From an uncultured bacterium (GTDB lineage Bacteria > SAR324 > NAC60-12): DNA of 38,961 nt. Numbering within the stretch: position 1 is the first letter of the stretch; each line of letters starts with the position of its first letter. The stretch covers positions 1 through 38,961 of the forward strand of contig CAXGMD010000025.1 of assembly GCA_964010765.1 (NCBI GenBank). The letters are read 5' to 3'. Shown piece by piece: positions 1 through 38,961 of the stretch. The position numbers were made by a program, and so were the translations under genes. Below the pieces are notes generated by a model. The model worked only from the letters and a program-made list of their open reading frames with translations. It was not told where the DNA came from and did no database searches.

Positions 1-509
1 ACTTCAAATGCGTTGTTAGCTTCTGTCCACTCTTTGTCAACGATGTAGAAAATTGGCATGTTTAGCAGAAGAATGGGATCTGGACCTTTTGTAATTATAT
101 CAATGGTATAATCATCAACTTTTCGAATTTCTTTGACAGTTGCTAATGCAAAGCTCATTTCAGAGGATTCTTGAGTTTGACGCTTGAAAGAATATAAAAC
201 ATCATCGGCATTAAACGGGTTGCCATTATGAAATTTGACTCCCTGCCTTAGCGAAAATCTCCAGGTAGTGGCATCCAGTTTCTCCCACTTTGTGGCGAGA
301 TCTGGTTCCAATGAAAGATCAGCTTTCCGATGAAGTAACCTTCCATAAAGATTCCCTTTCATCGTATTGGTGGGACCCTCGTTGTTGGCGTGAGGATCGA
401 GGCCTAGGACATCACCTGTCGTGGCATAGCGGAAAGTCTTCGCTTCAGCGATGCCAGCAAGGGTTACCGCAACCCCCATTAGTAAGAGTTTCTTGAATAC
501 ATTTCGCAT
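1..509 (-). CDS. ABC transporter substrate-binding protein, family 5 (Dpp/Opp-like), 5' part; runs off the window
   Basis: Not in the ORF track. Manual translation from ATG at 509: MRNVFKKLLLMGVAVTLAGIAEAKTFRYATTGDVLGLDPHANNEGPTN...EPDLATKWEKLDATTWRFSLRQGVKFHNGNPFNADDVLYSF. Signal peptide, LDP motif and family-5 signature; GGAG RBS upstream. Confidence 0.9.
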   Translation of the reverse strand, partial: MRNVFKKLLLMGVAVTLAGIAEAKTFRYATTGDVLGLDPHANNEGPTNTMKGNLYGRLLHRKADLSLEPDLATKWEKLDATTWRFSLRQGVKFHNGNPFNADDVLYSFKRQTQESSEMSFALATVKEIRKVDDYTIDIITKGPDPILLLNMPIFYIVDKEWTEANNAFE

Positions 510-592
510 GATTGCTTCTCCAATTAGTGTTAGTGGTTCAAGCGAGGTGCAGAAGATTTATATTTTGGATAGGAATTGTCAAGTTTCGCATG

Positions 593-1825
593 TCAATTCA
601 ACTCGTTGCGTTGAATTTGACCATCCTGAATGATCATTTGCCAACGTGCATCGGTTAATAGATTGATGTCTTCCAATGGATTACCCTCTAACACAAGGAG
701 ATCCGCAAGAGCTCCTGGAATAACCTCTCCAAGTTCACCAGCCATCCCAAGAATTTCAGCGTTCGTCTTAGTCGCAGATTCCAAGATCTCAAAGGATGAT
801 AAAACCTCTGAGCGTACTTTGAATTCCCTGCGTTGCTCTGAATGAAGTGGCCCTAGTAAGTCAGTCCCAAAGCCGACTTTGGTTCCTGCTTCTTTGCAGA
901 CCTCAAGCGACCGGAGGCCATACTTCAAAACATTCTGAAGCTTAAGGATACTCACCTCTGGCAGCCCCAAGTCTTTGCCATTTTCTTCCATGGCAAAATA
1001 AGTGATCAGAGTAGGTACGATGTAGGCCCCTTTCGAAGTTGCGAGGTGAGCTGTTTTGAGGTCAATCAAGTTGGCATGCTCAATAGTACGAACGCCACAG
1101 TTAAGGGCATGGGTGATGGCCTCAGCAGTGTAGGCATGAGCCATCACGTAGGTTTTCCAATGCTCTGCTTCTTCAACAATGGCACGAAGCTCCTCTTCAG
1201 AATACTGAACATTAGCGATCGGGTCATATGGTGAGGCCACTCCACCAGAGACCATTGCCTTGATCTGATTGGCACCTTGTCGCAATTCCTCTCGGGTTGC
1301 CTGTCGAACAGCAGAAATGCCATCGGCTAATCTTGAGGTGAGTGCTGCTCCACTCGAACAACCGCAGGGTTCTGGGTGCGCTTGGGTTCTCCGACGGAAA
1401 TCCCCATGTCCACCAGTTTGACTTAGGGCTCGACCTGCAATCCAAATACGCGGACCACGAATCAAGCCCTGTTCCTGTGCGGCCTGAATCCCCCAATCTG
1501 CTCCGGCTGCATCCCTCACAGTAGTGAATCCTCTGTCGAGCATCTCTCCCATTAACTTTCCAGCCATTGCGGTCACTAAAGTCTGCGGAATGCTGTCGAC
1601 ATTGCGGATATTTAGGTCACTGAGGATCACGTGGCAGTGGGCATCGATCAATCCGGGCATTAGGGTTTTGCCCTTCAAATCAATCCGCGTTGCATTGCCC
1701 ATTTGGATTGGTTGATCACTGACTTCCCTGATTCGCTTCCCCTCAATCAAGATTGAGGTGTCTGGCCTTGGTTCATGAGAATTTGCATCAACAAGGGTAC
1801 AGTTCTCTAAAATCGTGAGGTTCAT
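593..1825 (-). CDS. Metal-dependent amidohydrolase (Xaa-Pro dipeptidase/prolidase-like subgroup)
   Basis: PGLIDAHCH (HxH), GFTTVRDAAG, TGGHGD, MAHAY, IEHAN and GTD metal ligands. Confidence 0.88.
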   Translation of the reverse strand: MNLTILENCTLVDANSHEPRPDTSILIEGKRIREVSDQPIQMGNATRIDLKGKTLMPGLIDAHCHVILSDLNIRNVDSIPQTLVTAMAGKLMGEMLDRGFTTVRDAAGADWGIQAAQEQGLIRGPRIWIAGRALSQTGGHGDFRRRTQAHPEPCGCSSGAALTSRLADGISAVRQATREELRQGANQIKAMVSGGVASPYDPIANVQYSEEELRAIVEEAEHWKTYVMAHAYTAEAITHALNCGVRTIEHANLIDLKTAHLATSKGAYIVPTLITYFAMEENGKDLGLPEVSILKLQNVLKYGLRSLEVCKEAGTKVGFGTDLLGPLHSEQRREFKVRSEVLSSFEILESATKTNAEILGMAGELGEVIPGALADLLVLEGNPLEDINLLTDARWQMIIQDGQIQRNELN

Positions 1826-1888
1826 AAATCTACCTGTGAAGTTTAGGATTCTTTGAATTTTAGCCCTAAATTGCCGAATGAAAGTTAA

Positions 1889-3433
1889 TTAAGCACTTAC
1901 CTTCGAAAGATACTCTCGGTGTCCCAAGCTCCCCTGGATCATTTCCAGATATTTGCTATGAAGTTGCTTCAATTCTTCCTGTGCCTGGCGCTTTAGATTC
2001 CTGTTTGACATTTCTTGACGTGCAGCCCCCTGAGAAAGCAGGCCGAGTCCATCCAAAACCGGGAAGTACAACTGCGTTTCGACGTGAGGAAGTCCTGAAA
2101 GAAAACCCTCAAAATGTTCTCGCTTTGGCAGACTCTTCTGCCATCGTTCCAATCGCCCAATAGATTCCTCACCCAAACATTCTTGATGAACAAATTCCCA
2201 AAAAGGGGTGTCCCTTCTTTCAGAACGATAGTGGATGTTCAAAAATGTTCTGAAATCATCAAACTGATGAGCAATTCGCTGGTTGAAATCTTTTCTGCCG
2301 CTGTAATCGCCATTCAGTGCAGCGGATAAGTATTCTTTGGCAAAAAGGATTAGCTGTACGAGAGTACTGTGAATTGAGGTGGCTTCCAGAGGTTCGAGAA
2401 AGCCTGCCGAAAGACCTACTGCCACACAGTTACTCTGCCAACTGTCCTGCAGCCGACCGACCTGAAAGCGTAGATCCTGTCTTGGTTCAATCGGATGACC
2501 GAGCACAGATTCAATCTCTTCTTGAGCTTCCTCGGGGCTACAATATTTATCACAATACACATAGCCACAGCCTAAACGATCTTGCGTGGGAATTTGCCAC
2601 ATCCAGCCAGATTTTTGAGCCCATGCGAGTGTGTAAGCGGGAATTTCTTTTGATGTGTCGAGATCCAGAAAGAAGGGCATTGCACGATTGACGGGCAATT
2701 CAGCTGAGTAATCCACCCATTCATTGCCAAGAGTTTTCTCAATCAAGATTCTCCGAAATCCAGAGCAGTCAATAAAGAAGTCTCCTTCAATTAGATCTCC
2801 ATCATCCATCTTGAGGGACGTGATATGACCCGTTTCTGAATTCCTGAGGGCCTCTTCGACGACTCCATCAACAATCCGAATTCCTTTGGACTTTTTGCGG
2901 AGATATTGGCCAACCAAGGCATTGTCAATATGGTATGCGTGCAGAAAAGGGTGGTTTGGAACAAGCTGGTCTTTTTGGGTTTTTACTGGAGCAAGTCCCT
3001 TGGAAAGCAGGATCTGGAAGAGGTGAGCCTCTGAAACAGAACGTCCCGCAGCAACGCAATAACTATTCAGGTACTCAAATCCATCTTCACCGGCTGGGGG
3101 AATGAGAAAGTGCGGATCGTCGATTGGACCGTCGTAGTGGTGGCCCAGCTTCCGCCAGTCTTTGTGGCGTATTCCATATTTGATGGTGCCTCTTGTCTCA
3201 CTGAGGAACTCGGCTTCTTCTAAACCAAAGGAATCAAGAAAGGTTTTAAAGATAGCCGTAGTTCCTTCTCCTACCCCGATCACGGGAATCTTGGAGGATT
3301 CAATGACAGTTACCTTCGCAGATAGTTCGTGCTGTCTACAAAAGTCCTGCAGCAGAAACGCACTGAGCCACCCTGCCGTACCGCCACCCAGAACAACAAT
3401 CTTTTTCTCAAATATTGATGAATTATCAGTCAT
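1889..3433 (-). CDS. Flavin-dependent halogenase family protein (tryptophan halogenase-like)
   Basis: GGGTAGW FAD motif, IGVGEGT, catalytic-Lys-equivalent TIK85YGI, FIDCSGF, WMWQIP (WxWxIP), FLEPLEATS. Confidence 0.9.
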   Translation of the reverse strand: MTDNSSIFEKKIVVLGGGTAGWLSAFLLQDFCRQHELSAKVTVIESSKIPVIGVGEGTTAIFKTFLDSFGLEEAEFLSETRGTIKYGIRHKDWRKLGHHYDGPIDDPHFLIPPAGEDGFEYLNSYCVAAGRSVSEAHLFQILLSKGLAPVKTQKDQLVPNHPFLHAYHIDNALVGQYLRKKSKGIRIVDGVVEEALRNSETGHITSLKMDDGDLIEGDFFIDCSGFRRILIEKTLGNEWVDYSAELPVNRAMPFFLDLDTSKEIPAYTLAWAQKSGWMWQIPTQDRLGCGYVYCDKYCSPEEAQEEIESVLGHPIEPRQDLRFQVGRLQDSWQSNCVAVGLSAGFLEPLEATSIHSTLVQLILFAKEYLSAALNGDYSGRKDFNQRIAHQFDDFRTFLNIHYRSERRDTPFWEFVHQECLGEESIGRLERWQKSLPKREHFEGFLSGLPHVETQLYFPVLDGLGLLSQGAARQEMSNRNLKRQAQEELKQLHSKYLEMIQGSLGHREYLSKVSA

Positions 3434-3526
3434 AAAAGCACTTTGGGAGCGTCATGACCTGAATTCTTTGAATGTTCCAAGCCTATTTTCAGAAGCATGA
3501 TACACTAGCGAAATCATCAAGTTTTC

Positions 3527-4900
3527 TTAGTGCAACGCTGGAATCATGTCGCCATGGGCTGACAACATATCATCTGTTAGCTTCCAAATGTCATCAAGAG
3601 ATAGTTCTGCTGCGGTGTGAGGGTCCATCATCGCTGCATGGTAGACGCTCTCTTTCTTGCCGGTTGCGATTGCCTCCACAGTGAGTTCTTGTACGTTGAT
3701 GTTCGTCTGCATCATTGCGGCTAGTTGGGGTGGAAGCTTACCAATCTTAGTTGGTGAAATCCATGAGCGATCAATCAAACAGGGCACCTCAACACAAGCC
3801 TCTGCTGGAAGATTGTCAATCAAACCGTTGTTGGGCACATTCCCATTGATCACAACGGCATCTCCGGTAACCGCAGCACGGATTATCTCTCCCGCGTATT
3901 CGTTGGATCGATAGGTTTCCAGCTTGCTTTCCTCCTGCAGGGTGTTTGCGTAATCGCCCCAGCGTTTTAGAGAGTATTCGCAACGGTCAACATATTCATC
4001 CAGAGGAACCTGGTATTGTTCCAGAAGATCTGGCCGATCTCGCTTGATGAACCAGGGTACATACTCAGCAAAGTGTTCACTCGACTCGGTAACAAAATAC
4101 CCCATTCGATTCAACATCTCATAGCGCACCCTTTCGGTCAGGTGAGACATCCGATGGCCTTCCGGCCTTGGTTTTCTGGCTCTGCTGGAGAACTGATCTT
4201 CTCCAGAAGCAATTTTTTGAGCGAGTTCACGTAACCTTGGGTATAGATCCTCGGTGGTTCCATCAGCGAGGCGCTTACCGAACTTTAAATAAAAGGCCAT
4301 GTGATTGATACCAGCGCATTGGAACACGATGTCTTCCACCTTCTCACCAAGGTCGTCAGCAAGCATTTCGGCAGTTCCTTGGACGGAGTGGCATAACCCC
4401 ACAGTCTTCACTTCTGGAACGAGTCTGGCGATAGCCATCATGTTCATGCACATTGGATTGACATACTGCAACCAGATCGCATCTGGGCAGATTTCCATGA
4501 TGTCCCGTCCAATATCTACGAGTACAGGAATGGTTCTGAGTCCACGCATGATTCCACCCACCCCCAAAGTGTCAGCAATCGTCTGACGCAGACCATATTT
4601 TTTGGGAATCTCAAAATCAATCTTTGTCGCAGGGTCATAACCACCCACCTGAATTGAAGTCTGAACAAAGTGGGATCCTCGAAGGGCTTCTCTTCGATCG
4701 GTGTGCATTGTGATCTTAGGATTTGCCCCAATTTGTCTGGCTACAGCTCGAACAATCAGGTCTGACACACGCAATCTTTCACTGTCAATGTCCATCAGAG
4801 CCAGTTCAATATTTTTGAATTCTGGCATCAACAATAAATCGGTGACAATTTTCTTTGTGAACTCAGTGCTTCCGGCACCAATTAAACATAGTTTTACCAT
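3527..4900 (-). CDS. melA: GH4 NAD+/Mn2+-dependent alpha-galactosidase (MelA-like), paralogue with an internal insertion
   Basis: IGAGS NAD motif, QTIADTLGVGG, YVNPM, GLCHSVQG, GINH, TESSEHFAEY. Confidence 0.85.
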   Translation of the reverse strand: MVKLCLIGAGSTEFTKKIVTDLLLMPEFKNIELALMDIDSERLRVSDLIVRAVARQIGANPKITMHTDRREALRGSHFVQTSIQVGGYDPATKIDFEIPKKYGLRQTIADTLGVGGIMRGLRTIPVLVDIGRDIMEICPDAIWLQYVNPMCMNMMAIARLVPEVKTVGLCHSVQGTAEMLADDLGEKVEDIVFQCAGINHMAFYLKFGKRLADGTTEDLYPRLRELAQKIASGEDQFSSRARKPRPEGHRMSHLTERVRYEMLNRMGYFVTESSEHFAEYVPWFIKRDRPDLLEQYQVPLDEYVDRCEYSLKRWGDYANTLQEESKLETYRSNEYAGEIIRAAVTGDAVVINGNVPNNGLIDNLPAEACVEVPCLIDRSWISPTKIGKLPPQLAAMMQTNINVQELTVEAIATGKKESVYHAAMMDPHTAAELSLDDIWKLTDDMLSAHGDMIPALH

Positions 4901-4941
4901 GTTAGTTCCTGTTAGTTATGAAATTGTGGAATGCATCTGCT

Positions 4942-6612
4942 TCAGTTGAAGTTCTGCGAAGTACTCTGGGGTTGGTCAGAAACAACCTCAAAAGCAGCGT
5001 TGACCAAGGCCTTGGTATATTCTTTTTGGGGATTAACCAAGACATCCTGTGTGGGGCCAGCTTCAACAACGTTCCCATGCTGCATGACAAGGACGTTGTG
5101 GCAAAGAGCCTTGATGACCTTTAAGTCATGGCTGATGAACAAATAGGAAAGTTTGTGTTTGTCCCGAAGATCCTTGAGAAGGTCGATGATTTGCGCCTGT
5201 ATAGAAAGATCCAAGGCGGATGTAGGCTCATCTAGGAGCACAAATTTGGGTTTCATCACCATCGCTCGGGCGATGGCGATTCGCTGGCGTTGTCCTCCTG
5301 AAAATTCATGGGGGAATCTATCCATAACATCTGGATCCATCTGCACATCTTTTAGGGCAACACGAACCATTTCATCACGATCCGCATCGCTATTGCCGAT
5401 ATTGTTGACCACCAAACCTTCAGCAATAATTTGTCGGACAATCATGCGCGGATTCAAGGACGAAAAGGGGTCTTGGAAAACAACTTGGACCGATGTTCTT
5501 AAGTCTCTCAGATCTTTTCTTTCCACATTATCAACCCTGCGCTCACCAAAACGGATCTCTCCCCCCTGAGAACTGATCAACCGAATCAACGCCAAGCCAA
5601 GAGTTGTTTTTCCAGATCCTGATTCACCCACTACTCCAACAGATTCACCCTCTCGGACTCTGATATCAACATTGTTGACAGCGACCAAGTCCTCGGTTTT
5701 TCTGTTGAAAAAACTCCCGTGTCTTATTTTAAAGACCACTCGAATTTGATCGCCCTTGAGACTGGAGGGTGGGTCACCTTGAAGAGGAGGGGGAGAACCC
5801 TTTGGTTCGCTCCGGATCAAATGCTGGGTGTAGGGATGCTGAGGATTGGTAAAAACCTCCTCAGTTAAACCTCTTTCTACGATCTCTCCGTTTCGCATCA
5901 CACAGATCTGCTCACTCGTCTTACGAACCACGTTGAGATCGTGAGTGATGAGGAGGACAGACATGCCATACTTGACCTGTAAATCCTTAATCAGCCTCAA
6001 AATCTGGGCTTGAATCGTTACATCCAGGGCTGTTGTTGGTTCATCTGCGATCAACAACTTCGGTTCATTGGCAATTGCCAAGGCAATCATGACTCTTTGA
6101 CGCTGGCCCCCAGAGAGCTGATGAGGATATTGATCCAATCTGGCTTCAGGTCTTGGGATTCGTACTTCTTGGAGTAGTCGTAGGGCACTTAAACGAGCTT
6201 CTTTCTTGGGCATTTTTTGATGTGCTAAGATGCTCTCCATAATTTGACTCCCAACCGTGTAGAGTGGATTCAGGCTGGTCATTGGTTCCTGAAAAATCAT
6301 CGAGATTGCGCTACCTCTAATTTTTTGTAATCGCTCATCTGGCAAGCCAATCAACTGTTGTCCTGAGAATTCGACGGAAGTATGCTTTCCAACCACAGCG
6401 CGTTCTGAAAGCATCCCCATCAAAGCCCTGGCAGTAACAGATTTGCCAGAACCACTCTCCCCAACCAGTGCTAGTGTTTTTCCCTGAATAATATCAAAAC
6501 TGACTCCCCTGACGGCTTGAACGAAGCCTTCAATGATGGGGAAGCCAACTTCAATATCCTTCGCCTTCAATAGTATTTGATCTGAATTTGTTGACATGGG
6601 AGGCTGACTCAC
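4942..6612 (-). CDS. ABC transporter ATP-binding protein, two fused NBDs (OppD/F, YejF-like)
   Basis: Two Walker A motifs (GESGSGKS/T), two SGGQRQR signatures, DEPT Walker B. The GTG start overlaps the upstream stop (GTGA); an alternative ATG lies at 6597. Confidence 0.93.
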   Translation of the reverse strand: MSQPPMSTNSDQILLKAKDIEVGFPIIEGFVQAVRGVSFDIIQGKTLALVGESGSGKSVTARALMGMLSERAVVGKHTSVEFSGQQLIGLPDERLQKIRGSAISMIFQEPMTSLNPLYTVGSQIMESILAHQKMPKKEARLSALRLLQEVRIPRPEARLDQYPHQLSGGQRQRVMIALAIANEPKLLIADEPTTALDVTIQAQILRLIKDLQVKYGMSVLLITHDLNVVRKTSEQICVMRNGEIVERGLTEEVFTNPQHPYTQHLIRSEPKGSPPPLQGDPPSSLKGDQIRVVFKIRHGSFFNRKTEDLVAVNNVDIRVREGESVGVVGESGSGKTTLGLALIRLISSQGGEIRFGERRVDNVERKDLRDLRTSVQVVFQDPFSSLNPRMIVRQIIAEGLVVNNIGNSDADRDEMVRVALKDVQMDPDVMDRFPHEFSGGQRQRIAIARAMVMKPKFVLLDEPTSALDLSIQAQIIDLLKDLRDKHKLSYLFISHDLKVIKALCHNVLVMQHGNVVEAGPTQDVLVNPQKEYTKALVNAAFEVVSDQPQSTSQNFN

Positions 6613-7724
6613 TTGTCTGAATAGGGATCAACGGCATCTCTCAACCCGTCTCCCATTGCGTTGAAGGCAAGGACGGTTAGGATGATTCCTGCAACAGGAG
6701 CCATCATCCAAGGTGCTCTGTTAAACGATTGAAAATCAAGAATCTGATTGAGCATACTTCCCCAAGAAACCATCGGAGGCTGTACTCCAACCCCAAGAAA
6801 GGATAAAAAGCTCTCCAAGAGTATTACATCAGGCAATTGATAGGTAACCCAAACAACGATATGGGATGTAGTGTTGGGTACTATGTGTCTTAATAAAATT
6901 CTTGGCCTAGACGCTCCAACTGCTTCTGCTGCTCTTACATAATCCAGACTCCTAATTGAGATCACCATTCCTCTGATCTCACGACTGAATTGAGCCCACC
7001 TTAAAAGCACCAGTATCGCGGCGAACATAATAAACACGAGTACTGCATCAGCTCTTCTTGGTAATAAGGCAAGGAGCGCTAAATAAAGTGGTAGATCTGG
7101 AAAGGCTAAAATAAATTCAACAAATCTTTGTGTCACAAGATCGAAAGTCCCAGCAAAGTAACCCGAACAAACACCAACAACGATCCCAATCAATCCTGCA
7201 GTACCAACAACAAGGAAAGCCATCAATAATGTTATTCTTGTTCCAATTAATAATTTGCTAAAAATATCTCTTCCTAAATTATCAGTCCCTACTAAATAAA
7301 TGTATTCCCCTTTCGTTTGATCAACACCAAACAACCGTGTTTCTAGATTAATACCCAAAAAATTCCACGTTTCTCCTTTAGTAAAAAAATTAATGAAGAA
7401 TTTTTGATTTGGATCGGGCATGAATGAAAATTCATAGGTATTGGGATCCATTTCCTCGGTAATTCCGTACACAAAAGGTCTTGGATGGAAGTTCCCTCCT
7501 TGATCAAAAAAGTGTAGTGTTTGGGGAGGAAAGTATTGACGCTCTCGGTCTGTTCGCGTTGGAGAATAAGGTGAGAAGAAGGGGGCAAATATTCCCAATA
7601 TTATTATTGATATGACAATAAAAGTTCCAATTACAGCATATGGTTTCCTTAAAAATTTTTTACGTACAAGTTCCCAATAGGTTAAAGATTTCTTTGGTTG
7701 AGAGTGCAAATTTATATTCTTCAC
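6609..7724 (-). CDS. ABC transporter permease (OppC/DppC-like)
   Basis: GTDNLGRDIFS, EAA-like loop YVRAAEAVGAS, SFLGVGVQPP-SWG, GDGLRDAVDP; 4-nt overlap with the upstream permease. Confidence 0.93.
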   Translation of the reverse strand: MKNINLHSQPKKSLTYWELVRKKFLRKPYAVIGTFIVISIIILGIFAPFFSPYSPTRTDRERQYFPPQTLHFFDQGGNFHPRPFVYGITEEMDPNTYEFSFMPDPNQKFFINFFTKGETWNFLGINLETRLFGVDQTKGEYIYLVGTDNLGRDIFSKLLIGTRITLLMAFLVVGTAGLIGIVVGVCSGYFAGTFDLVTQRFVEFILAFPDLPLYLALLALLPRRADAVLVFIMFAAILVLLRWAQFSREIRGMVISIRSLDYVRAAEAVGASRPRILLRHIVPNTTSHIVVWVTYQLPDVILLESFLSFLGVGVQPPMVSWGSMLNQILDFQSFNRAPWMMAPVAGIILTVLAFNAMGDGLRDAVDPYSDK

Positions 7725-8749
7725 GAAGTTGTATGCTCCATAGTAGCATTTCGAACTCTTGGATCAAGAATTGCGAGGAGAAGATCAGCTATCAAATTTC
7801 CTATGATAAGCAGTACAGCAACCATCATAAAAATAGCTGAAACGACGTACATGTCTTTTGATGCTACACTTGAAAGAATAAGAGGTCCGACGGTAGGTAT
7901 TCCTAAGACAATAGCTATTTCAATTTCGCCTTTAACCATGTAGTCAAATCTAGAACCTAAATTCATCACAATTGGATGCAGAGCATTGGGTATAGCATGA
8001 ATAAAAAGTATACGATTTTTACTAAGTCCTTTTGCTTTTGCAGTTTCAATGTACTGCATCTTCATTACATCTAATAAGTTGCCACGCATCATCCTTAAAA
8101 TATAACTTTGTCCTGCCCAAATTGAAATTAAAAGAATGGGCCAAACATGGAAGAAAAAATCAACTAATCGATTCCAATCCCAATATCCTTGCAAGATATA
8201 TTCTGGGGATTGGATGGCTCCAATGTAAGGTGAGTGCCATACAAAAGCTAAGAAATACAAAATTACGATAGATATGATGAATTTTGGAATCGCAATTCCA
8301 GAAAATGCGATCAGTGTAGCAACTGTATCTGATAATTTATGCTGATTGAGGGCAGCATAAATACCTAATAATGCTCCAGTAATCTGGCCAATAATTAATG
8401 TGACTAAAGCTATTCCAATAGTCCTTGGAAATCGAAGGCCTAGTAGCTCAGAAACAGGCCTAGATTGGCTAAACGAAGGCCCCAAGTCAAATTCTGTTAA
8501 AATTCCCTTTAACCAGTTTAAGTACTGAATAATAAAAGGCTGGTCAAATCCGTATTTTTCCCTTAGTAATGCCGCAATTGGCTCAAGCTCTACTCTAGAT
8601 TGACCAGTTCTTGAGATTGTTTGATTTAACCAAACATCGACATAATCACCGGGAACAGCATAAATTATTAAAAATGAAACAAAAGAGATCCCAAACAGTA
8701 GTGGAATACTGGCAATAATCCGCTTGAACAGAAAGAGCAATAATCCCAT
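7721..8749 (-). CDS. ABC transporter permease (OppB/DppB-like)
   Basis: PGD, YGFDQPFIIQY, YIETAKAKGL, ADLLLAILDPRVR. Start moved to ATG 8749 (MGLLLFLFKRII), the typical OppB N-terminus. Confidence 0.92.
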   Translation of the reverse strand: MGLLLFLFKRIIASIPLLFGISFVSFLIIYAVPGDYVDVWLNQTISRTGQSRVELEPIAALLREKYGFDQPFIIQYLNWLKGILTEFDLGPSFSQSRPVSELLGLRFPRTIGIALVTLIIGQITGALLGIYAALNQHKLSDTVATLIAFSGIAIPKFIISIVILYFLAFVWHSPYIGAIQSPEYILQGYWDWNRLVDFFFHVWPILLISIWAGQSYILRMMRGNLLDVMKMQYIETAKAKGLSKNRILFIHAIPNALHPIVMNLGSRFDYMVKGEIEIAIVLGIPTVGPLILSSVASKDMYVVSAIFMMVAVLLIIGNLIADLLLAILDPRVRNATMEHTTS

Positions 8750-8775
8750 GAGTTTTGAATATGTGTAGAATGAGT

Positions 8776-8799
8776 AGGGGAGCTCATTAGAACCCCCCT
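8776..8799 (-). terminator. Stem-loop between the SBP and permease genes (mRNA stabiliser or partial terminator)
   Basis: Minus strand AGGGGGGTTC-TAAT-GAGCTCCCCT, 10-bp stem including G-U pairs, just after the SBP stop; a common position in ABC operons. Confidence 0.55.
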
Positions 8800-8827
8800 T
8801 TATCACTTCAGTTGGTAGGGAAAGCGA

Positions 8828-10951
8828 TTAGCGCTTGTAGGTAGGAATAACCCCAGGCATCAACTCAGAGATTTGTTGATCTTTTGGAACCCAGAGCCGC
8901 TCACGAACCAATGAGTCTTCCGCCCACTCAAACATGAAGACAGGTACACCAGGATGAGCGTTCTTTACTCGCTTATTGACTAGCAATGCAGCAGGTGCCT
9001 GAACTAGACCAACAGTGTAGACATTGTCTGTCCAGAGTTGTTGAATCTTGCGAGCATTAGCTGAGATCTCTCCTGCGTCCCATGACTGCTGGATAGCATT
9101 TACAGCGATGGCCATCTCTTTCTCAAAAGACATGAGATCCCTCGAACCGTCGGCGCTGGATGGGTGAGTCAGAGGACAACCTGTAGAAATTGGGAGAAAT
9201 CTACATGTTTCACGTGTTGGCACTACCCAATGGTTTCTCCGCTCAACCATATTGAAATTTCCTGACTGCATAATTGCATCAAGATCATCATATGGTTTTG
9301 GAATGATGCGAATGCCCACGTCACCGAGCATTGATGCGACCGCATCAACTTGTTTCTTGTCTGTGGCCTCACCATTGTCATAAGACAGATCAATTTCGAT
9401 GTTACTACCAGTTTTTGGCAGGTTGCGAACACCATCTCCATCCGTGTCTTTGATGCCGAGGCTATCAAGAATTTGCATGGAACCAGCCTTGTTGTAGCCC
9501 CTGAAGTTGATGCTATCAACATCATACCAGGGGGAACCAGAGGTGAATGCACCAGCCCAAGGATGAGTGAATGGACCACGAGCGATAGACTGTCCAACTG
9601 CATTCCGGTCAATCGCATGGCTAATCGCTTCGCGGAACTTCAGATTTCGGAACAATCCCCGTAGCTCCCTATCCACATCGTTCTGAACACCAACATCCAT
9701 TGAATAGTTGAACTCCAGGTTCCAGCCGAGTACGCGAGGGCCAAATTGAGCCTTGGTTGGAGCATCAGCACTTTGTGACTGCTTTAACGCCTCAACATAG
9801 TTGCCTGGATTTTCCATGTTTGAGAAGTCACCTGATCCTGCAACCGCTTGTTTGGTTCTATCTGACCAAGTCGATAGTTTAAAATGCATCTCATTCATGT
9901 AGGGTAGCTGATTACCCTTCTCATCTACTTTCCAGTAGTACGGATTACGACGCATGATCACGATTTGATCCGGAGCATGCACAACTGCCACAAACATTCC
10001 TAATGAAACTACATTCTTCAGATCATCAGCTGGTTGGGCATTGGTGTAATCTTCATAGGTTTTTTGGGGATTGTAGCGCGGATGGTGATCTTTCAGGATG
10101 TGTGAGGGTCCAGGGCATCCCTGAATATAAGCCAACGCACTAACCCGGGCTGGACCCTGAGGCTCTTGGAAGTCAAAACGAATTGTGTAGGGGTCTACTA
10201 CACTCATGGTAGTGCCCACTCCCATGCCATCTTTTGGCATCCTGGAGGTGACTTTTTCATCCTGTACGTTGTCTTCCCACCAGAAGCGAAGATCTTCCGC
10301 ATCGAAGGCATCTCCATCCGACCACTTGACGCCCTCAACAAGGTTCATGGTCAGAGAGGTCTTGTCTTCATTCCAACTCCAGCTTTTTGCTAGATTAGGT
10401 AGAGGTCCATTCTGCTCTTCTGGCTTGACCTGCCAAAGTGGTCCTTGGCGGACAAGGCACTCTTGCAAAGTAATGTTGATGCCACCCCAGCCCTGATGCT
10501 GACCAGCTAGCCAATTCCAGCCTTCTGGGCGACCACCAATTACATGCCGGAAAACACCACCGTACTCACCGGTTCCATCAATCATTGCACCGGTTTTCAT
10601 AACAAGTGGTTCCTTGGGAAGCCTGTCTTTCACAGGAGGTAGTTGGCCACTTTTTACCATCTCAGTGAGAAATGGCGCTTCACTGTAGCTTGGGAGAGCC
10701 TTGTACTCCCACAAGTCACTTTGACCTACGAGATCCCACTTAAGAGTAGCCATGCTCTTCTCAGCTGGAATACGATCAGCCAAGGCTGTTGCAGCACCTG
10801 CTACTGAGAGTCCAAGAGCGGTGGTGAGAGCAATTTTTTTGGCATGATTACCAATTTTGTCCAAAACGCGGAATGGCGCTGACTTTTTTTCAGCAGAATC
10901 GCAAAGAGAAAGAATTTTCTCCTCGTTAATCTCGAACTCAGGATAAGTCAT
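8828..10951 (-). CDS. agpA: Alpha-galactoside-binding periplasmic protein, family 5 (AgpA/MelB-like)
   Basis: Motifs recognised from rhizobial AgpA: LPPVKDRLPKEPLV, RHVIGGRPEGWN, CPGPSHILK, RRNPYYWKVDEKGNQLPY, KLSTWSDR, QAVAGSGDFSN, FMFEWAED..RERLWV. Strong RBS CGGAGG; adjacent to a rhizobial-type melA. Confidence 0.85.
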   Translation of the reverse strand: MTYPEFEINEEKILSLCDSAEKKSAPFRVLDKIGNHAKKIALTTALGLSVAGAATALADRIPAEKSMATLKWDLVGQSDLWEYKALPSYSEAPFLTEMVKSGQLPPVKDRLPKEPLVMKTGAMIDGTGEYGGVFRHVIGGRPEGWNWLAGQHQGWGGINITLQECLVRQGPLWQVKPEEQNGPLPNLAKSWSWNEDKTSLTMNLVEGVKWSDGDAFDAEDLRFWWEDNVQDEKVTSRMPKDGMGVGTTMSVVDPYTIRFDFQEPQGPARVSALAYIQGCPGPSHILKDHHPRYNPQKTYEDYTNAQPADDLKNVVSLGMFVAVVHAPDQIVIMRRNPYYWKVDEKGNQLPYMNEMHFKLSTWSDRTKQAVAGSGDFSNMENPGNYVEALKQSQSADAPTKAQFGPRVLGWNLEFNYSMDVGVQNDVDRELRGLFRNLKFREAISHAIDRNAVGQSIARGPFTHPWAGAFTSGSPWYDVDSINFRGYNKAGSMQILDSLGIKDTDGDGVRNLPKTGSNIEIDLSYDNGEATDKKQVDAVASMLGDVGIRIIPKPYDDLDAIMQSGNFNMVERRNHWVVPTRETCRFLPISTGCPLTHPSSADGSRDLMSFEKEMAIAVNAIQQSWDAGEISANARKIQQLWTDNVYTVGLVQAPAALLVNKRVKNAHPGVPVFMFEWAEDSLVRERLWVPKDQQISELMPGVIPTYKR

Positions 10952-11030
10952 AACTTTCCTCCGTATTTACGGTGAGAAGGACCCCATTGGGGTTCAGAAT
11001 ACTTGACAGCTTCCTGCCAAGCGGGATTCA

Positions 11031-11050
11031 GCAGTCGCACCGGCGGCTGC
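11031..11050. other. Inverted repeat immediately after the GH4 gene stop
   Basis: GCAGTCGC-ACCG-GCGGCTGC, 8-bp imperfect stem. Confidence 0.4.
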
Positions 11051-12529
11051 TTAGGGCTGAAATGCGTCGTCCTCGACCATCAGGCTGGCGTGGACATCCT
11101 CTTTCAGTTCAGCAACATTACGAACCTTTTTGCGGGCTGCTCCCGTCCAAGTTCGGGTTTTGATAGTGTTTTTTGAAAGTCGTTGTCGGGCCGGTTCAAT
11201 CGCCTCTTCGTATTGAGGCAGCCATTGGGCTTGAGCGATCAACATTTCATCAACCATAGCCCATACCTCTTCTGGTGAACAAACCGCCCCAACCAGGGGA
11301 TCGTGCAGCACAGCCAGCTTGAGTAAATCCACATCTCCGTTCATTGCAGCTTCAACTGACATTCGCTGGACATCAATCGAAGTTCTGCAGGCAGAGGCGC
11401 AACCCATCGGTAATTCAATCCCTGAAGCCATGTGCATACCGAAGAGGTCGACGAAGCCGGTCGATTCAATGATGCAATCATCCGGTAGATTTTTGATCAC
11501 GCCATTGTTTTTGGTATTGAAGTGCCCTCTGTAAACTCTGCCAGTTTCTTGAGCCTCAATGATATAGCTACAGTGTTCCGTTGAGCGCTCGTATTGTTCC
11601 AAGGGCAACCCTGCTTGGTTCAACCATCTTGGAAAATCATCTTCAAACCAGTTTCGACGTTCTGTACAAACTCGTAAGTAACCTCCAGTTTCGCCATGAA
11701 TCCAGTCTGATAAGTCAATCCATGAATTGATTTCTTCAGGTCGTTTTCGATACCAGGGAAGATATTCGCTAAGATGTCCATTGCTTTCCGTCGAAAACAC
11801 TCCGAATCGCTCGAGCACATCAATTCTGACTTTTTCTTGGTTTGAGTACTTTGGATGTTTTCGGAATGCCTCGACTAGCTCTGCCTTCTCAATACTGCGA
11901 CCACGAAGTTTGAGTTGGATATACCAAGTCATGTGGTTGATCCCGCTGCAGACATATTCCAAGTCTTTGGGATCCTCTGCTCCAAGTACTTCAGCGATGA
12001 GTTTTGCGCCTCCTTGCACTCCATGACAGAGTCCAATCGTGTTGACCTTCCCATAATCTAAGGCCGCCCAAGTGTTCATCGCCATTGGGTTGGCGTAATT
12101 TAGGAAGAGAGCATCGGTCTCAGCATAGCTGCGAATGTCCTCACAAAAATCAAGAATTGCAGGGATGCTTCGCTGTCCGTAAAGGATTCCACCGGCACAA
12201 ACTGTATCTCCGACGCACTGATCCACTCCGTATTTCAACGGGATTTCAATATCATGTCGGAAGGCTTCCAAGCCTCCGATTCTAGAGCAGTTGATGACAT
12301 ATTTTGCACCAGCTAGTGCCTCTGCTCGATCTGTAGTAGACAAGACTTTTGCTGGTAATCCATTTGCGGAGATATCTTTTTCAAGCAGTTGTTTCACCAT
12401 CTCAAGATTATCTTGTGAGATATCTTGGAGGGAAAATTCCGTCTCGTGTAGTTCTGGAACAGTGAGAATGTCCCGAACTAATTTCTGTGTGAAGCCGACG
12501 CTGCCTGCACCAATAAAAGCGATTCGCAT
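11051..12529 (-). CDS. melA: GH4 alpha-glycosidase, rhizobial MelA type (CHGV motif)
   Basis: IGAGSVGFT, DQCVGDTVCAGG, NYANPMAMNTWAA, GLCHGVQ, STESNGHLSEYLPWYRKR, LAVLHDPLVGAV. Same melA-agpA order as in Sinorhizobium. Confidence 0.85.
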   Translation of the reverse strand: MRIAFIGAGSVGFTQKLVRDILTVPELHETEFSLQDISQDNLEMVKQLLEKDISANGLPAKVLSTTDRAEALAGAKYVINCSRIGGLEAFRHDIEIPLKYGVDQCVGDTVCAGGILYGQRSIPAILDFCEDIRSYAETDALFLNYANPMAMNTWAALDYGKVNTIGLCHGVQGGAKLIAEVLGAEDPKDLEYVCSGINHMTWYIQLKLRGRSIEKAELVEAFRKHPKYSNQEKVRIDVLERFGVFSTESNGHLSEYLPWYRKRPEEINSWIDLSDWIHGETGGYLRVCTERRNWFEDDFPRWLNQAGLPLEQYERSTEHCSYIIEAQETGRVYRGHFNTKNNGVIKNLPDDCIIESTGFVDLFGMHMASGIELPMGCASACRTSIDVQRMSVEAAMNGDVDLLKLAVLHDPLVGAVCSPEEVWAMVDEMLIAQAQWLPQYEEAIEPARQRLSKNTIKTRTWTGAARKKVRNVAELKEDVHASLMVEDDAFQP

Positions 12530-12552
12530 GTGCTACTTTTTCAGTTGATTGT

Positions 12553-13467
12553 TTAAACCTTGGGGTCCGTTAAATCTCGGTTCATTTTGCGCCAGTGGTA
12601 CTTGCGGCTACCATTGTAAAAGGGTTTTTCCTCAGCGGAAAGGGTTCCTAAGAATTCAGGATTTGGCTCGTAATCAAACCAAGGCTGAAAGAAATCCGGA
12701 GTGTATCCACCAAGAATCAGCAAGCGATCTTTCCCCGATCGATTGATTCCACCCGCGTGAATCGTTGATTCGAAAAAAAGTAAGGTGGAGCCTGCCGGCG
12801 CAACAACTTGATGTCGCAACTCAGGTCTTTCCCTGACAGCATCAATCAACAAGCTCTCCGAAATATCAACCATTTTGTGACTGCCAGCGATCACGGTTGT
12901 TCCTCCGTCATCTGGCCCCAGGTCAGTGAGGTTTGTTAGGCATTTTACAAACGGGCAGTGGAACAAACCTTTGCTGCGATAACTGAAAGCTGGGTCGAAT
13001 CCTCGATGCCATCCATAGTTTTCTGAGACCGGTTGATTCAGGTCTCGCCTGCGAATGTGGGCATCGGACTGCTCTAGTCGCACACTGCCACCCACTGCAT
13101 CTTCAGCAAGTCCTACGATCTTTGGGTTCGTAACATATTCGCGGAAACATGATGCAAGATGAGGGAGATTGTCAATCCGGAAGAAATCCCAAGTGGTTGA
13201 GGTAAAGAACATATGAGACTTGGGAGGTACTTTGTCCCGTTGATAATCCTGTTCAAACTGTAGAATTGTCTCCACCAATAAATCAACCTCGGCCTTTGCG
13301 AGTACCTTCTCTAAAACAACATAACCGTAGATATCCAGATGTATCCGTTCAGCAGGAGTTAATGAAAAAGTTTTGTTCGCAGAGGTCGGTGAGATAGCAG
13401 GAGTCAGATTTGGCAAATGTCCACCTTCAGGCGAACGACCAACATCTTTGGTGGGTATTTCAGGCAT
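12553..13467 (-). CDS. PhyH-family Fe(II)/2-oxoglutarate enzyme with HxG motif (putative radical halogenase-type site)
   Basis: GYVVLEKVL, LTDLGPDDGGTTVIAGSHK, H154-R-G156, distal H237 and R248. Confidence 0.85.
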   Translation of the reverse strand: MPEIPTKDVGRSPEGGHLPNLTPAISPTSANKTFSLTPAERIHLDIYGYVVLEKVLAKAEVDLLVETILQFEQDYQRDKVPPKSHMFFTSTTWDFFRIDNLPHLASCFREYVTNPKIVGLAEDAVGGSVRLEQSDAHIRRRDLNQPVSENYGWHRGFDPAFSYRSKGLFHCPFVKCLTNLTDLGPDDGGTTVIAGSHKMVDISESLLIDAVRERPELRHQVVAPAGSTLLFFESTIHAGGINRSGKDRLLILGGYTPDFFQPWFDYEPNPEFLGTLSAEEKPFYNGSRKYHWRKMNRDLTDPKV

Positions 13468-14323
13468 GAGTCTTTTCAGGCTGATTTATTTCAGAATCCC
13501 ACATTGTATAGGGAGCGACTATCTGCCTGCGTTCTGGCGTGAGTCGTTTCAATAGTTCCTTTGAGGGTCGGTACTGGTGTCGGAAATTTCCCCAGGAAGG
13601 TCCATATCGATAAACAGCAATTCGTCGAATACCACTGTTACTGCGCTTGGCTGAACCATGACAGATTCCATCCACAAAAACTAGCACATCTCCGGCTGCC
13701 ATCTGGATCTCCATAGCTCCTTCGATCAAATCACCGAAACCTTCGCTACGCATTGCCACTTTCTTTAAGTCTGGATGCTCAAAATTGGACTTGTGGCTGC
13801 CAGGAACAAGGACAGTTCCACCATCACCTGGACCTATGTTTGTCAGGGCAATCAGAGCGTTCACTTGACCACACATGAAGCGCCCCCCATGGAAGCGATA
13901 TTGATTTCTGAGGATTGAAGGATAGCCACCTGAGTGCATCCCGATTGCTTTGCCAATACCCCGCAAATTTACAAAATTCTCATCAATGAATAGTGGTCCA
14001 TGCGCATGATCGAATGTTCCCTGCCCCCCTACAAATAACTTCATGTGTTCAATCCAAGCAGGATGATCTATCAGCCTCTCAAAGGGTTCACCAGCCTCAT
14101 AGATTTGCTGCAGATTCAGACCTGATTGTCCATCATCTTTGTAGTCGTGGAAATGTACATTTCCGTATAGCGTTCCAGGTTCTTGTTCAGGAATTGAGTC
14201 AATGCATTGATTCAGCGCCTTCACTTCTTCAGTGCTCAATGCATTTCTCAGAACGATATACCCGTTAAGGTCAAAGAAATAAACGTCGCGAGGAGAAATT
14301 GGGCCGTAATCGAATCCTTTCAT
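13460..14323 (-). CDS. PhyH-family Fe(II)/2-oxoglutarate enzyme with HxG motif (putative radical halogenase-type site)
   Basis: FDLNGYIVLRNALS, LTNIGPGDGGTVLVPGSHK, H130-S-G132, distal H222 and R233; 8-nt overlap with the next gene. Confidence 0.85.
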   Translation of the reverse strand: MKGFDYGPISPRDVYFFDLNGYIVLRNALSTEEVKALNQCIDSIPEQEPGTLYGNVHFHDYKDDGQSGLNLQQIYEAGEPFERLIDHPAWIEHMKLFVGGQGTFDHAHGPLFIDENFVNLRGIGKAIGMHSGGYPSILRNQYRFHGGRFMCGQVNALIALTNIGPGDGGTVLVPGSHKSNFEHPDLKKVAMRSEGFGDLIEGAMEIQMAAGDVLVFVDGICHGSAKRSNSGIRRIAVYRYGPSWGNFRHQYRPSKELLKRLTPERRQIVAPYTMWDSEINQPEKTHA

Positions 14324-14336
14324 AATACCTTTGGCT

Positions 14337-15650
14337 TCAATTCAAAGGAGGAATCATGTCTCCATGAGCCTCCAGTAGGTCATCCACAAGATTCCAGATT
14401 TCATCAAGTGAGAGTTCTGCAGCCGTGTGTGGGTCCAGCATGGCGGCTTGATAAACGTAGTCCTTTTTCCCTGTCAAGGCAGCTTCTACTGTCAATTGCT
14501 GAACGTTGACATTGGTCATCATCACTGCTGCTAGTTGCGGTGGCAATTCTCCTACATTGATCGGCTGGATACCGTTCTTGTCGATGTAGCAAGGCACTTC
14601 GACGGAGAGATTCTGGGGGAGGTTGCTGATCAGTCCTTGATTAGCCACATTCCCATTGATCACAGTCGATTCACCGTTTTCCAGCGCATTGATGATGGCG
14701 GCAGCGTATTCATGACTCTGACAAACCTCCATTACTGCCGAATCATCTTCCATTTCCAGTCTTGTTTTTTCCCAACCAGCAATTTGATTTTCGCAGCGTC
14801 GGATATATTCATCCAGAGGTACATTGAAGCGTTCGATCAAGTCTGGGCGATCTCGCTTAATAAACCAGGGGGTGTATTCGGCAAAGTGTTCACTGGATTC
14901 AGTGACAAAGTACCCTAAGCGACGCAACATCTCATAACGAACTCTGTTTCCATCTGGCATGCGTCCTTGCGCTTCAATTTCCCTCAGACGTGGGTAGAGA
15001 TCTTCGACTCCGCTTGCGGTTTTCTTCTCGAAACGAAGATAGAAGGACATATGATTGATGCCTGCACAGAAATAGTTGATGTCCTTGATGTTTTCTCCCA
15101 AGTCTTTGGCCAGTTCTTCCGCGGTTCCCTGCACACTATGACACAGTCCAACCATTGTTAATTCGGGGGTGAGGCGATTGATTGCCATGCAGAGCATCAC
15201 CATGGGGTTGACATAATTTAGCATGGTGGCAGCCGGAGAAACTTCTTCCATGTCCTCCAGAATTCCTTTGATCACCGGAATGGTCCGAAGCGCACGCATG
15301 ATCCCCCCTACACCTAGTGTGTCGGCGATGGTTTGGCGAAGTCCATATTTCTTGGGAATCTCGAAGTCAATCACTGTGCTTGGTTGATATCCTCCTACCT
15401 GCATCATCAGAATGACATAATCCGCATCACGCAGCGCTTTCCGGCGATCTGTCGTCGCAGTTACCCGATTATTCAGACCCAAGGTGCGAGCCATTCTTTG
15501 AGTAACGATCTCAGAAGTCTTCAGACGACTCAGATCGATATCGTGTAAAGCGATTTCTGAGTCTTTTAGTCCAGGAGTGAGCAGGACATCTCCCACAAGT
15601 CGGCGCGCAAAAACAGTACTGCCAGCACCGATTAGACAAATCTTGGCCAT
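14337..15650 (-). CDS. melA: GH4 alpha-galactosidase (E. coli MelA-like)
   Basis: KICLIGAGSTVF, QTIADTLGVGG, NYVNPM, GLCHSVQGT, GINHM, TESSEHFAEYTPWFIK, DPHTAAEL. Confidence 0.88.
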   Translation of the reverse strand: MAKICLIGAGSTVFARRLVGDVLLTPGLKDSEIALHDIDLSRLKTSEIVTQRMARTLGLNNRVTATTDRRKALRDADYVILMMQVGGYQPSTVIDFEIPKKYGLRQTIADTLGVGGIMRALRTIPVIKGILEDMEEVSPAATMLNYVNPMVMLCMAINRLTPELTMVGLCHSVQGTAEELAKDLGENIKDINYFCAGINHMSFYLRFEKKTASGVEDLYPRLREIEAQGRMPDGNRVRYEMLRRLGYFVTESSEHFAEYTPWFIKRDRPDLIERFNVPLDEYIRRCENQIAGWEKTRLEMEDDSAVMEVCQSHEYAAAIINALENGESTVINGNVANQGLISNLPQNLSVEVPCYIDKNGIQPINVGELPPQLAAVMMTNVNVQQLTVEAALTGKKDYVYQAAMLDPHTAAELSLDEIWNLVDDLLEAHGDMIPPLN

Positions 15651-15674
15651 TCTGAACCCAAAATTGAGTGTTTT

Positions 15675-15688
15675 TCGTAACGTTACGA
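15675..15688. promoter_or_regulatory. Perfect 14-bp palindrome, LacI-family-like operator
   Basis: TCGTAACGTTACGA is its own reverse complement with a central AACGTT, 24 nt upstream of the first gene of the cluster. TTGACA on the minus strand at 15733-15728. Confidence 0.7.
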
Positions 15689-15780
15689 TTATTAAAAAAA
15701 CCAGTTGCTACTTTGATGGAATTATCCTGTCAACCTTTTTGTTGAACGGATATGACAGCCCTTGAGTTTCAAAAATTCAA

Positions 15781-18228
15781 TCAGGGTGGCAAGAGACGCC
15801 ATTGATGGCGCTGATTTGCTTGAATTTCGCGGGGATCAATCAACAAAGGGTGAGAGTCACCATTGGCATACAGGGGAGCTTGATTAGCAAAAAATGGTGA
15901 AAGCGGGTGCATGGATTGTCCTGTGGGGAGTACAGAGGAGGAGCGATTGAGGTCTGAAAAATCGATGACTTGACGGATGGAAGCTCCGTGTTTGACGTTC
16001 CAGTCAGGTGGGTTTGAAGAAGCTCTCCGGAGGGTGCTCCGGTAACCAGGTGCTGGGAAAGGCCCCACGCTAAACCAGCGATCAAGACCAGGTAACCAGC
16101 CGAAAGGATGTTTCATCTGTAGGGTTTGAATTGTACCCCACTCCCAAGTTTGCCAATCGTTTCCATGAGAAGCAGAAAGCTTTGTGATGGCCTGCTCCAT
16201 GGCAGACAAGATAACTTCATTTAAAGTTTCCTTGTTAGAGGTGCTGATATCATCCACCCATGTTTGTGCAAGACCATTGAGGATTTGCCGAACCAGCGCC
16301 TGGCTAGCATAACCCCGATAATCCTCACTCATTTCTGCTCCAAGTTCATCTTTGAAAAGAATTGCATGTAATTCCCATTCCCATTGAGCAACTAGGGATG
16401 CTGCCACGCTTTCTTTAGCAAAGCAGCCATCCCAATTTTTGAGCAGAGATGAAACGGGTACTTCTTGAATAAGTTCCACCGAATCCAAACGACCCCAAGC
16501 CTCTTTAATTAACTTGGCGAGTGGATAACAGGTATCATTTTGAAATCGTTGCATGGCTTGTGGAGAGAGGAAGCCAGAACCTTGAAGTAGTTGCTCCATT
16601 CTTCGCATCCGCTCACCAGGGGCAAAGTAACCTGCGACGGTACCCATCCCTGGTTCTTTTAGGGCATTGTTTGCAGAGCCCGCCCATCCCTTCGCTGGGT
16701 TGTAGGAAAATGGTAATTCCAAGGTTCTCCGCAGTCCCAACCAATCAGCGGAGCCATCGTGACCGGGGAGGATTCTCTGTCCAGTTTGCTGACGAATCGG
16801 TAGACTGGCAGCGGGGTGAAGGCCAATATTGCCCTGCTTGTCTGCATATACAAAGTTCTGTTGAAGCCCACCAAAATAAGACAGAGCCAACCGGAATTCG
16901 TTCCAGTTGCTTGCTTGATTCAATTTGAAGAAGCCTTCGATCTCGCTGCTCGCTTTGTCTACCAGCAATGTCCAGCGAAAACTGAGGATTTCGTTTTGAA
17001 AATCTTCTAACTCGTTGGGGTGAAAAAAATCGTTGATGATTGGTCCATGAGGAGTCTCTCTCAGCAGGAATGCCTCTTCAGACCAACGACCTTTCAAGCG
17101 CTCTTCACGTGTAGTCAGGGGTTGCCATTCACCATTGATTTGAACTAATTTGCCGTCAGGACTTAGCTTCTCAGAGTAGTAATCTCCAGCATCTGCATGA
17201 AGGCTCGTCATTCCCCAAGCGATTTTTGAGTTGTGACCTGATACCAGGAAAGGCAACCCGGGAACCATGGAACCTGCAATTTTCATCACCGGTGTTTGCA
17301 CATGCGCTTCGTAAAAGAAATTTGGAATAGCAAGACCGAGGTGGGGATCATGTGCCAGTAGGGCTGCTCGGGTGACTGTGCGTTTGGGGGCAATCACCCA
17401 GTTGTTGCTGTGGCCCATCCCCATGAAGGGTTCTAGCCAAGACAGGAGCTCTGTAAGCTCATCTTTTGGGAGGGAAAAGTGATGACCAATTTGAAGAGGT
17501 GAGGACAAAACAGCTGGAGATCCTCCATGATAGTTTGGGAATAGTTCTCTTAGCTTCTCTTCACCTACTTGACGGGCGAGCTTTTCAGCCAGCAGATCTT
17601 CTCGCATGGCTAGGTGGAGTTGCAGAGCCATCACTCCCACCATCCCGACGAGATCATAATCGGCAAAGGGCTCAATCTCATAACCAGAAAGTTGGAGCAA
17701 TTCCAACTCTAGTGGTAAAACTGATTGCCGCTCCAAGAACAAATTTACCCCAGCATAGTAGGCTCTAAAGGCCTGTTTCGCTTCAGGACTGGCTAAATCC
17801 AGCATCCTTTGCCCAACCTGATGTAGTTGAAATCCACGCATCAACAGATCGATTTTTTTCACTGGTTCCCAAAGCCCAAAAACTTCTGAAAGTCTCCCTT
17901 GGCCCAGGAGTTTGAACCAGACCAACTGGGGTAAGCGATCCTGAGCAACCGTGAATCCTAGAGCAAACCAGGCGTCATTCAAATGAGACGCTTGGATGTG
18001 TGGGACTCCCCACTGATCTCGAAGGATTGTAACCTCAGCTTGAAGCTTTGGGTTCCTTAAAAGACCATCGTAGTCAGGTTTTGAACGCCAGACGATGCTC
18101 GCACCCCAACTCAAGACCGAAATCAGTAAAATGCTGCACGCGAGCACCAATCCTAGAAGGCATTTGAAGATCACTCTCCACACTTTCCCACTCGGTTTAA
18201 CTCTCCTCTCATGTCCTTGATGGCGCAT
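15781..18228 (-). CDS. Penicillin acylase family Ntn-hydrolase, N-terminally membrane-anchored
   Basis: RDQWGVPHI, GFTVAQDRL, nucleophile SNNW, DPHL, GHNSKIAWGMT, QNFVYAD..GNIG, SANN, GQS.HPLSP. Start uncertain; ATG 18228 chosen. Confidence 0.88.
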   Translation of the reverse strand: MRHQGHERRVKPSGKVWRVIFKCLLGLVLACSILLISVLSWGASIVWRSKPDYDGLLRNPKLQAEVTILRDQWGVPHIQASHLNDAWFALGFTVAQDRLPQLVWFKLLGQGRLSEVFGLWEPVKKIDLLMRGFQLHQVGQRMLDLASPEAKQAFRAYYAGVNLFLERQSVLPLELELLQLSGYEIEPFADYDLVGMVGVMALQLHLAMREDLLAEKLARQVGEEKLRELFPNYHGGSPAVLSSPLQIGHHFSLPKDELTELLSWLEPFMGMGHSNNWVIAPKRTVTRAALLAHDPHLGLAIPNFFYEAHVQTPVMKIAGSMVPGLPFLVSGHNSKIAWGMTSLHADAGDYYSEKLSPDGKLVQINGEWQPLTTREERLKGRWSEEAFLLRETPHGPIINDFFHPNELEDFQNEILSFRWTLLVDKASSEIEGFFKLNQASNWNEFRLALSYFGGLQQNFVYADKQGNIGLHPAASLPIRQQTGQRILPGHDGSADWLGLRRTLELPFSYNPAKGWAGSANNALKEPGMGTVAGYFAPGERMRRMEQLLQGSGFLSPQAMQRFQNDTCYPLAKLIKEAWGRLDSVELIQEVPVSSLLKNWDGCFAKESVAASLVAQWEWELHAILFKDELGAEMSEDYRGYASQALVRQILNGLAQTWVDDISTSNKETLNEVILSAMEQAITKLSASHGNDWQTWEWGTIQTLQMKHPFGWLPGLDRWFSVGPFPAPGYRSTLRRASSNPPDWNVKHGASIRQVIDFSDLNRSSSVLPTGQSMHPLSPFFANQAPLYANGDSHPLLIDPREIQANQRHQWRLLPP

Positions 18229-18235
18229 TAGTTCA

Positions 18236-18264
18236 TTGACTTCATTTGAGAAATTGAATATTTT
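18236..18264 (+). promoter_or_regulatory. Candidate sigma70 promoter for rpsD
   Basis: TTGACT (18236-18241), 17-nt spacer, TATTTT (18259-18264). Confidence 0.5.
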
Positions 18265-18271
18265 ATTGTTT

Positions 18272-18411
18272 TTCGTGCATTTTTCACGAATGACGGAAGG
18301 ACCCGAAAATAATTCGGGATGGCATCCCGTGTTCGCTCTCAGCACGAACCTAATCCTGAACTAGAATTTTCCTAAAGTCCGTTAGATGCCATCTGAAAGA
18401 AAGTGAAATAA
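18272..18411 (+). promoter_or_regulatory. Structured 5' leader of rpsD (candidate autoregulatory element)
   Basis: Several complementary segments, including GATGGCATC (18318-18326) with GATGCCATC (18385-18393). Confidence 0.45.
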
Positions 18412-19023
18412 ATGACTGTTAAGACCAAGACTCTCCGCAAACACTGCCGGGCACTCGGTGTGAATCTAATCGGAACACCAAGCGCTGCACTCACTCTTCA
18501 ACGCCGACCGAACAGACCCGGACAGCACGGCGCAGGCCGACGGGCCAAGCTTTCGCCATTCGCCATGCAGTTGATGGAAACCCAAAAGTTGAAGCACTAC
18601 TACGGTGTAACCGCGAAACAACTGAAACGCTATTACGATCGCGCCTCCAAATCAAAGGAGCAAACCAACGTATTCATGGTGCAGTTGTTGGAGCGTAGAT
18701 TAGACAACATGGTCTATCGTATGGGCTTCTCGCCCACCCTCAGAGCTGCACGTCAGATGGTCGTGCATCGACATATCATGGTCAATGGCAAAAATGTCAA
18801 TAAGCCTTCCATGGAGGTTCGCGTTGGGGACGAAATCACTGTGCGTGACCGCAGCAAGGGAATTGAGAAATACAAAGAGTGGTTCGAACTCTCAGAACAG
18901 CAGCTTGGCTACATCGAAAGAGATGGATCCAAGATGACTGGAAAGTTACTTCAGATCCCGGCTCGTGAAGAGATTCCAATCCAGGTGGAAGATCACCTAG
19001 TTGTCGAATACATGGCTCTTTAA
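18412..19023 (+). CDS. rpsD: 30S ribosomal protein S4
   Basis: PGQHG, QLMETQKLK, LERRLDNMVYRMGF, ARQMVVHRHI.VNG..V.KPS, VVEY. Confidence 0.97.
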   Translation: MTVKTKTLRKHCRALGVNLIGTPSAALTLQRRPNRPGQHGAGRRAKLSPFAMQLMETQKLKHYYGVTAKQLKRYYDRASKSKEQTNVFMVQLLERRLDNMVYRMGFSPTLRAARQMVVHRHIMVNGKNVNKPSMEVRVGDEITVRDRSKGIEKYKEWFELSEQQLGYIERDGSKMTGKLLQIPAREEIPIQVEDHLVVEYMAL

Positions 19024-19039
19024 ACCTTGCATCCCAGCT

Positions 19040-19061
19040 GTCCTCACAGACCTGTGAGGAC
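19040..19061 (+). terminator. Hairpin after rpsD (weak terminator or processing stem)
   Basis: Perfect inverted repeat GTCCTCACAG-AC-CTGTGAGGAC followed by TTCCTT (poor U-tract). Confidence 0.6.
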
Positions 19062-19094
19062 TTCCTTCCCAGATTCTGACTCTAGGAGTCTCCC

Positions 19095-21716
19095 GTGAAG
19101 ACATCCCAACAGATCCGTCAGGAATTCATTAGTTTTTTTGAAGAGCGTCAGCATCGATTTGTGCGCAGTTCTCCAGTTGTACCGAATGATGACCCAACAT
19201 TGCTTTTTGCCAATGCGGGTATGAACCAATTTAAGGACGTCTTTCTGGGTTCCGGAACACGCGATTACAATCGCGCGGCTAACTCACAAAAGTGCATCCG
19301 GGCCAGTGGAAAACACAATGACTTGGAAGATGTAGGACGGGACAACTACCACCACACATTCTTCGAGATGTTGGGAAATTGGTCCTTTGGAGATTACTTC
19401 AAGGAGGAAGGAATTCGTTGGGCTTGGGAACTGTTGACAGAGGTGTGGGGGCTAGACAAAACTCGGCTGCACGCCACAGTTTTTGGTGGAGATCAGAAGG
19501 ATAGTTTACCTCCTGATGAAGAAGCAGCTGAACTCTGGAGAAGATGCACAGATATCAATCCGGATCATATCCATTTCTTTGGCAAGAAGGAGAACTTCTG
19601 GGAAATGGGGGATACGGGTCCGTGTGGTCCCTGCAGTGAGATTCACATCGATATGACGGAAGATCGCAGTGGGGCTCCGTTGGTCAACGCTGATGATGCT
19701 CGGGTAATTGAAATTTGGAACCTCGTTTTCATTCAATTCAACAGGGGTAATGATAGCAAGTTGTCTCCTCTGCCTGCCAAAGGTGTAGACACTGGGATGG
19801 GACTGGAGCGAGTTTGCCGGGTGCTACAAGGTGTTGATTCCAATTACAGCACAGATCTTTTCACTCCTCTTCTCAAAGCTATTTCTGAAATAACAGGAAC
19901 ACAAGATGCTGAAGGAGAGATTGGTGTCGCCTACCGAGTGATTGCAGATCATCTTCGATCCTTGAGCTTCGCAATTGCTGATGGTGCCATACCCTCTAAT
20001 GAAGGTCGTGGGTATGTGCTACGCCGGATGCTGCGCCGGGCAACTCGCTTCGGTAGAGTGCTTGGTATGGAAACCCCGTTCATTCACAGGCTGGTGCCAA
20101 CCCTGGCTGGGGTAATGGGGGACGCATTCCCTGAGATACGCCAGCAGCAAGACCATATTTCAAGAGTGATCGAATCAGAGGAAGCGAGCTTTGGTAATAC
20201 CCTCGATCGAGGCTTGGAGATCTTTGAACAGATGGTAGCTCAGCCAGCAACAATTTCTCATAAGAAGCTTAGCGGTGAGGATGCGTTCAAGCTTTATGAC
20301 ACCTACGGCTTCCCAGTTGATTTGACTCGTTTGATTTGTGAGGAACGTCAACTGGAGTTGGACGAAGCAGGTTTCGAAGTATGCATGGAAGCCCAACGCA
20401 CCAAAGCTCGTGAATCTGCTCGTTTTCAGACTGCTCAAATTGAGTGGCAAGAATTGGAGGGCGGACCGCATTCTCAATTCATCGGGTACAATTCCTACAA
20501 TGCTGAGACCTGGATTCGGCGCTTTGCACAGAACGAATCGGGGCAATGGTTGTTTACTTTAGACACAACACCCTTTTACGCAGAGTCTGGTGGACAGGTC
20601 GCCGACCAGGGCACGATACAGCAGGGTCAACGAACTTGGAGTGTGGTAGATGTTTGCAAAGAAGGAGATTTGATCATTCATGTATGTGAAGGTAGCGAAC
20701 AGCCAAAGCCGGAGCCAGTCATCGCCAGAATCGATGTCGATAAACGCAAGGCAACGACCAGAAACCATACTGGCACTCATATGCTACATGCGGCCTTGAA
20801 GCAAATCATTGGTCAGCATGTCAACCAGGCGGGTTCAATCGTTCATCCAGATTACCTGCGATTTGATTTCACTCACTCAGAGCGATTAAGCAGCGATCAA
20901 GTTGAAGAGATAGAGCGTCTCGTCAATCGGAAGATCCGTGAAAACATTGATCTGAACGTCTTTGAAACAGGATACCGTCAGGCAGTGGATAGCGGAGTAA
21001 CGGCTCTCTTCGGTGAAAAATATGGAGACACCGTCCGGGTTGTCCAATTAGATGACTTCTCGTCCGAACTTTGTGGAGGATGTCATACTTCAGCTACCGG
21101 AGAGATTGGTTCCTTCCGCATTGTCTCTGAAGGTGCCATTGCATCTGGTGTCCGCAGAATTGTTGCTGTCACTGGTGAACGTGCAGAAGAGGTCAGTCGG
21201 GATGAGGGCAAAGCTGTTCAGGAATTGAAGCACTTGCTCAACGTACAGACTGAGAGCATCGGGGCACAGGTCGCTAATTTGATGGAAGAGAAAAGAAAGC
21301 TTGAGAAGGAACTTCAACTACTCAAGAAACAATCAGCTGCTGGATCCGCCCAAGATTTGATTTCCAATGCTCGGCCAGTTGCAGGAGTCCCCCTCCTGGC
21401 AATAAAGGTAGAGGCTACTTCCATGGATGAGCTGCGTTCTTTGGGAGATAGCTTGCGGAAGGAACTTGAAGGTATAGCCCTTCTCGGAGCAGAGCTTGAC
21501 GGCAAAACAACTCTCTTGTGTGTGGTTGCGGACTCTATTCTCAATCGAGGAGCGAAGGCGGCTGAGATTGTGAACCGGGTTGCAGCTCTTGCAGATGGCC
21601 GGGGTGGGGGTAAGCCTCACTTGGCACAGGCGGGCATTAAGTCACCCGAAAAACTTCCCCACGCTTTGGCGCAAGCAGCCGATCAGATCGAGAACTACCT
21701 TCAAAATTTAAACTGA
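19095..21716 (+). CDS. alaS: Alanine--tRNA ligase
   Basis: DPTLLFANAGMNQFK, HHTFFEMLGNWSFGDYFK, GPCGPCSEI, editing HTGTH and ELCGGCH, C-terminal GGG..AQAG; AGGAG RBS before GTG. Confidence 0.98.
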   Translation: MKTSQQIRQEFISFFEERQHRFVRSSPVVPNDDPTLLFANAGMNQFKDVFLGSGTRDYNRAANSQKCIRASGKHNDLEDVGRDNYHHTFFEMLGNWSFGDYFKEEGIRWAWELLTEVWGLDKTRLHATVFGGDQKDSLPPDEEAAELWRRCTDINPDHIHFFGKKENFWEMGDTGPCGPCSEIHIDMTEDRSGAPLVNADDARVIEIWNLVFIQFNRGNDSKLSPLPAKGVDTGMGLERVCRVLQGVDSNYSTDLFTPLLKAISEITGTQDAEGEIGVAYRVIADHLRSLSFAIADGAIPSNEGRGYVLRRMLRRATRFGRVLGMETPFIHRLVPTLAGVMGDAFPEIRQQQDHISRVIESEEASFGNTLDRGLEIFEQMVAQPATISHKKLSGEDAFKLYDTYGFPVDLTRLICEERQLELDEAGFEVCMEAQRTKARESARFQTAQIEWQELEGGPHSQFIGYNSYNAETWIRRFAQNESGQWLFTLDTTPFYAESGGQVADQGTIQQGQRTWSVVDVCKEGDLIIHVCEGSEQPKPEPVIARIDVDKRKATTRNHTGTHMLHAALKQIIGQHVNQAGSIVHPDYLRFDFTHSERLSSDQVEEIERLVNRKIRENIDLNVFETGYRQAVDSGVTALFGEKYGDTVRVVQLDDFSSELCGGCHTSATGEIGSFRIVSEGAIASGVRRIVAVTGERAEEVSRDEGKAVQELKHLLNVQTESIGAQVANLMEEKRKLEKELQLLKKQSAAGSAQDLISNARPVAGVPLLAIKVEATSMDELRSLGDSLRKELEGIALLGAELDGKTTLLCVVADSILNRGAKAAEIVNRVAALADGRGGGKPHLAQAGIKSPEKLPHALAQAADQIENYLQNLN

Positions 21717-21727
21717 GCTTAGGTAGC

Positions 21728-23029
21728 GTGAAACCTCTGCCTTATGAGTGGTTCATTGGAAAACGCTACCTCTTTTCCCCTCGTAAAGACCGATCTGTCT
21801 CTGTAATTACTTGGATTTCAGTTTGTGGAGTAGCCCTTGGGGTGATTGCCCTGATTGTGGCGACATCCTTAATGAACGGATTCAGAGATAATCTCCGTCA
21901 AGCGATCACTGGATCACTTCCTCATGTGACTCTGTTCTCATGGGCAGATCGAATGACGGAGTATCCACAACTCCAACCTCAAATACTCGAACATCCTGAA
22001 GTCAAAGCCACGGCTCCTTATATTTTCAAGCAAGCTCTGCTAACGGGGACAAGGCGTCCAAAAGGTGCTTTATTACGAGGTATTGACCCTTCCAAAGAAA
22101 CCCAAGTTACCAATTTGGGCCTTTTCCTCAGACAAGAACGATATTCACCTAGCCCTCCGACGACGGAAGAACAGAAGATAATTTCTGATGAAATCTTAGC
22201 TCGTCTTTCACATCCCAAAGCCAAAGAAGATGGACTGCAGGATGGAATCATTCTTGGTTCAAACCTTGCGCAACAATTAGGTGTTCAGCTTGGAGATACC
22301 GTCCAACTCGTTTCTTCTGAACAAAGAATGACTCCCGTAGGAGATGTTCCGAGAATCAAGAAATTGATGGTGATAGGTTTCTTCGAATCTGGCATCGCAG
22401 GCTATGATGAGGTGCTGGCTTTCATGGACTATCGACTCGTTCAGAAAGTCTATCGCATGCAGAATGAAGTGACAGGTCTAGGAGTTCGCTTGAAGGACCC
22501 GGAAACTGCCCAGGAAGTAGCCGATGAATTACGTGCAGAATTCACGGACTTTGCGGTCAGCAGCTGGGTCGATGAGAACAAGAGTATTTTTCAAGTGATG
22601 CAGCTTGAAAAAATTGGACTCTTCGTGATTCTGACATTGATTGTCGTAGTAGCGGCCTTCAACATAATTAGCTCGCTGATCATGCTGGTTCTTGAAAAAT
22701 CTCGAGAAATTGCGATTCTCAAAGCAGTGGGTGCTACAGACCAAAGCGTGCGAAAAATCTTCATGATGCAGGGCGTGGTCATTGGTTTGATCGGTACTTG
22801 TTCGGGAGTTGGCTTAGGACTGACAATTTGCTGGGCCTTGGCGACTTTTGATTTTATCGACATTCCGCCTGGCGTTTATCCTGGAGGAGACAGAATTCCT
22901 GTCTTGATTAACTGGACCGATGTGCTGCTCACAACGATTTGCTCATTCTTGATCTGTTTTTTAGTGACGATTTACCCATCGACTAAAGCTGCCCGGCTTC
23001 ACCCGGTAGATTCCCTACGATACGAATAA
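21728..23029 (+). CDS. Lipoprotein-releasing ABC transporter permease, LolC/LolE family
   Basis: GVALGVIALIVATSLMNGF, AAFNIISSLIMLV.EK..EIAILKAVGA, YPS.KAARL.PVDSLRYE. Confidence 0.92.
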   Translation: MKPLPYEWFIGKRYLFSPRKDRSVSVITWISVCGVALGVIALIVATSLMNGFRDNLRQAITGSLPHVTLFSWADRMTEYPQLQPQILEHPEVKATAPYIFKQALLTGTRRPKGALLRGIDPSKETQVTNLGLFLRQERYSPSPPTTEEQKIISDEILARLSHPKAKEDGLQDGIILGSNLAQQLGVQLGDTVQLVSSEQRMTPVGDVPRIKKLMVIGFFESGIAGYDEVLAFMDYRLVQKVYRMQNEVTGLGVRLKDPETAQEVADELRAEFTDFAVSSWVDENKSIFQVMQLEKIGLFVILTLIVVVAAFNIISSLIMLVLEKSREIAILKAVGATDQSVRKIFMMQGVVIGLIGTCSGVGLGLTICWALATFDFIDIPPGVYPGGDRIPVLINWTDVLLTTICSFLICFLVTIYPSTKAARLHPVDSLRYE

Positions 23030-23050
23030 ACCAATACATGCAGAGAAATT

Positions 23051-24406
23051 ATGGAGCTTGCGGAACTCCGTAACCAATTTTTGGATTTCCTCCAACAGCG
23101 ATGCTGTGGCAAACGCCAAGAGAAGATGGGCCTGGAGTATGAAACTTTTGCGGCGCTACCATCTGATGAAGGGAAATGGAAGTCATTGCCAATCAGTGGG
23201 GATGTCAGTATTGGGACGCTCTTGCTCAAAATGGCGCAATTGAGTAGCCAGGGAGCGCAGCCTTGGGAACTACACTACGAAGGTGAACTGCTTCTAGGTT
23301 TGTTGCATTCCAGTGGTCAGAACATTTCGATTGAACCAGGCGGTCAGGTTGAACTATCGGATTCTCCCAGGAAGGACTTGAGCGAGGTGGCTCAAGCAGT
23401 CACTGTTCATATTCAACAACTCACACAGGCGCTCAGCGATTGGGGAGGATTACCTTTGTTTTTAGGGGCTCATCCCTACCTAACTCCAGATGATCTGCCT
23501 TTGCTTGACAAGAAACGCTATCGAATCATGTACTCGACCATGAAAGAAGTGGATACTCATGGTCAATGGATGATGAAAGCGACAAGTGGTGTTCAGGTCA
23601 GCCTTGATTATCAGTCACTGGAAGATTTGGAGCGGAAGTTTGTGATTCTCAACAGGCTTACTCCATTCTTGACGGCAATTTTTGCAAACAGCCCAATCCT
23701 AGTGGGAGAACCAAGTGGCTATCGCTCCTATCGGGGCAGAATTTGGCAAAATACGGATCCCTACCGAACTGGTTTACCTCTTAGTTTCCTGAGTAAGAAA
23801 TTCAGCTTGGTGGACTACATCGAGTGGGCTTTGGACGTCCGTCCATATCACCTCTACCGTGATGGAGAGGTGGTTCAGCCTGGTCCCTACACCTTCCGAC
23901 AATTGATGAAGAAGGAAACGTCACTTGAAATGAATCAAGAAGACTGGCTCACTCATCTGGGTATGCTCTTCCCTGAGGTGCGGATCAAGAGAATTATGGA
24001 GTTGCGCTGTATGGACACGCAACAGCCTCAGGATGTGATGGCGGTTCCAGCATTGCTGCAAGCTCTGACCTACAATGAGAGTGTGCTGACAGAATTAGAA
24101 GGTTTCTTAATGGACATCCCAGCTGAACTATTTCCTGAGCTTCGAAAAACTGCTTGCAAGGAAGGACTGACTGGTGAGGTTGGACCGGTAAGATTCAACA
24201 AGTTGGCAATTAAGATTATGGAATCTGCGCTATCCCATATGGATTCTGTAAATCAAGCGAATTGGCTGGAACCATTTTTCGATAGATACACAAAGCAGGG
24301 TCTTTCCCCAGCTGACTTGGTCCTAGAGCGTTACCAATCCGCGGATTCGTTTGATCGCTGGCTAACTCAAGAACTCTTTCTGCATAGTCAGAGCACGTTA
24401 AATTAA
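23051..24406 (+). CDS. gshA: Glutamate--cysteine ligase, GCS2 (plant/alphaproteobacterial-like) type
   Basis: GLEYE, SIEPGGQVELS, GVQVSLDY, AIFANSP, R..IW..TDP.RTG, LFPEVR, ELRCMD; adjacent to glutathione synthetase. Confidence 0.88.
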   Translation: MELAELRNQFLDFLQQRCCGKRQEKMGLEYETFAALPSDEGKWKSLPISGDVSIGTLLLKMAQLSSQGAQPWELHYEGELLLGLLHSSGQNISIEPGGQVELSDSPRKDLSEVAQAVTVHIQQLTQALSDWGGLPLFLGAHPYLTPDDLPLLDKKRYRIMYSTMKEVDTHGQWMMKATSGVQVSLDYQSLEDLERKFVILNRLTPFLTAIFANSPILVGEPSGYRSYRGRIWQNTDPYRTGLPLSFLSKKFSLVDYIEWALDVRPYHLYRDGEVVQPGPYTFRQLMKKETSLEMNQEDWLTHLGMLFPEVRIKRIMELRCMDTQQPQDVMAVPALLQALTYNESVLTELEGFLMDIPAELFPELRKTACKEGLTGEVGPVRFNKLAIKIMESALSHMDSVNQANWLEPFFDRYTKQGLSPADLVLERYQSADSFDRWLTQELFLHSQSTLN

Positions 24407-24409
24407 TCT

Positions 24410-25753
24410 ATGACTCCAGAGGAATTACGGAATATTATTGATCGTGCTCATTACTTTGGATTGCTTCAGAAAAATCTAGACGGACAACTCGTTCACGCTC
24501 CATTCTCGCTTACGCCCTATCAACTACCATCTTCCCTGATCTCACAACTTCAAATACACACACAGTGGTCAAGCCTGCTTTTTTGGAAGGTTGCTCAAAA
24601 TTCCGATTTTCTACGAGAAATTTTAGAGCCTACTGCAAAAGTAGACGAATTTGTACGATTCCTACTCTCCTTGATCCCGCAGGAAAAACGACAGGACCAA
24701 CAGCTCCTCATCAATCGAAATGATTTTCTCTTCGAAAGAAAAGAAAATGGAGAACTTCAGCCCCTACAAGTCGAATTCAATACCATTTCAGCGAGCTTTG
24801 CTCATCTCTCGGGTAGGGTCACAGCCCTTCACCAGCAACTTCAGCAAGAAAATATTCTGAAAGCAGCTCCCCTCCCTCATGATGCCATCGCGGGCTTTGC
24901 AAGTGGAATCAAAGAGACAATTGAGAATCTTGGTTGGCGGGATTCAGCTTTACTGATTTTGGTCCAGCCTAAAGAGAGAAACTGGTTTGATCAGATGGGG
25001 CTATTTGCTGCACTGAGTCAGCGTGGTGTGAAGGTTGTTCGGGCGACATTGGCAGAAGTCCATCAGAAAGGGAAACTCAAGAATGGAGACCTCTGGGTTG
25101 GTCCACAACGAATTGGGGTTGTTTACTTTAGAGCCGGATATGCACCGGGGGATCTTCCTGATGAGGAAAGCCGTTCAGCCAGAAGAATGTTGGAAGCCTC
25201 CACTGCAGTCCTGGTTCCGGAAGCCTCCATGCAACTGGCTGGTACTAAGAAGATTCAACAAGTGTTAGCTGATTACAGCATCTTGAGTGAATTTGTCCCC
25301 GAGTCCGTCGCGGATCAATTGAAGGCTTATTTTGCAATGATGTTTGGCTTAGAAGAAGAGGTAGAAGGTAGACCAGCTAGAGAATTTTTGGCAGAAAATG
25401 CAGAGCAATACGTCCTCAAACCTCAAAGAGAAGGAGGCGGCAACAATGTCTATGGAGCAGAAATTAAAGATTTTTTGACTTCTTTACCTACGAGTGAAGA
25501 CAGGGCTTGGATTGCAATGAAACGTATTGAAGCGGAGACGGCCGAAAGTCTGCTAGTGGTTCAGGAACAGGCTCAGTCTCGCCAAAGCATCAGTGAGCTT
25601 GGAATCTTTGGATTGCTACGAGCACAATCAGGTGATCTAAGAATGAATATGCCAGTGGGACATTTGGTTCGGACAAAGGCTTCTAATGTCAACGAGGGTG
25701 GGGTAGTTGCGGGTTATGCATGCCTCAACAGCCTAACCTCAACTAATCAATAA
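24410..25753 (+). CDS. gshB: Glutathione synthetase, eukaryotic type
   Basis: 447 aa. HAPFSLTP, QVEFNTISASF, ERN.FDQ, VYFRAGY.P, QLAGTKKIQQ, VLKPQREGGGNN, SELGIFG, GHLVRTK....EGGVVAG. Confidence 0.92.
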   Translation: MTPEELRNIIDRAHYFGLLQKNLDGQLVHAPFSLTPYQLPSSLISQLQIHTQWSSLLFWKVAQNSDFLREILEPTAKVDEFVRFLLSLIPQEKRQDQQLLINRNDFLFERKENGELQPLQVEFNTISASFAHLSGRVTALHQQLQQENILKAAPLPHDAIAGFASGIKETIENLGWRDSALLILVQPKERNWFDQMGLFAALSQRGVKVVRATLAEVHQKGKLKNGDLWVGPQRIGVVYFRAGYAPGDLPDEESRSARRMLEASTAVLVPEASMQLAGTKKIQQVLADYSILSEFVPESVADQLKAYFAMMFGLEEEVEGRPAREFLAENAEQYVLKPQREGGGNNVYGAEIKDFLTSLPTSEDRAWIAMKRIEAETAESLLVVQEQAQSRQSISELGIFGLLRAQSGDLRMNMPVGHLVRTKASNVNEGGVVAGYACLNSLTSTNQ

Positions 25754-25797
25754 TCTGAAGTACCTTCAGTGAGTTTCGACTGTATTTCCCAAAAGAA

Positions 25798-26601
25798 TCA
25801 TTGAGATGATTGTCCTCTGCGTTTTACGCTTTGCATCAATTGTCTAGCAATCCAGCAGGATAACCAGCGGGGACTGAATCTATTGGAAAATGTTCCAATT
25901 TGGTTGAGCCTGCCGTTGATAATAATCCTCTTGCCGGCAAGCATCCCTTCATAACCTTCTCTTGCCACCCTATCAGCAGTCATTACGAGCGGACCTTCAA
26001 AAAAGGGAAGCATTTCTACACCGGCTCTTTTACCAAATTCTGTTGCGGTTGGCCCTGGACAGAGAACAGAGACGGTCACTCCAGTCCCTCTGAGTTCTTC
26101 ATCCAATGCTTCTGAATAGTGGAGGACATAGGCCTTTGAAGCAGCATAAGCTGCCATGTTGGGAATCGGTTGAAAGGCTGCGGTACTGGCTACATTTAAA
26201 ATACGGCCTCTTCCTTGCTCAAGCATCTTCGGTAAAAAGCGTTCTGTGAGGCCGGTAAGCGTGACGGTGTTCAATTGAAGTAATTCCTCGTCTTTTCCCT
26301 CAGGTAAATCCTGAACATTTCCAAAGTTCCCAAAGCCTGCATTGTTGACTAGATACTCCACTTCCAAGCCCAAATCCTCGGTCCTCTGACAAAGCTCGCT
26401 CGCAGCTTGAGGAAGGGACAAATCCATTGAAATCACTTCAATTGGTTGTTTTGAGACCTCCATCAGGTCATGCCTGACTTTTTCAAGCACTTCCAGTTGG
26501 CGTGAGACTAGAATCAGTGAAATTTGATCTTTAGCAAAACATCTGGCGATTTCACGTCCGATTCCAGTTGAAGCTCCGGTAACCAGCGCATAGGATTGCA
26601 T
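25798..26601 (-). CDS. Short-chain dehydrogenase/reductase (DltE-like)
   Basis: TGASTGIG, NNAGFG, NVAS, YAASK, CPGPT. Confidence 0.92.
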   Translation of the reverse strand: MQSYALVTGASTGIGREIARCFAKDQISLILVSRQLEVLEKVRHDLMEVSKQPIEVISMDLSLPQAASELCQRTEDLGLEVEYLVNNAGFGNFGNVQDLPEGKDEELLQLNTVTLTGLTERFLPKMLEQGRGRILNVASTAAFQPIPNMAAYAASKAYVLHYSEALDEELRGTGVTVSVLCPGPTATEFGKRAGVEMLPFFEGPLVMTADRVAREGYEGMLAGKRIIINGRLNQIGTFSNRFSPRWLSCWIARQLMQSVKRRGQSSQ

Positions 26602-26628
26602 TTAAACTTTTTGGCCTAAGGAAATTGA

Positions 26629-27555
26629 ATGGAAAGGATTGCGCAATCGTTACGACTATTGGGTGATGAGACCCGTTTGAGGCTGCTGAGGTTGCTTTCT
26701 GAGCAGGCCTTGAATGTCAGTGAACTTACCCAGATCTTGGGCCTGGCTCAATCTGGTATTTCACGGCATTTGAGCCATTTGCGCAAGATGGGTGTGATTC
26801 AGGAACGCAAAGAAGGGGTATGGTCCTATTATCAGTTGACTCCATTGATTGACCAGGATAATGATCTCAGACTCTTTGCTCAGTATTTACATCAACAACT
26901 CGAAGAACTTGATGACCCGCACCATGACCAAGTTCGGTTACAGGAAATTTTACATCAACGCCGACTGGGAGGCCCCGGACTCAACGAGAAACTATTAGAA
27001 CCCGGGCAATCCTGGTCTGCCTGGTCCCGGTTGCTTGGACGTTTGCTTGGTACTCTTAAGCCTAATCTGCATATTGCAGATCTTGGCTGTGGGGATGGGA
27101 CTCTGACCCTGGAACTTGCTAGATGTGCTGAGAAAGTAATCGGAGTGGATTTTGAAAGTGAACCGCTCCGGGTTGCCCGACAAAATTTGCTTTTATCCGG
27201 CCTCCAAAATGTAGAATGGATTCAGGAACCCTTAGAAAAATTGTCGCTCACCGATGAATCAGTAGATGTAGTGGTGTTTTCTCAGGCACTTCACCATCTC
27301 AAGGAACCAGAGGTTGGTTTGCAGCAAGCCCATCGAATTTGCCGCAAAGGAGGTTGTGTCCTGATAGCTGAATTGGAGAGTCACAACCAAGGGTGGGTGC
27401 GTGATAAGTTGCAGCATGCCTGGCAGGGCTTTTCAGCTCAGGATCTCCACAAAATGTTGAAGAAATCTGGCTGGCAACAGATCCATCTTGAATCCTTACC
27501 GCCGGCACGAGAAAAAATTTTTCAAGTTCTGCTCGGGACAGCTCAAAAGCAATGA
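26629..27555 (+). CDS. ArsR-family regulator fused to a class I SAM-methyltransferase domain (SahR-like)
   Basis: N-terminal D.TRLRLL..L...LNVSEL..ILG..QS.ISRHL HTH; C-terminal DLGCGDG and QALHH. Confidence 0.88.
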   Translation: MERIAQSLRLLGDETRLRLLRLLSEQALNVSELTQILGLAQSGISRHLSHLRKMGVIQERKEGVWSYYQLTPLIDQDNDLRLFAQYLHQQLEELDDPHHDQVRLQEILHQRRLGGPGLNEKLLEPGQSWSAWSRLLGRLLGTLKPNLHIADLGCGDGTLTLELARCAEKVIGVDFESEPLRVARQNLLLSGLQNVEWIQEPLEKLSLTDESVDVVVFSQALHHLKEPEVGLQQAHRICRKGGCVLIAELESHNQGWVRDKLQHAWQGFSAQDLHKMLKKSGWQQIHLESLPPAREKIFQVLLGTAQKQ

Positions 27556-27599
27556 GCTAACAGGTCTTAATTCAAAAAAATACAGTGAGGGAGTCAGTT

Positions 27600-28676
27600 G
27601 TGAAGAAAGTTCGATATGCTGTGGTGGGTGCTGGTTGGATTTCTCAAGAAGCTTTCCTGCCAGGAGTGTGGCAGACGGAAAATTCGGTTGTCTCAGCAAT
27701 TGTGACTGGCTCTGAGGACAAGGGGAGAAAACTCGCTGATTTCCATCAAGTTCCTCATGTCTTCGGATATGAGCGCTATGCAGAGATGTTAAATGAAGAT
27801 ATTTGTGATGCAGTGTATGTCGCGCTACCGAACTCAATGCATGCCGAATACACAATTCAGGCGGCAAAAGCCGGTAAGCATATACTTGTAGAGAAGCCAC
27901 TTGCTGTTTCCCTTCAAGAGGGAAAATCAATGATTGAGGCTGCCGAAGAAAATGGTGTGTATTTGATGACGGCCTATCGCCTGCACTCTGAACCTGGCAC
28001 TGTGGAGGCAATGGAAAGAATTCGCCAAGGGGAGATTGGGGAGCCGCGCATTTTCAATTCGATCCTTTCCTTTCGGATACAGCCTGAAAATCATCGACTG
28101 AAAAGCTGCCTTTGGGGTGGACCACTGCAGGATCTGGGAGTCTATTGCATCAATGCCGCTCGTCATCTCTTCGAGGCAGAACCTACAGAGGTTTGGGCAT
28201 GCTTCAACGAAAGAACAGGCAATCCGCTTTTTAATGAGGTGGAAGAATCCATTGCAGCGACAATGATTTTCCCGGGAGGGCGAATTGCCCAGTTTATTGC
28301 GAGTTTTGGGGCAGATACTTGCGACAGTTATACTGTCGTAGGAACAGCAGGAAGTCTCACAATGGATCCAGCCTACCGTTTTGAAAGTGCCATGCGGCTT
28401 CAGCAACGTAATCAGGAGGTTATTAAATTGGATCAGTTCCCCTACACGGATCACTTTGCAGGCATGACGGCCTATTTTTCAGAATGCATTCTGAATGATA
28501 ACCCCCCTGAAGCTGACGGATTGGAAGGTCTTGCTGATCTCGCTATTTTACTTGCCATCGAGAAATCTGCTCAAACTGGGAAACCACAGAAAATCGAACT
28601 TCCTGAGAGGTTAGTTCACCCAAATGCAGAAATGATCTACCGCTATCCAAGGTCAGAAAAAAAACTATTACTTTGA
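27600..28676 (+). CDS. Gfo/Idh/MocA oxidoreductase (glucose-fructose oxidoreductase-like)
   Basis: YAVVGAGWI, LPNSMHAEY, GKHILVEKP, AYRL, GGPLQDLGVYC. GTG at 27600 follows GAGGGAG. Confidence 0.88.
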   Translation: MKKVRYAVVGAGWISQEAFLPGVWQTENSVVSAIVTGSEDKGRKLADFHQVPHVFGYERYAEMLNEDICDAVYVALPNSMHAEYTIQAAKAGKHILVEKPLAVSLQEGKSMIEAAEENGVYLMTAYRLHSEPGTVEAMERIRQGEIGEPRIFNSILSFRIQPENHRLKSCLWGGPLQDLGVYCINAARHLFEAEPTEVWACFNERTGNPLFNEVEESIAATMIFPGGRIAQFIASFGADTCDSYTVVGTAGSLTMDPAYRFESAMRLQQRNQEVIKLDQFPYTDHFAGMTAYFSECILNDNPPEADGLEGLADLAILLAIEKSAQTGKPQKIELPERLVHPNAEMIYRYPRSEKKLLL

Positions 28677-28704
28677 TAGCGTTTTCAGATCATTTAATTT
28701 GAGT

Positions 28705-28730
28705 AAGAAGTTCTTTAGAAAGGACTTCTT
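28705..28730 (+). terminator. Hairpin downstream of the Gfo gene
   Basis: AAGAAGTTCTT-TAGA-AAGGACTTCTT, 11-bp stem with one G-U pair. Confidence 0.5.
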
Positions 28731-28787
28731 GATAAACAGTATCTGCTCTTGCGATTTTTTCAGTTGAAATAAAGACTGTTGTTTATA

Positions 28788-28840
28788 TTTTAAGTAATTC
28801 TTAATTTAATTAATAACTTTTTAAGTAATTTTTAATCTAA
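28788..28840 (+). repeat. 22-bp direct repeat upstream of pntA
   Basis: TTTTAAGTAATTCTTAATTTAA (28788-28809) and TTTTAAGTAATTTTTAATCTAA (28819-28840); 20/22 identical, 31-bp period. Confidence 0.65.
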
Positions 28841-28865
28841 AATTTTGTTTGAAGGAGAGTCTTTC

Positions 28866-30404
28866 ATGCTGATTGGGATTCCAAGAGAAATTCTTCCTGA
28901 AGAGCGACGAGTTGCTATTGCTCCGGGGCACGTACCCAACCTCCAAAAACTTGGTTATGACCTATTGGTTGAATCAGGTGCAGGGGTGAAAGCCAACTTC
29001 CCTGATTCCCTCTACGTCGAAACAGGAGCCAAAATAGCTGGACGGACTGCGGAAGTTTGGAAAAAAGCAGATATTATTCTGAAGATCCGAGCACCTGAAG
29101 CCAAAGAAATTGAAAAACTACATGAAGGCCAAATTTTGATCTGCATGCTCCAGCCAGCCCAACAAAAGGTGTTATTGGAGGAGCTAGCAAGCAAACAAGT
29201 GACTGCCTTGGCTATGGATGCAATTCCTCGCATTTCGCGGGCTCAGTCGATGGATGTCCTCAGCTCAATGGCAAACATCTCAGGATATCGAGCTGTCGTT
29301 GAGGCAGCTCAGCATTTTGGGAGATTCTTTACCGGCCAAATCACGGCAGCAGGTCGAATTCCTCCGGCAAAAGTATTGGTCATTGGTGCTGGAGTGGCAG
29401 GCTTGGCGGCAATTGGAGCTTCCCATAGCCTTGGAGCTATCGTCAGAGCGTTTGATACGAGAGTTGCGGTTCGTGACGAAGTCAAGAGTCTCGGAGGGGA
29501 ATTTCTCGAATTGGATCTAGAGGAAGATGGTACAGGTGCAGGAGGCTATGCAAAGCAGATGAGTGAGGCCTTTATCAAGGCAGAGATGGAGTTGTTCGCT
29601 CAGCAGGCTGCAGAAGTCGATATCATCATTACTACGGCAGCGATCCCGGGCCGTCCGTCACCAAAACTAATCACTACAGAGATGGTTCGCTCGATGAAGC
29701 CGGGTTCAGTGATTGTCGATTTGGCAGCTGAAGGTGGAGGTAATTGCGAACTAACTGAATCTGGCAAAGTGGTCAAGCAAATGGGAGTAACCATTGTTGG
29801 CAAAACCAATCTGCCAAGTGAGTTACCAACGCAGGCTAGTCAGCTATACGGAAACAACGTACTAAAATTATTGAATCATCTGAAAGGCGAGAACCTTGTT
29901 GAGTTGAATTTTGAAGATGAAATCACCCGCGCAATCACCGTTACTCGTAATGGAGAGGTGACATGGGAGCCACCAAGACCTCCGGTACCGAAAAAACCCA
30001 CTCAACCGGAAACTGCTCCAGCTCAAAAAGCTGAATTGGCTGAAACAGAAAATGTAAAACCAGCTTGGCAAAAGATTTTTCATCCATACGTCGCTTATGC
30101 GTTAGCGGCACTCTTGTGTGTGATGCTAGGTTTCGTTGGAACGGAAGAGTTTCTGGGTCATCTCTTTGTTTTCATGCTTTCCTGTTTTGTTGGCTACATG
30201 GTGGTTTGGAATGTCACACCCTCTCTGCAAACTCCATTGATGAGTCTGACAAATGCGATCAGTGGAATCATTGTGCTTGGTGGAATGATGCATATTGCTG
30301 GAGATCATCCAATGCTGGCAGGTGCGGCAATTCTGATTGCTACGATAAATATTGCGGGTGGCTTCCTCGTCACCCAACGGATGCTTGGCATGTTCAAGAA
30401 ATGA
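28866..30404 (+). CDS. pntA: NAD(P) transhydrogenase alpha subunit
   Basis: [64 protein letters not shown] before ATG 28866. Confidence 0.97.
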
Positions 30405-30454
30405 CTTCATCACTAAATTGAAAATCTGACACTCAATTAGGAGTTATAAACATC

Positions 30455-31837
30455 ATGCCCTCAGGGATAATTAGTTTAGCCTTTATTGGTGCGAGTATTT
30501 TATTCATCTTGAGCATCAGCGGCTTGTCACAACAGGAAACTGCTCAGCGGGGAAATCGTCTGGGCATGTTGGGGATGGCAATAGCGATTATTGCGACTCT
30601 CTGGTTGCCAGAGGCCGGTCAATATTTTTGGTTAGTCCTTTTACTAGCTGGGGGCACTCTCATTGGCTGGCAGTTGGCCACCCGAGTAGAAATGACCCAA
30701 ATGCCGGAGATGGTTGCGATTCTCAACAGTTTTGGAGGACTTGCGGCAACCTTTGTCGGATTTGTCAGTTATTTAGAGACCGTGGCTGGACCGGGATCAA
30801 CCATCCATATCTTTGAGGTTTTTCTTGGGGTCTTCATTGGAACCTACACATTTACAGGTTCTGTGGTCGCCTTTGGAAAGCTGAGCGCTCGGATTGGCAG
30901 CCGACCGGTGATGTTGCCCGGCCGACATCTCATTAACTTGGCAGGTATAGGAGTCAGTTTTCTTCTAGCAATTTGGTTGATGGTGGGTGAACCAGGAAAT
31001 CATGCCTTTGCCCTATTTTTGGTAGCGATGATCTCAGGCGCCATTGGGATTCATATGATCATGGCGATCGGTGGTGCGGATATGCCTGTCGTAGTCTCCA
31101 TGCTAAATAGCTACTCCGGTTGGTCAGCGGCCATGGCAGGATTCATGTTGGGCAATAATCTGTTGCTAGTTACTGGAGCCCTAGTGGGAAGCAGTGGAGC
31201 AATCCTAAGCTACATCATGTGCAAGGGAATGAATCGGCCTTTCATCAATGTAATTGCTGGTGGATGGGGAGTTGAAGAGGGCACGGTGCTAGATTCCTCT
31301 GAGGTTCAGGGAGAGGCAATTCCGATTCAGGCGGAGGAAGTGGCGGAACAACTTCGCAATGCCAGAAGTGTCGTCATTGTCCCAGGTTATGGGATGGCGG
31401 TTGCCCAAGCCCAGCACGTTGTGAGAGAGATTGTTGCCTTCCTCAGAGAAATGGACGTGGACGTGCGATTTGCAATCCACCCAGTTGCAGGTCGCCTCCC
31501 AGGCCACATGAATGTCTTGTTGGCTGAAGCGAACGTGCCTTATGACATAGTTTTAGAAATGGATGAGATCAATCCAGAATTACCAAACACAGATCTTGCT
31601 CTGGTGATCGGTGCAAATGATATTGTCAACCCAGGAGCCGAAGAGAATCCAGGCAGTCCAATTTACGGGATGCCCGTGCTTGAAGTGTGGAAAGCGGGGA
31701 TGGTGATTGCTCTCAAACGGAGCATGGCAACTGGATACTCTGGAGTAGAGAACCCACTGTATTTCCGTGAAAATACTCGGATGCTCTTTGGTGATGCCAA
31801 GTCAAGCCTGACACAAGTTGCTGGATTTCTTCGCTAA
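30455..31837 (+). CDS. pntB: NAD(P) transhydrogenase beta subunit
   Basis: [66 protein letters not shown]. Confidence 0.97.
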
Positions 31838-31846
31838 CCTTAGAAT

Positions 31847-32317
31847 CTAGAAGTATAGTGAAACGTCCCGGTGATCAGCCTGGCAAACCGAAACCTCTTT
31901 AGCCAACTCCACACTCAATCATGGTTGTGAGCGTAAGCCAACTGTAGGTTTCAGCGCCTCTGCATATTCCCGAATTGATGGCAGCATATTCTGTTTGGCG
32001 TCTTGCCTCCAAGCAATCTCTGAGGCAAGAACACTCAAGCTTTCATCCACAAATTCCCGAGCTTTCTGCCGGTCTGCATCGGCCTTTTGGAACCAGCGTC
32101 TTGCTTTACTCAGTGGTGATTTGATTCCATAACTGCCAGGCACCTCACCAATTAGCGATTTTGCTTGCTTGAGAGCTTCTGTAACATCTTTTGAGTTTGA
32201 GGTTTCGAGTTCCGGTAGAAGTCCTTCCAGAACAGATCTCAATTGACCAATTCCAGAGTCGTCCTGAAACTTTTCGTTCAATAGCGAATAGATTCCCGCC
32301 AAGCTTACGCACGAGCA
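31847..32317 (-). pseudogene. 3' remnant of a larger gene, probably the soluble C-terminal domain of a long TRAP large permease, with an internal stop
   Basis: The frame continues through TGA 31921-31919 as LSVELAKEVSVCQADHRDVSLYF to TAG 31849-31847. No good start or RBS. The EIAWR...GLR.Q..L......C...HRD.SL.F pattern is recalled from marine TRAP permease C-termini (not verified by search). Confidence 0.6.
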
Positions 32318-32374
32318 TTAAATGAAAAAGTTTCTGTTCGACCTTTTCAAAAAATAGTTTTTAGAAATCAGTGC

Positions 32375-33241
32375 TCAGATCCCAAAAATTGAAACAAGCC
32401 CCGCTTTCTCCTTAAAATCGTCCATTTGCTTCTGACTTGGGCGCTTTCCTCTGTTTTCAGCTGCTTTCAGAACCAGCGGTAAGAGATTCACATCCCCCAC
32501 AGAATTCAGAAAGAGTCCTTCATGGGACAACAACCAGTGAACGGCTCGCTGTATATCCTTTTCATCCTGAAGTGGTTGGTACCAGGTGTTGTGGGTTTTA
32601 TCGACCCCAGCTGCCCAAGGCCCACGAGCAATACTCTTGATGGTTTGAACGGCTACATCTCGTTCCTTGCAAAGGTTCCAGGTGTCTTTGAAGTCACTCG
32701 CATAAGGTTCGTGTTGAGAGGCGAAATAGTTCCAGGGCATCAACACCGAATCAAAATTAAAGCGCCCCAGACTCCTTTTGTGCATGGTGGCAACGCTCCA
32801 ACTGTGTCCAGTTACCCCGATGAACTTGACAAGCCCTGCCTCCCGAGCTTCGATGCAAGCCTCTAAAGCTCCCCCAGCTGATAAGGCTTGCTCCCATTCA
32901 TCCGGGTGAAAAAGCGCATGAAGTTGGATCAAATCGACATGATCTGTGCAGAGTCGGTCCAGTGAACGATGTATCTCCTCTTTGGCTCCTGCATAGTCAC
33001 GAATCCCTGTCTTGGTAGCGAGAAAAAATTGCTTTCGATATTTCTTCATCCAAGGCCCAATTCGCAGTTCCGAATCACCATAGCTAGCAGCGGTGTCAAT
33101 GTGGTTGACCCCGTATTCGAGCAGCAAGTCCAAAACTTTGTCAGCTGTGCTTTGGTCAACGGGGCCCAATGCAGCGCCACCAAACAGCACAGCGCTACTT
33201 TGGTGCCCAGTCCTACCGAATTTTCTTCTTTCAATCGTCAT
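32375..33241 (-). CDS. Aldo/keto reductase family protein linked to larBCE
   Basis: [44 protein letters not shown]; 18 nt downstream of larE. Confidence 0.9.
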
Positions 33242-33259
33242 GATGCCTTCATTATTGGA

Positions 33260-34099
33260 TTATTGTTGAATGGGCTCTTCTGAGAGATTCCCTCTCACAA
33301 AAGCCCGACCTGGTTGGTAAGGTTTTGGATCAATCACTACGGAATTGATGTGGTCTGAAGCCTCTAGAACTCTAGCTCTCAAGTTATGGACAAGCCCATG
33401 ATGCTTTTCCATCACACTCGGATTCTCAACTTCCACACGCATTTCCTGTTGGTGGATGCGACAACGAACGACAGCTAGGCTAGTTTGTTCCCGAATCCAT
33501 TCTTCAGTTTGATCAATCAGTCGAAGTAAATCTGCCTGTACTTTTGTTCCAGTGTAGAGCCGACTTGCTAGACACGGTGCGGCAGGTAGATCTGCAAATG
33601 GCAGTGCTGATAGACGGGCGATTTCACGAAGTTGTGGTTTTGTGATGGATGCTTCCACGAAGGGATGCCTCACTCCTGCCTGTTTTGCAGCCTCTAAGCC
33701 GGGCCGAAATTCATCGAGATCATCTAGATTGGTACCACTCAGCAAAACGCTTGATGAATCTAACTGCTCTCGAATTTCTCTCAGCGTGCGGTAAAGATTT
33801 TTCTTACAATGAAAGCAACGGTTTACTGGATTTGCCAAGTATTCGGGATCATCAAATTCACCTGCATTGACCAGTTGAAGTTGCCATTTCTCTTGATGGG
33901 CCCAACGTTTGACTCTTGTCGAAGCCGCAGCAGGCACTGCGGGTCCAACAGCATGCACAACAATAGTCTCCTCAGGTTTTTGACGATGGGCCAGAGTCGC
34001 TAGTAACATACTATCAACTCCCCCGCTGCAGGCCACCAAGCGAGGACTGGTAGCCTCCAAGACTGTGTTGAGTCGCTTTAAATCCTCGAACATCGTCAT
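33260..34099 (-). CDS. larE: LarE ATP-dependent sulfur insertase (NPN cofactor biosynthesis)
   Basis: PP-loop SGGVDS, NP.NRCFHCK, GTNLDDL..FRPGL.AA, PCLASR. ATG 34099 overlaps the larC stop (ATGA). Confidence 0.9.
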   Translation of the reverse strand: MTMFEDLKRLNTVLEATSPRLVACSGGVDSMLLATLAHRQKPEETIVVHAVGPAVPAAASTRVKRWAHQEKWQLQLVNAGEFDDPEYLANPVNRCFHCKKNLYRTLREIREQLDSSSVLLSGTNLDDLDEFRPGLEAAKQAGVRHPFVEASITKPQLREIARLSALPFADLPAAPCLASRLYTGTKVQADLLRLIDQTEEWIREQTSLAVVRCRIHQQEMRVEVENPSVMEKHHGLVHNLRARVLEASDHINSVVIDPKPYQPGRAFVRGNLSEEPIQQ

Positions 34100-35274
34100 T
34101 TTTGATCCCCAGACGCCAACAACTTTGCCCCCCAGGCTTGACGAACCTGAGCCTCGATCAACACCGGAGGTTGGCCAGCCCGATCTGCAGCAGTGACAAT
34201 GTCCCGATGCTCTGGTTTCCATTGCCAGCACTCTTTACCAAGAAACCCTGATCTCATTGAAATATTTCCCCATTCTGTGGAGAAGTTTTCATGCCTTGAA
34301 TCCAACTTGAGACGTTTTACAGTTTGAACACGGACCCCAAAACTACCGGATTCCTTCAAAAGAATTTCCAGCAGTAAATCTCGATCTTTCTCCAAGCAAA
34401 GTAGCACCAATTGCTGACCAATCCGGCCCATTTTACCAAAAACTGGGCTAGCCCAACCGTCCAACGCTCCAGCAGTTAGAGCTTTTGCGATACAGGAAGC
34501 TAATAGTTGGGGACTGAGGTCATCAACGTTTGCTTCCAATCTTATGATCTCCTCGGCTCTTAGCTTTTGCCCACTTAGCTGTAATTCCAGCACATTGGGA
34601 TGAGGTAGATCCTTGGTTCCACAGCCAACTCCTTTTCTGGGTTGAAGAAGTGGAGAAAGATCTGAAAAACATTCTACAAATCTTTGGAGAAAAACTGCAC
34701 CAGTTGGAGTAACAAGTTCCGAAGAAACAGGAATTCTTTGCAGTGGAATATCTCCTAATAGTTCTCTGACAGCCGGAACGGGGAGATCGCATTCTCCATG
34801 AGAAAATCTAACTTTCCCCACTCCTTCAACAATGGTGCTGGCTGTGACGCTCTCAATTTCAAAATATTCCATGGCGACTGCAATGGAGACAATGTCAATG
34901 ATGGTATCGACAGCGCCAACTTCATGAAAGTGAACTTCCTCAATTGGTACTTGATGGACTGATGATTCGGCATGACCCAATGATTGAAATAAATCTTCGG
35001 CGATGGACTTTGCTTTTGGGGAAAGCTTTGACTTGCCAAGAATTTCAAGAATATCTGTGAGGTGTCGATGATGGTGTTGTTCATCGTATGCAACCTCGAA
35101 CTGAATGGCTGGAACCCCAAGTTTTTCAACGCTTTTCTGAGAAATTTCCCATCCTCCGAGATCCAACTTTTCCAGTTGTTCCTGGAGGGAATCCAAGGGC
35201 AATCCCAAGCCCAAGAAACCACCAACGAGCATATCCCCGCTGATCCCTGAAGTGGAATGAAGATGAAGGTGCAT
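34096..35274 (-). CDS. larC: LarC nickel insertase (NPN cofactor biosynthesis)
   Basis: SGISGDM, His-rich QHHHRH, VHFHEVGAVD, ELVTPTGA, EANVDD, KPE; single uninterrupted ORF. Confidence 0.93.
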   Translation of the reverse strand: MHLHLHSTSGISGDMLVGGFLGLGLPLDSLQEQLEKLDLGGWEISQKSVEKLGVPAIQFEVAYDEQHHHRHLTDILEILGKSKLSPKAKSIAEDLFQSLGHAESSVHQVPIEEVHFHEVGAVDTIIDIVSIAVAMEYFEIESVTASTIVEGVGKVRFSHGECDLPVPAVRELLGDIPLQRIPVSSELVTPTGAVFLQRFVECFSDLSPLLQPRKGVGCGTKDLPHPNVLELQLSGQKLRAEEIIRLEANVDDLSPQLLASCIAKALTAGALDGWASPVFGKMGRIGQQLVLLCLEKDRDLLLEILLKESGSFGVRVQTVKRLKLDSRHENFSTEWGNISMRSGFLGKECWQWKPEHRDIVTAADRAGQPPVLIEAQVRQAWGAKLLASGDQK

Positions 35275-36026
35275 CAGTTCCTGTTGATCAAACTAGCTAG
35301 ATATCCTGCGCGGAAGCCAGCATCGATATTTACGCAGCAAAGGTTAGAAGCACAACTGTTGAGCATGCCCAACAAAGCCGTGACACCACCAAAAGAGGTG
35401 CCATAGCCAACTGAGGTGGGTATGCCGATTACTGGGCAGGAAACCAGTCCGGCTACTACTGTTGGAAGAGCAGCTTCCATCCCTGCAGCAACGACAATCA
35501 CCCTAGCTTTGATCAAACGCTCGTGTCTGGACACTATCCGTTGTAAACCCGCAACCCCCAAGTCTTCCATCACCTGGATTCTGCTTCCGGTGAGTCTGGC
35601 TGTGTGAGCGGCTTCTAGCAAGACCGGACGATCCGTGGTTCCCGCGCTGACCAACAAGACATCGCCCTTGAGTTTTTCTTCCTCAGTTTGGTCGAGGTAA
35701 AGACACTTGGAGGCTTCGCAATAGTCGCATCCATCAAGGTCTCTTTTAACAGCTTTGTAGTGAGCTGCGTTGGCCCTGGTTCCAAGAAGCGAGGCGTTTG
35801 GTGTTTCACGATTGAGGGCAGTAAAGATCTCAGCAACTTGTTCAGGGGTTTTGCCTTCACAATAAACAACCTCAGAAAAACCATTGCGGAGCTGTCGATG
35901 ATGATCGACTTCTGCAAAGCCTAAATTCTCTACCTGAAAGGTTCTTAGTTTTTCCAGGGCAGAGTCAGGAGATTGGCTTCCCTCTGCAACAGATTCAAGC
36001 AGTTGAAGTAGTTGCGAAGAATTCAT
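35274..36026 (-). CDS. larB: LarB NaAD carboxylase/hydrolase (NPN cofactor biosynthesis)
   Basis: VDHHRQLRNGFSEVVYCEGKT, AGTTD, DLGVAGL.R, AGMEAALP, PTSVGYG, MLNSC. Start set to ATG 36026 to avoid overlap with the SDR. Confidence 0.93.
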   Translation of the reverse strand: MNSSQLLQLLESVAEGSQSPDSALEKLRTFQVENLGFAEVDHHRQLRNGFSEVVYCEGKTPEQVAEIFTALNRETPNASLLGTRANAAHYKAVKRDLDGCDYCEASKCLYLDQTEEEKLKGDVLLVSAGTTDRPVLLEAAHTARLTGSRIQVMEDLGVAGLQRIVSRHERLIKARVIVVAAGMEAALPTVVAGLVSCPVIGIPTSVGYGTSFGGVTALLGMLNSCASNLCCVNIDAGFRAGYLASLINRN

Positions 36027-36063
36027 TCCGATCTCTTCGAAAAGTCTTCTTCCTTGAGATTTC

Positions 36064-36831
36064 TCAGACTTGGCAAGCCAATCCTCCATCTACGAAGATC
36101 ACGTTCCCATTTACATAAGAAGCTGCCTTGGAGAGCAGAAAGACAGCGGCTCCACCGAGTTCATCGGGATCACCCCAGCGCTGCATTGGAGTTCTGCCTG
36201 AAACAAAGGCGGTGAATTCGGAATCATTGACGAGAGCGGTATTCATCTCTGTGGCAAAGAAGCCGGGTGCAATGCCATTGCATCGAATGCCTTGCCCCCC
36301 CAATTCAACCGCCAGTGCCTTGGTCAAGCCGACCACCCCGGCTTTGCTGGCGGTGTAGGCGGAGATTGTCTTACGAGCCTGGGGGCCCATGATCGAAGCA
36401 ATATTGACAATAGATCCCGATCCTTGAACTTGCATCAAGCGGACGGCTTCCCGAGAAAGTAACCAACTCGCCCGGAGGTTCGTGTCCATCACTCGGTCAA
36501 AATCTTCTAGTTCAAACTCGGTCAGTGGACGGCGATGTTGAATTCCAGCATTGTTGATCAAGCCATCCAATTTACCGTGCTGTTCCCGAATTTTTCCAAA
36601 AGCAGCAAGCACCTCCTCGTCATTGACGACATCAAAAATATAGTATTCGGCATTCTGACCAAGCTCTTGCAGATATTGCTTATGTTCTTTGAGCAAGTTC
36701 TCATCTCGGCCGTGCAGCAGGACGGTGGCTCCTGCTTCTGCAACTGCCTTGGCAATTGACCACCCCAGTCCCCTGCTGGACCCAGTGATCAAAACAATTT
36801 GGTTTTCAAGTGAAAACAATGAAGAGTTCAT
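36064..36831 (-). CDS. SDR oxidoreductase, gluconate 5-dehydrogenase-like
   Basis: TGSSRGLG, NNAGIQHR.P, YTASK, NGIAPGFFATEMN.AL, RTPMQRWG, VDGG. Confidence 0.88.
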   Translation of the reverse strand: MNSSLFSLENQIVLITGSSRGLGWSIAKAVAEAGATVLLHGRDENLLKEHKQYLQELGQNAEYYIFDVVNDEEVLAAFGKIREQHGKLDGLINNAGIQHRRPLTEFELEDFDRVMDTNLRASWLLSREAVRLMQVQGSGSIVNIASIMGPQARKTISAYTASKAGVVGLTKALAVELGGQGIRCNGIAPGFFATEMNTALVNDSEFTAFVSGRTPMQRWGDPDELGGAAVFLLSKAASYVNGNVIFVDGGLACQV

Positions 36832-36840
36832 AGGCAGTTA

Positions 36841-36864
36841 ATTATTATGAAAATTTATAATAAT
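36841..36864. promoter_or_regulatory. AT-rich inverted repeat upstream of the SDR-lar genes
   Basis: ATTATTAT-N8-ATAATAAT within a 45-nt spacer; overlaps TTGATT-16-CATAAT on the minus strand. Confidence 0.4.
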
Positions 36865-36876
36865 AAATCAAAAAAG

Positions 36877-38322
36877 TCACGGACGTAGCTCCTCTGAGTG
36901 GAGCACTAACATTTTACGAACTTGCATGTCATGCATTGTGAAGGGGATGCCTCCGACTGCCAAGCCAGATTGTTTCAAGCCTGCAAATGGCATCCAGTCC
37001 ACGCGAAATGCAGTATGCTCATTGACCATTACAGCAGATGCGTTGAGACGTCTGTAGACACGCATTGCAGTGTCAATGCTTCTAGTAAAGACAGAAGCCT
37101 GAAAGGAAAAGGGAACGTCGTTGGCCCGAGCGATTGCAGCATCTACATTCTCAACGCTGTAGACGCAGACTACTGGTCCAAAGATCTCTGCCTGGCTCAC
37201 TTTGCAGTCACTTGGTGGATTCAGCAGGACGGTGGCTTCAAAACATGAATCTGAAATCCGCTTCCCGCCACAGAACACTTCTGCTCCAGCTGCTACTGCC
37301 TCGTTGACCCAAGCCTCTACCCGATCGGTCTCTCGGTGTCGAATCAGTGGGCCTACTTCAGTGGCTGCATCTGTGGGGTCGCCAACGATCAAGTTTTTGG
37401 CTTTTTCCGCTATTTTTTGAGCTACTTCTCTAGCAATACTGCTATCAGCAAAGACTCTTTGTACTGATACACACACTTGCCCAGCGTGATAGAATCCCCC
37501 CTTGGTGAGTGAGGGCACCAATCGCTCTAAATCTGCATCAGCGGCAACTACAACAGGAGCCGCCCCCCCATGTTCAAGAGCACAGCGTGTTCCCGGAGCA
37601 ACTTGAGATCGTAGTGACCAGCCCACACGAGCGCTACCAATGAAGGAGAAGAAGGCAACACGGGAATCGGTGACCAATTTCGTGGCATTTTCTAAATTTT
37701 TAACGATCAGTGATTGGCACCATTCTTCAGGTAACCCAGCCTCCCGAAGGATGTTGATGAAACGGAAGCAGGAAAGGGGTGTGTCCTCTGCAGGTTTTAT
37801 GATCACTGGACATCCTGTTGCTACAGCAGGTCCGACCTGGTGTACAATCAAGTTCAGTGGATGGTTGAAGGCACTGACTGCTACGACGATACCAACGGGT
37901 TCGTGTCTCGTTACAGCGAACTTGCCCTCTGAAGCTGGATTCAGATTCATTGGGATTTCCTCCCCTGCCTGAGTTCTCAGAACCTCAATGCAGTTTCTCA
38001 CCCCATCAATTGCCCTTGCTACTTCTGCCCTGGAGTCAATCAACGGTTTACCACCTTCTCGGGCAGCTTCGACGGCTAATTCCTCTGCTCTTTCTGACAT
38101 GATAGAAGCGGTTTTTTCAAGAATTTCCATGCGTTTGGCGGGCTTTAGCCAGAGATCGCGATCTCGGTACAATCGATCTGCGGTGGAGAGGGCTAACTCT
38201 ACTGCATTAGCATCCGCTGCAGTTACGGTGGCAATCAAAGTCCCATCGTAGGGAGCGGTAACCTCAATTTGGCCATCATCGCTTTGTGCTCCGGGGATTT
38301 GTAGGTTGAAGTGCTGGCTCAT
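36877..38322 (-). CDS. NAD(P)-dependent aldehyde dehydrogenase
   Basis: SAFNHPLN, IKPA, FIGSARVG, LEHGGAAP, GQVCVS (catalytic Cys), EIFGPV, PFAG.K.SG; GGAG RBS. Confidence 0.93.
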   Translation of the reverse strand: MSQHFNLQIPGAQSDDGQIEVTAPYDGTLIATVTAADANAVELALSTADRLYRDRDLWLKPAKRMEILEKTASIMSERAEELAVEAAREGGKPLIDSRAEVARAIDGVRNCIEVLRTQAGEEIPMNLNPASEGKFAVTRHEPVGIVVAVSAFNHPLNLIVHQVGPAVATGCPVIIKPAEDTPLSCFRFINILREAGLPEEWCQSLIVKNLENATKLVTDSRVAFFSFIGSARVGWSLRSQVAPGTRCALEHGGAAPVVVAADADLERLVPSLTKGGFYHAGQVCVSVQRVFADSSIAREVAQKIAEKAKNLIVGDPTDAATEVGPLIRHRETDRVEAWVNEAVAAGAEVFCGGKRISDSCFEATVLLNPPSDCKVSQAEIFGPVVCVYSVENVDAAIARANDVPFSFQASVFTRSIDTAMRVYRRLNASAVMVNEHTAFRVDWMPFAGLKQSGLAVGGIPFTMHDMQVRKMLVLHSEELRP

Positions 38323-38490
38323 GCGTGTCTCCTGATCTTCTTTTCAATAATTCATAGCAAGGATGAACACTTGCTTTTGGAAAGTCCCAAGCCTCAAAAT
38401 AGGTGGTATTTGTTCATTCACTGCTTGCAATCGTTCATTCCAAGGGAAGTTTCAATCTCCAATTTCACAATCTCCTAAGAATTTACCCTC

Positions 38491-38961
38491 GTGATCGTAG
38501 AAATTGCTCTCGTTATTCCTCTTCGACAAGTCTTTGACTATAAGTGGCCTGCAGGATGGAATGGGCCCAAATTAGGGCAACGGGTTTTGGTCCCTTTTCG
38601 ACGTCAAAAAAAGTGCGGTTTGATCGTTGGCATCAAAGAAAAATCTGAATTTGACAGTGTCCGACAGATCTTAGCGTTGCTGGATGAGCATCCGATCATC
38701 AACAGAGATCTCTTGGATCTAACCAGGTGGGTTGCAGAATACTATTTCTGTGGGTGGGGAGAGGTCTTGCAGGCTGCTTTGCCAGGAGGCTTGGGAGTTC
38801 ATTTGCAAAGTGAATATTCCTGGGGATCCTCAAGACCAGACCAGAACTCAAGGCTACCAGAAAAATTTGCTGGTTTGCTAAACAGGGAGCGCTGGACAGA
38901 CCAAGAATGGAAAGAATTGAACCCCTCTGCAGCCGATGAAGAACTCCGACAGTCTTGGCTC
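38491..38961 (+). CDS. priA: Primosomal protein N' (PriA), 5' part; runs off the window
   Basis: Not in the ORF track. Translation from GTG 38491: MIVEIALVIPLRQVFDYKWP...GQRVLVPFRRQKKCGLIVG...LLDEHP...LLDLTRWVAEYYFCGWGEVLQAALP, matching the PriA 3'-DNA-binding domain. Confidence 0.88.
   Translation, partial: MIVEIALVIPLRQVFDYKWPAGWNGPKLGQRVLVPFRRQKKCGLIVGIKEKSEFDSVRQILALLDEHPIINRDLLDLTRWVAEYYFCGWGEVLQAALPGGLGVHLQSEYSWGSSRPDQNSRLPEKFAGLLNRERWTDQEWKELNPSAADEELRQSWL

Follow-up and report, generated by a model that had tools for sequence, protein, structure and literature searches.

The closest described relative of the locus analyzed here is the rhizobial melA-agpABCD alpha-galactoside operon, in which genes for a binding protein (SBP), permeases and an ABC ATPase lie between two genes for family 4 alpha-galactosidases (GH4). 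Three further groups of enzymes bear on it. According to a review, the oxygenase HygX has the arrangement H-X-G...E-X3-H together with Lys137, makes an orthoester between sugars and is activated in a 'halogenase-like' way. Fe/2-oxoglutarate (2OG) radical halogenases have a structure-based definition that demands no nearby Asp or Glu, and a paper on a search pipeline reports that HXG/A searches yield false positives. Among flavin-dependent halogenases, BrvH and the Xcc enzymes are orphans, as is the family member described below; Xcc4156, an active brominase, has Thr-Asn at the halide site, with Asn for Gly at the second position.

Results

We analyzed a window of 38,961 nucleotides, the whole stretch of DNA under study, from a SAR324-like bacterium whose genome (3.86 Mb) is 92% complete. 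GH4 proteins were assigned with the PRK15076 profile (cut-off 486 bits), and the following features were annotated:

593..1825, minus strand: amidohydrolase, Xaa-Pro dipeptidase-like (profile match below that profile's own cut-off; neighbour comparison)
1889..3433, minus strand: FDH, flavin-dependent halogenase-family protein of the agp-linked clade (GxGxxG, K85, WxWxIP and E350 intact)
3527..4900, minus strand: GH4c, family 4 alpha-galactosidase (CHSV) placed where rhizobia have their downstream GH4 (621 bits)
4942..6612, minus strand: double-domain ABC ATPase AgpD (56% identical to rhizobial AgpD)
6609..7724, minus strand: permease AgpC (low GC3, 0.33)
7721..8806, minus strand: permease AgpB (low GC3, 0.30)
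8828..10951, minus strand: alpha-galactoside-binding SBP of the AgpA/MelB type (PDB 6EPY, E 2.9e-191)
11051..12529, minus strand: GH4b, ortholog of rhizobial MelA (CHGV; 558 bits)
12553..13467, minus strand: PhyH2, HygX-type Fe/2OG oxygenase (H154-x-G156, K175, E233-x3-H237, R248)
13460..14323, minus strand: PhyH1, HygX-type Fe/2OG oxygenase (H130-x-G132, N155, D218-x3-H222, R234)
14337..15650, minus strand: GH4a, family 4 alpha-galactosidase (CHSV), an extra paralog (651 bits)
15675..15688, no strand: perfect palindrome of 14 bp located 25 nt upstream of GH4a; likely an operator of the LacI family

The 11 open reading frames all lie on the minus strand in the order GH4a-PhyH1-PhyH2-GH4b-SBP-permease-permease-ATPase-GH4c-FDH-amidohydrolase, at intergenic distances of -8 to 99 nt. 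All gene calls agree with the co-oriented run, order and spacing given in a preliminary description of this DNA, and the palindromic operator that it placed ahead of the run was found as well. A Pfam search of the 11 proteins detected no PKS, NRPS, carrier protein or exporter, again as described. The core of the operon matches the rhizobial one on several grounds, in keeping with the melA-agpA identity already proposed. The best PDB match of AgpA is 6EPY, a periplasmic alpha-galactoside-binding protein, and the second match has an E value of only 4e-45. GH4b is 67-69% identical to the GH4 encoded upstream of agpA in Rhizobium etli and Martelella, and the order GH4b-SBP-permeases-ATPase-GH4c is that of these two bacteria, with an AgpA-type family-5 SBP, permeases and ATPase enclosed by two GH4 genes. 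Judged by sequence and gene order, this core is the rhizobial melA-agpABCD-GH4 alpha-galactoside operon.

The palindrome, which presumably has the shape of a LacI-type operator, is the sole site with at most one mismatch in the 3.86-Mb genome. Relatives have it upstream of the operon too: it recurs exactly in five related loci (L001-L003, L131 and L132) and upstream of agpA in relative G026, and with one or two mismatches in relatives G009 and G020. In G009 and G026 a LacI gene follows FDH, and a 69%-identical ortholog of it is present in the genome studied. Because of the palindrome and this ortholog, the data point to putative LacI control of the operon. The divergent AraC regulator that accompanies rhizobial mel loci was not found upstream; a penicillin amidase gene (Pfam) lies there instead.

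The association of FDH with the sugar genes extends well beyond this genome. Among metagenome loci encoding FDH with at least 45% identity, GH4, AgpA or AgpD is adjacent in 18 out of 19, the exception being L060 (3.9 kb), where a flavin reductase is encoded but sugar genes are missing; below 45% identity, adjacency to agp or GH4 drops to 0 out of 61 loci. Many of the compared loci are kin, so these counts overstate their independence. AgpA and FDH co-occur in the same 10 out of 61 genomes of the SAR324 class and in the same 3 out of 401 alphaproteobacterial genomes. On a Sulfitobacter plasmid FDH lies between two GH4 genes, and in other loci its neighbours are galE-galT-galK, GH42, GH2, GH32 and GH63. 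Further matches are named Devosia, Kaistia and Bauldia, and are known by match names alone. Of the 247 plasmid records bearing AgpA, 246 have no member of the FDH clade and one has. The expected conservation of FDH beside sugar genes was borne out in SAR324, in Pelagibacteraceae-like genomes, in Sulfitobacter and in others. FDH has long belonged to many agp operons, a linkage of which we are nearly certain.

The two PhyH genes and the amidohydrolase are more loosely attached. The PhyH pair is found in 8 of the 10 SAR324-class genomes bearing the operon (G009 and G026 do not have it) and in none of the scanned FDH loci of the soil or roseobacter type. PhyH genes of some kind occur in five of the six groups of marine-type FDH loci (this genus, G020, L052, SAR11-like genomes and L054), with none seen in the short L053; the other FDH branch showed none in nine loci whose neighbours were scanned in part. 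Relatives of PhyH1 have an agp context in 14 of 36 genome loci (7 SAR324-like and 7 alphaproteobacterial), and the other 22 lie outside agp, several of them adjoining sulfatases, enolase-family dehydratases or epimerases. A tree test gave no proof that PhyH1 had been recruited twice independently (p-AU 0.28). Both PhyH genes are accessory to the operon. As to the amidohydrolase, the run had been described as ending at position 593, yet a co-oriented dipeptide-type SBP gene begins 85 nt beyond. A metagenome contig of 100% identity carries the whole dpp/amidohydrolase/M20 block, with a LacI gene after it, and in several close relatives the amidohydrolase is split, replaced or absent. It is probably the first gene of a downstream dipeptide ABC block, outside the sugar module, and would thus be a neighbour belonging to an inserted dipeptide-uptake block. 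The view of all 11 genes as one conserved pathway finds no support in these distributions.

One could go further and regard the PhyH pair and the amidohydrolase as passengers in a highly expressed sugar operon, acting on unrelated dissolved organic matter, with FDH as the sole true partner of agp. The patchy occurrence of the pair and the lability of the amidohydrolase fit this, and chance insertion of the pair is conceivable because the genome has 26 PhyH matches in total. Moreover, the relatives nearest to PhyH1, from Gemmatimonadota and Latescibacterota, occur outside agp loci, and contigs from RNA libraries of two studies run past the 3' end of GH4a into different sequence. Against it stand the recurrence of PhyH genes in the marine-type groups, the fact that HygX-type chemistry is sugar chemistry, and relative L002, in which GH4a is missing and the operator immediately precedes PhyH1, so that the pair stays directly under it. 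We consider this explanation rather unlikely.

FDH retains the catalytic apparatus of its family. With motif definitions from the pipeline paper, GxGxxG is present in 118 and WxWxIP in 119-120 of 120 homologs; K85 and E350, aligned to solved halogenases, are found in all 120, and the halide-site Thr in 119-120. The Fx.Px.Sx.G motif reads FLEPLEATS, with T352-S353 rather than T-G. The substrate pocket has changed more deeply. The His and Phe that stack on indole are replaced by G102 and I104, followed by D105-D106, and G102, I104, D105, D106, Q390 and H450 are all found in 37 out of 37 clade members; outside the clade, position 102 is His in 49 and position 104 is Phe in 42 of 108 sequences. 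The tryptophan-binding motifs are missing, with G102-P-I104-D-D for H-P-F in all 37 members and T59 for a hydrophobic residue. Judging from these residues, the pocket is rebuilt with polar residues and its indole-stacking character is lost, and so the substrate would most likely be polar and non-indole. FDH was rejected as a tryptophan halogenase in the narrow sense, since the motifs Trp1 and Trp2 (H-P-F) are lost. The operon has no flavin reductase gene, and one such gene (PF01613) lies elsewhere in the genome; PF01613 was also found in five out of five other FDH carriers.

The same remodelled, polar pocket would suit an FDH that no longer needs halide and works on a sugar or cyclitol as a flavin oxidase or monooxygenase, as would the purely catabolic context, which extends to streamlined, Pelagibacteraceae-like genomes whose FDH neighbourhoods lack biosynthetic genes. 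We find this quite unlikely in view of the conserved K85, E350, WxWxIP and halide-site Thr; moreover, the Ser that FDH has in place of Gly as the second halide-site residue has a counterpart in the Asn of the active brominase Xcc4156. FDH could alternatively modify a peptide or an operon protein (AgpA or a GH4, at a Trp, Tyr or His residue) as a maturation or regulatory step, rather than a sugar. FDH does nearly always adjoin GH4 or the transporter, and a published study describes the site of the related orphan Xcc4156 as open and possibly able to accept peptides. More distant FDH homologs are encoded next to 2OG-Fe oxygenases in T4-like phage DNA, and also next to TonB receptors, which suggests a general role near uptake or structural proteins. 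Yet in rhizobia AgpA and MelA, the latter 67-69% identical to GH4b, function without FDH, and the invariant polar residues of the pocket suit a small polar ligand equally well, which makes a protein substrate decidedly improbable.

The PhyH pair does have the HxG motifs previously read in it (H130-S-G132 in PhyH1, H154-R-G156 in PhyH2), with G132 in 120 out of 120 homologs and G156 in 111 (Thr in 8, Ala in 1). In addition, the fourth position ahead of the distal His is acidic in both proteins, with D218 in 119 and E233 in 120 of 120 homologs; this residue was overlooked in the preliminary description. Among the 19 other PhyH proteins of the genome with an alignable distal His, none has Asp or Glu there. 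K175 of PhyH2, present in all 120 homologs, aligns to HygX K137, a column that in PhyH1 is Asn in 114 of 120 and otherwise Asp. HygX is the best PDB sequence match of both proteins (E 6e-13 for PhyH1), at about 22-24% identity, and provides all top 10 Foldseek matches of PhyH2. Both have the HygX-type set H-x-G...E/D-x3-H with a 2OG-binding Arg; the HxG of HygX itself is taken from the review, as the alignments started downstream of it. An open halide site, with no other Asp or Glu for iron, is not seen in sequence, as D218 and E233 align to the relocated Glu of HygX. We also consulted a published atlas of radical halogenases, a structure-filtered (3D, 2-His-only) table of 946 proteins. It lists none of three full-length PhyH relatives (CME25_08905, DCE37_13370 and CME19_14430, at 70%, 50% and about 50% identity), which may have been outside its input, and their proteomes have 1, 3 and 2 other listed proteins; HygX is likewise missing from it. 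PhyH1 and PhyH2 were rejected as radical halogenases on account of D218/E233, as in the non-halogenating sugar oxidase HygX, and of the absence of the three relatives from the atlas. HxG had been taken to make them halogenases; with D/E-x3-H present, they are very probably not. Three halogenases, two radical and one flavin-dependent, that turn imported glycosides or their products into organohalogens are therefore highly improbable, even with HxG in both PhyH proteins, an intact FDH catalytic set, co-location under one operator and the halogenase-like activation of HygX, given the presumably displaced carboxylate, the structure-based definition, the atlas (three of three checkable relatives not in it) and the false positives of HXG/A searches. 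Any halide-dependent chemistry would therefore rest on FDH rather than on three enzymes.

Discussion

Taking all this together, we modestly favour an operon under LacI control that scavenges alpha-galactosides and includes oxidative helper enzymes. By homology, AgpABCD would import alpha-galactosides; candidate ligands are the melibiose and raffinose types, galactinol, floridoside and the digalactosyl-glycerol head of DGDG. The three GH4 enzymes would free galactose, probably oxidised via the De Ley-Doudoroff route: dgoK adjoins a dehydratase gene on contig C84, and a galK (galactokinase) signature was not found in the 92% complete genome. The PhyH pair, with the motif of Fe/2OG oxygenases in which the carboxylate has moved, has about an even chance of abstracting hydrogen from an oxygen-bearing (anomeric or O-alkyl) carbon of a decorated galactoside or aglycone in a halide-free reaction, upon which the substrate would break down to a lactone or aldehyde. 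FDH has probably kept the ability to form HOX from halide, O2 and FADH2, its flavin reductase presumably being provided from elsewhere in the genome. More tentatively, it may halogenate or oxidise a polar, non-indole compound that accompanies the galactoside or is derived from it. For plain use of melibiose or raffinose FDH would be dispensable, as rhizobia do without it.

In its broadest form, this proposal gives the agp-linked FDH clade a halide-dependent step (via HOCl/HOBr or a lysine haloamine) on an alpha-galactoside or its aglycone in sugar catabolism, joined in SAR324 and SAR11-like plankton by HygX-type oxygenases that oxidatively cleave decorated glycosides at the anomeric carbon. 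We regard it as speculative and rather unlikely in full. If FDH does carry out such a step, orphan flavin halogenases would have a native role in primary metabolism, and abundant ocean bacteria would be a source of halogenated sugar products.

Our literature search found no paper describing this galactoside operon with FDH and HygX-type oxygenases. One FDH clade, present in cultured genera too, is bound to a single well-defined importer with its glycosidases, which leaves a short, testable list of substrates. The operon also links two large, uncharacterised families of HygX-type oxygenases (3,041 and 755 proteins) to galactoside use in abundant marine bacteria, and is a warning that HxG by itself mislabels such PhyH families as halogenases.

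Comparison with known systems

The operon shares its gene order with rhizobial melA-agpABCD and the Agrobacterium mel operon (MelB, 6EPY), at identities of 42-43% for AgpA, 43-45% for the permeases, 56% for the ATPase, 67-69% for MelA and 53-56% for the downstream GH4. It differs in the addition of a third GH4, two HygX-type oxygenases and FDH, and in having a LacI-type operator where the rhizobial operon has an upstream AraC regulator.

PhyH1 and PhyH2 resemble HygX, the orthoester-forming enzyme of hygromycin B (4XC9/4XCA/4XCB/4ZPI), in the HxG...acidic-x3-H iron set. HygX is their best match in sequence and, for PhyH2, in fold, and its Lys137 column is kept in PhyH2, whereas PhyH1 has Asp and Asn in place of its Glu and Lys. 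HygX comes from an antibiotic cluster, the PhyH pair from an uptake and catabolic operon. With SyrB2, BesD, WelO5, AspX and BtnX the pair shares HxG at the first iron motif; these radical halogenases have no Asp or Glu near the metal, whereas the pair conserves an acidic residue four places ahead of its distal His.

FDH has the fold of PrnA, PyrH, Thal, SttH, BrvH and Xcc4156 (TM 0.82-0.87), is about 27-31% identical to known flavin-dependent halogenases and shares with them GxGxxG, WxWxIP and the catalytic Lys and Glu. It departs from them in G-P-I-D-D for H-P-F, and in its tie to an inner-membrane ABC alpha-galactoside importer and GH4 enzymes rather than to a biosynthetic cluster or a TonB receptor.

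Gene order, operator and regulator

The preliminary description of this DNA had placed eleven co-oriented genes behind one palindromic operator, in the order GH4a, PhyH1, PhyH2, GH4b, the substrate-binding protein AgpA (SBP), two permeases, the ATPase AgpD, GH4c, a flavin halogenase-family enzyme (FDH) and an amidohydrolase. We confirmed all eleven in this order on the minus strand, with gaps of -8 to 99 nt. The upstream palindrome was confirmed at 15675-15688, where it is the sole site in the genome with at most one mismatch. With up to two mismatches the palindrome is detectable in 11 of 153 loci, 9 of which have it ahead of the operon described here, in genomes of the SAR324 class, a number that counts some genomes twice; the matches in the compared loci L052 and L091 are other sites, not upstream of this operon. 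A second operator-like site on C41, another contig of the source genome, was discarded as it falls within a permease gene. Scans for sigma-70 promoters and for terminators showed no excess over chance (15 versus 21.4 and 14 versus 16.2, respectively). Since close relatives, at 91-95% identity, carry the titles Deltaproteobacteria MAGs and 'SAR324 cluster bacterium', we consider the host to be SAR324-like.

In two compared genomes, G009 and G026, a LacI gene follows FDH. The LacI ortholog of the source genome, 69% identical to these two, lies past a dipeptide-ABC (dpp) block on an identical metagenome contig:

Window 1-507 and compared locus L048:12925-21542, minus strand (in the window): dipeptide-type ABC operon that includes a second amidohydrolase and an M20 peptidase, then LacI

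The simplest history would be the insertion of the dpp block, with the amidohydrolase at its head, between FDH and LacI. Among relatives, the amidohydrolase is complete in G003, G007 and G008, truncated by the contig end in G002, fragmented in G005 and L050, and detectable at only 30% similarity in L049; it was not found after FDH in G006, L051, G020, G009 or G026.

Elsewhere in the window, positions 23051-25753 encode a plant-type glutamate-cysteine ligase followed by a eukaryote-type glutathione synthase (341 bits, NCBIfam cut-off 329.8). At 32375-38322, the nickel-pincer cofactor genes larB, larC and larE share a run of genes with those for an SDR, an aldehyde dehydrogenase and an aldo-keto reductase; no larA-type gene was found among the ORFs scanned.

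The flavin halogenase is linked to the alpha-galactoside genes

The pairing of FDH with sugar genes recurs in relatives. We retrieved 80 metagenome loci by using FDH alone as the query; GH4, AgpA or AgpD is adjacent in 18 of the 19 loci at 45% identity or more, and in none of the 61 loci below 45%. Adjacency is 34 out of 35 when genome loci are included, and 19 out of 20 after dropping the 8 loci nearly identical to the window and counting the 8 SAR11-like loci once. The genomes with AgpA are also those with FDH in three sets: 10 of 61 SAR324-class genomes, from two genera, 3 of 401 alphaproteobacterial genomes, for which only 2-3 candidates per genome were scored, and a single genome of the 42 of one family. 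Only one of 247 AgpA plasmid records, nearly all rhizobial, carries an FDH of the agp-linked clade (Sulfitobacter; best 30 of 94 FDH records), which speaks against FDH being a necessary partner of AgpA. In a quick AgpA tree, unrooted and built from 17 rows, the two FDH-less rhizobial-type rows fall as one branch among FDH-bearing loci, which fits a single loss of FDH in that branch, within a sample picked for FDH presence.

For remoter FDHs, in the 8 loci scanned, the setting is T4-like phage DNA that also encodes 2OG-Fe oxygenases, or the neighbourhood of TonB receptors, and one FDH lies with alpha-amylases. The next-closest homologs (35-39%) are found in phage-like DNA of the loci L065, L073 and L080 and, judging by similar layout, L067 and L074; such loci often host several FDHs each, interleaved with genes for small 2OG-Fe oxygenases and DUF6445 proteins. 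A literature search covering few subscription papers and exact spellings, with the listed matches judged by title or abstract, turned up neither the FDH-agp link nor this locus.

The predicted structure of FDH has a halogenase fold (pLDDT 94, TM 0.82-0.87), and GxGxxG, Lys85, WxWxIP and Glu350 are conserved in 118-120 of the best 120 of 989 homologs. The halide site reads T-S; Xcc4156, an active brominase, has T-N at this site (PMC7336383). The regions described as binding tryptophan in Trp halogenases (PMC8269204) are rebuilt in FDH: G102, I104, D105, D106, Q390 and H450 are present in all 37 sequences of the clade, and the commonest residues among 108 outsider FDHs are His at 102 (49) and Phe at 104 (42). 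FDH is the operon's one true orphan halogenase-type enzyme.

PhyH1 and PhyH2 resemble HygX

The operon had been described as carrying three halogenase-type enzymes. This count fails, as both PhyH proteins carry a conserved HygX-type D/E-x3-H. HygX is an Fe/2OG oxygenase that catalyses orthoester formation between sugars; its motif is H-X-G...E-X3-H, in which the acidic residue has moved, and Lys137 occupies the gap (PMC13374393). HygX is the top PDB match of both proteins (E 6e-13 and 3e-7; profile 1.8e-12), and the first ten Foldseek matches of the predicted PhyH2 structure (pLDDT 87.5) are all HygX chains. PhyH1 reads H130-S-G132...D218-x3-H222 and PhyH2 reads H154-R-G156...K175...E233-x3-H237, with K175 aligned to K137 of HygX. 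All 46 locus copies have D218, as do 119 of the best 120 of 3041 homologs; E233 and K175 are each present in all of the best 120 of 755. As an internal control, the PhyH matches of the genome were aligned, 22 out of 26 once 4 weak fragments were set aside: the column four residues before the distal His is D/E in both HxG proteins and in 0 of the 19 others whose distal His aligned.

Radical halogenases are defined by having no nearby Asp/Glu, and HygX and three full-length PhyH relatives, from proteomes otherwise represented, are not in the 946-entry radical-halogenase table of the same paper (PMC13489965); a fourth relative, a fragment without the distal His, was not counted. Searches for HXG/A are known to yield false positives (PMC12871659). 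Because of the D/E-x3-H shared with HygX, the absence from the table and these false positives, PhyH1 and PhyH2 are, judging from sequence, most likely not halogenases. Other tandem PhyH pairs, from Latescibacterota and Poribacteria, appear as radical halogenase candidates in supplementary file 8, cluster 4, of PMC13489965. An ESM Atlas search returned nothing beyond generic PhyH clusters, and PhyH1 matched plasmid records at 23-27% only. By analogy with TlxI/TlxJ, PhyH1 and PhyH2 might conceivably form a heterodimer.

An oxygenase-rich marine sub-type

In the FDH tree, the window clusters with G020, L052, L053 and SAR11-like genomes (SH-aLRT 100). Loci of this group, together with L054, host recurrent extra oxygenases, namely the HygX-type PhyH1, which is doubled in most SAR11-like loci, an ordinary HxD PhyH and a fatty-acid-desaturase-family protein. 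The other FDH branch showed no such oxygenases in its 9 loci, where part of the neighbouring genes was scanned. PhyH1 is present in 8 of 10 operon-bearing SAR324-class genomes; in locus L002, GH4a is absent and the operator runs directly into PhyH1. Of 36 PhyH1 genome loci, 22 show no agp genes. SAR324 and alphaproteobacterial lineages are joined in the FDH and GH4c trees and lie apart in a quick, free PhyH1 tree. Independent recruitment of PhyH1 into the two sets of loci was not retained, as a single clade is not rejected (AU p 0.28, 23 long-branch rows left out).

The ordinary HxD PhyH, a third one, lies between GH4c and FDH in G020 (L128:14431-15333) and at L052:9022-9987, and contig C262 of the source genome holds a 54%-identical homolog. 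SAR11-like loci (L146:7869-8858, L152:18834-19823, L145:9303-10127) have, amid or next to the GH4 genes, the fatty-acid-desaturase-family protein, which brings to mind the rhizopine demethylase MocD, and a PanB-like enzyme. The FDH-agp locus L052 also carries a GH63 mannosylglycerate-hydrolase-like gene, GH2 and GH32 (5494-7245, 12708-16180), glycosidases that hint at algal low-molecular-weight glycosides and raffinose-type sugars.

Each of 17 metatranscriptome runs contains 30-43% of the sequence words. RNA contigs from 4 runs span GH4a-PhyH1-PhyH2-GH4b, SBP-GH4b, ATPase-GH4c, GH4c-FDH and amidohydrolase-dpp SBP, and the upstream amidase is covered in part as well. Because the evidence consists of contigs, the libraries may contain DNA and coverage extends into the upstream amidase, this indicates presence only, not co-transcription. 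At the 3' end of GH4a (window 14336), contigs from X1 and X2, RNA runs of two studies, continue into unrelated sequence, possibly that of a co-occurring population that lacks the PhyH pair there.

Alpha-galactoside core and proposed mechanism

The SBP matches PDB 6EPY with an E-value of 2.9e-191. All three GH4 proteins score above the PRK15076 alpha-galactosidase cut-off and have the motifs CHSV (GH4a, GH4c) and CHGV (GH4b), a type that marks alpha-galactosidases. The DgoK gene adjoins an IlvD/Edd dehydratase gene in the source genome, where, at 92% completeness, no galactokinase signature was found. This combination fits oxidative galactose catabolism. The two permease genes (window 6609-8806) have GC3 of 0.33 and 0.30, compared to 0.41-0.50 in their neighbours, and occur in the genus as two allele types (78-83% versus 96-100% identity; flanking genes 92-98%). 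The membrane part of the importer has probably been swapped recently.

Gene set, motifs, folds and linkage are directly observed, and a mechanism can be proposed on them with graded confidence. There is a strong case that alpha-galactosides would be imported and then hydrolysed by GH4; the mel binding protein of Agrobacterium imports melibiose, galactinol, raffinose and stachyose (PMC6683767). With moderate confidence, the PhyH pair may carry out halide-free C-H oxidation of decorated galactosides or aglycones, whose products could, with similar confidence, feed oxidative galactose catabolism. More tentatively, FDH might perform an HOX-based step on a polar compound linked to the imported sugars. 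Rival explanations are that FDH modifies a protein, that the PhyH genes are passengers, or that FDH catalyzes a halide-free flavin oxidation.

The annotated operons of Rhizobium etli and Martelella share with the window the order GH4b-SBP-permeases-ATPase-GH4c. The window contributes the form of the operon found in SAR324, with its probable LacI operator, a third GH4 and an internal HygX-type pair, as well as the oxygenase-rich marine sub-type.

Follow-up and report, generated by a model that had tools for sequence, protein, structure and literature searches.

The window analysed here, a whole contig (C25) of 38,961 nt, raises the question of which enzyme uses the nickel-pincer cofactor when larB, larC and larE are followed by an aldo-keto reductase (AKR) gene and not accompanied by larA. 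Synthesis of the nickel-pincer mononucleotide (NPMN, also called NPN) involves carboxylation and hydrolysis of nicotinic acid adenine dinucleotide by LarB, addition of both sulfurs by LarE and insertion of nickel by LarC (PMC13524815). The lar block lies entirely on the minus strand and its features are collected in Table 1. Searches of the window with the Lar_N and LarA models gave no match.

Table 1. Genes of the lar block and its flanks, with the matches on which each assignment is based.
Feature	Length (aa)	Position (nt)	Strand	Matches and remarks
Aldehyde dehydrogenase (ALDH)	481	36877-38322	-	PF00171, 418 bits; first gene of the same-strand block; role inferred only
SDR oxidoreductase	255	36064-36831	-	adh_short_C2, 228.6 bits; directly upstream of larB; role inferred only
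larB, NaAD carboxylase/hydrolase	250	35274-36026	-	NF033503, 264.6 bits (cut-off 175)
larC, nickel insertase	392	34096-35274	-	PF01969, 354.9 bits; LarC1 and LarC2 fused in one ORF
larE, ATP-dependent sulfur transferase	279	33260-34099	-	TIGR00268, 237.3 bits (cut-off 150)
NphT-like AKR	288	32375-33241	-	PF00248, 86.7 bits; 9yeb_A, E 2e-72
127-aa ORF	127	31919-32302	-	72 nt downstream of the AKR gene; membership of the unit uncertain

Two of the reading frames extend upstream of the starts given in Table 1. That of larB is open to 36089 (271 aa), with the internal ATG at 36026 giving the 250-aa product; in tblastn, relatives match from the internal site onwards, and a start at 36089 would instead overlap the SDR gene by 26 nt. 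The larE frame spans 33260-34231, and translation from its ATG at 34099 yields 279 aa. If 36026 and 34099 are taken as start sites, the junctions consist of a 37-nt gap (SDR-larB), a 1-nt overlap (larB-larC), a 4-nt overlap (larC-larE) and an 18-nt gap (larE-AKR), which is exactly the order and spacing reported in the initial annotation. LarB, LarC and LarE all exceeded their curated equivalog cut-offs and each is single-copy in the genome. The LarC scores were 165.5 bits for the LarC1 model (cut-off 90) and 101.7 bits for the LarC2 model (cut-off 50), and LarE, in which the CxxC and PCLASR cysteines are present, aligned with the LarE-like PDB chains 8cnz, 6b2o and 5udq. The top NCBIfam match of the ALDH was lactaldehyde dehydrogenase, at 373 bits under the cut-off of 650, and that of the SDR was PRK06124, at 299.6 bits (cut-off 303), with further sub-cut-off matches to gluconate 5-dehydrogenase-like models. 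The 127-aa ORF had no Pfam or NCBIfam match and was seen in relatives only at two loci of the same genus (L003 and L014). Two RNA-library contigs part from the window sequence at 32268, in the interval that separates this ORF from the AKR gene; RNA libraries from four studies yielded contigs that carry the locus.

Experimental proof of nickel-pincer-dependent AKRs dates from June 2026 (PMC13524815). The enzyme described, NphT of Alicyclobacillus cellulosilyticus (PDB 9YEB), is an NPMN-dependent hydride transferase (Semersky et al., Nat Chem 2026, PMC13524815), and its publication bears out the earlier suspicion that a lar-linked AKR family might already be partly described. NphT binds NPMN covalently and shuttles hydride between sugars and aldehydes for more than 1,600 turnovers, and no products were formed on incubation with NAD(P)(H); the evidence comprises intact-protein MS (+450 Da), a 1.3 Å structure, K200A and H144G mutants, and isotope tracing (PMC13524815).

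The window AKR matched the NphT chain over residues 3-274 with about 45% identity, by a hand count of 122 identical positions in 273 alignment columns. The lysine that tethers the cofactor covalently in NphT (K200) aligned with an identical K202, and the nickel ligand H144, within GITGHG, aligned with H146, within GVTGHS. D47, Y52, K75, H106 and T142 of NphT are likewise identical in the window AKR as D49, Y54, K77, H108 and T144, as are I199, W218, Y219 and G248 as I201, W220, Y221 and G249, while the backbone contacts A20/A21 correspond to G22/A23. D49, Y54, K77, H108, T144, H146, I201, K202, W220 and Y221 were invariant in 17 of 17 homologues with 57-83% identity, and G249 nearly so. More widely, 61 full-length cluster representatives (270-330 aa, drawn from the best 150) include 58 with His146 and 48 with Lys202, and the His/Lys pair is absent from the seven other AKR paralogues of the genome, which keep the catalytic tetrad. 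Homologue searches gave at least 120 near-full-length relatives at 66-100% identity and 307 representative clusters (at 50% identity) with E<=1e-30. Full-length homology to NphT with all cofactor contacts kept thus supports, as far as sequence goes, the proposal in the initial annotation of a non-LarA nickel-pincer client carrying out hydride transfer, and the window AKR very probably uses the nickel-pincer cofactor instead of NAD(P)H.

An AF2 model of the AKR (pLDDT 90.1, pTM 0.89) adopted the AKR TIM-barrel, and the Foldseek PDB matches listed for it were all AKRs (probability 1.00, TMq 0.65-0.75). The D/Y/K/H tetrad (D49/Y54/K77/H108) and the 16-residue C-terminal string singled out earlier (residues 243-258) were both found in the translation. 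That the C-terminus may do without the usual adenosine-binding part is only indirectly supported, by the early stop of the PF00248 match, which covers profile positions 2-195 of 291 and leaves the C-terminal third unmatched, by the length of 288 aa, the NAD(P)-bound structures listed having chains of 288-346 aa, and by the capped, shorter cofactor cavity described for the NphT family (PMC13524815), which would not accommodate the AMP half of NAD(P).

The earlier statement that larBCE occurs without larA holds for the window and fails for the genome, in which one LarA homologue is encoded on another contig (C11). This protein scored 200.3 bits on Lar_N, matched 9eid with E 7e-92 and conserves ATGLHRP and EPHxMAGYSGGRK. 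Its Ni_dep_LarA score of 349.8 bits was under the cut-off of 460 and no other LarA-homologue equivalog cut-off was reached; on these matches it is a member of the LarA superfamily, with no specificity assigned. The structures 9EID and 9EIA we take to be those of a broad-spectrum LarA (ACS Catal 2025). Since a LarA homologue is encoded on C11, larBCE probably serves two clients, the single set also supplying the C11 protein. By itself the homologue could justify the presence of larBCE, and this counts against the main reading, given below, in which the AKR consumes the cofactor.

The claimed linkage of the AKR to lar genes, evident in the window from the short junction with larE, was confirmed elsewhere. 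A larB-larC-larE-AKR block is also present in genus g9 (L005), where the AKR is 83% and LarC 59% identical and the flanking genes encode a sugar ABC transporter, an aldolase and a GFA-family protein. The L011 locus, from a gammaproteobacterial MAG, has a divergent larC-larE-larB set facing a LarA homologue and an AKR orthologue (58% identical) whose genes overlap by 4 nt; over 424 gapless residues this LarA homologue shares 57% identity with the C11 protein. The SDR may act together with the AKR, as the initial annotation proposed. Outside the genus of the window, conservation is limited to larBCE-AKR, and the ALDH and SDR are not kept: adjacency of the SDR to larB is confined to the genus (L003, L004, L006 and L012), and the ALDH was found at L004 and L006 and not at L005 or L011.

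Among 88 SAR324 genomes, 15 hold the AKR (E<=1e-40), and LarB was found in 15 of these 15 against 40 of the 73 non-holders, although these counts overstate independence because the genomes are related and six of the 15 holders belong to one genus. In eight holders the AKR gene is not on the contig that carries larB. A Lar_N match was obtained in 13 of the 15, that in G016 being a fragment of only 66 aa, and G006 (88% complete) and G015 (93% complete) hold the AKR and LarB with LarA absent by two models. Within genera g9 and g11 the AKR, LarB and LarA sets are present or absent together. Within-genus contrasts are provided by G051, with all three, against G052 and G053 (96-97% complete), with none, and by G063 and G064, with all three, against G065 (94% complete), with none. 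A Chloroflexota MAG (G004, no completeness estimate) carries an AKR that is 66% identical and has the motif, and neither LarB nor a C11-type LarA was found in it.

In all likelihood the larB-larC-larE-AKR block both makes and consumes NPMN, with the AKR as a predicted NphT-type hydride transferase. By homology with NphT, the finished NPMN would be tethered as a thioamide to Lys202, His146 would complete the nickel coordination, and the tetrad would handle the proton, with Tyr54 as the acid/base together with Asp49, Lys77 and His108. A hydride taken up by the pincer from a first carbonyl or hemiacetal substrate would then be handed to a second one, so that aldoses or aldehydes would undergo dismutation or transhydrogenation in a redox-neutral reaction that needs no NAD(P)H. 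The neighbouring genes, ALDH and SDR here and those of the g9 locus, point to sugar-derived aldehydes. NphT acts on sugars with low kcat/KM, its activities being weak and termed promiscuous (PMC13524815); the chemistry suggested for the window AKR is for this reason an analogy.

The same gene arrangement might also be produced by an ordinary NAD(P)H-dependent reductase encoded beside larBCE, with the cofactor genes serving only the C11 LarA homologue. That homologue keeps its cofactor motifs, most AKR holders have a Lar_N match, the AKR is off the larB contig in eight of the 15 and G004 has the AKR with LarB not found, all of which would fit. Such a reductase is nevertheless very improbable, since His146, Lys202 and all other NphT contacts are conserved while the pair is missing in the seven other AKRs of the genome, NphT at about 45% identity did not form products from NAD(P)(H), and the last third of the Pfam AKR profile is left unmatched; furthermore, LarB accompanies the AKR in all 15 SAR324 holders, including G006 and G015, in which LarA is absent by two models.

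Other alternatives accept cofactor binding and differ in what follows from it. The AKR might carry out chemistry unlike that of NphT, for instance an aldose-ketose or epimerase-type conversion within one molecule, or a reaction that uses the dinucleotide NPAD. NphT homologues may take diverse substrates and some may bind NPAD (PMC13524815), and the identity to NphT, an enzyme whose own sugar activities are weak and promiscuous, is only about 45%; the conserved tetrad and substrate-loop Trp220/Tyr221, and a length of 288 aa that places the AKR in the NphT size class and would leave little room for an AMP moiety, make this improbable. It is scarcely credible that the AKR-like protein is a non-catalytic carrier or store of NPMN for delivery to the LarA homologue, even though 10 of the 15 AKR-holding SAR324 genomes also have a LarA of the C11 type and the two are translationally coupled in L011. 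A covalent thioamide tether is ill-suited to cofactor hand-over, the tetrad is invariant, NphT is catalytic over many turnovers, and G006 and G015 hold the AKR without any LarA.

If the AKR is an NphT-type hydride transferase, it could join the C11-type LarA homologue in a nickel-pincer pathway of two enzymes, both supplied by a single larBCE set, a proposal that we regard as tentative and rather unlikely. As an example, the AKR would dismutate an aldose or aldehyde to an alditol and an aldonate; the latter is a 2-hydroxyacid, whose C2 the LarA homologue would then invert. The 4-nt overlap between the two genes in L011 hints at two nickel-pincer enzymes working together. A C11-type LarA (at least 57% identity) was found in the 10 holders mentioned, including nine of the nine in which the AKR is at least 70% identical, and an alphaproteobacterial AKR holder (G003) also carries one at 55% identity. 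Against a fixed pairing, a C11-type LarA occurs without the AKR in five SAR324 genomes (G055, G066, G009, G080 and G007) and the AKR without a C11-type LarA in five others (G049, G016, G006, G015 and G079). A shared need for the cofactor would by itself also yield co-occurrence of AKR and LarA. The pipeline that led to NphT dropped any locus in which 20 ORFs or fewer separated LarA from LarC (PMC13524815) and for this reason could not see AKR-LarA pairs, so that the pairing is a recurrent, testable lead excluded by the design of the published pipeline.

The principle of a nickel-pincer AKR is already known, and what is new here is a marine member of the NphT family. The family thus reaches an abundant marine lineage, and in some lineages the cofactor operon itself includes the AKR gene. 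Being wired into larBCE and flanked by ALDH and SDR, the window gene is a reasonable candidate for finding the physiological substrate of the family.

Compared with known systems, the window AKR shares its fold and the D/Y/K/H tetrad with canonical AKRs (AKR11B, 1PZ1; AKR11C1, 1YNP/1YNQ; L-galactose dehydrogenases, 7SMI/7SVQ/9W6Y; Tas, 1LQA), but these are only 17-23% identical to it and are without the His/Lys pair. LarA of L. plantarum (5HUQ) uses the same cofactor from LarB, LarC and LarE, with a lysine thioamide tether and a histidine nickel ligand, on a wholly different fold; the racemisation or epimerisation of 2-hydroxyacids by LarA enzymes is intramolecular, whereas hydride transfer by NphT-type AKRs is intermolecular (PMC13524815). 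The closest likeness is to NphT, another AKR TIM-barrel of about 290 aa with the same lysine tether, nickel histidine, tetrad and other cofactor contacts, encoded beside larB, larC and larE in both cases. Neither has an apparent signal peptide, the alignment starting at window residue 3, which corresponds to the N-terminal Met of NphT (chain position 4). NphT comes from a thermophilic Firmicute, and its gene neighbourhood contains 5-deoxy-glucuronate isomerase, beta-galactosidase, an arabinose repressor and fucose isomerase. The window AKR, a predicted enzyme, belongs instead to a marine SAR324-type bacterium whose genome also carries a LarA homologue, and its gene lies inside the lar operon, immediately after larE, with ALDH and SDR upstream.

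The window is one entire contig (C25) of a 3.86-Mb metagenome-assembled genome (G000, 92% complete), and near-identical public loci carry the labels Deltaproteobacteria or SAR324. The junctions described in the initial annotation for SDR-larB-larC-larE-aldo-keto reductase (AKR) were confirmed: SDR and larB are 37 nt apart, larB overlaps larC by 1 nt, larC overlaps larE by 4 nt, and 18 nt separate larE from the AKR. LarB (264.6 bits; cut-off 175), LarC (LarC1, 165.5 bits, cut-off 90; LarC2, 101.7 bits, cut-off 50) and LarE (237.3 bits; cut-off 150) all scored above the NCBI equivalog cut-offs, and larB, larC and larE are each present as one copy in G000. LarE contains a CxxC motif (RCFHCKK) and a PCLASR cysteine, and the same three cysteines are aligned in its best PDB match, 8cnz; three-Cys LarE proteins carry a [4Fe-4S] cluster and are catalytic, not sacrificial. 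No NicO nickel permease was found in the 92% complete genome, and a single CbiM/NikM-family match was located at C91:1146-1748.

Genes of the lar-AKR region and their immediate neighbors (window positions)
Feature	Position	Strand	Remark
Aldehyde dehydrogenase (ALDH)	36877-38322	-	
SDR	36064-36831	-	
larB	35274-36026	-	ORF open to 36089
larC	34096-35274	-	
larE	33260-34099	-	
AKR, 288 aa	32375-33241	-	
127-aa ORF	31919-32302	-	no known family

Searching the whole window against Rfam at gathering thresholds gave no matches, and a promoter and terminator scan of 31500-38700 was uninformative (7 and 7 sites, where shuffled sequence gave an expectation of 6.5 and 7.7). Of the words sampled from 32375-38322, 44-55% occur in 18 runs listed as metatranscriptomic, and contigs from four of these runs, each from a different study, span 30 of 30 bins between 31800 and 38500 with a likeness of 95-100%. 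Individual contigs bridge the junctions of AKR and larE (X5 record 27), larE and larC (X3 record 19, X2 record 11, X5 record 28), larC, larB and SDR (X1 record 5, X5 record 30), and SDR and ALDH (X5 record 31, X1 record 6). The bridging contigs, which are compatible with several transcripts or with DNA carry-over, weakly suggest that the genes from AKR to ALDH form an operon. At 32268, in the interval separating the 127-aa ORF from the AKR, contigs of X1 and X2 depart from the window sequence, and one X5 contig does so at 36820, near the SDR start; the flanks apparently differ between related strains, so that the lar-AKR block may be variable.

The initial annotation had proposed the AKR as a client of the nickel-pincer cofactor. 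The Pfam PF00248 match of the AKR spans only profile positions 2-195 of 291. A PDB sequence search singled out 9yeb_A, a 291-residue chain titled 'Oxidoreductase' (residues 3-274 aligned, E 2e-72); the second-best match was at E 1e-12. This chain is NphT, a hydride transferase dependent on nickel-pincer mononucleotide (NPMN), the product of LarB, LarC and LarE. A hand count gave 122 identities in 273 alignment columns (∼45%), and residue numbering in the AKR is that of NphT plus 2 according to the printed alignment. The D/Y/K/H tetrad noted initially is indeed present, D49, Y54, K77 and H108 corresponding to D47, Y52, K75 and H106 of NphT. The cofactor residues T142, H144, I199 and K200 have identical counterparts in T144, H146, I201 and K202, as do W218, Y219 and G248 in W220, Y221 and G249, such that the whole residue set listed in the NphT paper is kept. 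An AF2 model of the AKR (pLDDT 90.1, pTM 0.89) is an AKR barrel, for which the best Foldseek match among PDB entries to 2026-04-08, before 9YEB, was PA4992 (4exa/4exb) at 19-21% identity. The predicted role as a nickel-pincer client is supported at the level of homology to NphT and retention of all cofactor and catalytic residues.

Conservation of these residues was followed in homologues and paralogues. Across an alignment of 17 homologues (57-83% identical; SAR324, Alpha- and Gammaproteobacteria, Chloroflexota), the listed cofactor and tetrad positions do not vary, apart from G249, which is nearly invariant. Searched with the AKR, a set of 1.84 billion cluster representatives yielded 307 with E<=1e-30, rising to 2592 with E<=1e-10. 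Of the best 150, 89 were set aside as fragments or fusions; in the remaining 61, which are 270-330 aa long, the His is found in 58 and the Lys in 48. Seven further AKR paralogues identified in G000 by tblastn all have D/Y/K/H, and none has the His/Lys pair, in place of which they carry the usual G-x-S-N and S-P-L strings. The only one of the eight AKRs with the nickel-pincer motif is therefore the one in the lar operon.

In NphT, from Alicyclobacillus cellulosilyticus, NPMN is covalently bound (+450 Da), the K200A variant no longer binds it, H144 is the nickel ligand in the 1.3 Å structure, incubation with NAD(P)(H) yields no products, and hydride is shuttled between sugars and aldehydes (PMC13524815). 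The pathway chemistry of LarB, LarC and LarE, as outlined in that paper, and the activity of NphT are established (PMC13524815). By analogy, the AKR would be loaded with cofactor on Lys202, would use nickel and ignore NAD(P)H, and might shuttle hydride between aldehyde or aldose substrates, with the ALDH and SDR possibly acting on related compounds.

Linkage to larBCE was examined in other genomes. The entire block is kept in close relatives (L003, L004, L006 and L012), which is trivial. At locus L005 of G051, which belongs to another genus, larB-larC-larE-AKR is kept (AKR 83%, LarC 59% and LarE 61% identical), and the genes upstream encode a DeoC/LacD-family aldolase, a GFA-family protein and a sugar-type ABC transporter, not ALDH and SDR. 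Across 88 SAR324 species genomes, the AKR (E<=1e-40) was found in 15, LarB in 55 and a match to Lar_N, a LarA-family profile, in 29. The co-occurrence anticipated for this AKR clade was observed, LarB being present in 15/15 AKR holders versus 40/73 others, counts that do not represent independent events as the genomes are kin. AKR and larB lie at most 3 kb apart on one contig in seven genomes (six of g1, one of g9) and on separate contigs in eight. Unlinked AKRs at L008, L009, L010, L021 and L022 share no consistent neighbor beyond frequent SDRs. Within genus g9, AKR, LarB and LarA are all present in G051 and all absent from G052 and G053 (96-97% complete); within g11 they are all present in G063 and G064 and absent from G065 (94% complete); and G062 of g1 (94% complete) lacks all three. 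In a synteny comparison for gain or loss of the block, the pntB neighbor in G062 was placed 1.7 kb from the end of its contig, and surroundings differ in G052 and G051 (L005).

LarB is encoded without a Lar_N match in 27 of the 88 SAR324 genomes (G086, G088, G090 and G091, at L015-L017 and L020, among others), only 2 of which have this AKR clade, leaving 25 with an 'orphan' larB, several of them 96-100% complete. In family f7, larE-like and larB genes occupy a conserved gamma-glutamyltranspeptidase/larE-like/larB/secretin/nucleotidyltransferase neighborhood with no obvious cofactor client close by.

The description of the locus as larBCE without larA holds for the window, as C25 has no LarA match, and fails for the genome, which encodes a single 428-aa LarA homologue on contig C11 (22992-24275; L002:1498-2784). 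This gene is isolated, with a cytidine deaminase-like gene on one side and unknown ORFs on the other. Its product scores 200.3 bits with Lar_N and 349.8 bits with Ni_dep_LarA, under the cut-off of 460, and reached no cut-off of the other NCBIfam LarA-homologue equivalog models. Its best PDB relative is 9eid, 'broad-substrate spectrum lactate racemase A' (E 7e-92), with which it shares ATGLHRP and EPHxMAGYSGGRK strings; from work on L. plantarum, we take these to hold the catalytic His and the tethering Lys. Such a protein might be the sole client of the cofactor made by LarB, LarC and LarE, but G006 (88% complete) and G015 (93% complete) encode the AKR and LarB and have no LarA by either model, and the cofactor and catalytic residues of the AKR speak for a nickel-pincer client on their own. 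The sole-client explanation is very unlikely. Since larB, larC and larE are single-copy, one set probably feeds two clients, the AKR and the C11 LarA homologue.

LarA of the C11 type (52-100% identity) is present in 15 SAR324 genomes, including 10 of the 15 AKR holders and all nine with an AKR of 70% or higher identity to that of the window. It occurs without the AKR in G055, G066, G009, G080 and G007, and the AKR occurs without it in G049, G016, G006, G015 and G079. An alphaproteobacterial AKR holder (G003) has a C11-type LarA (55% identity) adjoining larB. At L011, a gammaproteobacterial locus (AKR 58% identical), larC-larE-larB is divergent from an operon in which a LarA homologue precedes the AKR; the LarA homologue ORF (8469-10004) overlaps the AKR start (10001) by 4 nt, so that the two are translationally coupled, and is 57% identical to the C11 protein over 424 gap-free residues. 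That the AKR and C11-type LarA are joined in a real pathway link nevertheless appears unlikely. Directly after the AKR of L011, an uncertain ORF in GC-rich DNA (10345-12219, +) is the second Lar_N-like one at this locus and is very divergent (26 bits, E 6e-6). In G004 (L010), a Chloroflexota metagenome-assembled genome of unestimated completeness, there is a 66%-identical AKR that has the complete His/Lys motif; neither LarB nor C11-type LarA was found there, and Lar_N gave just a weaker match (E 9.8e-21).

Genes for a membrane NAD(P) transhydrogenase, pntA (fused 4TM region) and pntB (28845-31837, +), run convergently toward the lar-AKR block. In G052 and at the G051 locus L005 these blocks are not adjacent, so their proximity in the window is probably coincidence. 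Elsewhere, a long same-strand block (1-15650, -) encodes an amidohydrolase, a tryptophan-halogenase-family flavoprotein, three GH4 glycosidases, two PhyH-family dioxygenases and an Opp/Dpp-type ABC transporter comprising two SBP_bac_5 proteins, two permeases and a fused double ATPase. The gene for a GCS2-type glutamate-cysteine ligase precedes one for a eukaryote-type glutathione synthase (23051-25753, +; GSH_synth_ATP 290 bits), and a 308-aa ORF (26629-27555, +) fuses an ArsR-type HTH domain to a SAM methyltransferase domain.

The initial annotation suspected that lar-linked AKRs might already be described, and they are: the reading of the AKR is very probably correct, yet it was published in June 2026 (Semersky et al., Nat Chem 2026; PMC13524815), the only work found by full-text search for nickel-pincer AKRs or NphT. 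For SAR324 and nickel, the matches listed named no lar genes in titles or abstract openings, and the terms 'SAR324' and 'Deltaproteobacteria' had no matches in 12 of the 18 supplementary files of PMC13524815. Semersky et al. mined loci with LarB, LarC and LarE and no LarA within 20 ORFs of LarC, found 427 instances of co-occurring AKRs, NphT among them, and counted 798 homologues with the His/Lys motif (PMC13524815). Because that pipeline dropped loci with LarA nearby (PMC13524815), AKR-LarA pairs were outside its view, and their pairing is a lead beyond the published paper. At ∼45% identity, the AKR of the window resembles NphT more closely than do the other lar-linked examples in that study, for which 23-35% is quoted.
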